Assembly (NCBI RefSeq): GCF_000179635.2 | Contig: NC_014833.1 | Coordinates: 1,080,001-1,112,000, forward strand | Source: Ruminococcus albus 7 = DSM 20455 | Lineage (GTDB): Bacteria > Bacillota > Clostridia > Oscillospirales > Ruminococcaceae | DNA: 32,000 nucleotides | Direction of reading: 5' to 3' | Translations under genes and position numbers: made by a program | The notes under the pieces: generated by a model | The model's database searches: none | What the model was told of the DNA's origin: nothing | The model's input: only the letters and a program-made list of their open reading frames with translations | In this document: positions 1 to 32,000 of the stretch, piece by piece | Layout of the letters: each line of letters opens with the position of its first letter | Position numbering within the stretch: the stretch's first letter is position 1

Positions 1-2
1 GC

Positions 3-3000
3 ATGAAGGAATCTGCAGGCAGAGATGGTATAGCGAGGGAGTACGAAACACCATCGGCTATGCATGGGGTCGTTGATTCTATCATAAAGAATATGCAGTC
101 TGTATCAGAAGAACTGGCTGCTATACCCGTAAATGCGGAAGCTACAGTTATCGGCAACAATGCTTACATCAGCGGTGACGGTTATCCCGACAATGCTGTG
201 CTGGTAGTTGACGGTGATAAGATAGCTCCCTATGTTGCTGAGAGCGGTAAGCTCCATATTGAGCTGAAGGGTGAGCAGATGGTCATATTCAACTTTGATG
301 AACTGACCGAAGCAAGGATAGACGAATTCAACATCAAGAGAGCTGAGGATAATGATTATCAGATTTCTACAACACCTTCAAACGAGAATACTCTCGAACA
401 CGGCAAGAACTACTGGCTGGATCAGAACGCTACCAGATATGTGGTATGGAACCTGAAGTCAGTCAAGGCTCTTGATATCAACAAGGCAACAGGTATATTC
501 CTTATACCCGATGATGATTCTGTTACACGTATCAAGGGTACAAGCTCGGGCTGGCTGGAATCTGCAGGCTATGTCAACAACCCTGACGGTGAGTGGCACT
601 TCCTGTACACAGACCTGCCGAGAAATACCACTGTGATCTCTGTAGATAAGAAAGATATCACAGGAGAGGCAGAGGTAAAGGGCGCTCAGCTGCGCATAAC
701 CACTGCTGAAGGTGAACCTGTATTCTCATGGGAATCCGACGGTAATACACACGAACTCAGACTTGCACCCGGCGATTATGTGCTGGAAGAAACAGGCAAC
801 GAGTTTGAAGCTGATGACGGTACCATATATAAGGTAATACCTTCAAAGGTAAGCTTTACTGTAAAGGCTGATGCAGATCAGGAATCCTACGGCTGCACAG
901 TTGAGAACGTAAAGGGCACTCAGCGTGCTGCTGACAGTGATTCGGACACAGGATATTATCTGTATAACGGCAGCAAGCAGCTGTTCACAGTATGTGATGC
1001 TGAGAGAGTATCTACCACAAAGGTAACTATCAACAAGCTTGATATAACAGGTGCTGAAGAACTGAACGGCGCAGTGCTGACCATAAAGGACAGCAAGGGC
1101 AGAACAGTAACAGGTACACCATGGACTTCTGCTAAGGGCAAGAAGCTTGAGGTCGAGCTTGCAGACGGTACATACACCCTGACCGAGACAGGCGACATGA
1201 TCACTGATTCGGAAGGAAACGAGTACGAAGTAATTGACAGCACACTCACCTTCAAGGTTGAGGACGGAAAGGTCACTACAGTAAAGAATGATACTGTAGA
1301 TGACGGTGTGAGCAGCTATTACGACGTTGACAGCTTTAACAATACTATCACTGTCAACGATGCTATGAAGCCTGCCGCAGCACCTGCTAAGGTCACTATA
1401 ACCAAGACCGATATCACAGGTGAAAAGGAGATCATAGGTGCTATACTGACCATTGTGGATCAGAACGGCAATACTGTTGAGGGAACACCCTGGACTACCC
1501 GCAGGAACAACAACAAGCTGGAGCTTGAACTTGCTGAGGGTACTTACACACTGACCGAAACACAGGGCAACAACCATATCGTTGACGAAGATGGTAATGA
1601 GTATGAAGTGATCGAGAGCTCACTGGTATTCAAGATCGAGGACGGCAAGGTGACCGAGGTCATCAACGATACAAGCAGAGACAACGGCGAAGGCTTCTTC
1701 AACGTTAACAGTGATACCAACGATATCATTATCAACGATGCTATGAAGTCCAACGACATAGTTACTGCAAAGGTCAAGATAGGCAAGACCGATATCACAG
1801 GTGAGAATGAGGTCGAGAACGCAAGGCTCAGCCTTTCCGTAAAGGGACTTTCCTATGATATGATCCAGACTATCATTGATAGTAATGAGGGTAATGGCCT
1901 GAAGAACTGGACTACAGCTCAGAACGGCGAGATCTTCACAATGAGCTGGGTATCCGGCAATAAGGCAGCGAACATCAAGGGTCTTGTTCCTGCAACTTAC
2001 ACACTTACCGAAACAGGTGACGCATTCGAGTATAACGGTGTTACCTATGAGGTGCTTGATTCTGAGGTAGTATTTGTTGTCAATGAGAGCGGAAAGATCG
2101 TTTACAGATCAGTACCTGCTCCATCTGATGAGAGAGTTCCTGCGAATTCCACAAGAAGCTATGCTAAGGCAAGCGGTACTACCATAACGATATGTGATGC
2201 TGCCAGAACAGATATCACAGTTTCCAAGAAGGACATAACCGCTTCTGAGGAAGTAAAGGGCGCACATCTTGTTATTGCGAACCGCGTCGGCGATGTCATC
2301 GAGGAATGGGATTCAAACGGCACAGATCACATTGTCAAGGGTCTGGCAAACGGCACTTACACACTGACCGAAACAGCTGTTGATGCTGAACAGGCAGGCG
2401 CTGAGTACAAGATCATTGATTCTGTAGTTACCTTTACTGTACTTAACGGCAAGATAACTGATGTATCAAGCAGTGTACTTGCTGACAAGGCAGAGAACGG
2501 TTCTGAGGACGGTTTTGTTCTTTGCGACAAGGACAGCAACACCATAACCGTATGCGATGCAAAGAAGACCACCAAGGTAATAATCAACAAGTTCGACATA
2601 ACAGGCAAGGAAGAACTGGACGGCGCAGTGCTGACCATCAAGGACAGCGAGAACAGAACCGTAACAGGCACTCCCTGGACATCACAGAAGGGCAAGAAGC
2701 TTGAAGTTGAACTTGAAAACGGCACATATACTCTGACCGAAACAGGTGACAAGATCACCGATGCAGAGGGCAACGAGTATGAAGTTATCGACAGCACTCT
2801 GACCTTCAAGGTAGAGGACGGCAAGGTAACAGTTGTTGAAAACAACACAAACAGCAACAATGGTGAAGGCTTCTATGCAGTAGATAGCGATACTAATACT
2901 ATCACAGTAAATGATGCAAAGAAGACCACCAAGGTAATCATCAACAAGTTCGACATAACAGGCAAGGAAGAACTGGACGGCGCAGTGCTGACTATAAAGG

Positions 3001-6000
3001 ACAGCGAGGGCAGGACAGTAACAGGTACTCCCTGGACATCACAGAAGGGCAAGAAGCTTGAAGTTGAACTTGAAAACGGCACATATACTCTGACCGAAAC
3101 AGGTGATAAGATCACCGATGCAGAGGGCAACGAGTATGAAGTTATCGACAGCACTCTGACCTTCAAGGTTGAGGACGGCAAGGTAACAGTTGTTGAAAAC
3201 AACACAAACAGCAACAATGGTGAAGGCTTCTATGCTGTAGATAGCGATACTAATACTATCACCGTCAACGATGCTAAGAAGACCACCAAGGTAATAATCA
3301 ACAAGTTTGACATAACAGGCAAGGAAGAACTGGACGGCGCAGTGCTGACCATAAAGGACAGCGAGGGCAGGACAGTAACAGGTACTCCCTGGACTTCCGC
3401 TAAGAATAAGAAGCTTGAAGTTGAACTTGAAAACGGCACATATACTCTGACCGAAACAGGTGACAAGATCACCGATGCAGAGGGCAACGAGTATGAAGTT
3501 ATCGACAGCACTCTGACCTTCAAGGTAGAGAATGGCAAGGTAACAGTTGTTGAGAACAATACAAATTCCAACAGCGGTGAGGGCTTCTATGCAGTAGATA
3601 GCGATACTAATACTATCACAGTAAATGATGCAAAGAAGACCACCAAGGTAATAATCAACAAGTTCGATATCACAGGCAAGGAAGAACTGGACGGCGCAGT
3701 GCTGACTATAAAGGACAGCAAGGGCAGAACAGTAACAGGTACTCCCTGGACTTCCGCTAAGAATAAGAAGCTTGAAGTTGAACTTGAAAACGGCACATAT
3801 ACTCTGACTGAAACAGGTGATAAGATCACCGATGCTGAGGGCAACGAGTATGAAGTTATCGACAGCACTCTGACCTTCAAGGTAGAGGACGGCAAGGTAA
3901 CAGTTGTTGAAAACAACACAAATTCCAACAATGGTGAAGGCTTCTATGCAGTAGATAGCGATACTAATACTATCACCGTCAACGATGCTAAGAAGACCAC
4001 CAAGGTAATAATCAACAAGTTCGATATAACAGGCAAGGAAGAACTGGACGGCGCAGTGCTGACTATCAAGGACAGCGAGGGCAGGACAGTAACAGGCACT
4101 CCCTGGACTTCTGCTAAGGGCAAGAAGCTTGAAGTTGAACTTGAAAACGGCACATATACTCTGACCGAAACAGGCGATAAGATCACCGATGCAGAGGGCA
4201 ACGAGTATGAAGTTATCGACAGCACTCTGACCTTCAAGGTTGAGAATGGCAAGGTAACAGTTGTTGAGAACAACACAAACAGCAACAATGGTGAAGGCTT
4301 CTATGCAGTAGATAGCGATACTAATACTATCACTGTAAATGATGCTAAGAAGACCACCAAGGTAATAATCAACAAGTTCGATATAACAGGCAAGGAAGAA
4401 CTGGACGGCGCAGTGCTGACCATAAAGGACAGCGAGGGCAGGACCGTAACAGGCACTCCATGGACTTCACAGAAGGGCAAGAAGCTTGAAGTTGAACTTG
4501 AAAACGGCACATATACTCTGACCGAAACAGGTGACAAGATCACCGATGCAGAGGGCAACGAGTATGAAGTTATCGACAGCACTCTGACCTTCAAGGTAGA
4601 GGACGGCAAGGTAACAGTTGTTGAAAACAACACAAACAGCAATAATGGTGAAGGCTTCTATGCAGTAGATAGCGATACTAATACTATCACAGTAAATGAT
4701 GCAAAGAAGACCACCAAGGTGATCATCAACAAGTTCGACATAACAGGCAAGGAAGAACTGGACGGCGCAGTGCTGACTATCAAGGACAGCGAGAACAGAA
4801 CCGTAACAGGCACTCCCTGGACTTCACAGAAGGGCAAGAAGCTTGAAGTTGAACTTGAAAACGGCACATATACTCTGACCGAAACAGGTGACAAGATCAC
4901 CGATGCAGAGGGCAACGAGTATGAAGTTATCGACAGCACTCTGACCTTCAAGGTTGAGAATGGCAAGGTAACAGTTGTTGAGAACAACACAAACAGCAAC
5001 AATGGCGAGGGCTTCTATGCAGTAGATAGCGATACTAATACTATCACCGTCAACGATGCTAAGAAGACCACCAAGGTAATAATCAACAAGTTCGATATCA
5101 CAGGCAAGGAAGAACTGGACGGCGCAGTGCTGACCATAAAGGACAGCGAGAACAGAACCGTAACAGGCACTCCCTGGACTTCTGCTAAGAATAAGAAGCT
5201 TGAAGTTGAACTTGAAAACGGCACATATACTCTGACCGAAACAGGTGACAAGATCACCGATGCAGAGGGCAACGAGTATGAAGTTATCGACAGCACTCTG
5301 ACCTTCAAGGTAGAGGACGGCAAGGTAACAGTTGTTGAAACAACACAAACAGCAATAATGGTGAAGGCTTCTATGCAGTAGATAGCGATACTAATACTAT
5401 CACAGTAAATGATGCAAAGAAGACCACCAAGGTGATCATCAACAAGTTCGACATAACAGGCAAGGAAGAACTGGACGGCGCAGTGCTGACCATAAAGGAC
5501 AGCGAGGGCAGGACAGTAACAGGCACTCCCTGGACATCACAGAAGGGCAAGAAGCTTGAAGTTGAACTTGAAAACGGCACATATACTCTGACCGAAACAG
5601 GTGATAAGATCACCGATGCAGAGGGCAACGAGTATGAAGTTATCGACAGCACTCTGACCTTCAAGGTAGAGGACGGCAAGGTAACAGTTGTTGAAAACAA
5701 CACAAACAGCAATAATGGTGAAGGCTTCTATGCAGTAGATAGCGATACTAATACTATCACCGTCAACGATGCAAAGAAGACCACCAAGGTAATAATCAAC
5801 AAGTTTGACATAACAGGCAAGGAAGAACTGGACGGCGCAGTGCTGACCATAAAGGACAGCGAGGGCAGGACAGTAACAGGTACTCCCTGGACTTCCGCTA
5901 AGAATAAGAAGCTTGAAGTTGAACTTGAAAACGGCACATATACTCTGACCGAAACAGGTGATAAGATCACCGATGCAGAGGGCAACGAGTATGAAGTTAT

Positions 6001-7882
6001 CGACAGCACTCTGACCTTCAAGGTAGAGGACGGCAAGGTAACAGTTGTTGAAAACAACACAAATTCCAACAGCGGTGAGGGCTTCTATGCAGTAGATAGC
6101 GATACTAATACTATCACCGTCAACGATGCAAAGAAGACCACCAAGGTAATAATCAACAAGTTTGACATAACAGGCAAGGAAGAATTGGACGGCGCAGTGC
6201 TGACCATAAAGGACAGCGAGGGCAGGACAGTAACAGGCACTCCCTGGACTTCACAGAAGGGCAAGAAGCTTGAAATTGAACTTGAAAACGGCACATATAC
6301 TCTGACCGAAACAGGTGATAAGATCACCGATGCAGAGGGCAACGAGTATGAAGTTATCGACAGCACTCTGACCTTCAAGGTAGAGGACGGCAAGGTAACA
6401 GTTGTTGAAAACAACACAAACAGCAACAATGGTGAGGGCTTCTATGCAGTAGATAGCGATACTAATACTATCACTGTAAATGATGCTAAGAAGTCTAATG
6501 TAACTATTACCAAAGTAGTTATCAAGAAGACTGATATCACAGGTACAGAGGAGATCACAGGTGCTGTACTGACAGTCAAGGATTCTGACGGCAATACTGT
6601 AACAGGTACACCTTGGACTTCCGGCAAGGACGGCAAGGAACTGGAACTCGAGCTGACAAACGGTACTTATACTCTTACTGAGGAAGCCGGCAACAATCAT
6701 ATAGTTGATGCGAACGGCAACGAGTACGAGGTGATTGAAAGCGTTCTGACTTTCAAGGTCGAAAACGGCATGGTAACTGAGGTCATCAATGATACTGAAA
6801 AGGGTAACGGCGAGGGCTTCTTTGAAGTTGATTCTGATAGCAATACTATCACGGTCAACGATGCTATGAAGTCCAATGAAACTACTACCATTGTAGTTAT
6901 CAAGAAGACCGATATCACAGGTACAGAGGAGATCACAGGTGCTGTACTGACAGTTAAGGATTCTGACGGCAATACCGTAACAGGTACACCTTGGACTTCC
7001 GGTAAGGACGGCAGTGAGCTGGAGCTCGAACTTGAAAACGGTACATATACTCTGACCGAAACAGGTGACACCATTACCGATGCAAACGGCAACGAGTATG
7101 AAGTTATCGACAGCACTCTCACCTTCAAGGTTGAGGACGGCAAGGTAACAGTTGTTGAAAACAACACTGATAAGGACAGCGGTGAAGGCTTCTTTGAGGT
7201 TGATTCCGATAGCAACACTATCACCGTCAACGATGCAAAGAAGACTGATAAGACTACTACCAGAGTTGTTATCAAGAAGACCGATATCACAGGTACAGAG
7301 GAGATCACAGGTGCTGTACTGACAGTTAAGGATTCTGACGGCAATACCGTAACAGGTACACCTTGGACTTCCGGTCAGGACGGCAGTGAGCTGGAGCTCG
7401 AACTGGAGAACGGCACATATACTCTGACCGAAACAGGTGATACCATTACCGATGCAAACGGCAACGAGTATGAAGTTATCGACAGTACTCTCACCTTCAT
7501 GGTAGAGGAAGGCAAGGTAACAGTTGTTGAAAACAGCACCGATAAGGACAGCGGCGAGGGCTTCTTCGAGGTCGATTCCGATAGCAACACTATCACTGTC
7601 AACGATGCAAAGAAGACTGATGACAGCTCGAAGCGTGATCGTGATGATGATTCTGCTACGGTAGAAGATAGTGACGATTCGGATTCCGCTTCTTCAAGCG
7701 GAGGTCCTGACAGCTCTAGCAGCAAGACTTCGACAACTTCGTCTTCAACATCTACCTCTACAAACACAAGCAACCCCAATACAGGTGCAAGAGTTCTGAT
7801 AAATACAGCAGAATTCGTAGCAGCGGTAGGTCTGGGCTTCCTGGCTATCAGACGCAAAAAGAACGACGAAGACGATCAGTGA
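3..7882 (+). pseudogene. Giant repetitive cell-wall-anchored surface protein or adhesin with about 19 SpaA/CnaB-like prealbumin-fold modules. The frame is broken by a 1-nt deletion, and the 5' end probably lies upstream of the window.
   Basis: ORFs 3..5381 and 5432..7882 lie in different + frames but encode the same 119-aa module (KKTTKVIINKFDITGKEELDGAVLTIKDS..GTYTLTETGD..EYEVIDSTLTFKVEDGKVTVVENN..TITVNDA). Other copies read GTTGTTGAAAACAACAC, whereas 5331-5346 reads GTTGTTGAAACAACAC (A4 to A3), which gives TAG at 5379-5381. The C-terminus has a D/S/T-rich stalk, an NPNTG sortase-type motif, a hydrophobic segment (VLINTAEFVAAVGLGFLAI) and an RRKK tail. No signal peptide is visible at the window start. 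Confidence 0.85.
2564..6489 (+). repeat. Tandem array of 11 near-identical 357-bp (119-aa) coding units inside the adhesin gene
   Basis: GAAGACCACCAAGGTAAT recurs at 2564, 2921, 3278, 3635, 3992, 4349, 4706 and 5063. It then recurs at 5419 (356-bp spacing caused by the deletion), 5776 and 6133. More diverged modules flank the array, about five upstream from ~640 and three downstream at ~6500, 6890 and 7260. Confidence 0.95.
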
Positions 7883-7901
7883 TCGCTGAGCCGATAAAAG
7901 A

Positions 7902-7930
7902 AGAGCCACCCGCGAGGGTGGTTCTTTTTT
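7902..7930 (+). terminator. Intrinsic terminator of the adhesin gene
   Basis: AGAGCCACCC-GCGA-GGGTGGTTCT forms a 10-bp stem with one G-U pair and is followed by TTTTTT. Confidence 0.8.
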
Positions 7931-7933
7931 GCC

Positions 7934-7976
7934 AAAAAATAACCGCAGCGATGTAATTTTCGCTGCGGTGTTTTTA
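7934..7976 (-). terminator. Intrinsic terminator downstream of the AIM24 gene, possibly bidirectional
   Basis: ACCGCAGCG (7942-7950) pairs with CGCTGCGGT (7961-7969). U-runs follow on both strands (TATTTTTT on the minus strand, GTTTTTATT on the plus strand). Confidence 0.75.
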
Positions 7977-7977
7977 T

Positions 7978-8721
7978 TCAGTAAATTCTTCTCTGTGCCG
8001 AAGGACGTGAGCCTGATGCTCTGCCGTCCATTGATACATCAACGCCAGAGGCGCGTTCTTCGGGCTGGATGATCACGGTAGCAGGTGCCTGCGGAGGCCA
8101 TTCAAACATATAGGATTCGCCTGAACTCTGACCGATGAAGTTTCTCCATGAGATATCCGTCCTCAGTGTGGGATCGGCACCTATCCAGCATACGGTTGCA
8201 TCGGGGTCTGCTTCAAGTGTTGCCCCGGACTGGATATTTGAAAGCACCAGCGGGTTGCCGTCCACAAGGATAGCTACATAGGATTCATTTCCCTGACCTG
8301 TAAGCGTAGATGTTGCAAGACCCTTCTGTGAGATGACACCCTGTCCGAGAAAACGTACACCATACTTGCATTCACGGGAGAAAGCAAGGATATTTTCGCT
8401 TTCGATAGATATGGTTTCGTTGGGTTCAAGCTTGTATACAACTACGTGCTGCTGGTCATTGGCATAATAGGTCACGCTGTCACCCTGGAATTCTACCTTC
8501 ATCAGCGGCAGGTTCTCACCGGTGATCCTACGGGTAAGCTGTCCCAGCAGCGCCTGCCCGAAGCCCTCCTGAGGACCAAGCATGACCTTGGTGAAGGTGT
8601 AGTTCTTGGGACCGATACATTCACCGCCTACGAACGCACCTGCCTTTGTATATATCAGATCTCCGCCGCCGCGGCAGGTTATTTTTAAACAAAGCTCGTT
8701 AACTGTTTCAAACATTACCAT
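7978..8721 (-). CDS. AIM24 family protein (DUF124/TIGR00266-like)
   Basis: This is a 247-aa ORF. It has AIM24-like sequence such as LKITCRGGGDLIYTKAGAFVGGE, ISIESENILAF and ATVIIQP. The RBS AAAGGAGAA lies 7 nt upstream of the ATG, and the gene starts 21 nt downstream of the TerD gene stop. Confidence 0.8.
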   Translation of the reverse strand: MVMFETVNELCLKITCRGGGDLIYTKAGAFVGGECIGPKNYTFTKVMLGPQEGFGQALLGQLTRRITGENLPLMKVEFQGDSVTYYANDQQHVVVYKLEPNETISIESENILAFSRECKYGVRFLGQGVISQKGLATSTLTGQGNESYVAILVDGNPLVLSNIQSGATLEADPDATVCWIGADPTLRTDISWRNFIGQSSGESYMFEWPPQAPATVIIQPEERASGVDVSMDGRASGSRPSAQRRIY

Positions 8722-8742
8722 GATGATATTCTCCTTTTTGTC

Positions 8743-10203
8743 CTATTCGAGCGCAACGCCGTACATTCCGCAGAACGCCGCGAGATCCAGATTTTTACCT
8801 GCGCCTACCGCATTGAATTTCCATTCGCCCTTGTAGCGGTAAAGCTCACCCAGCACCATAGCTGTTACGGATGAATAGCATTCGTCCATTCTGAAGGATG
8901 CTATCTCCCTGTTGGTGCGGCTGTCGAGTATACGCGCATAAAGGTTCTGCACCATACCGAAATTGAGAGCGTGTGCGGCAGCCTCGTATATAGTGACCGC
9001 AAGTGCTATCTTTGTGACCCTTGCATCGACACGGGTGAGATCCATGATGATAGCCGCGTCATCGGGTGAATTGGGATCATCCTTGAATATCTTATAGTGC
9101 AGCCCGTTATCAGGACTGTCGGGCTGACCATAGAAAATGAACCACTCATCTCCGAGGACTTTTCCGCTGTCGCCAAGCATGAAAGCGGAGGCATCCAGTT
9201 CAACTCTGCCATCCTTGACGTCCCAGCCAAAGCATATTTTAAGCTGTTCGGCAGGTCTGCCGTCTCTGTCCTTTATGGAATATTTCTGTCCTTTAGCAAG
9301 TCTGTCGCCTGTGGGGTCTACACGGTTGCGTTTTACAGTGGGACGATTATTTGCAGGATTTGAAGCATAGCTTGCATTTGCATTGTTCACAGGCTGCTGC
9401 ACCCCGAAATTGCCATGTCCTGTATTCGGAGTATTACGCACAGGTTCCCATGCGCCATGCTGCTGATTCTGCTGAGGGGGCTGAGGCTGTGAGAATATAG
9501 CATCCAGCGGGTCGCCGGATGGCTGATTATTGTAGCCATTGTTGGGATAGCCATTCTGCGGCTGATTGTTGTAGCCGTTGTTGGGATAGCCGTTCTGCGG
9601 CTGATTGTTGTAGCCGTTGTTGGGATAGCCATTCTGCGGCTGATTGTTGTAGCCGTTGTTGAGATAACCGTTCTGCGGCTGATTGTTGTAGCCGTTATTG
9701 GGATAGCCATTCTGCGGCTGATTGTTGTAGCCGTTATTGGGATAACCGTTCTGCGGCTGATTGTTGTAGCCGTTGTTGGGATAGCTGTTCTGTGGCTGAT
9801 TGTTGTAGCCGTTGTTGGGATAGCCGTTCTGCGGCTGATTGTTGTAGCCGTTATTGGGATAGCCGTTCTGCGGCTGATTCATATTTCTGTTTACGCCGCC
9901 GTTCGGGTGGTCGATTCTGTTTGCGCCGTTAAGACCGCCGTTTTGCATGGCGCTCATAGCTACAGCGCCTACTGCTGCGCCAGTGACGAAACCTCCCACG
10001 GAGCTTGGGTTGACAATACCGCTGCCGCCCATATTACCCATCATGGGATTGCCCATACCCATTCCGCCCATCATGGGACCGCGGTTCATGATACCCATAA
10101 GGTCATTTATCGGCGGCTGGATAAAGCTGTTTGTACCGTAGTTGTTCAAGAGGTCGTTTCTGCCGAGAGCGCCTCTGGTTATCATAGGAACTATCAGACT
10201 CAT
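8743..10203 (-). CDS. TerD-domain stress protein with an N-terminal Met/Gly-rich region, a Gly/Ala hydrophobic segment and a Q/N/Y/G/P oligopeptide-repeat region
   Basis: The C-terminal ~190 aa carries TerD hallmarks (KICFGWDV..VELDASAFML...WFIFYGQ...IIMDL..V...KIALAVTIYEA...NFG.V.N.YARILD....EIA.F......SVTAMVLGELYRYKGEWKFNAVG). The N-terminal half is low complexity. The RBS GGGAGG lies 7 nt upstream of the ATG. Confidence 0.85.
   Translation of the reverse strand: MSLIVPMITRGALGRNDLLNNYGTNSFIQPPINDLMGIMNRGPMMGGMGMGNPMMGNMGGSGIVNPSSVGGFVTGAAVGAVAMSAMQNGGLNGANRIDHPNGGVNRNMNQPQNGYPNNGYNNQPQNGYPNNGYNNQPQNSYPNNGYNNQPQNGYPNNGYNNQPQNGYPNNGYNNQPQNGYLNNGYNNQPQNGYPNNGYNNQPQNGYPNNGYNNQPQNGYPNNGYNNQPSGDPLDAIFSQPQPPQQNQQHGAWEPVRNTPNTGHGNFGVQQPVNNANASYASNPANNRPTVKRNRVDPTGDRLAKGQKYSIKDRDGRPAEQLKICFGWDVKDGRVELDASAFMLGDSGKVLGDEWFIFYGQPDSPDNGLHYKIFKDDPNSPDDAAIIMDLTRVDARVTKIALAVTIYEAAAHALNFGMVQNLYARILDSRTNREIASFRMDECYSSVTAMVLGELYRYKGEWKFNAVGAGKNLDLAAFCGMYGVALE
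9521..9880 (-). repeat. 39-bp tandem coding repeat with about 9.2 copies, encoding NNQPQNGYPNNGY
   Basis: CTGATTGTTGTAGCCGTTGTTGGGATAGCC(A/G)TTCTGCGG is reiterated head to tail, with differences mostly at third codon positions. Confidence 0.95.
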
Positions 10204-10269
10204 GCTGCTGCCTCCCTTTTCCTTTGTGTCTGCCCGCTGAGCGGGAACTGTGTTTGTTTATATACAGTC

Positions 10270-10298
10270 ATTATATCACAAATTATCTGATTTTGCAA
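10270..10298 (-). promoter_or_regulatory. Sigma-A type promoter for the TerD/AIM24 operon
   Basis: The minus strand reads TTGCAA, then a 17-nt spacer, then TATAAT preceded by TGA (an extended -10). The promoter lies about 65 nt upstream of the TerD ATG. Confidence 0.65.
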
Positions 10299-10513
10299 TA
10301 CTTGTGCTGAAAAAGTCAAATGTATATGTCATCAGTGGAGCCTCATGCAGGCGAAGAATGCAGATCATAGGGATAGTACCGGATTTTAAATAATTCTGCA
10401 AAGAAAATTCATAAACATTTGCAGTCTGCTTATCAAAATTGCCTATTATCAAGGATAATGAGTAGGTTAGTTAGTGTAAAATGGAGATTTTTTGCAGGAT
10501 TGTCGGTTTTCAC

Positions 10514-10542
10514 TTGCAAAATCACGAAAAATGGAGTACAAT
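10514..10542 (+). promoter_or_regulatory. Sigma-A type promoter for the aminotransferase gene
   Basis: TTGCAA, a 17-nt spacer, then TACAAT, located 55 nt upstream of the ATG. Confidence 0.6.
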
Positions 10543-10596
10543 ACAATAGTCGGAAATGACACTATTTTAGCTATATGATTTCGGAGGGTTCGGAAT

Positions 10597-11877
10597 ATGA
10601 AACTGACAGAAATGTCCCGTGAACAGCTTGTTGAGTTCAAGAATAAGGTACAGGCGGAGTATGACGGCTACAAGGCTCAGGGCCTTGCGCTGAATATGGC
10701 AAGAGGTAAGCCTGCAGCTGAGCAGCTTGATCTCACTGAGGGTCTGCTGACCTGTGTTTCAAAGAGCAGTGACTGCTTTGATGATGATGGTCTTGATTGC
10801 AGAAACTATGGCGGCCTTGACGGCATTCCTGCTGCAAAGAAGCTTTTTGCACCTATGCTGGGTGTAAGCGAGAAGGAGCTCATCGTGTTCGGTAACTCCA
10901 GTCTTAATATAATGTATGATACTATCGCAAAGTATCTCCTTTTCGGTGTTGACGAGGAGTCAAAGCCCTGGAGAGATCAGGGCAAGATCAAGTGGCTCTG
11001 CCCCGTTCCCGGATATGACAGACATTTCCTTATCTGCCAGAAGTTCGGTATCGAGATGATAAATATCCCTACCGATGAGAACGGTCCCGATATGGATATG
11101 ATCGAGAAGCTGGTCGCTGAGGATGACAGCATCAAGGGTATCTGGTGTGTACCTATGTACGCTAACCCCACAGGTGTTACTTACAGCGATGAAGTTGTAA
11201 AGAGATTTGCAAACATGAAGACAAAGGCTTCGGATTTCCGTATCTTCTGGGATAACGCTTACTGCGTACATCACCTGACAGATACTCCCGACAAGCTGCT
11301 GAACATTCTTGATGAGTGCAAGGCTGCAGGCAACCCCGAGAGAGTTGTAATGTTCGCATCTACTTCCAAGATCAGCTATGCCGGTGCAGGTGTGGCTATC
11401 ATGGGTGCAAGTGAAGCTAATATCAAGTATATCCTCTCGCTGATGACAGTTCAGACCATCGGTCACGACAAGATCAATCAGCTCAGACACGTTAAGTTCT
11501 TCGGTGATTTTGAGGGACTTAAAGAGCACATGAAGAAGCACAAGGCGCTTATCGCTCCCCGTTTTGAGGTAGTACTGGATACCCTCGACAAGGAACTGGG
11601 CGAACTGGGCGTAGCTAAGTGGACAAAGCCCAACGGCGGTTACTTTGTAAGCTTTGATGCTATGAACGGTACTGCAAAGCGCATAGTTACTCTCTGCAAG
11701 GAAGCAGGCGTTGTACTGACAGGTGCAGGCGCAACATTCCCTTACGGCAAGGATCCCGATGATAAGAATATACGTGTAGCTCCCACATATCCCCCTGTTG
11801 AGGAGCTGAAGATAGCAGCTAAGCTGTTTACCGTATGTGTTAAGCTTGCAAGTGCTGAAAAGCTGCTTGCAGAATAA
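10597..11877 (+). CDS. PLP-dependent aminotransferase, class I/II fold
   Basis: This is a 426-aa ORF with RBS GGAGGG. It has a typical fold-type I layout including the candidate PLP-lysine context ASTSKISYAGAG. Substrate specificity cannot be read from the sequence. Confidence 0.8.
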   Translation: MKLTEMSREQLVEFKNKVQAEYDGYKAQGLALNMARGKPAAEQLDLTEGLLTCVSKSSDCFDDDGLDCRNYGGLDGIPAAKKLFAPMLGVSEKELIVFGNSSLNIMYDTIAKYLLFGVDEESKPWRDQGKIKWLCPVPGYDRHFLICQKFGIEMINIPTDENGPDMDMIEKLVAEDDSIKGIWCVPMYANPTGVTYSDEVVKRFANMKTKASDFRIFWDNAYCVHHLTDTPDKLLNILDECKAAGNPERVVMFASTSKISYAGAGVAIMGASEANIKYILSLMTVQTIGHDKINQLRHVKFFGDFEGLKEHMKKHKALIAPRFEVVLDTLDKELGELGVAKWTKPNGGYFVSFDAMNGTAKRIVTLCKEAGVVLTGAGATFPYGKDPDDKNIRVAPTYPPVEELKIAAKLFTVCVKLASAEKLLAE

Positions 11878-11925
11878 GCTTTCATCTCAGCCCCTTTGGG
11901 CTGACAAAATATACGATCATCAAAA

Positions 11926-11965
11926 ACACCTCCGATCGGCTATGGTCGGAGGTGTTTTGCGTTTT
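11926..11965 (+). terminator. Intrinsic terminator of the aminotransferase gene
   Basis: ACACCTCCGATC pairs with GGTCGGAGGTGT in a 12-bp stem with one G-U pair, followed by TTTTGCGTTTT. Confidence 0.8.
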
Positions 11966-12001
11966 ATCATAACAGTACTGTATTGATATCAGTAGTGGTC
12001 A

Positions 12002-12100
12002 GAAAAAAAGAAAACGACATATATCTCAGTATATTCATCATTTATGTTCACTGAAACAGCAGTGCTCACAGATGATGGATACAGAAATAGATATGTCGTT
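12002..12100 (-). terminator. Possible large-loop or branched terminator of the TSCPD-like gene
   Basis: On the minus strand AACGACATATCT pairs with AGATATATGTCGTT and is followed by TTTTCTTTTTTTC. The loop is about 60 nt and has its own small stem, so the structure is atypical. Confidence 0.35.
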
Positions 12101-12159
12101 TACTACAATTGTTCTGCTGTACATGATCCTCACTGCGCTATAAGGAGCGAGGAGGAACA

Positions 12160-12417
12160 TCAGGCATTTTCTTCCAGAGCTTTTTCAACTGCAATAGCAA
12201 GCTGATCTGCGCAGGAAGTTCCTCTTCCGCTGCAATCGTTGCCTTTGAGCAGACGAACGGCATCTTCGGGGGCAGCGCCCTCAAGCAGCTTGCCTATGGC
12301 TTTCAGATTGCCGTTGCAGCCGCCTACGAAGCTGACATCATGGAGCTTGCCATCCACGATATCAAAGGATATTTTTCTTGCACATACACCGTGAGGTGTA
12401 TAATCATAGGTAGCCAT
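12160..12417 (-). CDS. TSCPD/TIGR03905-like 4-Cys small protein
   Basis: This is an 85-aa product, MATYDYTPHGVCARKISFDIVDGKLHDVSFVGGCNGNLKAIGKLL..GNDCSGRGTSCADQL. The RBS AAGGAGGG lies upstream of the ATG at 12415-12417. The longer track ORF ending at 12489 has no RBS. Confidence 0.8.
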   Translation of the reverse strand: MATYDYTPHGVCARKISFDIVDGKLHDVSFVGGCNGNLKAIGKLLEGAAPEDAVRLLKGNDCSGRGTSCADQLAIAVEKALEENA

Positions 12418-12525
12418 ATTATCCCTCCTTGAAAAGCTACGGTCGTATGGTGGTCGCGAATATGACACGTCGGTACACCTGCGGCGCAATTAAGGCTTCG
12501 GAAGTATCCCTACAGGTCTGATAAT

Positions 12526-12554
12526 ATTATAACATATTTTTGGCAGGAAATCAA
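12526..12554 (-). promoter_or_regulatory. Sigma-A type promoter for the TSCPD-like gene
   Basis: The minus strand reads TTGATT, a 17-nt spacer, then TATAAT. This leaves a leader of about 100 nt. Confidence 0.55.
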
Positions 12555-12705
12555 CACTGCTATACCGACAGATATCGTTTAAGAAATAAAAAGTTTACAC
12601 ATTTTATGTTAAGCCATATAGCAGTTAAACTGCTTATGTTGTATACCAAACAGCACAGGGATACACTATGTTGAAAATATATGGCAGATATTAATAATAA
12701 TTATC

Positions 12706-12734
12706 TTTACATTTTGGGGAAAATGTGGTATAAT
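12706..12734 (+). promoter_or_regulatory. Sigma-A type promoter for the SGNH lipoprotein gene
   Basis: TTTACA, a 17-nt spacer, then TGG-TATAAT (an extended -10), located 50 nt upstream of the ATG. Confidence 0.65.
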
Positions 12735-12784
12735 GTCCACAAAGCGGAGAGGGGCTCCGCTGAGATGAAGGATATGGTGATAAT

Positions 12785-14044
12785 ATGAAAATAACTAAGA
12801 TCACAGCGCTGCTGACGGCACTTATAATGTCGGCAGGGGCAGCATCCTGCGGAGGAAAGCAGGATGACAGCAAGGCAGAGGTATCCTCGGCGGCGGTGAG
12901 CGGTGAAGAACAGGTGACAGAGAGTCAGCCTGAGAAACTGCCCGAAACAGACGAGGAGTGGGATGCTGCCATGATAAACAAGGCTATGACATCCTACGGC
13001 AACACCAAACAGATACGGGAAGTTATTGAAAAAGCACAGAGCGGCGAAGAAGTCACGATAGCGTATCTGGGCGGTTCAATAACTGAGGGTATATCTGCGG
13101 GCGCAGACCTTTGCTATGCAAAACTCAGCTATGAGCATTTTGCAGAGAAATTCGGTACAGGCGATAATGTAAAGTATGTAAACGCAGGCATAAGCGGCAC
13201 GCCATCTAAGCTTGGTATACTGCGTCTGCAGAGAGATGTGCTAGCCTATGACCCTGATATCGTGTTCATTGAATTTGCTGTGAATGACGGCGGTGATGCT
13301 GAATTTCAGAATGCTTATGAATCCATAGTAAAGACCCTGATGCAGAAGGGAATAGCCCCTGTTTTGCTGTTTTCGGTTACCGAGGATGATCATTCCGCAC
13401 AGGATTACATGAAGCAGATAGGTGAGGCTTACCGTCTGCCTATGATATCCTACTGCGATGCGCTGAGGTTCATGTTTGAAAACGGACGGATGACATGGAA
13501 GGATTTTTCAAACGATCAGTCGCACCCGAATACTGAGGGACACGCGCTTGTGGCAAGAATGATAGACCATTACTGGGATACTGTTATGGATATCGAGCCT
13601 GAGGGCGATGTGATAATGCCTTTTGAAGATGTATTTCATCCGCGTGAGATAGGTGCGGATATGCTGGAGAATGACAGGCTGACACCTATCGAAACGGGCA
13701 GCTGGACTATAGGCTCTGATACAGCACACTTCACAAACGGCTGGACCCATGACCCGGAGCTTGGAAACGAGCCTATAGTTTTCGAGGTCGAAGCGAAGTT
13801 CCTGTACCTTATATATAAAGAGGTCAGCGGAGGAAAGTTCGGTGATATGCACGTTCATATTACTCTTGACGGTGAGGAATATGCAGACCGTGATGTTACG
13901 GCGGTAACACCTGAGGGCTGGGGCGGACCCAACAGGTCGAATGTTGTAATGGAGCCTTCGCCTGCAAAATACAGGGTGGAGATATCAATGGCTTCAGGCA
14001 GTGAGGATAAGACAGCACAGCTGCTCGCGCTTGGTATAGTATAA
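12785..14044 (+). CDS. Lipoprotein, SGNH/GDSL-family hydrolase (esterase)
   Basis: There is a signal peptide with a lipobox (LIMSAGAASC). SGNH blocks are readable: block I YLGGSITEG, block III FAVNDG and block V DQSHPN. Confidence 0.8.
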   Translation: MKITKITALLTALIMSAGAASCGGKQDDSKAEVSSAAVSGEEQVTESQPEKLPETDEEWDAAMINKAMTSYGNTKQIREVIEKAQSGEEVTIAYLGGSITEGISAGADLCYAKLSYEHFAEKFGTGDNVKYVNAGISGTPSKLGILRLQRDVLAYDPDIVFIEFAVNDGGDAEFQNAYESIVKTLMQKGIAPVLLFSVTEDDHSAQDYMKQIGEAYRLPMISYCDALRFMFENGRMTWKDFSNDQSHPNTEGHALVARMIDHYWDTVMDIEPEGDVIMPFEDVFHPREIGADMLENDRLTPIETGSWTIGSDTAHFTNGWTHDPELGNEPIVFEVEAKFLYLIYKEVSGGKFGDMHVHITLDGEEYADRDVTAVTPEGWGGPNRSNVVMEPSPAKYRVEISMASGSEDKTAQLLALGIV

Positions 14045-14051
14045 ACTTATA

Positions 14052-14109
14052 ATAATAAACGGGTGTCACAGATCTCGCATTTATGCGAAACAGTGACACC
14101 CGTATTTTA
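14052..14109. terminator. Bidirectional intrinsic terminator between convergent genes
   Basis: CGGGTGTCAC (14060-14069) pairs with GTGACACCCG (14093-14102) and encloses an inner TCGCA/TGCGA stem. The hairpin is flanked by AATAATAAA and TATTTTA. Confidence 0.8.
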
Positions 14110-14120
14110 TGCATTGACTA

Positions 14121-14462
14121 TCATTCCCAGTTTTTCCATATATCGGGACAGTAACCCACAGTAGCCTGTCTGCCGTTGCGGACAACTGGTGCGGCTATGA
14201 GTGAAGGTTCTTCAAGGAGTTTTTCCCGCTTCTCCTCCATGCTGCCCAGATATTTCAGCAGGTCGGCGGTCTCGCCTTTGGCTTTGGGGTCGATGAGTTT
14301 CTCGATATCGCCTACAGCCTTCAGCACCGAATCAAATTCGCCCTTGCTCATTCCCTTGCTCACAAGGTCGATGGACTGGAATTTAATGCCGCGCTCTTTG
14401 AAATAGCGCTCTGCCTTTTTGGTATCAAAGCTTTTTGCTTTGCCGAATATTTGTATGTTCAT
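14121..14462 (-). CDS. ArsC/Spx/YffB-family (glutaredoxin-like) protein lacking the N-terminal redox cysteine
   Basis: This is a 113-aa product, MNIQIFGKAKSFDTKKAERYFKERGIKFQSIDL...AAPVVRNG. The RBS GAGGTG lies upstream of the ATG at 14460-14462. The track ORF extension to 14633 runs into the tRNA-like gene. Ser sits where family members usually carry Cys (KSFDT). Confidence 0.75.
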   Translation of the reverse strand: MNIQIFGKAKSFDTKKAERYFKERGIKFQSIDLVSKGMSKGEFDSVLKAVGDIEKLIDPKAKGETADLLKYLGSMEEKREKLLEEPSLIAAPVVRNGRQATVGYCPDIWKNWE

Positions 14463-14480
14463 TATTTTCACCTCTGTATA

Positions 14481-14509
14481 ATAATACACCGTCGTATGTG
14501 TGCTTTCAA
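14481..14509 (-). promoter_or_regulatory. Sigma-A type promoter for the ArsC-family gene
   Basis: The minus strand reads TTGAAA, a 17-nt spacer, then TATTAT. Confidence 0.5.
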
Positions 14510-14568
14510 GTATGGTTTTAAGCGACAAAGCTACAAGCTTGCCGTCATCGGAAACAGGAAAAATATAA

Positions 14569-14670
14569 GGCAGATGGCGGGAATCGAACCCGCGAGATCG
14601 CCGCAGATACCCCCGCCGTATATCACCGACCACGCATCCGCGACCGCGTTACCTCTTCGCCGCATCTGCC
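14569..14670 (-). ncRNA. tRNA-like RNA gene of 102 nt with an atypical central arm and no canonical anticodon arm found by hand
   Basis: The minus strand reads GGCAGATGCGGCGAAGAGGTAACGCGGTCGCGGATGCGTGGTCGGTGATATACGGCGGGGGTATCTGCGGCGATCTCGCGGGTTCGATTCCCGCCATCTGCC.
- Acceptor stem: a perfect 8-bp stem (GGCAGATG/CATCTGCC).
- T-arm: GCGGG-TTCGATT-CCCGC directly abuts the acceptor stem.
- D-arm: the loop AAGAGGTAA carries the GG dinucleotide.
- Central arm: nt 27-71 form one 45-nt extended hairpin.
No CCA is encoded. Confidence 0.6.
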
Positions 14671-14687
14671 GAACATCTTCTGAAAAT

Positions 14688-14716
14688 ATTATACCACAGA
14701 ATGCTGTTTAATGCAA
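14688..14716 (-). promoter_or_regulatory. Strong sigma-A type promoter driving the tRNA-like gene
   Basis: The minus strand reads TTGCAT, a 17-nt spacer, then TGG-TATAAT (an extended -10). The -10 element ends 17 nt upstream of the first G of the acceptor stem. Confidence 0.7.
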
Positions 14717-14742
14717 GCTGGAACGCGGCTTTTGAAAAATGG

Positions 14743-14772
14743 CAAAAAAATAGCAGGTCAACGGTGACCTGC
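14743..14772 (-). terminator. Intrinsic terminator, minus strand only
   Basis: An 8-bp GC-rich stem (14753-14760 with 14765-14772) has a 4-nt loop. A U-run follows on the minus strand only. Confidence 0.75.
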
Positions 14773-14866
14773 GGAAAATAAAACAAAAAAACTATGTGTA
14801 GAACAAAAGAAAGGAGACAACAAAACGGATGTTAAATCAATCTGATTATTCGATTTCCTTAACACC
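14743..14866 (-). ncRNA. Candidate small RNA of about 120 nt, delimited by a consensus promoter and an intrinsic terminator
   Basis: The predicted transcript has a 5' stem-loop (GUUAA..AAUC/GAUU..UUAAC). It then has a U/C-rich single-stranded stretch containing UUGUCUCCUUUCUUUUG, which is anti-Shine-Dalgarno-like. It ends with the terminator GCAGGUCA-CCGU-UGACCUGC followed by UAUUUUUUU. No ORF of 60 aa or more is present. Confidence 0.5.
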
Positions 14867-14872
14867 ATTTAT

Positions 14873-14901
14873 ATTATAATCGGTTTTACGAAAAAAGTCA
14901 A
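14873..14901 (-). promoter_or_regulatory. Sigma-A type promoter of the candidate sRNA
   Basis: The minus strand reads TTGACT, a 17-nt spacer, then TATAAT. Confidence 0.65.
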
Positions 14902-15247
14902 GGGGTATGGGAATGTTTTTTTGGAAACTCGCAAATTTCAGCAACTTGCACAATTTTCATTTTTTTGTGTGGCTATTTGCTCTATATAATGATTTAACAG
15001 TATAAATACGCAGTTATTACATTGTTCTTATTAATATAAAGTATAAAAAGATTGTTTTATATATTTATAAACTTATGAAGAAAGCGTATACAAACTTTTT
15101 CGTCTTTGCCAAAAATTGCTCTTTTATTTGTGCATATTTCTTGATAAACTGTTCATAATAGTTTCAGCAACGGCAAACACACCGTAATGCTGAAGATCCA
15201 GCGATTTTATGCATTAACGGAACAGCCGAAAGAAAGGAATGGTATCA

Positions 15248-15457
15248 ATGCTTGACAGGATAGCTCTGGCGCTGCTTATCGTCGGCGGTATAAACTGGGG
15301 GCTGCTGGGTATATTTGAATTTGATCTGGTGGCTTTCATCTTTGGCGGACAGGCAGCATTTTTATCGAGGATAGTCTACACACTGGTGGCGATATCCGCG
15401 GTATGGTGCATCTCACTGTTCTTCAAGGACAGGGAGCTCCTTCCCGACATGGTATAG
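15248..15457 (+). CDS. DUF378-family small membrane protein
   Basis: MLDRIALALLIVGGINWGLLGIFEFDLVAFIFGG.. matches the characteristic DUF378 N-terminus. The second ATG at 15248 has better spacing to AAGAAAGGAA than the ATG at 15239. Confidence 0.75.
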   Translation: MLDRIALALLIVGGINWGLLGIFEFDLVAFIFGGQAAFLSRIVYTLVAISAVWCISLFFKDRELLPDMV

Positions 15458-15481
15458 CGCACTGCTCTGCCGTAGGATCAA

Positions 15482-15578
15482 GGCAGGGCAGAGAAGCTTC
15501 CGACCCAGAACGCACAAGGTACGGGCTTGCAGCGTTATGGGAGGGCTGCAAGTCCGACGGGAGCTTCTCTGTCCTGCT
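15482..15578. other. 97-nt extended imperfect hairpin of unknown function in the convergent intergenic region
   Basis: The outer stem is 20 bp (15482-15501 with 15559-15578, including three G-U pairs). The inner stem is 12 bp (15522-15533 with 15545-15556). A 20-nt asymmetric internal loop separates them. An upstream CTCTGCC (15465-15471) could pair alternatively with GGCAGAG (15486-15492). Confidence 0.6.
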
Positions 15579-15629
15579 TTGCGCTGTTCTGTAGTAAAAA
15601 AATAAGGTTGTATGCCGTGAAAACAACAA

Positions 15630-15666
15630 TAAAAAAGACACTTCCGGGCATTATCGGAAGTGTCTT
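15630..15666 (-). terminator. Intrinsic terminator of the dockerin-protein gene
   Basis: AAGACACTTCCG (15635-15646) pairs with CGGAAGTGTCTT (15655-15666), followed by TTTTTT on the minus strand. Confidence 0.85.
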
Positions 15667-15677
15667 GATATTAATGA

Positions 15678-18600
15678 TCATTTCTTTGTAATGATCAGAG
15701 ATTGTCTGCCGAGTTTAGTGTAGGTATCCATAAAGAAATCATAGGACATGGTCTGCACCTTGCCGTAATAGCTGCTGCTGTCGAAGTTTTCAACATTACC
15801 GAGTATAAAGCAGTTATTGGCATCGTCATAACCTGTCAGCACTGCAGTGTGCTGTCTGCCGTACCAGGTGAAGTTATATGTGCCTGAGCCGGGGTTAGAA
15901 TACTTCTGACCTGCGGTGATCGTCTGGGTGCAAACAGCATAGGGCTCTACCTCAGAGTACCATACTATGGGGTTGTTGCCTTTGTCGATCTCAGTTTTAA
16001 GACCGTTGATATCAAGTCCGCCGCTGACGGCAGTATTTCCAAGGTCGAGTTTACCGGGATCGAATTTCAGCTTATTGACGTTGTTGCCTGTGTAATAATC
16101 GGTGTTCAGGGCGATGTTGTAGCTGTTGCGTACGCCGATATAATTAAGGTACTGGTGTGCAGATTGTGCTACAAGAGGAGCATAACAGCCGTAGCCCACG
16201 CTGCCTTCCATGCGGTAGGGTGAACCCCAGAAACAGTAGTTGGGGTCAACGTTGACAGCGCCGTTGTAGAATGCCTGTTCGGGCATATAGTAGTCGATCA
16301 GTGTGTTTTTGCTGACATTTATACCGAACTGGTAGTTAAGTACCGATGCAAGTGCGGTTTCCTCGCAGCCGAGAACAGCAGGATTTCCGCCGAGATAGCC
16401 GTCCTGGTTGATGACCGTCAGACCGCTGTTAGCGTAGTTTTTTACGCATGAAGTAGGAACATATCCCACCTGAGTGCCGTTTGAGTTAGGCAGGAAGATC
16501 TTAGTCCAGCCGTTAGCAGGGAGATCCGTCTGCATAACTGTGTTACCGACATAAAGATTGCCAAGCTTGGTACTGCCTGTGCTTGCGTTCGCATAAATTG
16601 GTGTAGCGGTCGTACACTTTACATAGCCGTCGGTCACAACTGTAACAGTGGTAGAATAAGAACCGTATGCCTTCTGACCGTTAACGGTCTTGTATGCGCG
16701 AACTCTTGTCTTGAAGCCTGTGCGCTGTGCAAGGTTTGTGAACTTGTAGCTTCTGGCGGTCTTTGCGTCATAAGCTTTCCACTTGCCGTCTATCTGTATA
16801 GAAGCTTCATAGCCCTCAGCGCCCGAAACTGCATTCCACATGAGGGTAGCAGTTGTGGTGTCGCTGTTGTAGAAATAGCTGTTGAATGTAGGTGCGGCGA
16901 GATCGGCTTTCTGCTCGGTCTGAGTATTGCTGTCTGCACTTACGCATGAAGTAGGAACATAACCGATCTGAGTGCCGTTGGAGTTAGGCAGGAAGATCTT
17001 AGTCCAGCCGTTAGTGGGGAGATCTGTCTGCATAACTGTGTTACCGACATAAAGATTTCCAAGCTTGGTAGAACCTGTGCTTGCGTTCGCATAAATTGGT
17101 GTAGCGGTCGTACACTTAACATAGCCGTCGGTAACAACGGTAACGGTGGTAGAATAAGAACCGTATGCCTTCTGACCGTTAACGGTCTTGTATGCGCGAA
17201 CCCTTGTCTTGAAGCCTGTGCGCTGTGCAAGGTTTGTGAACTTGTAGCTTTTGGCGGTCTTTGCGTCATAAGCTTTCCATTTGCCGTCTATCTGAATAGA
17301 AGCTTCATAGCCCTCAGCGCCCGAAACTGCGTTCCACATCAGGGTAGCAGTTGTGGTGTCACTGTTGTAGAAGTAGCTGTTGAATGTAGGTGCAGCGAGA
17401 TCGGCTTTCTGCTCGGTCTGTGTGTTTGTATCTGCGCTTACGCATGAAGTAGGAACATAACCGATCTGAGTGCCGTTGGAATTAGGCAGGAAGATCTTAG
17501 TCCAGCCGTTTGCAGGAAGATCCGTCTGCATAACTGTGTTGCCGACATACAGATTTCCAAGCTTGGTAGAACCTGTGCTTGCGTTCGCATAAATTGGTGT
17601 AGCGGTCGTACACTTAACATAGCCGTCGGTAACAACGGTAACAGTGGTAGAATAAGAACCGTATGCCTTCTGACCGTTAACGGTCTTGTAAGCGCGAACC
17701 CTTGTCTTGAAGCCTGTTCTCTGTGCAAGGTTTGTGAACTTGTAGCTTCTGGCGGTCTTTGCATCGTATGCTTTCCATTTACCGTCTATCTGAATAGAAG
17801 CCTCATAACCCTCAGCGCCCGAAACTGCGTTCCACATGAGGGTAGCTGTTGTGGTGTCACTGTTGTAGAAGTAGCTGTTGAATGTGGGGGCGGCGAGATC
17901 GGCTTTCTGCTCGGTCTGTGTGTTTGTATCTGCGCTTACGCATGAAGTAGGAACATAACCGATCTGAGTGCCGTTGGAATTAGGCAGGAAGATCTTAGTC
18001 CAGCCGTTTGCAGGGAGATCCGTCTGCATAACTGTGTTACCGACATAGAGATTTCCAAGCTTGGTAGAACCTGTGCTTGCGTTCGCATAAATTGGTGTAG
18101 CGGTCGTACACTTTACATAGCCGTCGGTAACAACGGTAACAGTGGTAGAATAAGAACCGTATGCCTTCTGACCATTAACGGTCTTGTAAGCGCGAACTCT
18201 TGTCTTGAAGCCTGTGCGCTGTGCAAGGTTAGTGAACTTGTAGCTTCTGGCGGTCTTTGCGTCATAAGCTATCCACTTACCGTCTATCTGAATAGAAGCT
18301 TCGTAGCCCTCAGCCCCCGAAACTGCGTTCCACATGAGGGTAGCTGTTGTGGTGTCACTGTTGTAGAAGTAGCTGTTGAATGTAGGTGCAGCGAGATCGG
18401 CTTTCTGCTCGGTCTGTGTATTGGAATCCGCACTTACGCATGAAGTAGGAACATAACCGATCTGAGTGCCGTTGGAGTTAGGCAGGAAGATCTTAGTCCA
18501 GCCGTTTGCAGGGAGATCCGTCTGCATAACTGTGTTACCGACATAAAGATTGCCAAGCTTTGTGCTGCCTGTGCTTGCGTTCGCATAAATTGGTGTAGCG

Positions 18601-19880
18601 GTCGTACACTTAACATAGCCGTCGGTAACAACGGTAACGGTGGTAGAATAAGAACCGTATGCCTTCTGACCGTTTACAGTTTTGTATGCGCGAACCCTTG
18701 TCTTGAAGCCTGTGCGCTGTGCAAGGTTTGTGAACTTGTAGCTTCTGGCGGTCTTTGCATCGTATGCTTTCCATTTGCCGTCTATCTGAATAGAAGCCTC
18801 ATAGCCCTCAGCGCCCGAAACTGCGTTCCACATGAGGGTAGCAGTTGTGGTGTCGCTGTTGTAGAAGTAGCTGTTGAATGTGGGGGCGGCGAGATTTGCA
18901 ACAGGGTCTTGCTTGGTAACTGTGCCGCCCGTCATTTCGGCATTGGCACCTTCTGCTTCGCCAACAGAGTTGAAAGGCACGATCAGCAGCTTTACAGTGC
19001 CGCTTTTGGGGAAGTCTGTGATAAGCTGATCGGTATCGGTATCTGCTATCAGCTTGGGCTTGCCGTCACTTGCTGTATTTGTCAGGTCGTAAACGTGATA
19101 GCCTGATGCGAAATCAGCCGCCAGCCAGTCTATCTTAGCTTTGCCGTTATTATCTGTAACGGTGATACTGCCGTTTATCGTTCCGGGTTTTATTTTCAGC
19201 AGATATCCTGTGGTATCGCCGTAGTCCTTTGTACGTATACCGTCCTCGGTCATAACGTATCTCAGGGGGGCTATCTCAACTGTCAGCTTACCGTCTTTGA
19301 ACATATCATAAGGAATATCAGCTTTAAGCGAATGTGTGTCAAAAGACTTTGTCTTATCACCGTTGGTGAACTTTACGCTGTATGTATCCATATCAGCTGC
19401 AGCGTTCCAGGAAACAGACTTTGTATCCTTATCTACATTGAACTCTATCAGCTTGACATTTTGCTGCATATCTCGGGGATTCTTCACAACGGGAAGATCG
19501 GTATATACTTCGATTCTGCGCTTGCCCTTTACCTGACCTGCCAGCAGACCGAGATCGGTGATATTAACTTTGCCGTCTGCATTTGCATCGGCAGCCTTCA
19601 AACCTTTCTCATTCAGTGATTTTGCAGTTTTTATGTGTGCTGCTGCTTTTACAACATCAGTGATGTCGATCTTGCCGTCACCGTTTATATCGCCTGCAGC
19701 ATAGGGCTTGTCACCTTCGGCGTATGGGGAAAAGTCCTGATCGCCTGTGGTATTGCTGTCAGCAGAAGCTGCTGATGCGGCATCACTGTTTTCACTGTTA
19801 TCGGCAAAAGCTCCCACTGATAACTGACCTGCTGCTATAGCCAGCGAAACTGCAGCAGCGAGGATCTTTTTACATCTCAT
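15678..19880 (-). CDS. Secreted dockerin-containing multidomain protein. The layout is signal peptide, dockerin, Fn3-like modules, five Fn3-SH3b units, then a YvpB/C39-like cysteine peptidase domain.
   Basis: - Signal peptide: MRCKKILAAAVSLAIAAGQLSVGAFA.
- Dockerin: duplicated Ca-binding repeats DINGDGKIDITDV and DANADGKVNITDL.
- Repeat unit: 166 aa with an Fn3 signature (TATLMWNAVSGAEGYE..YKFTNL..RVRAY) and an SH3b-like part (GNLYVGNTVMQTDLPANGWTKIFL).
- C-terminal domain: LGCEETALASVLNY and RQHTAVLTGYD resemble the Cys and His motifs of Peptidase_C39_2/YvpB. Confidence 0.85.
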   Translation of the reverse strand: MRCKKILAAAVSLAIAAGQLSVGAFADNSENSDAASAASADSNTTGDQDFSPYAEGDKPYAAGDINGDGKIDITDVVKAAAHIKTAKSLNEKGLKAADANADGKVNITDLGLLAGQVKGKRRIEVYTDLPVVKNPRDMQQNVKLIEFNVDKDTKSVSWNAAADMDTYSVKFTNGDKTKSFDTHSLKADIPYDMFKDGKLTVEIAPLRYVMTEDGIRTKDYGDTTGYLLKIKPGTINGSITVTDNNGKAKIDWLAADFASGYHVYDLTNTASDGKPKLIADTDTDQLITDFPKSGTVKLLIVPFNSVGEAEGANAEMTGGTVTKQDPVANLAAPTFNSYFYNSDTTTATLMWNAVSGAEGYEASIQIDGKWKAYDAKTARSYKFTNLAQRTGFKTRVRAYKTVNGQKAYGSYSTTVTVVTDGYVKCTTATPIYANASTGSTKLGNLYVGNTVMQTDLPANGWTKIFLPNSNGTQIGYVPTSCVSADSNTQTEQKADLAAPTFNSYFYNSDTTTATLMWNAVSGAEGYEASIQIDGKWIAYDAKTARSYKFTNLAQRTGFKTRVRAYKTVNGQKAYGSYSTTVTVVTDGYVKCTTATPIYANASTGSTKLGNLYVGNTVMQTDLPANGWTKIFLPNSNGTQIGYVPTSCVSADTNTQTEQKADLAAPTFNSYFYNSDTTTATLMWNAVSGAEGYEASIQIDGKWKAYDAKTARSYKFTNLAQRTGFKTRVRAYKTVNGQKAYGSYSTTVTVVTDGYVKCTTATPIYANASTGSTKLGNLYVGNTVMQTDLPANGWTKIFLPNSNGTQIGYVPTSCVSADTNTQTEQKADLAAPTFNSYFYNSDTTTATLMWNAVSGAEGYEASIQIDGKWKAYDAKTAKSYKFTNLAQRTGFKTRVRAYKTVNGQKAYGSYSTTVTVVTDGYVKCTTATPIYANASTGSTKLGNLYVGNTVMQTDLPTNGWTKIFLPNSNGTQIGYVPTSCVSADSNTQTEQKADLAAPTFNSYFYNSDTTTATLMWNAVSGAEGYEASIQIDGKWKAYDAKTARSYKFTNLAQRTGFKTRVRAYKTVNGQKAYGSYSTTVTVVTDGYVKCTTATPIYANASTGSTKLGNLYVGNTVMQTDLPANGWTKIFLPNSNGTQVGYVPTSCVKNYANSGLTVINQDGYLGGNPAVLGCEETALASVLNYQFGINVSKNTLIDYYMPEQAFYNGAVNVDPNYCFWGSPYRMEGSVGYGCYAPLVAQSAHQYLNYIGVRNSYNIALNTDYYTGNNVNKLKFDPGKLDLGNTAVSGGLDINGLKTEIDKGNNPIVWYSEVEPYAVCTQTITAGQKYSNPGSGTYNFTWYGRQHTAVLTGYDDANNCFILGNVENFDSSSYYGKVQTMSYDFFMDTYTKLGRQSLIITKK
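16443..18893 (-). repeat. Tandem array of about 4.9 copies of a 498-bp (166-aa) coding unit
   Basis: TACGCATGAAGTAGGAAC recurs at 16443, 16941, 17439, 17937 and 18435, an exact 498-bp period. The copies are near-identical, with mostly synonymous differences. Confidence 0.95.
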
Positions 19881-19944
19881 GTTTTTACCTCCGTACTTTT
19901 GTTCATGTCTGTTGATGCTTGTTGATGTTTAAACACCAACTTTC

Positions 19945-19973
19945 ATTATAACACTTTTACAATGTAGTGTCAA
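19945..19973 (-). promoter_or_regulatory. Consensus sigma-A promoter of the dockerin-protein gene
   Basis: The minus strand reads TTGACA, a 17-nt spacer, then TATAAT, about 65 nt upstream of the ATG. The RBS is GGAGGT. Confidence 0.75.
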
Positions 19974-20034
19974 GCAGAAAAGCCGCGTAAATATGTGTTT
20001 TTGAACTTTTATGTATATGCTCAGAAACTGATAT

Positions 20035-20547
20035 TTATATCATACGTAAGAGCAGGGGAGAGATCGCTTTTTTCCATTCGGCTGTAAGTCTGTTGATGTC
20101 CCAAGCGGCGTTTGCAGGGCTGGTAGATGGCAGTTTTGCCGCGGGGCGATCAGTCTTCGGGAATATGTACTTATCATACAGTGAAGAAGCTGTACCTCCG
20201 TTTGCAAATACCGTTATATCGGGGCAGAGTGCCAGTATCATGGATATATCCGCTGCTCTGACATTTCTGATACTTGCATCTGAAGAACCGGATATATCGC
20301 ATTCTGCCACTACGTCCCATACCGCTATATGTGTATCAAGCAGGAAGTTTTTCTTTTCTTCATTTGTCACAGGCACTTTTCTGCCTGTTATGGCTGCAGT
20401 AACAGCCCAGAAGCGGTTTCGTGGATGGCCGTAGTAGAATCCTGTTTCACGTGATTTTACCGAAGGCAGGCTGCCAAGTATGAGCACCCTGCTGTTACGG
20501 TCATATACGGGCTTGAAACTGTGTACTATATGCGTGTATACTGACAT
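20035..20547 (-). CDS. Uracil-DNA glycosylase superfamily protein, family 6-like (hypoxanthine/deoxyinosine DNA glycosylase)
   Basis: VLILGSLPSVKSRETGFYYGHPRNRFW is the typical N-terminal motif block of this family. The ORF is 170 aa with RBS GAGGTG. Confidence 0.7.
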   Translation of the reverse strand: MSVYTHIVHSFKPVYDRNSRVLILGSLPSVKSRETGFYYGHPRNRFWAVTAAITGRKVPVTNEEKKNFLLDTHIAVWDVVAECDISGSSDASIRNVRAADISMILALCPDITVFANGGTASSLYDKYIFPKTDRPAAKLPSTSPANAAWDINRLTAEWKKAISPLLLRMI

Positions 20548-20577
20548 ATTATCACCTCATAATCAATAGCAGTGCAA

Positions 20578-20611
20578 CAGCCGCAGGGAAGTATACGTAC
20601 TCCTGCGGCTG
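20578..20611 (-). terminator. Terminator-like hairpin after the zinc-ribbon gene, with a weak U-tract
   Basis: CAGCCGCAGG pairs with CCTGCGGCTG in a 10-bp stem. No clear U-run follows on the minus strand. Confidence 0.4.
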
Positions 20612-20621
20612 TAGTGTATTA

Positions 20622-21857
20622 TCAGTTCGATGTATTGTTCTGATGTTTCTGTTTGCGTTCGGTACGCAGATAGGTATCGTTTGAAAGTACCAGTTTGATC
20701 TTCTTATCCATATACTCATTTGCCTGAGTAGCGTTGTGGACGGGTCTCATGCTGCTCTTCAGTCCTGCGTATACTATAAAACCGACTATCAGTGCAGCTA
20801 CCAGAGGTGCCATAAGGCTCCTCATTATCATATACAATACCAGTAAAGTGCCAAATGCAGCAGCGACTGTTATCAGGCACAGTTTTGTATTGTCGATGGG
20901 GAGGTCACCTGTGAATTTGCCTGTCTGTCCGTTCATGGCGAAGTTCCACTGTTTGCCCTCCCATGATGTGGTAAGATACCATATCGGCAGCATGGCATAT
21001 TTCTTTTTGGTATAGTTTACTTTGTAATCACCGCGTTTTTCGGTTACTTCATCGTGACGAACAGTTGCCTTGGTCTTTTGCTTGGCGGTATTTATAACTC
21101 GGTTTTCGGCTCTTTTCAGATCGTCCTCTTTCTCGACATCAAAGCGTTCTGCAAGGAATCCCGGCATATATGTCATGGAGAACGGTTTGAGATCACCGAA
21201 GTTGAAAGGTTCTACGGAATCCATGATATCATCGGGCATACGCTTTGAAGCATCAGCGGGGACGTTTTCAAAACCTATGGTGCCGCGGCGGTCAGCCTTG
21301 TATATCTTGCGGACGATCTCATTGTTATTTTCTGTCCTATCTGCAGCTTCAAATTCGGCATCAATATTTACAGCACCGTCATAAAGCCAGAACGGTACAT
21401 ATACGCCCTGTATCTCCTCTACCTTACTGCCTGTAAGAAAGTTCCTGGGTATCAGTTTGCGTTTTTCGTAATAGCCCTTGTATTTTTCCATAGCCTGTTC
21501 CTTGGTGAAGGAGAAAGGTATAACGAGGTCCGGTTTTATAGCGCCGGAGAACTGCGCTTCGATAACGGTGGTATTATCGCAGTAGGGGCATTTTGTAGCT
21601 GCGGTGTTCTGGTCGCAGATTATCTCTGCACCGCAGGTATTGCAGCTGTAGGCTTTCATGCCCTCGGCAAAATCACCCCAGTCGCTGCCCGAATCCTTGA
21701 TATCCTCTTCTTCGTTCTGCTGGTTGAAGAAAGCCTCAGCTTCTTCCTGTGTGAACAATGAATCACAGAATATGCATTTCAGCTTGCCTGCCTGAGGATC
21801 AAACTGCAAAGTGCCGCCGCAATTAGGGCATACCACCTGTGTTGATGTCTGTGCCAT
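20622..21857 (-). CDS. Double zinc-ribbon protein with a C-terminal transmembrane segment, function unknown
   Basis: There are two CxxC..CxxC units (CPNCGG..CIFCDS and CNTCGA..CPYCDN) and a C-terminal hydrophobic stretch (LCLITVAAAFGTLLVLYMI...LIVGFIVYAGL). The RBS GGAGGT lies 7 nt upstream of the ATG at 21855-21857. Confidence 0.7.
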   Translation of the reverse strand: MAQTSTQVVCPNCGGTLQFDPQAGKLKCIFCDSLFTQEEAEAFFNQQNEEEDIKDSGSDWGDFAEGMKAYSCNTCGAEIICDQNTAATKCPYCDNTTVIEAQFSGAIKPDLVIPFSFTKEQAMEKYKGYYEKRKLIPRNFLTGSKVEEIQGVYVPFWLYDGAVNIDAEFEAADRTENNNEIVRKIYKADRRGTIGFENVPADASKRMPDDIMDSVEPFNFGDLKPFSMTYMPGFLAERFDVEKEDDLKRAENRVINTAKQKTKATVRHDEVTEKRGDYKVNYTKKKYAMLPIWYLTTSWEGKQWNFAMNGQTGKFTGDLPIDNTKLCLITVAAAFGTLLVLYMIMRSLMAPLVAALIVGFIVYAGLKSSMRPVHNATQANEYMDKKIKLVLSNDTYLRTERKQKHQNNTSN

Positions 21858-22225
21858 ACCATTACCTCCGTATATCATATATTATATATCATTGATCAGG
21901 ATATGTGACCGCATGATATCTTACTATGGATCACATATATTCTTCATCGGCTGACTATTGCCGCTTAAATATTATTATAACATATAAACAAACTATTTGC
22001 TATATACTAAACGAAAATGACTATGTAAAATAGCAGGAGGTATTTTTGTGCATTGTGCATAAAAATAGTTGACTTTGTGAAACTCGATATCTCCCGAAAA
22101 TAGGGCTTTATAGAAAAATGTTAAACATTGTGTGAATAAACACAAAATACTGCACAAGGTATTGCGGAAAATTTAGTCAAGCATACAAAGATTGTGTTCA
22201 AAGCCCGAGAATAGGGCATTTTTAT

Positions 22226-22254
22226 TTGACAAAGCTATTGATATCGGTTATAAT
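22226..22254 (+). promoter_or_regulatory. Consensus sigma-A promoter of the HU gene
   Basis: TTGACA, a 17-nt spacer, then TATAAT. Confidence 0.75.
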
Positions 22255-22339
22255 ATCAACATAAATAATTCGCACCACTGTAAATCAGGTGTGAAGAAAT
22301 TTTAAAAAAATGACTTTTATATTATTGGAGGTAGTAATC

Positions 22340-22618
22340 ATGAAGAAGGCTGAACTGCTGGCTGCAATCGCTGAAAAGAATGGCAGCACCAAGAAGAACG
22401 CTGAGGCAGCACTCGATGCTGTTATAAGCACGATCACCGAGGCTCTGGAGAAGGGCGAAAAAGTAGCTATCCCAGGATTTGGCACATTTGAGGTAAGAGA
22501 CCGTGCGGCTAAGAAGTCTATCAACCCCGCTACTAAGGAACCAATAGATGTACCTGCAAAGAAGGTACCTGCTTTCAAGGCTGCTAAGGCTCTGAAGGAT
22601 GCTGTTGACAAGAAGTGA
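22340..22618 (+). CDS. hup: HU family DNA-binding protein
   Basis: This is a 92-aa product, MKKAELLAAIAEKNGSTKKNAEAALDAVISTITEALEKGEKVAIPGFGTFEVRDRAAKKSINPATKEPIDVPAKKVPAFKAAKALKDAV. The RBS GGAGGT is correctly spaced. Confidence 0.95.
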   Translation: MKKAELLAAIAEKNGSTKKNAEAALDAVISTITEALEKGEKVAIPGFGTFEVRDRAAKKSINPATKEPIDVPAKKVPAFKAAKALKDAVDKK

Positions 22619-22663
22619 TATCCCACGGGAGTATTTTACGACCGTATAATAGAAAAGGAGAAC

Positions 22664-23011
22664 ATGGAAATGGCAAACACAAAGAAAACTGCTACTAAGG
22701 CTGCAGAGGTCGCTGCTGAGGTCAAGGAGGTCGCTGCCAAGACCAAGTCAGCTGCAAAGAAGACTGCAGCAAAGGCTGCTGCGAAGACAAAGGCTGCTGT
22801 TGATAAGGTTGCCGAGAAAGACGTAGTTTACGTTGAATTTGCTGACAAGCAGCTTGACGTTGCTGCACTTGTTGAGGCTGCAAAGGCTGACTACAAGGCA
22901 AAGGGTCACAGGGCACCCAAGGCTGTAAAGCTGTATATCAAGCCCGAAGAAGGTGTTGCTTACTATACTGTAAACGATAAGGGCGACGCCGATCAGAAGA
23001 TAGATCTTTAA
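22664..23011 (+). CDS. Small basic protein with a Lys/Ala-rich histone-H1-like N-terminal tail and a conserved C-terminal domain, function unknown
   Basis: The N-terminal tail reads AKTKSAAKKTAAKAAAKTKAAV. The C-terminal part reads VVYVEFADKQLDVAALVEAAKADYKAKGH..KLYIKPEEGVAYYTVN. The RBS is AAGGAG. The start could be 22664 or 22670. Confidence 0.65.
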   Translation: MEMANTKKTATKAAEVAAEVKEVAAKTKSAAKKTAAKAAAKTKAAVDKVAEKDVVYVEFADKQLDVAALVEAAKADYKAKGHRAPKAVKLYIKPEEGVAYYTVNDKGDADQKIDL

Positions 23012-23023
23012 TTGTGTTCACAT

Positions 23024-23055
23024 TGACCGCTCCGTTCGCGGGGCGGTCATTTTTT
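23024..23055 (+). terminator. Intrinsic terminator after the hup-adjacent gene
   Basis: TGACCGC (23024-23030) pairs with GCGGTCA (23043-23049), followed by TTTTTT. Confidence 0.75.
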
Positions 23056-23070
23056 GCGCTGAGGTATTTT

Positions 23071-23781
23071 ATGGAAATTTCTGCATACAAGGGATTATTT
23101 GAAGAAAATGGTATCGCCCTTTCTGCTGAACAGGCTGAAAGACTTGAAAAGTACGCGGATATGCTGGTGGAGTATAACAATATGGTGAACCTTACAGCTA
23201 TTACTGATGATGAAGGTATAGCTGTGAAGCACTTTCTGGACAGCATATACCCCTTCACGCTTTTTGATCTTCCTGAGGGCGTTTCGATGATAGATGTGGG
23301 TACGGGAGCAGGATTCCCGTCATGTCCGCTGAAAGTATACCGCGGAGATATCAGGCTTACTCTGCTGGACAGCCTTAACAAGAGGGTGAATTTTTTACAG
23401 AGCCTGTCCGATACTATCGGGCTGGATGCTGAATGTGTTCATGGCAGGGCTGAGGAGTTCGGCAAGAAGGATGAGTACAGGGAGAGTTTCGATATTGCCA
23501 CTGCAAGGGCAGTTGCTAATCTGACGGATCTGTGTGAGTACTGTCTGCCATTTGTAAAGGTCGGCGGACTGTTCGTTTCACTGAAGGGAAGCAGCGGCAG
23601 TGAGGAGCTCGATAAGGCGAAACCTGCAATTAAGCTTCTGGGAGGAAAGACAGAGAAGGTAGTGGAGTATACTCTGCCGGGCGGTGACGGAAGGACACTG
23701 ATACTGATACGCAAGGTGTCCCCTACACCTGCAAAGTATCCCAGAAATGCGGGACAGATGAAAAAAAGATCCTTGTCATAA
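23071..23781 (+). CDS. rsmG: 16S rRNA (guanine527-N7)-methyltransferase RsmG
   Basis: The product contains LEKYADMLVEYNNMVNLTAITDDEGIAVKHFLDS and the SAM-binding motif DVGTGAGFP. The ATG at 23071 is preceded by GAGG. The track ORF start at 23014 overlaps the upstream terminator. Confidence 0.9.
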   Translation: MEISAYKGLFEENGIALSAEQAERLEKYADMLVEYNNMVNLTAITDDEGIAVKHFLDSIYPFTLFDLPEGVSMIDVGTGAGFPSCPLKVYRGDIRLTLLDSLNKRVNFLQSLSDTIGLDAECVHGRAEEFGKKDEYRESFDIATARAVANLTDLCEYCLPFVKVGGLFVSLKGSSGSEELDKAKPAIKLLGGKTEKVVEYTLPGGDGRTLILIRKVSPTPAKYPRNAGQMKKRSLS

Positions 23782-23787
23782 ATAAGC

Positions 23788-23822
23788 AAAGACGGAAGTG
23801 CAGTGCATTCCCGTCTTTTTTG
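23788..23822. terminator. Bidirectional terminator between rsmG and sigF
   Basis: AAAGACGG (23788-23795) pairs with CCGTCTTT (23811-23818), with T-rich flanks on both strands. Confidence 0.75.
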
Positions 23823-24479
23823 TTATATAAGCTTAGTGCGCATATACGTCAGCAGCTTTTTTTCGCGCCTTGATACCTGTACCTGTGTCATGCCGAGTTT
23901 TTCGGCTGCTGCTGTCTGTGTCATGCCTTTGAAGTAGCGCAGATCAATTAGTTTTCTGTCATCTGCAGAAAGTTCGGATAGTACCTGCCTGAGTGCAAGC
24001 CTGTCGGTGATATCTTCGTCGGGAGGTTCTGTGGGCAGATCGGTCTGACTTTCTCCGTCCTCGTCCCCGATAGTAAGGCTTACTGTGGGCTGAGAGGCAT
24101 TCAGGGCTTCGATCACATCATCGGGATCAGCGCCTGTTATATCAGAAAGCTCGGATACAGTAGGTTCTCTGCCGTTTTTGTGAGCAAAGGTCTGTGAAGC
24201 GCGGGTTATCTTCAGCGAAAGCTCCTTCAGGCTGCGTGACACCTTGACTGTACCGCCGTCACGGAATAGCCGCTTTATCTCACCGAGGATAACAGGTACC
24301 GCATAGGTGGAGAACTTTACTCCGCGGCTTGCATCAAAGGCTCGTGAGGCTTTTACAAGTCCCATGCAGCCTGCTCCGTAAAGATCATCGTATTCTATCC
24401 CACGTCCGCGAAAACGGTTGGCGCACAGGTGAACAAGCCCGAGGTTGTCTTCGGGGCGAGTGCTTTCATCGCGGCTCAT
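23823..24479 (-). CDS. sigF: Sporulation sigma factor SigF (sigma-70 family, group 3)
   Basis: Region 2 is recognisable (YDDLYGAGCMGLVKASRAFD..GVKFSTYAVPVILGEIKRLFRD), as is the region 4 HTH (GMTQTAAAEKLGMTQVQVSRREKK). The gene is third in a spoIIAA-spoIIAB-sigF arrangement and overlaps spoIIAB by ATGA. Confidence 0.9.
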   Translation of the reverse strand: MSRDESTRPEDNLGLVHLCANRFRGRGIEYDDLYGAGCMGLVKASRAFDASRGVKFSTYAVPVILGEIKRLFRDGGTVKVSRSLKELSLKITRASQTFAHKNGREPTVSELSDITGADPDDVIEALNASQPTVSLTIGDEDGESQTDLPTEPPDEDITDRLALRQVLSELSADDRKLIDLRYFKGMTQTAAAEKLGMTQVQVSRREKKLLTYMRTKLI

Positions 24480-24898
24480 AGGCGTTTTTTACCTTGTATG
24501 GTGCGTTCGAGCTGTACGGTAGTGCCCTTGCCCTGTCTGCTTTTAACTTTCACCTTCTCCATAAATGTTTCCATTATGGTGAATCCCAGTCCTGCGCGGT
24601 CGTCCTCGGGAGAAGTGGTATAAAGCGGTGTCATGGCTTTGGCTATATCCTCCATACCGCAGCCTCTGTCCTGTATCTTTATCACTATTCGTCCGCCGCT
24701 GAATATACGAACCTGCAGTATGACTTCTCCGGGTTCATCACGGTAGCCGTGAACTATGGCATTGGTGACAGCCTCCGATACTGCTGTCTTTATATCTGAA
24801 AGCTCGGATATATTCGGATCCAGCTGAGATAGAAAACCGCTGACTGCAAGACGTGCAAAGCGTTCGTTTTCCGAGAGGGCAGGGAAAGTGACGGTCAT
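24476..24898 (-). CDS. spoIIAB: Anti-sigma F factor SpoIIAB (serine kinase)
   Basis: MTVTFPALSENERFARLAVSGFLSQLDPNISELSDIKTAVSEAVTNAIVHGY...GLGFTIME is closely parallel to Bacillus SpoIIAB. The ATG lies 4 nt after the spoIIAA stop. Confidence 0.9.
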   Translation of the reverse strand: MTVTFPALSENERFARLAVSGFLSQLDPNISELSDIKTAVSEAVTNAIVHGYRDEPGEVILQVRIFSGGRIVIKIQDRGCGMEDIAKAMTPLYTTSPEDDRAGLGFTIMETFMEKVKVKSRQGKGTTVQLERTIQGKKRL

Positions 24899-24902
24899 TT
24901 CA

Positions 24903-25262
24903 TTAAGTGGTCTGAGGGGTGGTCTGCTCAATATCATCTGCCTCCTTTTCTGTGAAATTATCGGTGATCGCTGCAAGACGGTCTATGCCTGCAAGGTGAA
25001 GTACTTTTTTTATGTAGGCAGGCGGTGCGGCGATGATGATATTACCGCCGTACCCGTTCATTATCTTGTATCTGCCCATAATAAGCCCGATGCCGGAGCT
25101 GTCCATGAAGGTGACGGCTGAGAAGTCAAGTACGAGCCTTGAGGGGTGTTTTTCTGATAATTCGCGGTCGATCTCGGTGCGCATCATTCTTGCGGAATGG
25201 TGATCGAGTTCTCCTGACAGCCGAGCGATAGTCAGGCTGCCGCAGGTTTTGATTTGTATCAA
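24903..25262 (-). CDS. spoIIAA: Anti-anti-sigma factor SpoIIAA (STAS domain)
   Basis: The phosphorylatable-serine motif FMDSSGIG is present. A TTG start at 25260-25262 lies 9 nt after GGAGG and gives a 119-aa product. The longer track ORF has no RBS. Confidence 0.85.
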   Translation of the reverse strand: MIQIKTCGSLTIARLSGELDHHSARMMRTEIDRELSEKHPSRLVLDFSAVTFMDSSGIGLIMGRYKIMNGYGGNIIIAAPPAYIKKVLHLAGIDRLAAITDNFTEKEADDIEQTTPQTT

Positions 25263-25552
25263 TTTAACAGTCCTCCTTTTTGATATACAGATAATGGGTC
25301 GTTTATCCCTATGCCCGATACACACAGGATCTTTATGGGTGTTGCGGGTTCTGTACATTTTACTGTAAGTGCCGTGCGTACAAACTGTATGCGCGGCATA
25401 CTTTGCATAATAATGATATCATAGGCGGAACGGGAATTTTGTCATAATACGGTATGCAGCAGTATGCAGACTGTGTCACTGTGAAAGTTATCTGCATAAT
25501 ATGACATCAGAGGGACTGATAAGTTCCCTGAAAAGAAATGGAGATGATATGA

Positions 25553-25801
25553 TTGGAGAATAACGAGAAAAATATCCTGGAAAGGATATTTGATAATGAC
25601 AGTGCCACTGAAAGCAGGTGCTGTAATGCAAAGGAGAGCACTTTGCCTAAGAAGCTTTCCTTTGCTATGGCTTATGTGCCATTTCAGCCATGGATCGAGC
25701 CCTATGAGGATGATGTGGCACTTTCACGCGGGACAGTATTCCCGTGTCTTGACAAACCTTTCATCGGAGAGGAGGCTGTGAAGAATGCCCGTACTGAATG
25801 A
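25553..25801 (+). CDS. cotJA: Spore coat-associated protein CotJA
   Basis: LSFAMAYVPFQPW..YEDDVALSRGTVFPCLDKPF is the CotJA signature. The TTG start lies 9 nt after GGAG, and the in-frame upstream ATG is followed by a stop. Confidence 0.8.
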   Translation: MENNEKNILERIFDNDSATESRCCNAKESTLPKKLSFAMAYVPFQPWIEPYEDDVALSRGTVFPCLDKPFIGEEAVKNARTE

Positions 25802-26048
25802 TAAGCAGAAGCTTATGCGGAGGATCCAGCAGAACAGCTTTGCACTGACGGAAGCTGTTCTTTACCTGGACAGTCATCCCACCTGCAAGATGGGTCTGGA
25901 ATATTTCAGAAAGCACAAGGCTGAGAAAGAGAAGCTTGAAAAGGAATATAACGAGAAGTACGGTCCCCTGACAGCGGAAAGTTCGGAGGGTACGAATAAG
26001 TGGGAATGGGTCATGAGGCCTTTTCCATGGGAGAGAGGTGAGAACTGA
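25785..26048 (+). CDS. cotJB: Spore coat protein CotJB
   Basis: RRIQQNSFALTEAVLYLDSHPTC..EYF...EKYGPLT is CotJB-like. The gene overlaps cotJA, and its RBS is GGAGAGGAGG. Confidence 0.85.
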   Translation: MPVLNDKQKLMRRIQQNSFALTEAVLYLDSHPTCKMGLEYFRKHKAEKEKLEKEYNEKYGPLTAESSEGTNKWEWVMRPFPWERGEN

Positions 26049-26644
26049 TGTGGATGTATGAGAAGAAATTGCAGTATCCCGTAAATATAAAAAATCCCGA
26101 TCCTGCGCTGGCTAAGGTCATAGTAAGTCAGCTGGGAGGTCCCGACGGCGAACTGGGTGCGTCGCTGAGGTATCTCAGTCAGAGATATTCTGCGCCCACA
26201 AGGGAAGTTCAGGCAATGCTGACAGATATCGGCACTGAAGAACTGGCGCACATGGAGATGATAAGTGCAATACTCTATCAGCTGACCCGCGGGCTTTCGA
26301 TGAAAGAGATAAAGGAGAGCGGGTTTGACACTTATTTTGTAGATCACACCACGGGCATATACCCTGTTGCGGCATCGGGTGTGCCGTTCTCGGCGGATTA
26401 TTTTCAGAGCAAGGGTGATCCGATAACCGACCTTAATGAAGATATGGCGGCTGAGCAGAAAGCGCGCACGACCTATGATAACATCTTGCGGCTGACCGAT
26501 GACCCTGATGTGCGCGACCCGATAAAGTATCTGAGAGAGAGGGAGATAGTACACTATCAGAGGTTTGGAGAATGTCTGAGGATAGTGACGGATATGCTGG
26601 ACAGCAAGAATCTTTATGCATTCAATCCGTCATTCGATAAATGA
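26048..26644 (+). CDS. cotJC: Spore coat protein CotJC (manganese catalase family)
   Basis: MYEKKLQYPVNIKNPDPALAKVIVSQLGGPDGELGASLRYLSQRY....TEELAHMEMI is present. The gene overlaps cotJB by TGATG. Confidence 0.9.
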   Translation: MWMYEKKLQYPVNIKNPDPALAKVIVSQLGGPDGELGASLRYLSQRYSAPTREVQAMLTDIGTEELAHMEMISAILYQLTRGLSMKEIKESGFDTYFVDHTTGIYPVAASGVPFSADYFQSKGDPITDLNEDMAAEQKARTTYDNILRLTDDPDVRDPIKYLREREIVHYQRFGECLRIVTDMLDSKNLYAFNPSFDK

Positions 26645-26688
26645 CAGGCAAAGCAGTACAGAGGATAAAGCAGTACAAAGGATAGAAT

Positions 26689-27362
26689 GCCAAGGAAGAG
26701 AGCTTTTGGTCAAGCTTTTCGCGAAAAGCTTGCGGAGAGCACGAGAGGCAGAGCCTCTCGGTCAAGGCGCAAAACCCAAATGCAAAGCAAGCATTAAGAA
26801 CACAGCAAACTCCCGACCAAACAGGCGCGGCAATATAGGAATACAGAGCGTGGACAAAACAAACGTCCACGCTCTTACTATGTGCGGAGATATTGCCGCG
26901 CCCGAAATCAACGGCGGTAGCTCGTTGATTTCTCGACCCGTAAGGGGCGATATGATACCGCAGTACTCGGGATAAAAGTTCTGCACTCTTGCAGGTCATA
27001 TAACAGATAGCTGGATTTTTATTTGTGGGCGGGGATTTGTAGGGCTGGTCGATGGTTTGATTTGGGAACATTGGTTTGTGAGTTTTCGTCCCTCTCTTCG
27101 TTCGGGTCGAGCCGTCAAAGACGCTTCGCTGTTTGACGGCGGGCGCGGGCAATATATTTACGCATACAGAAAGAGCGTGGACGTTTGATTGTCCACGCTC
27201 TGTATGCCTATATTGCCGCGCCTTATTGACAGGGTCGGGAGTTTGCTGTTCTATTTATAGCTCTTTGTTGCTACGTCGCCTTTGCACCTTGAGTTGAGGG
27301 CTCTGCCCTCAAACTCCCGCAAGCTTTTCGCGAAAAGCTTGACCAAAAGCTCACTTCTTGGC
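26689..27362. repeat. 674-bp non-coding compound imperfect palindrome made of two diverged inverted copies of a multi-hairpin element
   Basis: The outer arms match in inverted orientation (GCCAAGGAAGAGAGCTTTTGGTCAAGCTTTTCGCGAAAAGCTTGCGG at 26689 against its reverse complement ending at 27362). Mirror-matched blocks include:
- 26805-26818 with 27232-27246.
- 26823-26838 with 27207-27222.
- 26845-26875 with 27172-27201.
- 26890-26904 with 27140-27155.
- 26932-26940 with 27103-27111.
The symmetry centre is near 27025. Confidence 0.85.
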
Positions 27363-27419
27363 AGTTTACGCTCATGATTGAAGTCTTGAAACACAATAAA
27401 CAAATTCTATTAATAACTA

Positions 27420-27448
27420 TTGCATATTTTGTTGTGATGTGCTATAAT
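27420..27448 (+). promoter_or_regulatory. Sigma-A type promoter of the M48 peptidase operon
   Basis: TTGCAT, a 17-nt spacer, then TGC-TATAAT (an extended -10). Confidence 0.7.
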
Positions 27449-27522
27449 GATCTAAAGGGTTTACGGCAGATGCTGTGCCCTGTGTTAAGAAAAAAAGACT
27501 AAAGAAATATGAGGTGACAAAA

Positions 27523-28866
27523 ATGTCTGTTAATCCCGACCTTTTTATCCATGAATCTGATCGCACTGCGCTAAATGCCCTGAAAGCTATTCCCGGCTTT
27601 ACTCCGCTGCTGAGAGGTTTCATGAAGATATGGAATGAAAAGCAGTTCAAGCTGATGAATATGTCTACGCTTGTAAGGATAAGCGAAAAGCAGATGCCTG
27701 AGTACTATGAGATGCTAAAACCTATATGCAAGCGTCTGGGTATAAAGGAGCCCGAGCTTTTTATGACCACTGACCCTTATCCGAATGCTTATACTTCCGG
27801 GGAGAACGATCCTTTCATAGTGATGACAACGGGGCTGGTGGCTTCGCTGCCCCATGAACTTATACCATCGGTGCTGGCACATGAGTGCGGACATATAGCT
27901 TGTCATCATGTGCTGTATTCTACAATGGGCAGGATGATACTGGGCGGCTCGGCAGGATTGCTGGGACTTTCACCGCTGTTGACTGCCCCTTTGCAGATGG
28001 CTTTCTATTACTGGATGAGGTGCAGTGAGTTTTCTGCGGACAGGGCTGCTGCAGTCTGCGGCGGTTCGGGTGACAGTGTTGTAGAGGTGTGCATGAGGCT
28101 TGCAGGCTGTGAGAAGGATTCTCCCGTACAGGCAAATACCGAGGCTTTTCTGGAGCAGGCTAAGGAGTACCGAGATATGGTCAGCGGCTCGGCATTCAAC
28201 AAGACGCTGGAGTTCATGATGTTCTCCGCAAGGAGCCACCCCCTCAATGCGGTGCGTGCATACGAATGTAACGAGTGGTGCAAGACAAATGAATTCAAGA
28301 GTATAATCAAGTATCTTGATGAGGAAGAGGGAAGTGCCGTTCACGGTAATGTTCCCATGAACGAGAATGCAGGCAGCTATATAAAGAAAGATGCTTCAAA
28401 GACAGCTGACGAGCTGAGGACTGCAGGATTTACGAATGTTACGATAGTGCGTTCTGCCGAAGTTAAGGCAGGTGTGCCTGTGAACGGTGTAATATCTATT
28501 ACAGCCAACGGCAGGACAGACATAAAGAAAGGCGAATGGCTTCCTGCAGATACGGCTTGGGTGATAACTGCTTATGTACCGCTTTCGGCAGAGGAAGAAA
28601 AGGCAGCTCACCCGAATGAGGTTTGTGTGCCTTATTCCAGCGTAGGCTACAGCGGCAGGGATTACCGCACTGTGATAGATGAACTGCGTGCACTGGGATT
28701 CACGAATATATCAGTATGTGAACAGCCCGATATCAAGGTGAAATTCCTGATAAAGGAATACAGCATAGCGCATATTTCAATAGACCATACAGACAGGTTC
28801 GACAAGAATACATGGTTCAGACTGGATGCACCTGTATCCATAAGGTATCACGTTATGGCACAGTGA
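27523..28866 (+). CDS. M48-family zinc metallopeptidase with two C-terminal repeated modules
   Basis: The HEXXH motif is LAHECGHIACHH. The ATG at 27523 is preceded by GAGGTGA. The C-terminal modules begin ADELRTAGFTNVTIV and VIDELRALGFTNISV. Confidence 0.8.
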   Translation: MSVNPDLFIHESDRTALNALKAIPGFTPLLRGFMKIWNEKQFKLMNMSTLVRISEKQMPEYYEMLKPICKRLGIKEPELFMTTDPYPNAYTSGENDPFIVMTTGLVASLPHELIPSVLAHECGHIACHHVLYSTMGRMILGGSAGLLGLSPLLTAPLQMAFYYWMRCSEFSADRAAAVCGGSGDSVVEVCMRLAGCEKDSPVQANTEAFLEQAKEYRDMVSGSAFNKTLEFMMFSARSHPLNAVRAYECNEWCKTNEFKSIIKYLDEEEGSAVHGNVPMNENAGSYIKKDASKTADELRTAGFTNVTIVRSAEVKAGVPVNGVISITANGRTDIKKGEWLPADTAWVITAYVPLSAEEEKAAHPNEVCVPYSSVGYSGRDYRTVIDELRALGFTNISVCEQPDIKVKFLIKEYSIAHISIDHTDRFDKNTWFRLDAPVSIRYHVMAQ

Positions 28867-28888
28867 TAGAGTAGAGGAGGTCACGAGA

Positions 28889-29443
28889 ATGGGGATTTTT
28901 GACAATATTGGTTCGCCCGCAGTACAGAATGCGCAGCAGAGTTCAGGCAACAGGACAGAAGATATTGTTTTTACAAAGCTGCCCGATAATTTTGCAGAGT
29001 TCACAGCACTGCCGCAGGCTGCTATGGATGACCCGTTCAAGACAGCAGCACTGACAGTACTTGCGCTGTGTTTTTATCCCACGGACAAGGATACCTGTAT
29101 ACAGATGCTGAATTTTCTCAAAGGACCTCAGCCTCTTTCAACCTATGAACAGCAGTTCCTGCGTGACAGGTTCATGGATGCTGACTATGTTCCGCGGAGT
29201 TATTTCAGCGGTGCTTCACCTGCTAATGATTATAAGCCGTCACAGCCTTATACGGTCAGGGTCAGTGAAAATCCATATTCATATCAGGACAGCGGTTATG
29301 CCAAGCTGTATTTGCAGTCGGGTGGTGCTGACAGTCCGCGTGCAGTACAGCTGAGGCTTGCAAAGGACGGCAAGTGGTATCTGTGGGAGCAGTTTTTGCT
29401 GGCAGGTATACGTCCTCCCGAGTCAACTGATCCCTGGGCATGA
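28889..29443 (+). CDS. Hypothetical protein, 184 aa, probably co-transcribed with the M48 peptidase
   Basis: The RBS GAGGAGG is correctly spaced, the ORF is clean and it starts 22 nt after the upstream stop. I recognise no domain. Confidence 0.65.
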   Translation: MGIFDNIGSPAVQNAQQSSGNRTEDIVFTKLPDNFAEFTALPQAAMDDPFKTAALTVLALCFYPTDKDTCIQMLNFLKGPQPLSTYEQQFLRDRFMDADYVPRSYFSGASPANDYKPSQPYTVRVSENPYSYQDSGYAKLYLQSGGADSPRAVQLRLAKDGKWYLWEQFLLAGIRPPESTDPWA

Positions 29444-29452
29444 TAAAAAAGT

Positions 29453-29495
29453 ACAGACACTTCTGCGTTATACGATAGATGTGTCTGTTTTTTTA
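29453..29495 (+). terminator. Intrinsic terminator
   Basis: ACAGACAC (29453-29460) pairs with GTGTCTGT (29481-29488), followed by TTTTTTT. Confidence 0.75.
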
Positions 29496-29508
29496 ATTTT
29501 TTGTGTTA

Positions 29509-29537
29509 TTGACATTTCGTGAGTGGTATAGTATAAT
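29509..29537 (+). promoter_or_regulatory. Consensus sigma-A promoter of the hybrid histidine kinase gene
   Basis: TTGACA, a 17-nt spacer, then TATAAT. Confidence 0.7.
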
Positions 29538-29648
29538 TAAATATGAAATGATCTATGGGTTTATATAGTGTTGAATTTATGGTATATCCGAATGATAGGA
29601 TATGGGGATCTTGCTGATAACGGAAAACGTTAAATTTGGGGTGATGAT

Positions 29649-32000
29649 ATGTATTATGTTGTACTGACAGTACAGTATCTCAGCATATTTGGCCTGCTGT
29701 TTGAGAGCGCTTATATATTCAGAAACTGGAAAAGCAGGATACACGGATATCTTCTGCTGAACTGTGCAGCTACGATGGTAAACAATGCAGGTGTACTGCA
29801 GGTCATGCTTTCTGACAGCTATGATGAAGCATTGACAGCTCAGAAACTTTCGTATGTGGGGGCGGTATGGATACCGTTCTCTCTGCTTATATTCATTGTG
29901 GAGCTTTGCGGTGTAAGGACGAAGAAAAACACCATGATGTTTCTTGGTGCCCTTCATGCGCTGACCTACGTTGCTGTTATGACAAATGAATGGCATCAGC
30001 TGTATTACAGGAATATGGGTTACGATAAAGGCGGTGTACATCCGCACCTTACCTATGATGCGGGACCGTGGCATCATGTGTATACACTTCTGCTTATAGG
30101 ATATATAGTTTACGGTCTGCTGATACTTTTCCTGACGATACATAAGGAGAAGAACAAGAAGAGCCTGAAAAGGCTTAGATACATAGCTGCATCGGTCGTG
30201 GTGGAGGTAATATCATACATAATCTACCTGACGGGCATAACAAACGGATACAACCTGACTTCAATGGGATACTCAATAAGTACGGTAATAATGTATATAG
30301 CTATATTCAAGTATGACCTGCTGGATACCCTGGAGCTTACAAGGGAATACGTTGTAGATAAGCTTTCGGAAGGTCTTATAGCAGTGGATACCGAAGGCAG
30401 GGTCAGGTATTTCAATGAGCCTGCCAGGGAGCTGTATCCTCAGCTTGCAGATGCCCCTGAAGAAACGCTTGATATCATCGGGAAGGCAATAGAGGATGAT
30501 GAGGTCATCACCATGGGTGAACGCAAATATACTCCGTGCATAGAAGCGCTGGAGTATGAGGGCGAGAATTTCGGACGTCTGTACAGACTGATAGACGATA
30601 CCGAGCATTACAATTACATGGAGCAGCTGCGCGAACAGAGCCTTATAGCTGATAAGGCGAACCGTGCAAAATCTGCATTCCTTGCCAATATGTCCCATGA
30701 GATACGAACGCCTATAAACGCAGTGCTCGGTATGGACGAGATGATCCTTCGTGAGAGCGGAGAACGCCAGATAATAGGGTATGCTGAGGATATCAGGAAC
30801 GCGGGCAGGACGCTGCTTTCGCTCATAAATGATATACTTGATTTCTCAAAGGTAGAGCAGGGCAGGATGGAGCTGATACCAACGCAGTACGAGCTGGGTT
30901 CAGCTATAAATGACCTTGTGAATATGATACGTCCCCGTGCTGATAAAAAAGGGCTCAGGTTCGATGTTAAGGTTGACAGCGGTATACCACATATGCTCGT
31001 GGGCGATGAGATAAGGGTCAAGCAGTGTGCGCTGAACCTGCTGACAAATGCTGTAAAATACACTGAGAAGGGCAGTGTGCACTTTGAGGTCGGGTATGAG
31101 AAAACAGGTGATAAAAGCATAAAGCTCAGATTCACTGTGAGTGATACGGGAATGGGTATCAAGCAGGAGAATATGGACAAGCTGTTCTCACCGTTCTCGC
31201 GTATCGAGGAAGGAAAGAACCGTTCCATCGAGGGTACGGGTCTTGGTATGAGCATAACCAGGCAGCTGCTTGAACTTATGGGCAGTGAGCTGGAGATAAA
31301 CAGCATTTACGGAAAGGGCTCGGTGTTTTCCTTTGCAGTTGAACAGCAGGTCGCCAAGTGGCAGCCTGTGGGTGATTTTACAAAGCGTTTCTCCGGCGGC
31401 AAGGGAGTTGCTGTTTACCGTGAACTTTTCCATGCACCGACGGCAAGGGTGCTGGTAGTGGATGACAATGCCATGAATCTGACAGTGTTCAAGGGTCTGC
31501 TCAAAAAGACACTGGTGGGCATAGATACTGCTTCATCGGGAGCAGAGGCTTTGCGGCTTGCTGCGCTGAACACTTATGATATATATTTTATCGACCACAT
31601 GATGCCCGATATGGACGGCATAGAAACAATGAAAAGGCTCCGTGCTATGGAGGGCAGGGAGGATGCTGTGTGCATCGCACTGACTGCCAACGCAGTATCA
31701 GGCGCAAGGGAGATGTATATCGAAGCGGGATTCAATGATTATCTTTCAAAGCCTATAGACGGTGAACGTCTGGAAAAGATGATGGCAGGTATACTGCCGA
31801 AGGAAAAGCTGGAGGTGCAGACAGTTACCGAGCGGCGTACTATAAAGACCGCACCGAAGGTACTGGTGGTAGATGATGATGCTGTCATCAGGACCACTGC
31901 TAAAAATATACTCAGCAAGGCATTCGATGTAATAACCTGCGACACAGGTGAGAAAGCGATAATGCTCACAAAAGGGCAAATGCCCGATGTTGTGCTGCTG
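29649..32000 (+). CDS. Hybrid sensor histidine kinase/response regulator, 3'-partial. The layout is a multi-TM N-terminal sensor, PAS-like region, HisKA, HATPase_c, REC, then the start of a second REC.
   Basis: This is my own translation in the frame whose codons start at positions divisible by 3.
- N-terminus: MYYVVLTVQYLSIFGLLFESAYIF.
- H-box: ADKANRAKSAFLANMSHEIRTPINAVLGM, near 30651-30735.
- ATP-binding blocks: NLLTNAVKYT and GTGLGMSI.
- First REC: RVLVVDDN..IYFIDHMMPDMDG..SKP.
- Second REC: begins KVLVVDDD.
The frame is open from 29634 to the window end, so the ORF is missing from the supplied track. Confidence 0.9.
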   Translation, partial: MYYVVLTVQYLSIFGLLFESAYIFRNWKSRIHGYLLLNCAATMVNNAGVLQVMLSDSYDEALTAQKLSYVGAVWIPFSLLIFIVELCGVRTKKNTMMFLGALHALTYVAVMTNEWHQLYYRNMGYDKGGVHPHLTYDAGPWHHVYTLLLIGYIVYGLLILFLTIHKEKNKKSLKRLRYIAASVVVEVISYIIYLTGITNGYNLTSMGYSISTVIMYIAIFKYDLLDTLELTREYVVDKLSEGLIAVDTEGRVRYFNEPARELYPQLADAPEETLDIIGKAIEDDEVITMGERKYTPCIEALEYEGENFGRLYRLIDDTEHYNYMEQLREQSLIADKANRAKSAFLANMSHEIRTPINAVLGMDEMILRESGERQIIGYAEDIRNAGRTLLSLINDILDFSKVEQGRMELIPTQYELGSAINDLVNMIRPRADKKGLRFDVKVDSGIPHMLVGDEIRVKQCALNLLTNAVKYTEKGSVHFEVGYEKTGDKSIKLRFTVSDTGMGIKQENMDKLFSPFSRIEEGKNRSIEGTGLGMSITRQLLELMGSELEINSIYGKGSVFSFAVEQQVAKWQPVGDFTKRFSGGKGVAVYRELFHAPTARVLVVDDNAMNLTVFKGLLKKTLVGIDTASSGAEALRLAALNTYDIYFIDHMMPDMDGIETMKRLRAMEGREDAVCIALTANAVSGAREMYIEAGFNDYLSKPIDGERLEKMMAGILPKEKLEVQTVTERRTIKTAPKVLVVDDDAVIRTTAKNILSKAFDVITCDTGEKAIMLTKGQMPDVVLL

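What the first reader, a model, noticed from the sequence alone, without database searches (positions are those of the whole stretch)
7978..10298. TerD-domain protein fused to a Sup35-like Q/N/Y/G oligopeptide-repeat region, in a two-gene operon with AIM24
The 486-aa protein has an ordinary C-terminal TerD fold. Its first ~290 aa consist of:
- A Met/Gly-rich stretch (MGGMGMGNPMMGNMGGSG).
- A Gly/Ala hydrophobic, glycine-zipper-like segment (VGGFVTGAAVGAVAMSAM).
- Nine tandem copies of NNQPQNGYPNNGY, encoded by an almost perfect 39-bp DNA repeat.
The composition and periodicity resemble the yeast Sup35 oligopeptide repeats (PQGGYQQYN) and the candidate prion domains described for some bacterial proteins such as Clostridium botulinum Rho. 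A self-assembling or phase-separating Ca-binding stress protein is therefore a testable idea. The 39-bp repeat should also be slippage-prone, predicting length polymorphism. An AIM24-family gene follows 21 nt downstream under the same promoter. I do not know a defined function for this TerD-AIM24 pairing.
Basis: partly seen in the sequence, partly recalled or inferred. Interest (0 to 1): 0.7.

Follow-up and report, generated by a model that had tools for sequence, protein, structure and literature searches.

The report
TerD–AIM24 pair with variable disordered repeats
A rumen bacterium (Ruminococcus albus) encodes a two-gene stress-protein pair in which the TerD partner carries a long, disordered, asparagine/glutamine/tyrosine-rich repeat region whose copy number varies between strains; the gene pairing was already known, but this architecture, which is widespread in related gut bacteria, has not been described and is a testable candidate for a self-assembling bacterial protein.

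Summary
On the minus strand of a Ruminococcus albus window, a 486-aa TerD protein (8743..10203) and a 247-aa AIM24 protein (7978..8721) form one promoter-to-terminator unit with a 21-nt gap. The TerD protein carries nine 13-aa NNQPQNGYPNNGY repeats encoded by a 39-bp array.

- **Disorder and composition:** residues 1-290 are predicted disordered. The repeat region has 44 Q/N per 80 aa and no charged residue over 124 aa.
- **Copy number:** it varies (9, 6 or 5) between alleles with 99-100% identical flanks.
- **Pairing:** TerD-AIM24 adjacency is near-obligate (78 of 79 evaluable loci; 10/10 in the other direction). It was already noted by Anantharaman et al. 2012.
- **Against:** this allele scores below the cut-off in a PAPA-like test, the repeat sequence is not conserved, and short-spacer orthologues lack it.
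- **TerD domain:** it is not "ordinary", because the canonical Ca2+ loop is degenerate.

New here:
- A conserved N-terminal peptide motif defines a large TerD subfamily.
- Long spacers in that subfamily are usually Q/N-rich, uncharged and contain aromatic residues.

Best reading: an adaptor-like TerD with a docking peptide and a self-associating low-complexity tether. This is a new variant of a known kind. Interest 0.5.

The parts
10270..10298 (-). Promoter-like site: TTGCAA, 17 nt, TG-extended TATAAT
   Evidence: 10 of 12 matches with TG before the -10 hexamer. It is the best site in the region. It is a consensus match only and is not shown to be functional.
10211..10216 (-). Ribosome-binding site (GGGAGG) of the TerD gene
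   Evidence: Read directly from the sequence. It lies 7 nt upstream of the ATG at 10203.
8743..10203 (-). TerD-family gene, 486 aa
   Evidence: It is 100% identical to a protein named 'TerD family protein [Ruminococcus albus]' on a 3.69-Mb contig.
10135..10203 (-). Conserved N-terminal head motif, aa 1-23 (MSLIVPMITRGALGRNDLLNNYG). Family consensus: x-[FL]-[DN]-[IV]-P-M-x-T-x-G-A-[LM]-[DS]-x-[ND]-S-[LI]
   Evidence: P is invariant, M 91%, L/I 92% over 101 distinct windows. An HMM of the motif scores above all reversed controls in 64 of 140 further TerD representative clusters. AlphaFold2 predicts a short helix at aa 15-21, the only N-terminal block with pLDDT of about 68.
10078..10119 (-). Second, weaker copy of the motif, aa 29-42 (QPPINDLMGIMNRG)
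   Evidence: Read by eye. Many family members show a tandem '[PA]-[LIM]-[DS]-x-x-[ST]-[LI]-x-x-[LI]-N' pair. This part is inference.
10018..10077 (-). Met/Gly-rich low-complexity stretch, aa 43-62
   Evidence: (block aa 42-66): 36% G, 28% M, no charged residue. Its length and sequence vary between close relatives.
9925..10005 (-). Gly/Ala hydrophobic segment, aa 67-93, with GxxxGxxxG at aa 71-79
   Evidence: mean Kyte-Doolittle hydropathy over 19 residues is 1.5. It is conserved in the R. albus clade and a few others (L013, L015, L016, L032/33) and absent from most family members. AlphaFold2 does not predict a helix there (pLDDT 32-41).
9532..9882 (-). Nine tandem 39-bp / 13-aa repeats (NNQPQNGYPNNGY), aa 108-224
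   Evidence: Composition is 53% Q/N, 15% each of G, P and Y, and no charged residue. Differences between copies are 9 synonymous against 2 non-synonymous. Copy number is polymorphic.
9511..9531 (-). Partial tenth repeat (NNQPSGD)
9301..9510 (-). Q/P-rich linker, aa 232-301, ending in a basic patch (KRNRVDPTGDR)
   Evidence: Blocks such as DPLDAIF, WEPVRN, NFGVQQPV and ASYASNP are conserved among close relatives. A basic patch precedes the TerD domain across the whole family.
8761..9300 (-). TerD beta-sandwich domain, aa 302-481
   Evidence: Pfam PF02342, E 8.5e-53. phmmer against 2KXT gives E 4.8e-31. AlphaFold2 pLDDT is above 90. Foldseek target-normalised TM-scores are 0.76-0.82 to 9A6R_B, 3IBZ and 2KXT.
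9052..9099 (-). Degenerate counterpart of the canonical TerD Ca2+ loop, aa 369-384 (HYKIFKDDPNSPDDAA, against HTGDNRTGEGDGDDES in Klebsiella TerD)
   Evidence: alignments. (PMC8779313) lists the Ca1 site as residues 40, 41, 42, 78, 79, 89 and the Ca2 site as 29, 82, 84, 88. The positions of D78, N79 and E89 are not conserved here.
8731..8735 (-). Ribosome-binding site (AGGAG) of the AIM24 gene, inside the 21-nt spacer
   Evidence: Read directly from the sequence.
7978..8721 (-). AIM24-family gene, 247 aa
   Evidence: Pfam PF01987, 56.9 bits. It is 68-94% identical to 120 listed cluster representatives. The AlphaFold2 model matches 1PG6 (E 2.7e-8) and 1YOX.
7942..7969 (-). Intrinsic-terminator-like hairpin (10-bp stem followed by a T-run). 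It is bidirectional and shared with the convergent surface-protein gene

Best explanation
The locus is a self-contained two-gene operon. It encodes a lineage-specific version of the TerD-AIM24 pair that comparative genomics had already linked to Ter-type stress-response systems. The two proteins most likely act as one complex.

Proposed mechanism:
1. AIM24 is the strongly constrained core of the pair (68-94% identical across the group).
2. The TerD partner is an adaptor built from four parts:
   - a conserved N-terminal peptide motif of about 23 aa that folds on binding a partner, most plausibly AIM24 (inferred);
   - a lineage-specific Met/Gly-rich and glycine-zipper hydrophobic segment that may contact the membrane or promote oligomerisation (inferred);
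   - a long, intrinsically disordered, uncharged, Q/N-rich spacer with regularly spaced tyrosines, here 9 x NNQPQNGYPNNGY;
   - a TerD beta-sandwich whose canonical Ca2+ site has decayed.
3. The spacer acts as a multivalent, weakly self-associating 'sticker-and-spacer' tether. It sets the reach and the clustering tendency of the complex.
4. Spacer length is reset frequently by slippage or unequal recombination of the near-perfect 39-bp repeats.

What is shown: the gene pair and its near-obligate linkage, the predicted disorder, the composition, the copy-number polymorphism, the head motif, and the degenerate Ca2+ loop.

What is inferred: what the head motif binds, any self-association or condensation, and the physiological role in stress or envelope function.
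For: Operon anatomy.

Linkage:
- 480 species-representative genomes encode this AIM24 subfamily.
- In 78 of 79 evaluable loci a TerD gene lies directly upstream on the same strand.
- 10 of 10 head-motif or low-complexity TerDs examined are followed by AIM24, including distant representatives.
- No other gene family is consistently linked.
- One truly plain TerD sits in a TerD tandem array without AIM24.

Head motif: it is near-universal and N-terminal, and it is the only N-terminal element to which AlphaFold2 gives some confidence.

Disorder: pLDDT is below 50 over most of residues 1-290.

Spacer properties:
- Of 33 AIM24-linked TerDs with spacers of at least 60 aa, 30 have at least 25% Q/N, 26 have at least 6% aromatic residues, 28 have at most 6% charged residues, and 23 meet all three.
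- Unrelated repeat units have expanded independently in many lineages.
- Differences between copies are 9 synonymous against 2 non-synonymous.

Copy-number polymorphism.

Adaptor rather than Ca2+ sensor: the Ca2+ loop is degenerate here, but it is intact in all 14 plain TerD paralogues found downstream of AIM24.

Coupling of the two proteins: a G/M/L-rich tail sits on AIM24 in lineages whose TerD lacks the M/G-rich and hydrophobic segment.
Against: - No experiment and no complex model supports binding of the head motif to AIM24. The tools allowed single chains only.
- AlphaFold2 confidence for the head motif is modest (about 68).
- Twenty-one of 54 orthologues have short, charged spacers. The low-complexity region is therefore dispensable for the core function.
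- The PAPA-like score of this allele is below the cut-off.
- Two prolines per 13-mer disfavour ordered aggregation.
- The excess of synonymous differences is only marginal once shared sites are counted once (5 against 2 distinct sites; my estimate is p of about 0.05).
- Low-complexity composition can be maintained by the slippage process itself, without selection.
- Some copy-number differences come from short-read metagenome assemblies, which can collapse a 351-bp array.
- The 'tail swap' between TerD and AIM24 is mutually exclusive but not complementary in every lineage.
Confidence: 0.5

Rival explanations
1. Passive spacer or neutral low-complexity insert. The repeat region is only a flexible linker of tolerated, drifting length between the head motif and the TerD domain. 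It is created and resized by replication slippage and has no self-association function. Its composition reflects what slippage happened to amplify.
For: - Spacer length ranges from about 18 to about 345 aa, and repeat units are unrelated between lineages.
- Short, charged spacers occur in 21 of 54 orthologues.
- Copy number ranges from 1 to 10 within one allele family.
- The DNA repeats are 93% identical, which implies recent expansion.
- The PAPA-like score of this allele is below the cut-off.
Against: - Long spacers converge on one unusual composition: Q/N-rich, at most 6% charged, with periodic Y or F. This holds in 23 of 33 cases even though the repeat units are unrelated.
- Typical passive bacterial linkers are P/T/S/E/K-rich. 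This statement rests on general knowledge.
- Differences between copies are mostly synonymous, 9 against 2.
- The repeat GC content (0.50) matches the gene (0.51), so the N/Q codons are not a base-composition by-product.
Confidence: 0.3
2. Bona fide prion or amyloid switch. The N-terminal region converts into a self-propagating amyloid that heritably alters TerD-AIM24 activity. Repeat number tunes the switching frequency, as in Sup35 or PrP.
For: - 44 Q/N per 80 aa, a 124-aa stretch with no charged residue, and tandem oligopeptide repeats made of N, Q, G, Y and P.
- Predicted disorder.
- The adjacent M/G-rich and glycine-zipper segment has the highest PAPA-like propensity in the protein, 0.12-0.13.
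- Homologues of the R. flavefaciens type score 0.16-0.18, and a sister allele in which Q replaces P scores 0.07.
Against: - This allele's repeat region scores about 0.00, below the 0.05 cut-off, and the unit mean is -0.03 because of two prolines.
- Propensity is not conserved across orthologues. It ranges from -0.22 to 0.18.
- The region is absent from many orthologues.
- Computational prion-domain candidates in bacteria are common, and few have been validated. This statement rests on general knowledge.
Confidence: 0.08
3. Membrane-anchored stalk. The Gly/Ala segment (aa 67-93) is a transmembrane or re-entrant anchor, and the repeat region is a stalk that holds the TerD domain at a set distance from the membrane.
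For: - Mean Kyte-Doolittle hydropathy over 19 residues is 1.5, and a GxxxGxxxG motif is present.
- The segment is conserved in the R. albus clade and a few other lineages.
- Ter systems and yeast Aim24 are associated with membranes.
Against: - The hydropathy is borderline.
- No helix is predicted there, and pLDDT is 32-41.
- There is no signal peptide and no clear charge asymmetry on either side of the segment.
- Most family members lack the segment altogether.
- If it spanned the membrane, either the head motif or the TerD domain would lie outside the cell, away from the cytoplasmic AIM24.
Confidence: 0.12

Closest known systems
TerD-AIM24 gene neighbourhood of Ter-dependent stress-response systems (Anantharaman, Iyer & Aravind 2012, as cited in PMC5822837)
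   Same: A TerD-domain gene lies directly next to an AIM24-domain gene, and the earlier work proposed that the two proteins interact. One related locus (L086) also carries the Ter-linked PRTase/TRSP/PELOTA and C-C-bond-lyase genes.
   Different: - In R. albus the pair stands alone. The window contains no TerC, TerB, TelA, TerY or biosynthetic genes.
- The TerD has a 300-aa disordered N-terminus with a conserved head motif, and its Ca2+ loop has decayed.
- The primary paper could not be read here. I cannot exclude that it mentions N-terminal extensions.
Klebsiella pneumoniae TerD (PDB 2KXT) and Streptomyces coelicolor TerD (3IBZ)
   Same: Same beta-sandwich fold: E 4.8e-31 by sequence and target-normalised TM-score 0.76-0.81 by structure. 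The first acidic strand motif is kept (ELDASAF against DLDASAF).
   Different: - Those proteins are single-domain, about 190 aa, with an intact GDNxTGxGxGDDE Ca2+ loop.
- Here the loop reads KIFKDDPNSPDDA.
- Here the domain is preceded by about 300 disordered residues.
Sup35 N-domain oligopeptide repeats (PQGGYQQYN) and other yeast-type prion domains
   Same: Tandem oligopeptide repeats built from the same five residues (N, Q, G, Y, P). The region has no charged residues, is predicted disordered, lies N-terminal to a folded functional domain, and varies in repeat number.
   Different: - The unit is 13 aa rather than 9, and it is N-rich rather than Q-rich.
- There are two prolines per unit.
- The PAPA-like score is below the cut-off, whereas the Sup35 control scores 0.10.
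- There is no evidence of amyloid or of heritable states.
- The Sup35 sequence and the propensity table were recalled from memory.
Bacterial candidate prion domains with experimental support (Clostridium botulinum Rho; Campylobacter hominis SSB). Recalled from memory, not checked here
   Same: A Q/N-rich disordered segment attached to a conserved bacterial protein, present in only some lineages of the family.
   Different: - Those segments are not near-perfect tandem repeats and have been shown to form amyloid.
- Here nothing has been tested.
- Here the segment is coupled to a conserved docking-type motif and to a dedicated partner gene.
Low-complexity domains with distributed tyrosines that drive phase separation (FUS-type 'stickers and spacers'; for example PMC5704491, listed)
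   Same: Aromatic residues are regularly spaced (Y at positions 8 and 13 of each 13-mer) in a polar, uncharged G/Q/N/P context. The same pattern recurs in 23 of 33 long-spacer orthologues.
   Different: - Those are eukaryotic RNA-binding proteins.
- Here there is no RNA-binding domain and no arginine-rich partner region.
- Condensation here is an inference only.
Eukaryotic proteins that combine a G/Y/P/Q-rich N-terminus with a Ca2+- or ligand-binding domain (annexin A7/A11; Dictyostelium cAMP-binding protein CABP1, itself a TerD-domain protein). This is a lead from memory only
   Same: A low-complexity aromatic and polar N-terminal region lies in front of a folded binding domain. CABP1 would share the TerD domain itself.
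   Different: This could not be verified. A literature search for CABP1, TerD and Dictyostelium together returned nothing, and no sequence was compared.

Membership tests
TerD domain family (Pfam PF02342) | Significant match to the TerD profile over the whole domain | tested here: met
   E 8.5e-53, 179 bits against a cut-off of 25.3. Profile positions 5-187 of 187 are matched.
TerD domain family (Pfam PF02342) | TerD beta-sandwich fold | tested here: met
   pLDDT above 90 for aa 295-486. Foldseek E values are 3.8e-18 to 4.9e-15, with target-normalised TM-scores of 0.76-0.82 to 9A6R_B, 3IBZ and 2KXT.
Canonical Ca2+-binding TerD (Klebsiella TerD type) | Intact GDNxTGxGxGDDE loop supplying Ca1 ligands D78, N79 and E89 and Ca2 residues 82, 84 and 88 | tested here: not met
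   The loop aligns to YKIFK-DDPNSPDDAA. The positions of D78, N79 and E89 are replaced, and only D88 is kept. The loop is intact in all 14 plain TerD paralogues downstream of AIM24 in related loci.
Canonical Ca2+-binding TerD (Klebsiella TerD type) | Acidic D-x-D in the DLDASA strand (Ca1 residues 40-42) | tested here: met
   ELDASAF, a conservative D-to-E change at position 40.
Canonical Ca2+-binding TerD (Klebsiella TerD type) | Measured Ca2+ binding | not testable with these tools
   This needs ITC, NMR or a 45Ca overlay on the purified domain.
AIM24 family (Pfam PF01987) | Profile match above the gathering score | tested here: met
   56.9 bits against 25.7, with positions 17-204 of 205 matched.
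AIM24 family (Pfam PF01987) | Fold shared with the solved AIM24/DUF124 proteins 1PG6 and 1YOX | tested here: met
   Foldseek E 2.7e-8 (1PG6) and 1.3e-5 (1YOX), with TM-scores of 0.55-0.70. The model is of only moderate confidence (mean pLDDT 63, pTM 0.66). Sequence-only searches of the PDB find nothing significant.
TIGR00266 (NCBIfam hypothetical equivalog within AIM24) | Score above the curated cut-off | tested here: not met
   16.2 bits against a cut-off of 96.6. This protein belongs to a distinct AIM24 subfamily.
Ter-dependent stress-response system (as described by Anantharaman et al. 2012) | TerD gene adjacent to an AIM24 gene | tested here: met
Ter-dependent stress-response system (as described by Anantharaman et al. 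2012) | Presence in the neighbourhood of other Ter components (TerC, TerB, TelA, TerY-kinase-phosphatase triad, or PRTase/ATP-grasp/lyase biosynthetic genes) | tested here: not met
   none is present in this window. Such genes are seen only in some related loci (L086; kinase-like and PP2C-like ORFs in 12 loci, identified by eye only).
Ter-dependent stress-response system (as described by Anantharaman et al. 2012) | Tellurite, phage or colicin resistance phenotype | not testable with these tools
   This needs genetics in R. albus or a heterologous host.
Yeast-type prion domain (Sup35-like) | At least 30 Q/N residues in an 80-residue window | tested here: met
   44 per 80, starting at aa 109.
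Yeast-type prion domain (Sup35-like) | Predicted disorder and depletion of charged residues | tested here: met
   no D, E, K or R in aa 107-230, and pLDDT below 50.
Yeast-type prion domain (Sup35-like) | Composition-based prion propensity above the cut-off (PAPA at least 0.05) | tested here: not met
   -0.001 for the disordered region. The Sup35 control scores 0.099, the sister allele P0002 scores 0.073 and the R. flavefaciens type scores 0.17. This was an approximate re-implementation with a table recalled from memory, so the result is close to inconclusive.
Yeast-type prion domain (Sup35-like) | PLAAC hidden-Markov-model call | not tested
   PLAAC and its parameters were not available.
Yeast-type prion domain (Sup35-like) | Self-propagating amyloid and heritable conversion | not testable with these tools
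   This needs C-DAG, SDD-AGE, seeding and reporter bistability assays.
Known anti-phage defence systems (PADLOC-DB v2) | Match of either protein to a defence-system model | tested here: not met
   no family matched either protein. No relative was found on viral contigs.

The most novel reading that the evidence does not exclude
The N-terminus is a bipartite bacterial prion-like module. An aggregation-prone Met/Gly and glycine-zipper nucleating segment is followed by oligopeptide repeats, which parallels the Q/N-rich core plus oligopeptide repeats of Sup35 and the octarepeats plus hydrophobic tract of PrP. Slippage-driven changes in repeat number would tune the frequency of a heritable or stress-triggered assembly switch. 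That switch would sequester or activate the TerD-AIM24 complex, giving rumen Ruminococcus populations a bet-hedging stress response.
Probability: 0.08. Interest if true: 0.85.

Novelty: new variant of a known kind. Interest (0 to 1): 0.5.

Why it matters
TerD and AIM24 are widespread proteins whose molecular function is still unknown. Their linkage has been noted, but no mechanism has been worked out.

What this analysis adds:
- It defines a large, undescribed subfamily. Relatives of this AIM24 are found in 480 species-representative genomes. The head motif is found in at least 64 further TerD clusters at 50% identity.
- In this subfamily the TerD partner has three distinctive features:
  - a conserved N-terminal peptide motif;
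  - a hypervariable low-complexity spacer that is usually prion-like in composition;
  - often, a decayed Ca2+ site.
- The partner AIM24, by contrast, is among the most constrained proteins of the locus.

Concrete handles for experiments:
- a candidate peptide-protein interface;
- a natural allelic series of repeat numbers, from 1 to 10;
- natural 'no-spacer' orthologues that can serve as controls.

If the spacer drives assembly, this would be a genetically tractable example of a tunable low-complexity domain in a bacterial stress system. If it does not, the family is still a clean case for studying how slippage-prone linkers evolve.

Tried and rejected
- **NCBIfam and PADLOC** gave nothing useful: no model for the TerD protein, only a sub-threshold TIGR00266 hit for AIM24, and no defence-system model.
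- **Rfam** scan of the operon and its leader at E up to 1 gave only a chance sRNA-like hit on the terminator, so there is no riboswitch.
- **Viral contigs** hold no relative of this AIM24.
- **Sequence search of the PDB** with the AIM24 profile found nothing significant. The family fold had to be confirmed through a predicted model.
- **Portable N-terminal module?** Searching the 5.8-billion-protein set with aa 1-107 returned only three fragments of the same TerD family. There is no evidence that the module occurs on other proteins.
- **'Module swap' idea.** I considered that the G/M-rich segment moved between the TerD N-terminus and the AIM24 C-terminus. The two placements are mutually exclusive. 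However, many lineages have neither, so I keep this only as weak support for coupling.
- **Hydrophobic segment as a conserved membrane anchor.** Rejected as a family feature because most members lack it and AlphaFold2 predicts no helix there.
- **Literature.** The primary paper by Anantharaman et al. 2012 is not held. Searches for TerD with DUF124, for 'TerD domain' with prion, and for CABP1 with TerD and Dictyostelium gave nothing relevant. The last search, on TerD with disorder and phase-separation terms, listed no TerD paper among its 12 rows.
- **Tool errors.** A wrong reading frame was corrected. A 'plain' TerD chosen as a negative control (P0245) proved to be a truncated gene call of another low-complexity TerD.

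Full report
**1. What is in the sequence**

The window comes from Ruminococcus albus. The 486-aa protein is 100% identical to a 'TerD family protein [Ruminococcus albus]' carried on a 3.69-Mb contig.

Gene layout on the minus strand:
- ORF 8743..10203 encodes the 486-aa protein. Its only Pfam domain is TerD, at aa 302-481 (E 8.5e-53).
- ORF 7978..8721 encodes a 247-aa AIM24-family protein (56.9 bits against a cut-off of 25.7).
- The two ORFs are 21 nt apart, with an AGGAG ribosome-binding site between them.
- The best promoter-like site in the region is at 10298..10270: TTGCAA, 17 nt, TG-extended TATAAT.
- A strong hairpin terminator follows AIM24 at 7969..7942.
- No Rfam family matches the leader.

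The repeats:
- Tandem Repeats Finder reports a 39-bp unit, 9.2 copies, 93% matches.
- At protein level there are nine NNQPQNGYPNNGY units at aa 108-224, plus a partial tenth.

**2. The N-terminus, region by region**

From:
- aa 1-23: a peptide that proves to be conserved across the family (the 'head motif'). A weaker second copy lies at aa 29-42.
- aa 43-62: a Met/Gly-rich stretch.
- aa 67-93: a Gly/Ala hydrophobic segment with a literal GxxxGxxxG. Mean hydropathy over 19 residues is 1.5.
- aa 108-224: the repeats. They are 53% Q/N and 15% each of G, P and Y.
- aa 232-301: a Q/P-rich linker ending in a basic patch.

Further properties:
- The stretch aa 107-230 contains no charged residue.
- The best 80-residue window holds 44 Q/N.
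- AlphaFold2, run with a 59-sequence family alignment, gives pLDDT below 50 for almost all of residues 1-290. The one exception is a short helix at aa 15-21 inside the head motif (block mean about 68). The TerD domain is confident, with pLDDT above 90.

**3. The TerD domain has the fold but not the canonical Ca2+ site**

- It matches Klebsiella TerD (2KXT, E 4.8e-31) and Streptomyces TerD (3IBZ) by sequence.
- It matches them by fold, with target-normalised TM-scores of 0.76-0.82.
- PMC8779313 lists the Klebsiella Ca2+ ligands. Ca1 uses residues 40, 41, 42, 78, 79 and 89. Ca2 uses 29, 82, 84 and 88.
- In my numbering of the 2KXT alignment, these residues fall in DLD(40-42) and in the loop GDNRTGEGDGDDE.
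- In R. albus the first element is kept as ELD. The loop, however, aligns to KIFK-DDPNSPDDA, so the positions of D78, N79 and E89 are lost.
- Across related loci the loop is intact in all 14 plain TerD paralogues that follow AIM24.
- It is near-canonical (GDSxxGxGxGDDE) in one subgroup of upstream TerDs.
- It is degenerate or deleted in the R. albus clade and in most other Ruminococcus upstream TerDs.

'Ordinary Ca-binding TerD' is therefore not supported for this protein. Whether it still binds Ca2+ needs measurement.

**4. The pairing with AIM24 is real, near-obligate and already known**

From AIM24 towards TerD:
- An alignment of AIM24 homologues (68-94% identical to the query over 120 listed clusters) recovered relatives in 480 species-representative genomes.
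- The best 80 loci were fetched.
- In 78 of them a TerD ORF lies directly upstream on the same strand.
- Of the other two, one is cut by a contig end, and one (L031) is a true exception with an unrelated upstream gene.

From TerD towards AIM24:
- 10 of 10 head-motif or low-complexity TerDs, including distant 50%-identity representatives, are directly followed by AIM24.
- One truly plain TerD sits in a TerD tandem array without AIM24.

Other context:
- Clustering of all flanking ORFs shows no third universally linked gene. Subsets of loci add a plain TerD downstream, a sigma-factor-like gene downstream, or kinase-like and PP2C-like genes upstream.
- The association itself is not new. [quoted passage not shown] I could not read the primary paper.
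- The AIM24 model (moderate confidence) matches only the two structural-genomics AIM24 proteins, 1PG6 and 1YOX. The fold gives no functional lead.
- This protein fails the TIGR00266 cut-off, so it represents a separate AIM24 subfamily.

**5. A conserved head motif defines a large TerD subfamily**

- Nearly all AIM24-linked TerDs start with x-[FL]-[DN]-[IV]-P-M-x-T-x-G-A-[LM]-[DS]-x-[ND]-S-[LI].
- The motif is usually at residue 4-5. In the R. flavefaciens type it follows a 40-57-aa Gly-rich pre-extension.
- An exhaustive phmmer search with the TerD domain alone found 3,928 representatives at E up to 1e-3.
- Of the best 150 representatives, 118 have an N-terminal extension of at least 30 aa.
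- A head-motif HMM trained only on the genome loci scores above every reversed-sequence control in 64 of 140 new representatives.
- A search with aa 1-107 alone found only fragments of the same family, so the module is not known on other proteins.

A short conserved peptide inside a disordered region, strictly co-occurring with one partner gene, is the classical signature of a docking motif. I infer that it binds AIM24, but I could not model the complex.

**6. The low-complexity spacer: what is conserved and what is not**

Not conserved:
- The repeat sequence is not conserved. Different lineages carry unrelated units with periods of 6-15 aa. Examples:
  - NNQPQNGYPNNGY
  - NQPQNNYNNGGGY
  - NNQNNNGYNNNSGF
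  - QPQNTYQ
  - NFNQPAQ
  - QNQGQVYSTPRP
- 21 of 54 orthologues have short spacers (under 60 aa) that are charged, with a median of 17% charged residues.

Conserved as a property:
- Among the 33 spacers of at least 60 aa, 30 have at least 25% Q/N.
- 26 have at least 6% aromatic residues.
- 28 have at most 6% charged residues.
- 23 meet all three criteria.

This convergence on an uncharged, polar, periodically aromatic composition is what 'sticker-and-spacer' low-complexity domains look like. It is not what typical passive linkers look like.

Within the R. albus array:
- Differences between copies are 9 synonymous against 2 non-synonymous. Counting shared sites once gives 5 against 2 distinct sites, which is marginal.
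- The repeat GC content (0.50) equals that of the gene (0.51).

**7. Prion propensity**

- By the Q/N-count criterion the region qualifies, with 44 per 80.
- I re-implemented PAPA.
- Scores from that test:

| Sequence | Score |
|---|---|
| Sup35 control | 0.099 |
| Cut-off | 0.05 |
| This allele's disordered region | about 0.00 |
| This allele's repeat unit (mean; two prolines) | -0.03 |
| Sister allele with Q in place of P | 0.073 |
| R. flavefaciens-type and some other homologues | 0.16-0.18 |
| Short-spacer orthologues | down to -0.22 |

- The highest local propensity in the R. albus protein (0.12-0.13) lies in the Met/Gly and glycine-zipper segment, not in the repeats.
- A true prion therefore remains possible but is not the favoured reading for this allele. 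The better candidates for experiments are the R. flavefaciens FD-1-type proteins.

**8. Copy-number polymorphism**

- Proteins whose flanks are 99-100% identical to the window protein carry 9, 6 or 5 copies.
- The allele family of R. albus strain 8 (flanks 79-81% identical to the window protein) shows 10, 9, 5, 2 and 1 copies.
- Isolate genomes KH2T6, AR67 and strain 8 carry 9, 10 and 10 copies.
- Caveat: several of these sequences come from short-read metagenome assemblies, which can collapse a 351-bp array.

**9. Verdict**

The finding is a real and well-delimited operon.
- The region is disordered, prion-like in composition and polymorphic.
- The pairing with AIM24 is non-random.

It needs these corrections:
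- The pairing was already known.
- The Ca2+ site is degenerate.
- The composition-based prion score of this allele is sub-threshold.

The best-supported model is an adaptor-type TerD that is tethered to, or clustered with, a strongly conserved AIM24 through a docking peptide and a tunable, weakly self-associating low-complexity spacer. I put confidence in this model at about 0.5.

The main rivals are:
- a functionally passive, slippage-driven linker (about 0.3);
- a membrane stalk (about 0.12);
- a true prion switch (about 0.08).

I classify the finding as a new variant of a known kind. It has moderate interest because it turns two poorly understood protein families into a testable system.

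Noticed in passing
window 3..7882 (+); tandem array 2555..7617: A very large surface-protein gene is built from 14 copies of a 357-bp repeat encoding SpaA/prealbumin-like domains. It ends in a Ser/Thr-rich stalk and a hydrophobic anchor. It is split into two ORFs (3..5381 and 5432..7882) by a frameshift inside the repeat array. The cause could be a pseudogene, a sequencing or assembly error in the repeats, or phase variation.
   Followed up: partly
window 15678..19880 (-); tandem array 16442..18895: A 1400-aa protein with dockerin, fn3-like and five SH3_3 domains contains 4.9 copies of a 498-bp tandem repeat at 94% identity. It is probably a cellulosome-associated protein with recently amplified modules.
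   Followed up: no
AIM24 homologues P0169-P0240; loci L065-L085: Many AIM24 orthologues (274-305 aa) carry a C-terminal Gly/Met/Leu-rich tail (...LGNMLGGGSGN..GGGGLGGLGGMLGL) that the R. albus protein lacks. Those lineages have TerD partners without the Met/Gly-rich and hydrophobic segment. A similar low-complexity element therefore sits on either partner, but never on both.
   Followed up: partly
L065, L068-L070, L072, L074-L077, L079, L081, L082, L084, L085: These loci have a third gene directly after AIM24: a plain TerD of 196-199 aa with a fully canonical GDNRTGEGxGDDE Ca2+ loop. In the same loci the upstream head-motif TerD keeps a near-canonical loop.
   Followed up: partly
L001 (672-kb metagenome contig), 1..12900: An extended cluster runs as follows: P-type cation (Ca2+-type) ATPase, DUF4379, an unknown 483-aa protein, head-motif TerD, an unknown 455-aa protein inserted between TerD and AIM24, AIM24, and then two more TerD genes.
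   Followed up: no
L086, 8596..11320 (-): A PRTase_2/TRSP/StiP/PELOTA_1 fusion protein and a C-C_Bond_Lyase gene lie about 1.5 kb from a TerD-AIM24 pair. As I recall, these families belong to the Ter-linked 'nucleoside-like metabolite' gene set.
   Followed up: no
About 12 loci including L038 (2940..5212), and 17 loci including L049 (7810..8394): In 12 loci, ORFs that look like a protein kinase and a PP2C phosphatase lie upstream of TerD-AIM24. In 17 loci, a sigma-70/ECF-like ORF follows AIM24. These assignments were made by eye from the sequences and were not checked against profiles.
   Followed up: no
L034 and L040: Two contigs labelled as Alistipes (Bacteroidota) metagenome-assembled genomes carry a Ruminococcus-type TerD-AIM24 pair whose AIM24 is 72-75% identical to the query. 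Binning contamination is more likely than horizontal transfer.
   Followed up: no
L025, L028, L035, L041; P0041-P0079: R. flavefaciens-type orthologues place a 40-57-aa Gly/Asn/Tyr-rich pre-extension in front of the head motif. Their spacer consists of proline-free N-rich repeats (NNQNNNGYNNNSGF). These gave the highest PAPA-like scores, 0.16-0.17, among the R. flavefaciens-type proteins tested.
   Followed up: partly
window 7942..7969: A single perfect 10-bp-stem hairpin with T-runs on both sides serves as a bidirectional terminator for the convergent AIM24 gene and the surface-protein gene.
   Followed up: no
PDB 9A6R chain B: The best structural match of the TerD domain is an integrative model of a GlpD-SCP2 complex, in which a TerD-type 'stress response protein SCP2' is paired with glycerol-3-phosphate dehydrogenase. 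This is a possible lead to membrane-proximal partners of TerD proteins.
   Followed up: no

What the first reader, a model, noticed from the sequence alone, without database searches (positions are those of the whole stretch)
14569..14716. Promoter-driven 102-nt tRNA-like gene with an 8/5 acceptor/T stack but no canonical anticodon arm
A near-consensus extended -10 promoter sits 17 nt upstream of an RNA with several tRNA hallmarks.
- Acceptor stem: a perfect 8-bp stem, as seen in tRNA-Sec or G-1 tRNA-His types.
- T-arm: a textbook GCGGG-UUCGAUU-CCCGC directly abuts the acceptor stem.
- D-loop: AAGAGGUAA carries the GG dinucleotide.
- Central arm: between the D and T arms I cannot fold a 5-bp/7-nt anticodon arm. 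Nucleotides 27-71 instead form one 45-nt extended hairpin. It has 11 bp, a small internal loop, 4 bp and an 8-nt loop GUGAUAUA, followed by a 6-nt linker.
There is no UCA triplet anywhere in the RNA, so it is not tRNA-Sec. No CCA is encoded.
Candidate identities are a non-canonical tRNA (an allo-tRNA-like variant or a pseudo-tRNA), a tRNA-like regulatory or decoy RNA of the kind reported as tRNA-Other in Bacillus cereus, or a degenerate tRNA that kept its promoter.
Basis: seen in the sequence. Interest (0 to 1): 0.65.

Follow-up and report, generated by a model that had tools for sequence, protein, structure and literature searches.

The report
Histidine-tRNA look-alike without an anticodon
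This is a real small RNA gene, conserved in rumen Ruminococcus bacteria, that keeps the body of a histidine tRNA but has a long rigid hairpin where the anticodon loop should be, so it almost certainly cannot read codons and must act outside normal translation.

Summary
On the minus strand, window 14670..14569 encodes a 102-nt RNA behind a TTGcat-17-TGgTATAAT promoter. It has an 8-bp acceptor stem, a 3-bp D arm, a GCGGG-UUCGAUU-CCCGC T arm and a 45-nt hairpin in place of the anticodon arm.

It is not a chance fold or a decaying pseudogene. Homologues occur in at least 11 species-level genomes (R. albus KH2T6 and AR67, other Ruminococcus, Oscillospiraceae MAGs). Thirteen of 31 base pairs show compensatory changes and 96.8% of pair cells are paired, against 30-58% in slid controls.

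Outside the long arm the RNA closely matches Firmicutes tRNA-His, including the extra G-1 paired to C73, U8-G9, the D arm and the T arm. Rfam's tRNA model scores it at 36.7 bits (cut-off 29) with a 38-nt insert in place of the 7-nt anticodon loop. The arm is an 11-bp helix, a conserved 3x3 internal loop (GUG/GGG) and a variable hairpin. No consistent anticodon can be read.

No protein gene is a conserved neighbour, and I found no match to any other Rfam family and no description in the papers searched.

Best reading: a tRNA-His-derived, non-decoding tRNA-like RNA that is matured like a tRNA and probably charged by HisRS. Its function is unknown.

The parts
14711..14716 (-). -35 element TTGCAT (3 of 6 to consensus)
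   Evidence: Sequence. Conserved as TTGCAT in R. albus loci L034, L043 and L062 with the same 17-nt spacing.
14688..14696 (-). Extended -10 element TGgTATAAT
   Evidence: Sequence. TG and TATAAT are conserved in the R. albus clade while the spacer differs.
14671..14687 (-). 17 nt between the -10 element and the RNA; the predicted transcription start is near 14681, leaving a roughly 10-nt 5' leader (inferred RNase P substrate)
   Evidence: Position relative to the -10 element. The start site is inferred, not measured.
14663..14670 (-). Acceptor stem 5' strand GGCAGAUG; the first G is G-1
   Evidence: Pairs with 14576..14569. Rfam's tRNA alignment starts at the second G (14669) and puts C at the discriminator position. 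The G-1:C73 pair is G-C in 10 of 10 sequences.
14646..14660 (-). D arm GCG-AAGAGGUAA-CGC (3 bp, 9-nt loop with GG), preceded by C8-G9 (U8 in all other family members)
   Evidence: 2 of 3 stem pairs show compensatory changes and 100% of cells are paired. Nearly identical to the Firmicutes tRNA-His D arm GCGAAGUGGUUAACGC.
14634..14644 (-). Long arm, lower helix 5' strand GUCGCGGAUGC (11 bp with 14610..14600)
   Evidence: 4 of 11 pairs show compensatory changes. The U-G pair at columns 28/72 is kept in 9 of 10 sequences and the G-U pair at columns 32/68 in 10 of 10.
14631..14633 (-). Internal loop 5' side, GUG (conserved; GAG in L024)
   Evidence: Alignment A2.
14615..14630 (-). Apical hairpin GUCG-GUGAUAUA-CGGC (sequence and length vary between species, pairing is kept)
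   Evidence: 3 of 4 pairs show compensatory changes. Loop sequences differ in every clade.
14611..14614 (-). Internal loop 3' side, GGGG (GGG in all other members)
   Evidence: Alignments A1 and A2.
14600..14610 (-). Long arm, lower helix 3' strand GUAUCUGCGGC
14594..14599 (-). Variable-loop-like linker GAUCUC (GAUYUC in the family)
   Evidence: Conserved in the alignment. Corresponds to CAUUC of tRNA-His.
14577..14593 (-). T arm GCGGG-UUCGAUU-CCCGC
   Evidence: 2 of 5 pairs show compensatory changes and 100% of cells are paired.
14569..14576 (-). Acceptor stem 3' strand CAUCUGC plus C73 (paired to G-1); no CCA follows
14558..14568 (-). U/A-rich 3' trailer UUAUAUUUUUC (inferred RNase Z or termination region)
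   Evidence: Sequence. Trailers start with U or A in 13 of the 14 loci examined (C in L054) and none encodes CCA.

Best explanation
Window 14670..14569 (minus strand) is a member of a small, conserved family of tRNA-His-derived RNAs found in rumen and hindgut Ruminococcus and Oscillospiraceae.

Architecture:
- The RNA keeps the whole aminoacyl-acceptor half and elbow of a Firmicutes histidine tRNA: the G-1:C73 extra pair, a 7-bp acceptor stem, the D arm, the T arm and a short variable loop.
- The 7-nt anticodon loop is replaced. The 5-bp anticodon stem continues as an 11-bp helix, then a conserved 3x3 purine-rich internal loop (5' GUG / 3' GGG), then a variable capping hairpin.

How it most likely works:
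1. It is transcribed on its own. The promoter is shown for the R. albus clade. Elsewhere the gene follows a same-strand gene closely and is probably co-transcribed.
2. It is cut by RNase P so that G-1 is retained, trimmed at the CCA-less, U-rich 3' trailer, and given CCA (inferred from its tRNA features).
3. It is recognised, and probably histidylated, by HisRS. The main HisRS determinant, G-1:C73, is invariant (inferred).
4. It cannot decode, because the arm is about 10 layers too long and offers no anticodon loop (shown from the structure).
5. It therefore acts off the ribosome. The conserved internal loop of the long arm would be the handle for a partner protein, for example as a histidine-charging-dependent signal or a non-ribosomal His carrier (speculative).
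For: - A real family: a pattern scan of one genome for each of 185,579 species found 11 true homologues among 34 hits, including cultured R. albus KH2T6 and AR67. Three more copies came from metagenomes.
- Structure: on 10 distinct sequences, 96.8% of pair cells are paired against 30-58% when partners are slid. 13 of 31 pairs carry compensatory changes, and these occur in all five helices.
- Cloverleaf versus rod: the rod-like alternative that RNAalifold prefers breaks whenever D-stem or T-stem columns vary, while the cloverleaf D and T stems stay 100% paired.
- Purifying selection: the RNA is 93-96% identical between the window and R. albus or L026. Upstream DNA is about 77% identical and the neighbouring coding gene 88%.
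- tRNA-His core: side-by-side comparison with ARAGORN-confirmed tRNA-His genes from records labelled as Listeria, Enterococcus and Staphylococcus phages (probably host DNA) shows the same G-1, U8-G9, D arm and T arm.
- Model scores: after the family itself, the highest-scoring match to the family covariance model is a Firmicutes tRNA-His, and three of these score 49, 44 and 43 bits. Rfam's tRNA model scores the window RNA at 36.7 bits (cut-off 29). That alignment starts at the second G, puts C at the discriminator and has a 38-nt insert for the anticodon loop (L021 and L044 behave the same).
- Charging precedent: G-1 tRNAs with non-His anticodons are charged efficiently by E. coli HisRS yet are not used in translation (PMC5389517).
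- Not cis-acting: neighbours differ in every clade, including ppk1, a CDP-alcohol transferase, NeuB and glycosyltransferases, the Der GTPase, GNAT, GtrA, and a response regulator with an ArsC-like gene.
Against: - No expression, end-mapping or aminoacylation data exist. Steps 2, 3 and 5 are inference.
- A Flavobacteriales tRNA-Thr scores as high (43 bits) as two of the tRNA-His genes against the family model. The His origin therefore rests mainly on G-1:C73 and the D arm.
- I could not check whether these genomes also carry a normal tRNA-His.
- There are signs of looseness in this particular lineage. The window copy has C8 where all others have U8, and an extra G in the internal loop. The sister strains (L010-L012, L059) have a C-A mismatch in the acceptor stem. 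One metagenome contig carries only the 3' 36 nt (L061).
- A strong promoter is seen only in the R. albus clade.
- No partner protein is suggested by gene neighbourhood.
Confidence: 0.55

Rival explanations
1. A non-aminoacylated structural or regulatory RNA. The tRNA-like half only provides RNase P and RNase Z processing, stability or binding to a tRNA-binding protein (for example as a HisRS sponge). The active part is the long hairpin with its GUG/GGG internal loop.
For: The most conserved non-tRNA feature is the internal loop and its closing pairs. The apical hairpin is free to vary. No aminoacyl-transferase or other tRNA-using enzyme is a conserved neighbour. The B. cereus pseudo-tRNA tRNA-Other is only poorly aminoacylated and acts as a regulator (PMC3399842).
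Against: G-1:C73 and the acceptor stem are kept almost unchanged. That is more constraint than processing alone would need. CCA-less, U/A-rich trailers fit normal tRNA maturation.
Confidence: 0.3
2. A decaying tRNA-His pseudogene that happens to retain a promoter.
For: In the window species each strain variant carries one odd change: C8 plus an extra G in the window, and a C-A acceptor mismatch in L010-L012 and L059. Four of the 7 differences across 340 nt fall inside the 102-nt RNA. A 5'-truncated copy exists (L061).
Against: The RNA is present in at least 11 species at different genomic locations, with compensatory changes in every helix including the non-tRNA arm. It is more conserved than the flanking coding DNA. 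The family model scores the window copy at 114 bits, against 100-120 for the others.
Confidence: 0.04
3. A functional decoding tRNA that carries a short intron or insertion in the anticodon loop, which is removed after transcription.
For: Rfam's tRNA model aligns it as a tRNA with an insert in the anticodon loop. ARAGORN with introns allowed and a lowered threshold returns 'tRNA with intron' calls.
Against: - The ARAGORN calls disagree between homologues (Thr-GGU, Lys-CUU, Asp-AUC).
- If the intron sat at the canonical 37/38 site, positions 34-36 would read AUG, GUG, AUA, GUA, AUU or UUG in different species. Position 33 would be G (A in L044) and position 37 would be C. These columns covary with the opposite strand, as helix positions do.
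- There is no bulge-helix-bulge motif, because the two 3-nt loops face each other.
- From established knowledge, the only introns known in bacterial tRNA genes are group I introns of more than 200 nt.
Confidence: 0.03
4. A cis-acting leader or attenuator of the downstream response-regulator and ArsC-like operon.
For: In the R. albus clade the RNA lies upstream of, and on the same strand as, the response-regulator and ArsC-like genes. The gap is 35 nt in L026, 489 nt in L034 and about 107 nt to the ArsC-like gene in the window.
Against: In other clades the downstream gene is different or on the opposite strand, and a separate terminator follows the RNA (L029, L048, L052, L054). Relatives keep the response-regulator and ArsC-like operon without the RNA (L001, L013, L015). 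The ArsC-like gene has its own promoter-like site at 14509..14481.
Confidence: 0.03
5. A leftover attachment site or tmRNA/tRNA 3' fragment from integration of a mobile element.
For: The T arm and 3' strand resemble the tmRNA 3' end (a local tmRNA hit of 15 bits).
Against: The complete 5' half is present and pairs perfectly. No integrase or mobile-element gene is nearby. There are no matches in phage, plasmid or viral collections beyond the generic T arm.
Confidence: 0.01

Closest known systems
Bacterial tRNA-His (Firmicutes type)
   Same: Encoded G-1 paired with C73, giving 8 stacked pairs. U8-G9. The D arm GCG-AAGNGGU(U)AA-CGC. A short variable loop. The T arm GUGGG-UUCGAUU-CCCAC. No encoded CCA in several genes.
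   Different: There is no 7-nt anticodon loop and no GUG at positions 34-36. The anticodon stem is extended to 11 bp, followed by an internal loop and a hairpin. ARAGORN does not call it.
G-1 'tRNA1' species from soil metatranscriptome polycistrons (Mukai et al. 2017, PMC5389517)
   Same: Irregular bacterial tRNAs that carry G-1. They are charged by HisRS despite a non-His anticodon and are not used in translation in E. coli.
   Different: They have an ordinary anticodon loop (GGU), and some are 8/4. They occur in polycistrons linked to toxin-antitoxin loci in Acidobacteria. No sequence relation was tested.
Bacillus cereus tRNA-Other (pseudo-tRNA; PMC3399842)
   Same: A chromosomal tRNA-like small RNA that stays off polysomes and acts outside translation.
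   Different: tRNA-Other keeps a normal anticodon loop (Trp CCA) and works through a T-box. It is poorly charged with Lys and flanks a genomic island. The present RNA has no anticodon loop, is tRNA-His-like and has no island context.
tmRNA tRNA-like domain
   Same: An acceptor stem and T arm with a long helix where the anticodon arm would be, and no anticodon. The T arm gives a local tmRNA hit.
   Different: No G3:U70, no mRNA-like domain or tag reading frame, and no pseudoknots. It has a true D arm. It is only 102 nt, scores far below the tmRNA cut-off (15-28 against 47 bits), and ARAGORN finds no tmRNA.
Bacterial Y RNA (YrlA) tRNA-like module
   Same: A non-coding RNA that joins a tRNA-like element to a long protein-binding helix (own knowledge of Chen et al. 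2014).
   Different: In YrlA the RNA ends lie in the Ro-binding stem and the acceptor-like stem is closed, which is the opposite topology. It is encoded next to rsr. Here there was no Rfam match at E <= 10 and no rsr-like neighbour.

Membership tests
tRNA (Rfam RF00005) | Score at or above the curated cut-off of the tRNA covariance model | tested here: met
   36.7 bits against a cut-off of 29 when 121 nt are searched. L021 scores 37.5 and L044 37.4. The whole-window run with default filters missed it.
tRNA (functional decoder) | 5-bp anticodon stem closed by a 7-nt loop with U33, an anticodon and a purine at 37 | tested here: not met
   A 35-nt helix-forming segment replaces the loop. The model alignment needs a 38-nt insert. 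Columns that would be positions 33-37 are helix positions that covary. ARAGORN makes no call.
tRNA-His | Extra 5' G-1 paired with C73 | tested here: met
   G-C in 10 of 10 sequences. The Rfam alignment leaves the first G outside the 7-bp stem and puts C at the discriminator.
tRNA-His | GUG anticodon at positions 34-36 | tested here: not met
   There is no anticodon loop. A conserved GUG exists, but in an internal loop 11 bp up the arm, and it is GAG in L024.
tRNA-His | Charged with histidine by HisRS | not testable with these tools
   Inferred only from G-1:C73 and from PMC5389517.
tRNA-Sec | UCA anticodon, long variable arm, 6-bp D stem (with an 8/5 acceptor/T arrangement) | tested here: not met
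   The 8/5 arrangement is present. There is no UCA triplet, the linker is 6 nt instead of a variable arm, and the D stem is 3 bp. No tRNA-Sec hit was listed at E <= 10, although lower-scoring overlapping hits of the same clan are hidden in that output.
allo-tRNA | 8/4 or 9/3 acceptor/T arrangement with a long variable arm | tested here: not met
   The T stem has 5 pairs, all 100% paired, and there is no variable arm.
tmRNA | G3:U70, a tag-peptide reading frame, pseudoknots, and the model cut-off | tested here: not met
   Position 3 is a C-G pair. Only local T-arm hits of 15-28 bits against a cut-off of 47. ARAGORN finds no tmRNA.
Intron-containing tRNA (bulge-helix-bulge or group I) | A splice motif and a consistent mature anticodon loop across homologues | tested here: not met
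   The ARAGORN intron-mode calls are inconsistent. The two 3-nt loops face each other rather than being staggered by 4 bp. The insert is about 30 nt, far shorter than a group I intron.
cis-regulatory leader (T-box or riboswitch-like) | A conserved downstream gene class on the same strand | tested here: not met
   Downstream genes differ or are on the opposite strand. No Rfam cis-regulatory hit near its cut-off.

The most novel reading that the evidence does not exclude
A dedicated, HisRS-charged but ribosome-excluded 'histidine carrier or sensor' RNA. It would be a tRNA-His paralogue whose anticodon loop was converted into a protein-binding rod, so that the histidylation state, or the His residue itself, is delivered to a non-translational partner. 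Candidates would be regulation of histidine supply or a tRNA-dependent transferase. As far as I could find, this would be the first conserved chromosomal bacterial tRNA paralogue, apart from tmRNA, that keeps its aminoacylation identity while its anticodon loop is structurally deleted.
Probability: 0.3. Interest if true: 0.85.

Novelty: new variant of a known kind. Interest (0 to 1): 0.68.

Why it matters
Non-decoding tRNA look-alikes are rare in bacteria. The known examples are tmRNA, tRNA-Other, the cell-wall tRNA-Gly species and YrlA, and each revealed a new use of the tRNA scaffold.

This family has three useful properties:
- It is conserved and shows strong covariation.
- It is present in cultured Ruminococcus albus strains, so experiments are possible.
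- It combines an intact histidine identity set (G-1:C73) with an arm that rules out decoding.

That makes one question directly testable: what does a cell do with a chargeable tRNA that cannot reach a codon?

It also exposes a blind spot in annotation. ARAGORN and filtered Rfam scans both miss it, so similar anticodon-replaced tRNA paralogues may be hidden in other genomes.

Tried and rejected
- Phage and plasmid BLAST of the RNA with its promoter gave only generic T-arm hits. A viral-contig pattern scan gave nothing.
- I looked for the RNA upstream of ArsC-like gene homologues in 20 loci. Only near-identical strains have it there. Relatives carry a response regulator or dtd instead, so it is not a leader of that gene.
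- A metagenome scan with a pattern from the 3' half added only two full copies and one truncated copy.
- I used the spurious antisense ORF as a protein query, to reach contigs not otherwise searchable. This gave one more R. albus-type copy (L069) and no new diversity.
- All-against-all comparison of neighbouring ORFs across 12 loci, followed by Pfam, found no shared neighbour.
- ARAGORN with introns allowed gave inconsistent anticodons, so the calls were rejected.
- The RNAalifold consensus prefers a rod-like pairing of the D and T regions. I rejected it because it breaks where those columns vary, while the cloverleaf pairs covary.
- Six literature searches on tRNA-like, pseudo-tRNA, anticodon-less, Ruminococcus and HisRS terms found no description of this RNA.
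Full report
**1. What is at the coordinates**

The feature is on the minus strand. Reading 5' to 3':
- -35 TTGCAT at 14716..14711
- a 17-nt spacer
- the extended -10 TGgTATAAT at 14696..14688
- 17 nt
- the RNA, from 14670 to 14569

The RNA sequence is GGCAGAUG CG GCG-AAGAGGUAA-CGC G GUCGCGGAUGC GUG GUCG-GUGAUAUA-CGGC GGGG GUAUCUGCGGC GAUCUC GCGGG-UUCGAUU-CCCGC CAUCUGCC. It is followed by UUAUAUUUUU.

- a perfect 8-bp acceptor stem
- the T arm abutting it
- a D loop with GG
- a 45-nt hairpin at nucleotides 27-71 (11 bp, internal loop, 4 bp, 8-nt loop)
- a 6-nt linker
- no UCA triplet and no encoded CCA

The -35 matches the consensus at only 3 of 6 positions, so the generic promoter scan did not list it. 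The TG-extended -10 is perfect. ARAGORN finds no tRNA or tmRNA in the window. Rfam at gathering scores over the whole window finds nothing.

The single-sequence fold is only moderately better than shuffles (z = -3.2). Its minimum-energy structure is a rod, not a cloverleaf. The sequence alone therefore cannot settle the matter.

**2. Where the window comes from, and the local context**

The gene downstream on the same strand (14462..14121) encodes a 113-aa ArsC/Spx-family protein. Its closest relatives are from Ruminococcus. Near-identical loci come from rumen MAGs GCA_002393105.1 and GCA_002372055.1.

The ArsC-like gene has other upstream partners elsewhere:
- In Ruminococcus relatives with 88-91% identical ArsC-like proteins, a LuxR-type response regulator sits directly upstream.
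- In others the upstream gene is dtd.

The window retains 52 nt of the 5' end and about 39 nt of the 3' end of that response-regulator gene. In this lineage the regulator was therefore deleted. The RNA is not a conserved leader of the ArsC-like gene.

**3. Homologues**

I scanned one genome per species with the pattern GAAGRGGTAAC-N40-70-GGTTCRAWTCC. It returned 34 hits. Of these, 23 are ordinary tRNAs or chance matches and 11 are full-length homologues of the 102-nt RNA:
- R. albus KH2T6 and AR67
- six other Ruminococcus species
- two Oscillospiraceae MAGs
- one unnamed MAG

Metagenome and protein-index searches added three more R. albus-type copies. They also found one contig in which only the 3' 36 nt remain. 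Nothing was found in phage, plasmid or viral collections.

The count of 11 species is a lower bound, because the pattern demanded an exact D loop and T loop.

**4. The structure is under selection**

- 96.8% of pair cells are standard pairs, against 30-58% when the 3' partners are slid by 1-3 columns.
- 13 of 31 pairs have changes on both sides, and no shuffle out of 500 reaches this.
- Every helix contributes: acceptor 2 pairs, D stem 2 of 3, long helix 4 of 11, apical stem 3 of 4, T stem 2 of 5.

RNAalifold, which is guided by energy, prefers to pair the D region with the T region. That alternative breaks whenever columns 11, 23, 24 or 25 vary, whereas the cloverleaf D and T stems remain 100% paired. 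The covariation therefore chooses the cloverleaf.

Nucleotide conservation supports the same conclusion. The RNA is 93-96% identical between the window and R. albus or L026. Upstream DNA is about 77% identical and the adjacent coding gene 88%. This rules out a chance fold and, for practical purposes, a decaying pseudogene.

**5. What kind of tRNA-like RNA it is**

I recovered genuine tRNA-His genes, confirmed by ARAGORN with anticodon GUG, from records labelled as Listeria, Enterococcus and Staphylococcus phages; these are probably host DNA. The Listeria gene reads:

G-GCGGAUA UG GCG-AAGUGGUUAA-CGC A [CCUGA-UUGUGGU-UCAGG] CAUUC GUGGG-UUCGAUU-CCCAU UAUCCGC-C

The family consensus reads:

G-GCAGAUG UG GCG-AAGGGGUAA-CGC G [long arm] GAUUUC GUGGG-UUCRAUU-CCCAC CAUCUGC-C

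Outside the anticodon arm the two are nearly superimposable. This includes the feature that in bacteria is peculiar to tRNA-His, an encoded G-1 paired with C73.

Two independent model results agree:
- After the family itself (100-120 bits), the highest-scoring match to the family covariance model is a Firmicutes tRNA-His, and three of these score 49, 44 and 43 bits. A Flavobacteriales tRNA-Thr also reaches 43 bits, so this test alone is not exclusive.
- When only 121 nt are searched, so that Infernal's filters relax, Rfam's tRNA model scores the window RNA at 36.7 bits (cut-off 29). The alignment starts at the second G, has a 7-bp acceptor stem, puts C at the discriminator and carries a 38-nt insert where the 7-nt anticodon loop belongs. 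L021 and L044 behave the same way.

The earlier whole-window miss was a filter effect.

**6. The arm that replaces the anticodon loop**

The first 5 bp occupy the anticodon-stem position. The helix then continues for 6 more pairs. It includes two wobble pairs: U-G at alignment columns 28/72, kept in 9 of 10 sequences, and G-U at columns 32/68, kept in all 10.

Next comes a closing C-G pair and a 3x3 internal loop, 5' GUG / 3' GGG. This loop is conserved, except for GAG in one Oscillospiraceae member and an extra G in the window.

Last is a capping hairpin whose sequence, stem length (4-6 bp) and loop (4-8 nt) differ between clades while its pairing is kept.

If one imagines an intron at the canonical 37/38 site, the 'anticodon' would be AUG, GUG, AUA, GUA, AUU or UUG in different species. 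Position 33 would be G (A in L044) and position 37 would be C. ARAGORN in intron mode likewise gives Thr, Lys or Asp for different homologues. These positions behave as helix positions, not as an anticodon. The two 3-nt loops face each other, so there is no bulge-helix-bulge splice motif.

The arm is roughly ten stacked layers longer than a normal anticodon arm. The RNA therefore cannot act as a decoder. This follows from the structure.

**7. Transcription and context**

In the R. albus clade (window, L010, L059, L062, L034, L043) the -35, the 17-nt spacing and the TG-extended -10 are conserved while the spacer sequence differs. This argues for a working promoter and a leader of about 10 nt.

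In the other clades no comparable promoter lies within 150 nt. There the RNA follows a same-strand gene by 27-324 nt. In L029, L048, L052 and L054 it is followed by a clear hairpin terminator. This looks like co-transcription followed by processing, as for many tRNA genes.

Neighbouring genes are unrelated between clades: ppk1, a CDP-alcohol phosphatidyltransferase, NeuB and glycosyltransferases, the Der GTPase, GNAT, GtrA, and the response regulator with the ArsC-like gene. The RNA is therefore an independent, trans-acting gene. Gene neighbourhood gives no clue to a partner.

**8. How it most likely works**

Shown:
- It is a conserved, structured RNA with a tRNA-His core.
- The acceptor/T stack, D/T elbow nucleotides (A14, G18-G19, the UUCRAUU T loop and C48-like positions, plus U8 in every member except the window copy, which has C8) and G-1:C73 are intact.
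- There is no anticodon loop.

Inferred from established tRNA biology:
- RNase P leaves G-1, as it does for tRNA-His.
- The CCA-less trailers, which begin with U or A in 13 of the 14 loci examined (C in L054), suit RNase Z followed by CCA addition.
- HisRS, whose dominant determinant is G-1:C73, should bind and probably charge the RNA. Mukai et al. showed that irregular G-1 tRNAs with a Thr anticodon are charged by E. coli HisRS even better than tRNA-His, yet are not used in translation (PMC5389517).

Speculative: once charged or bound, the RNA acts off the ribosome. The purine-rich internal loop of the long arm would be the handle for a partner.

My estimates are about 0.85 that it is a functional, non-decoding, tRNA-His-derived RNA, about 0.45 that it is histidylated in vivo, and lower for any specific downstream role.

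**9. Caveats specific to the window copy**

The window copy has C8 where all other members have U8, an A in the D loop (shared with L024), and a fourth G in the internal loop. The sister strains have a C-A mismatch in the acceptor stem instead. Four of the 7 differences between these strains across 340 nt fall inside the RNA. One metagenome contig carries a 5'-deleted copy.

The gene may therefore be under weaker constraint, or dispensable, in some lineages. Even so, the window copy scores 114 bits against the family model, within the family range.

**10. Comparison with known systems, and novelty**

It passes Rfam's tRNA cut-off. It fails the defining features of:
- a decoding tRNA
- tRNA-Sec
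- allo-tRNA
- tmRNA
- intron-containing tRNA
- cis-regulatory leaders

YrlA was checked only through Rfam, which gave no match, and through the absence of an rsr-like neighbour. Details are in the membership table.

Functionally, the nearest precedents are the HisRS-chargeable, non-translating G-1 tRNAs of Mukai et al. and the B. cereus pseudo-tRNA tRNA-Other (PMC3399842). Both of these keep an ordinary anticodon loop. The tmRNA tRNA-like domain shares the idea of a long helix instead of an anticodon arm, but nothing else.

Six full-text literature searches found no description of this family. No Rfam family other than tRNA itself comes near its cut-off. I therefore rate it a new variant of a known kind, namely tRNA-like non-coding RNAs.

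Noticed in passing
window 14740..14910 (minus strand): A 171-nt unit directly upstream of the tRNA-like gene. It has its own promoter (TTGACT-17-TATAAT, 14901..14873) and terminator (14772..14753). It is 96.5% identical to R. albus and 93-94% identical to more distant Ruminococcus, while flanks are about 77% identical. It folds as a 5' hairpin, a long CU-rich single strand (UGUCUCCUUUCUUUUG, anti-Shine-Dalgarno-like) and a terminator. Rfam gives no match. It looks like an undescribed, very conserved small RNA, and it is also present in relatives that lack the tRNA-like RNA.
   Followed up: partly
window about 14463..14551 (minus strand): Remnants of a LuxR-type response-regulator gene: 52 nt of its 5' end and about 39 nt of its 3' end. 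The gene is intact between the RNA and the ArsC-like gene in L026 and L034, and upstream of the ArsC-like gene in L001, L013 and L015. This is a lineage-specific internal deletion.
   Followed up: partly
loci L003-L009 and L018-L020: In other Ruminococcus the same ArsC/Spx-family gene lies immediately downstream of dtd (D-aminoacyl-tRNA deacylase), overlapping it or within about 70 nt. This is a second, independent association of this small protein with tRNA-related functions. It may be coincidence.
   Followed up: no
L061:165-198: A metagenome contig from a relative of L029 and L048 in which only the 3' 36 nt of the RNA (linker, T arm, 3' acceptor strand) remain and the 5' 65 nt are deleted. 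This is either natural loss of the gene in some strains or an assembly artefact.
   Followed up: no
window 2555..7617, 16442..18895 and 9521..9879: Long, nearly perfect tandem repeats lie inside coding regions. A 357-bp unit repeats 11-14 times in the giant plus-strand ORFs. A 498-bp unit repeats 4.9 times in the 1400-aa dockerin/SH3/fn3 protein. A 39-bp unit repeats 9 times in the TerD-domain protein. The rows of 113-114-aa minus-strand 'ORFs' at 2873..6429 are shadows of the first array.
   Followed up: partly
L029, L048, L052 and L054, 10 nt upstream of the RNA: A conserved GC-rich hairpin (GGGGCGAUG...CAUCGCCCC) without a U tract sits between the upstream gene (ppk1 or a CDP-alcohol transferase) and the RNA. 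It may be a processing or stabilising element of a co-transcript.
   Followed up: no
window 14569..14670 (method note): Rfam's tRNA model scores this RNA above its cut-off only when a short stretch is searched. The standard whole-window run at gathering scores and ARAGORN both miss it. tRNA paralogues with large anticodon-loop inserts are likely to be missed systematically in routine annotation.
   Followed up: yes

Follow-up and report, generated by a model that had tools for sequence, protein, structure and literature searches.

The region examined here lies between cotJC and the likely promoter of an M48 peptidase gene, within a window of 32 kb (the whole stretch of Ruminococcus albus 7 DNA that was analyzed). 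The cotJC stop codon (TGA at 26642–26644) sits 3 nt ahead of a large non-coding element, and the putative M48 promoter, which is conserved in R. albus KH2T6 and was not flagged by a consensus promoter scan, falls outside it. A preliminary description of this region had reported an imperfect palindrome at 26689–27362 with its center near 27025. Sequence inspection and a repeat search confirm the 674-bp palindrome, with a center near 27026, but its extent has to be revised: in the orthologous locus (L066) of the sister species KH2T6, homology ends at window position 26647 and restarts at 27381, which gives a composite element of 26648–27380 that is found in the window lineage and absent from the KH2T6 locus. 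The open reading frames across the block had been suspected to be spurious, and we observe no Pfam match for those of 119, 176, and 50 aa; gene callers annotate nothing in the block in 9 of 10 assemblies. A 63%-identical homologue of the M48 protein is found in a different gene neighborhood.

The composite element consists of two convergent units of ~300 nt, ~80% identical to one another, that flank an asymmetric center of ~100 nt (Table 1). Its outer arms (26695–26735 and 27317–27357) are 41 nt long and 98% complementary, with more arm pairs further inward, and the right arm, once reverse-complemented, aligns with the left at 80% column identity across ~270 nt. Because the center is not palindromic, the doublet has a polarity. 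Centers are conserved among the doublets of R. albus AR67 and KH2T6, and that of the window is partly homologous to these in reverse; the entire window doublet, center included, aligns in reverse orientation at 70–76% to the doublets L050, L027, L035, L038, and L055. At the left end, a 17-bp tandem duplication previously placed at 26649–26682 is real, although its coordinates were one base off (the copies lie at 26650–26666 and 26667–26683). This duplication is part of the element: it is missing in L010, and strains L001 and L006 have a mirrored counterpart of it on the right; the alpha leader type also occurs in copies L036, L042, and L050.

Each unit is a chain of hairpins, H1–H5, with optional inserts. 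The 20-mer of H1, AAGCTTTTCGCGAAAAGCTT, occurs exactly where it had been reported, at 26712–26731 and 27321–27340, and in none of 100 shuffles. For H2, the compensation between arms that had been described holds, but instead of two paired substitutions we find three differing stem positions, all three compensated; across the family, H2 has at least five alleles, every one of which is paired. H3 is nested and mirrored as had been claimed, with a right copy that carries a 1-nt bulge, and H4 is likewise found at its mirrored positions.

Table 1. Features of the element and its flanks, in window coordinates.
Feature	Position	Strand	Basis or remark
cotJC (Mn-catalase family), final gene of cotJA-JB-JC	26048–26644	+	context
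Whole composite element (convergent doublet and leaders)	26648–27380		homology breakpoints against KH2T6 locus L066
Left unit leader (alpha type), 17-bp tandem duplication AAAGCAGTACAGAGGAT then AAAGCAGTACAAAGGAT	26650–26683	+	repeat family D1
Left repeat unit (B-type arm), sense strand plus	26681–26968	+	covariance model R1, 274 bits, E 1e-80, full model length; nhmmer 26679–26970
H1 left, perfect 22-bp palindrome CAAGCTTTTCGCGAAAAGCTTG	26711–26732		most conserved part of the family
H2 left, CGAGAGGC-AGA-GCCTCTCG, allele A	26742–26760	+	sequence, family alignment
H3 left, nested hairpin, 13-bp outer and 11-bp inner stem	26824–26902	+	inverted-repeat pairs I10, I15
H4 left, GAAATCAACG ... CGTTGATTTC	26904–26932	+	inverted-repeat pair I21
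H5 left, TCGACCC-GTAA-GGGGCGA	26933–26950	+	sequence, family alignments; absent from the preliminary description
Asymmetric center (tails of both units)	26969–27067		non-palindromic
Right repeat unit (A-type arm), sense strand minus	27068–27370	-	covariance model R1, 268 bits, E 6e-79; nhmmer 27375–27064
H5 right, TCGACCC-GAACGAAGAGA-GGGACGA on the minus strand	27086–27110	-	sequence, alignment A2/A3
H4 right, allele GCCGTCAAA / TTTGACGGC	27111–27140	-	minus-strand apex GCGAAGC
H3 right, nested hairpin, 1-nt bulge in outer stem (GGGC vs GCC)	27142–27222	-	families D9–D11, inverted-repeat pairs I2, I3, I8
H2 right, TTGAGGGC-TCT-GCCCTCAA, allele B	27294–27312	-	sequence, family alignment
H1 right, identical 22-bp perfect palindrome	27320–27341		repeat search
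Likely M48 promoter, TTGCAT-17 nt-TATAAT	27420–27448	+	putative, read from sequence

The palindrome is a copy, complete in length, of a family of non-coding repeats in the R. albus group that has apparently not been described before. The H1 20-mer has 47 loci across three Ruminococcus genomes, namely those of R. albus KH2T6 (20), R. albus AR67 (15), and Ruminococcus sp. RUI259 (12), with only 8 single, unrelated matches elsewhere among 185,579 species genomes, and metagenomes add 43 loci. The preliminary description had listed two inverted copies of a structured RNA or repeat family among its options and dispersal as the check to make; the unit is indeed dispersed, and its hairpins are kept across 88 copies. 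In the DNA fetched around these loci, nhmmer and the covariance model detect 88–132 units, including at least 13–23 near-full units per genome. Adjacent units form 33 pairs, every one of them convergent rather than divergent or tandem, and the gaps within pairs fall into two classes of ~50 and ~95 nt. A full copy is ~0.7 kb long, with two convergent ~300-nt arms of five or six hairpins each around an asymmetric center of ~50–100 nt, whereas lone units often keep remnants of the center, and copies reduced to one half or with internal deletions are common. Neither a BLAST search of phages and plasmids in distant mode nor a pattern scan of viral contigs gave a match, no known IS or MITE was matched, and the searchable literature yielded no description of R. 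albus repeats or MITEs. Neither of the outcomes that had been named as counting against the preliminary reading is seen. With dozens of copies, the structure is not unique but adds a new case to a type of repeat familiar from bacteria: the element is an interspersed structured repeat, similar to BOX, BIME, or foldback MITEs.

The hairpins of the family are maintained by compensatory substitutions. Over the 88 copies, pairing holds in 90.6% of pair cells versus 80.4% after shuffling (0 of 500 shuffles reach 90.6%), while slid-register controls give 35–44%, and 40 of the 55 pairs have two-sided changes. H1 is 98.2% paired, with coordinated changes from T-A to C-G in 27 copies, and H4 is 97.6% paired, with covariation in 7 of 9 pairs. 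Family-wide, two-sided changes are found in 12 of 12 pairs in the outer stem of H3, in 7 of 10 in its inner stem, and in 7 of 7 in H5, where 75% of cells are paired. RNAalifold on MAFFT alignments recovered only part of this structure because indels shift the stems, and a hand-drawn structure with covariance-model realignment was therefore used.

The view that structure has been kept despite divergence in sequence thus survives at the level of the 88 copies, but local co-evolution from arm to arm does not, as the differences between the arms are alternative family alleles of each hairpin. Among 10 strains with identical CotJC, hairpin alleles reassort, with AA, AB, and BB types of H2 all represented, and leaders, tails, and optional hairpins are mosaic across copies. 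Within one genome, the best identity between copies is 76–86% (median 47–62%), which indicates that the family is old, and the lack of near-identical copies in any genome gives no sign of recent mobility.

The family is intergenic, and the outer ends of its units tend to fall a few to tens of nucleotides past a co-oriented stop codon. In 24 of 59 units, a co-oriented ORF stops 28–50 nt before H1, and among 48 single units, 29 have the end of a sense ORF within 100 nt of the outer end, compared with 14 for a convergent ORF measured from the inner end, a bias of ~2:1 that is not absolute and in which orthologous copies inflate the counts. The cotJC–M48 gap of KH2T6 contains no element and has hairpin and T-run terminators both after cotJC and after an extra CPBP-protease gene, and the empty site L020 has a canonical bidirectional terminator where L043 carries a doublet. 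In the window, the plus strand from cotJC to the M48 promoter (26645–27420) has no terminator-like site, and the palindrome is trailed by only TTT rather than by the U-run that follows the hairpin of an intrinsic terminator. Doublets with beta-type leaders, such as L013 and L052, do have a run of T4–5 after the stem base, which is a resemblance in possible function and not membership among terminators. In a crude scan for hairpins with T-runs, gene ends with the element (19/90) and without it (127/459) were similar, and a putative role as terminator is anecdotal, coming from two loci.

We consider it fairly probable that the palindrome represents an interspersed foldback repeat family of the R. 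albus group that spread as a DNA element and now acts in cis. Such a family could have spread as a selfish or recombinogenic element, probably via its hairpins, with H1 as a candidate recognition site. Once in place, a copy would be co-transcribed with its upstream gene, here the cotJ operon, and its massive secondary structure may provide a barrier at the 3′-end, a substitute for a terminator, or an insulator before the M48 promoter. The element would thus probably work in cis on the 3′-ends of genes, a role that would resemble what has been proposed for REP/BIME, BOX, and SPRITE repeats.

A more demanding version of this idea, which we regard as possible but doubtful, is that the ~300-nt arm is itself a selected multi-helix module that compensatory evolution has kept foldable in old, diverged copies, as opposed to a decaying selfish repeat. 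The module would be either a 3′-UTR RNA that replaces terminators or protectors of mRNA ends at dozens of genes of one R. albus lineage, or the substrate of an undescribed protein that recognizes H1.

It is also conceivable, though unlikely, that conservation reflects only the needs of mobilization, with hairpins in single-stranded DNA recognized by an HUH/Y1 transposase encoded elsewhere, in the manner of REP/RAYT or IS200/IS605. Consistent with this mechanism, the target-site duplications that had been proposed as a check are found in neither the window, L001, nor L043, where the flanking bases prolong the palindrome instead (TAAA/TTTA and A-run/T-run). The stems are Watson–Crick on both strands (strictly so in 88% of cells), H1 varies hardly at all in units that otherwise diverge, and modules form BIME-like mosaics with fixed relative orientation. 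The apex of H4 is often GCGAAGC, an unusually stable DNA mini-hairpin, although this is a lead only. However, a crude motif search of ~2,100 ORFs in ~700 kb of loci around the copies revealed no Y1-like transposase, H1 has no GTAG-type guide motif of the kind found in REPs, the unit is ten times the length of a REP, recent copies are lacking, and mobility alone does not predict the sense bias toward gene 3′-ends. No transposase was found between or beside arms in the loci fetched. Genes lying between distant convergent arms were considered as candidates and rejected from their ORF translations, those of L073 being a sigma-factor-like and anti-sigma-like pair and those of L100 being housekeeping genes. 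Comparison of filled and empty sites (2–3 cases) reveals replacement of the whole spacer, with no simple insertion or clean empty site, and when 83 loci were compared all against all, only two filled-versus-empty candidates emerged, both of them spacer replacements. The earlier suggestion of a MITE-like element is apt in that the family is dispersed and non-coding with inverted arms, but it is not a classical MITE, as neither a target-site duplication nor, in the loci fetched, a parent IS was found.

Rather unlikely, in our estimation, is that each ~300-nt arm is a functional RNA, either a multi-copy sRNA or a 3′-UTR riboregulator, such that the palindrome comprises two convergent RNA genes. 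Covariation is strong in all six helices, H5 has GNRA-type loops (GTAA or GCAA) on the outer-to-inner strand in several copies, units behind stop codons are biased to the sense orientation, and old copies (≤86% identical) still fold, all of which would be expected of such an RNA. On the other hand, a strand test on the sense-fitted alignment gave 123 G-U against 86 A-C, which is no strand asymmetry, and minimum free energies are likewise not asymmetric, with the antisense strand folding slightly better. With no strand bias of G-U versus A-C, hairpins of RNA and of DNA are indistinguishable. The unit is bounded by no conserved promoter or terminator, its mosaicism, truncations, internal deletions, and optional hairpins are typical of repeats, and the family is confined to a few closely related species. 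At the gathering score, Rfam 15 gives no match, either across the 32 kb of the window or at 18 further loci (~30 copies), including to the large RNAs that had been suggested for scanning (ROOL, GOLLD, raiA, and OLE) and to HEARO, and at E-values up to 10, the region 26300–27800 has only chance-level matches of miRNA type (E ~2–9). Together with the strand test, this leaves nothing in favor of the large ornate RNA that had been entertained.

Far less plausible is an inverton or excisable segment in which H1 is a core of the tyrosine-recombinase type (8-6-8: CAAGCTTT-TCGCGA-AAAGCTTG) that switches M48 expression or antisense transcription of cotJ. The geometry is suggestive, as two identical 22-bp palindromes within 41-nt inverted repeats flank ~590 bp upstream of the M48 promoter, and some mini-doublets, such as L019, have an internal deletion that brings two H1 regions together. 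Yet the interior has the same orientation in 10 of 10 assemblies, in which minority orientations would be hidden, and none of the ten large ORFs in the 32-kb window that were scanned against Pfam is a recombinase or transposase. The only promoter match inside the block is weak (9 of 12), the structure recurs between convergent genes, where switching has no target, and many copies are single units with one H1. Finally, a chance palindrome, inverted duplication, or assembly artefact specific to this locus can be dismissed with near certainty, given that 10 independent assemblies contain the locus and that dozens of homologous copies exist elsewhere.

The interspersed foldback family accounts for a striking 0.7-kb palindrome as a family member rather than a one-off. 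As far as can be judged from Rfam, from collections of phages and plasmids, and from the literature that could be searched, it is the first described interspersed structured repeat of the rumen cellulolytic R. albus group, and its covariance model and boundaries could allow annotation pipelines to avoid spurious ORFs in such regions. If the cis role at 3′-ends is true, the family would show, in a natural setting, intrinsic terminators giving way to mobile arrays of hairpins, and it would also serve as a strain-level recombination marker because hairpin alleles reassort among strains with identical flanking genes.

When compared to known systems, the R. albus unit resembles the large RNAs ROOL, GOLLD, raiA, OLE, and HEARO in being non-coding with multiple helices and covariation, but these usually occur once or a few times per genome and not as palindromic doublets. 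There is also a likeness to MITEs with long terminal inverted repeats and to foldback elements such as Correia/NEMIS and ERIC (PMC3184786, PMC10969869): these are small, non-coding, and dispersed with inverted ends, their transcripts fold into long hairpins, and their presence varies between related genomes. The R. albus element fits in size and dispersal (~730 bp, no Pfam match, 47 genome and 43 metagenome loci), and the doublet has terminal inverted repeats, whereas single units lack inverted repeats at their own two ends. It differs in that the inverted repeats make up nearly the whole element (2 × 300 of ~730 bp) and are themselves chains of hairpins, in the lack of a target-site duplication, clean empty site, or parent IS in the loci fetched, and in the age of its copies (≤86% identical).

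With the REP/BIME repeats of Enterobacteria and Pseudomonas and with REPIN doublets, the family shares an extragenic placement at gene ends or between convergent genes, inverted pairs and clusters, mosaics with other motifs, and an absence of target duplications. REPs are described as able to stabilize upstream mRNA and to bind host proteins (PMC3184786). A REP, however, is a single imperfect hairpin of 20–40 nt with a conserved, GTAG-like 5′ tetranucleotide and a link to RAYTs, whereas the R. albus unit has five or six hairpins over ~300 nt, a perfect H1 without that motif, a lower copy number, and no RAYT-like gene in the ~700 kb around its copies.

The pneumococcal repeats BOX, RUP, and SPRITE (Croucher et al. 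2011, PMC3049150; PMC3184786) likewise lie between genes, do not code for protein, and number dozens to hundreds within one species group. BOX is modular, with boxA, a variable number of boxB, and boxC. All three are predicted to be extensively structured and are presumed to influence genes transcribed together with them, SPRITE being terminator-like, and they transpose slowly or not at all, with no evident autonomous partner. By these descriptions, the R. albus family is set apart by its length (~300 nt per unit and ~700 nt per doublet versus ~100–200 nt), its Oscillospirales rumen host, its nearly invariant 22-bp perfect palindrome, and the arrangement of its pairs, which are always convergent around a conserved asymmetric center.

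The interval of the window that separates cotJC (stop codon, 26642-26644) from the M48 peptidase gene contains the large imperfect palindrome proposed in the preliminary description, which both the sequence and a repeat search bear out. Further arm pairs follow inward of the outer arms, and the left arm shows 80% column identity over ~270 nt with the reverse complement of the right. The left arm lies 3 nt after cotJC, and the right arm is turned towards the M48 promoter region. As originally described, the 20-mer AAGCTTTTCGCGAAAAGCTT (zero occurrences in shuffled sequence) is found exactly at 26712-26731 and 27321-27340, the left end carries a 17-bp tandem duplication (26650-26683, one base off the coordinates first given), and four local hairpins (H1-H4) occur at mirrored positions in both arms. 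The stem differences in H2 are indeed compensated, but at three positions rather than two; H3 is mirrored, with a 1-nt bulge in the right copy; and we observe a fifth hairpin, H5, that had been missed. RNA folding z-scores of -24 and -39 for the two strands are uninformative, as any palindrome is expected to give such values. The centre of H1 (26711-26732) reads CTTTTC-GC-GAAAAG and resembles the CodY-box palindrome (AATTTTCWGAAAATT); H1 has a two-base centre and the CodY box a one-base centre, and the resemblance is a lead only.

Coordinates of the features in the window (bare positions) and in other loci compared (L-numbers)
Feature	Position	Strand	Remark
Outer arms of the palindrome	26695-26735 / 27317-27357		41 nt each, 98% complementary
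H5, left arm	26933-26950		TCGACCC-GTAA-GGGGCGA
H5 counterpart, right arm	27086-27110	-	
Left unit (nhmmer)	26679-26970	+	
Right unit (nhmmer)	27375-27064	-	
R. albus KH2T6 cotJC-M48 interval	L066:1946-3001		orthologous to window 26645-27522
Second short repeat	L024:7585-7700		further examples follow units in L020, L017, L023 and L056

Elsewhere in the window, two very large adjacent plus-strand ORFs (3-5381, 1792 aa, extending past the start of the window, and 5432-7882, 816 aa) contain 12 and 6 SpaA/prealbumin-like repeat domain stretches, respectively, and look like cell-surface adhesin or pilin-like proteins. A 1400-aa minus-strand ORF (15678-19880) with dockerin type I, fibronectin type III and five bacterial SH3 domains is predicted to be a protein of the cellulosome-associated type, as fits an origin in the R. 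albus group.

Each arm is one unit of a dispersed family, one of the options named in the preliminary description. An exact-match scan for AAGCTTTTCGCGAAAAGCTT in one genome per species (185,579 species) returned 55 loci, 47 of them in three genomes, namely R. albus KH2T6 (20), R. albus AR67 (15) and the MAG Ruminococcus sp. RUI259 (12); sequence shared with the window extends well past the 20-mer in the flanks of these 47, and the other eight are unrelated single matches. BLAST and an nhmmer profile give a unit length of ~300-330 nt. A covariance model built from 27 units finds 88 copies in the DNA of the loci examined, with full-length hits of 274 and 268 bits for the two window units, and a degenerate H1 pattern recovers 43 further loci from metagenomes, mostly from one sample. 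Nothing similar was found in viral contigs, phage records or plasmid records, and literature searches returned no report of such repeats for Ruminococcus. The suggested comparison with known structured RNAs yielded no Rfam match for the window or 18 other repeat loci. A chance palindrome or artefact is excluded as the origin of the window block.

Adjacent units share one arrangement. Among 132 units at 83 loci, all 33 adjacent pairs are convergent, with outer ends facing outward as in the window and none divergent or tandem, and the gaps between partners cluster near 50 and 95 nt. The centres are non-palindromic and are conserved across the doublets of AR67 and KH2T6, the tails of the two arms differ (types A and B), and the window doublet aligns over its full length, centre included, with doublets elsewhere (70-76%, reverse orientation). 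Remnants of the centre persist in many "single" units, and mini-doublets with internal deletions also occur. The 674-bp palindrome thus amounts to a complete copy of a foldback-type element of ~0.7 kb that has a defined polarity, and the half copies are its derivatives.

Copies of the element favour the ends of genes. Of 59 units, 24 have the stop codon of a long upstream ORF in the same orientation 28-50 nt ahead of H1, a distance that places it 0-20 nt before a conserved TGCCAAGG. Of 48 single units, 29 have a sense ORF that terminates no more than 100 nt from their outer end, and 14 a convergent ORF that terminates equally close to their inner end. Doublets often lie between convergent genes (17/45 classified loci). 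In KH2T6, whose M48 is 89% identical to that of the window, the cotJC-M48 interval has no repeat element and contains in order a hairpin with T-run terminator, a 222-aa CPBP/Rce1-like gene and a second terminator; homology to the window stops at 26647 and restarts at 27381. The 222-aa gene, a CPBP/Rce1-like intramembrane protease (PF02517) with its own promoter-like sequence, is absent in the window lineage, where the doublet is found. At a second locus, a doublet in KH2T6 corresponds to a canonical bidirectional terminator (AAAAACCTCTG...CAGAGGATTTTTT) in RUI259, and in a third filled-versus-empty comparison the whole spacer is likewise replaced. KH2T6 and AR67 have elements at orthologous positions that are ~85% identical (flanks 89-94%), and the best copy-to-copy identity within one genome is 76-86%; the family is therefore older than these species and shows no recent burst.

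Element flanks tend to extend the palindrome, and none of the junctions examined shows a target-site duplication, an absence that speaks against a classical cut-and-paste MITE. With its 8-6-8 layout and almost no variation, H1 stands out as the candidate recognition site for a protein. No transposase or recombinase was found near the copies examined, nor a parent IS in the window. Spread by HUH-type mobilisation recognising the hairpins is a possible, though rather unlikely, mechanism, and would be compatible with an old foldback repeat.

From outer to inner end, an arm consists of a leader (three types), H1, H2, an optional inserted hairpin, an A-rich spacer, a nested H3, H4 (which may carry an insert), H5, with loops including GTAA and GCAA, and a tail. 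In a model-guided alignment of 88 copies, standard pairs occupy 90.6% of pair cells compared with 80.4% for shuffled partners (0/500 shuffles as high); structure-fitted alignment inflates pairing somewhat, but slid-register controls pair in only 35-44% of cells, and the effect is far larger than this bias. Changes on both sides occur in 40 of 55 pairs (445 cells), H2 has at least five alleles, and the three alleles of H4 (GAAATCAACG, GTCATCGGA and GCCGTCAAA) are all fully paired. The central proposal of the preliminary description, that sequence changes while structure stays, thus holds at the level of the family. We also observe a second short repeat of ~20-25 nt (type GGTATACG..CGTAT..TTTGGTAT), in tandem beside several units, that is similar to an allele of the inner H3 stem-loop (GTGTACCAAAGTATAC).

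A strand selected as RNA should show more G-U pairs than A-C mismatches. The counts are 123 and 86 on the sense-scored alignment. When 73 distinct units are folded without such bias, it is the antisense strand that contains more G-U pairs and has a slightly lower mean energy (-112.5 versus -109.3 kcal/mol), and strict Watson-Crick pairs fill 88% of cells; the hairpins are therefore equally good on either strand. This equality is consistent with hairpins or cruciforms at the DNA level, with a palindrome maintained by template switching, or with an RNA tolerating few wobbles. The GNRA-type loops found on the outer-to-inner strand point weakly to RNA. The H4 apex, often GCGAAGC, is a weak hint of DNA, as this heptamer forms an unusually stable DNA mini-hairpin; in the window H4 (minus strand, 27111-27140) and most family H4 loops, the apex is commonly GCGAAGC or GCGATAGC. 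That the unit is a true multi-copy structured RNA seems to us quite unlikely.

Among ten assemblies with identical CotJC and nearly identical flanks, the palindrome is a hypervariable mosaic. The left and right H2 alleles are AA, AB or BB, left H1 has an alternative allele, right H3 exists in three versions, and the 17-bp leader is mirrored at the right end in two strains, while one strain has a single copy at the left end in place of the duplication (L010:1483-1500). Two strains carry at the right end (L005:7330-7430 and L009; window ~27357) an extra ~95-bp module that contains a hairpin of its own (TTCGCGGC...GCCGCGAA) together with a diverged segment resembling H1; this module is the gamma leader known from other loci of the family. 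In the metagenome scaffold L003 (~7520-7630), an N run precedes a duplicated part of the M48 leader, a scaffolding artefact that accounts for the longer "intergenic" length of this scaffold. The paired differences between arms are thus real, but they do not reflect the stepwise co-evolution at this locus implied by "compensatory changes"; they are family alleles exchanged between arms by recombination or gene conversion, and hairpin alleles are probably also exchanged between copies. An inverton is very improbable, given a single orientation in all ten assemblies and no recombinase among the large ORFs of the window that were scanned.

The element is a non-coding, old, mosaic, dispersed foldback repeat, sited where terminators normally sit. 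No hairpin with T-run is present on the window plus strand between cotJC and the M48 promoter, while the element-free orthologue has one; a crude comparison of terminator-like sites across genome fragments did not discriminate those with and without the element. Transcription of the cotJ operon into the element would produce an RNA that can form local hairpins and then a ~300-bp arm-to-arm duplex, which could block 3' exonucleases, impede M48 read-through or attract double-strand-specific RNases. Roles of this kind have been discussed for REP/BIME, BOX and SPRITE (PMC3184786, PMC3049150).

These results offer a tidy explanation of the palindrome and a possibly useful family, and would surprise a specialist only if a 3'-end function or a new H1-binding enzyme were demonstrated. 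The element looks, and would probably work, like interspersed structured repeats, and we place it in that class. It differs from REP in the defining properties of size and motif, and from MITEs in lacking target-site duplications; nor does it fit Rfam families, invertons or intrinsic terminators. Within its class, it is set apart by its size and long persistence, and is also unusual in its obligatory convergent pairing around an asymmetric centre and its chain of five or six covarying hairpins.
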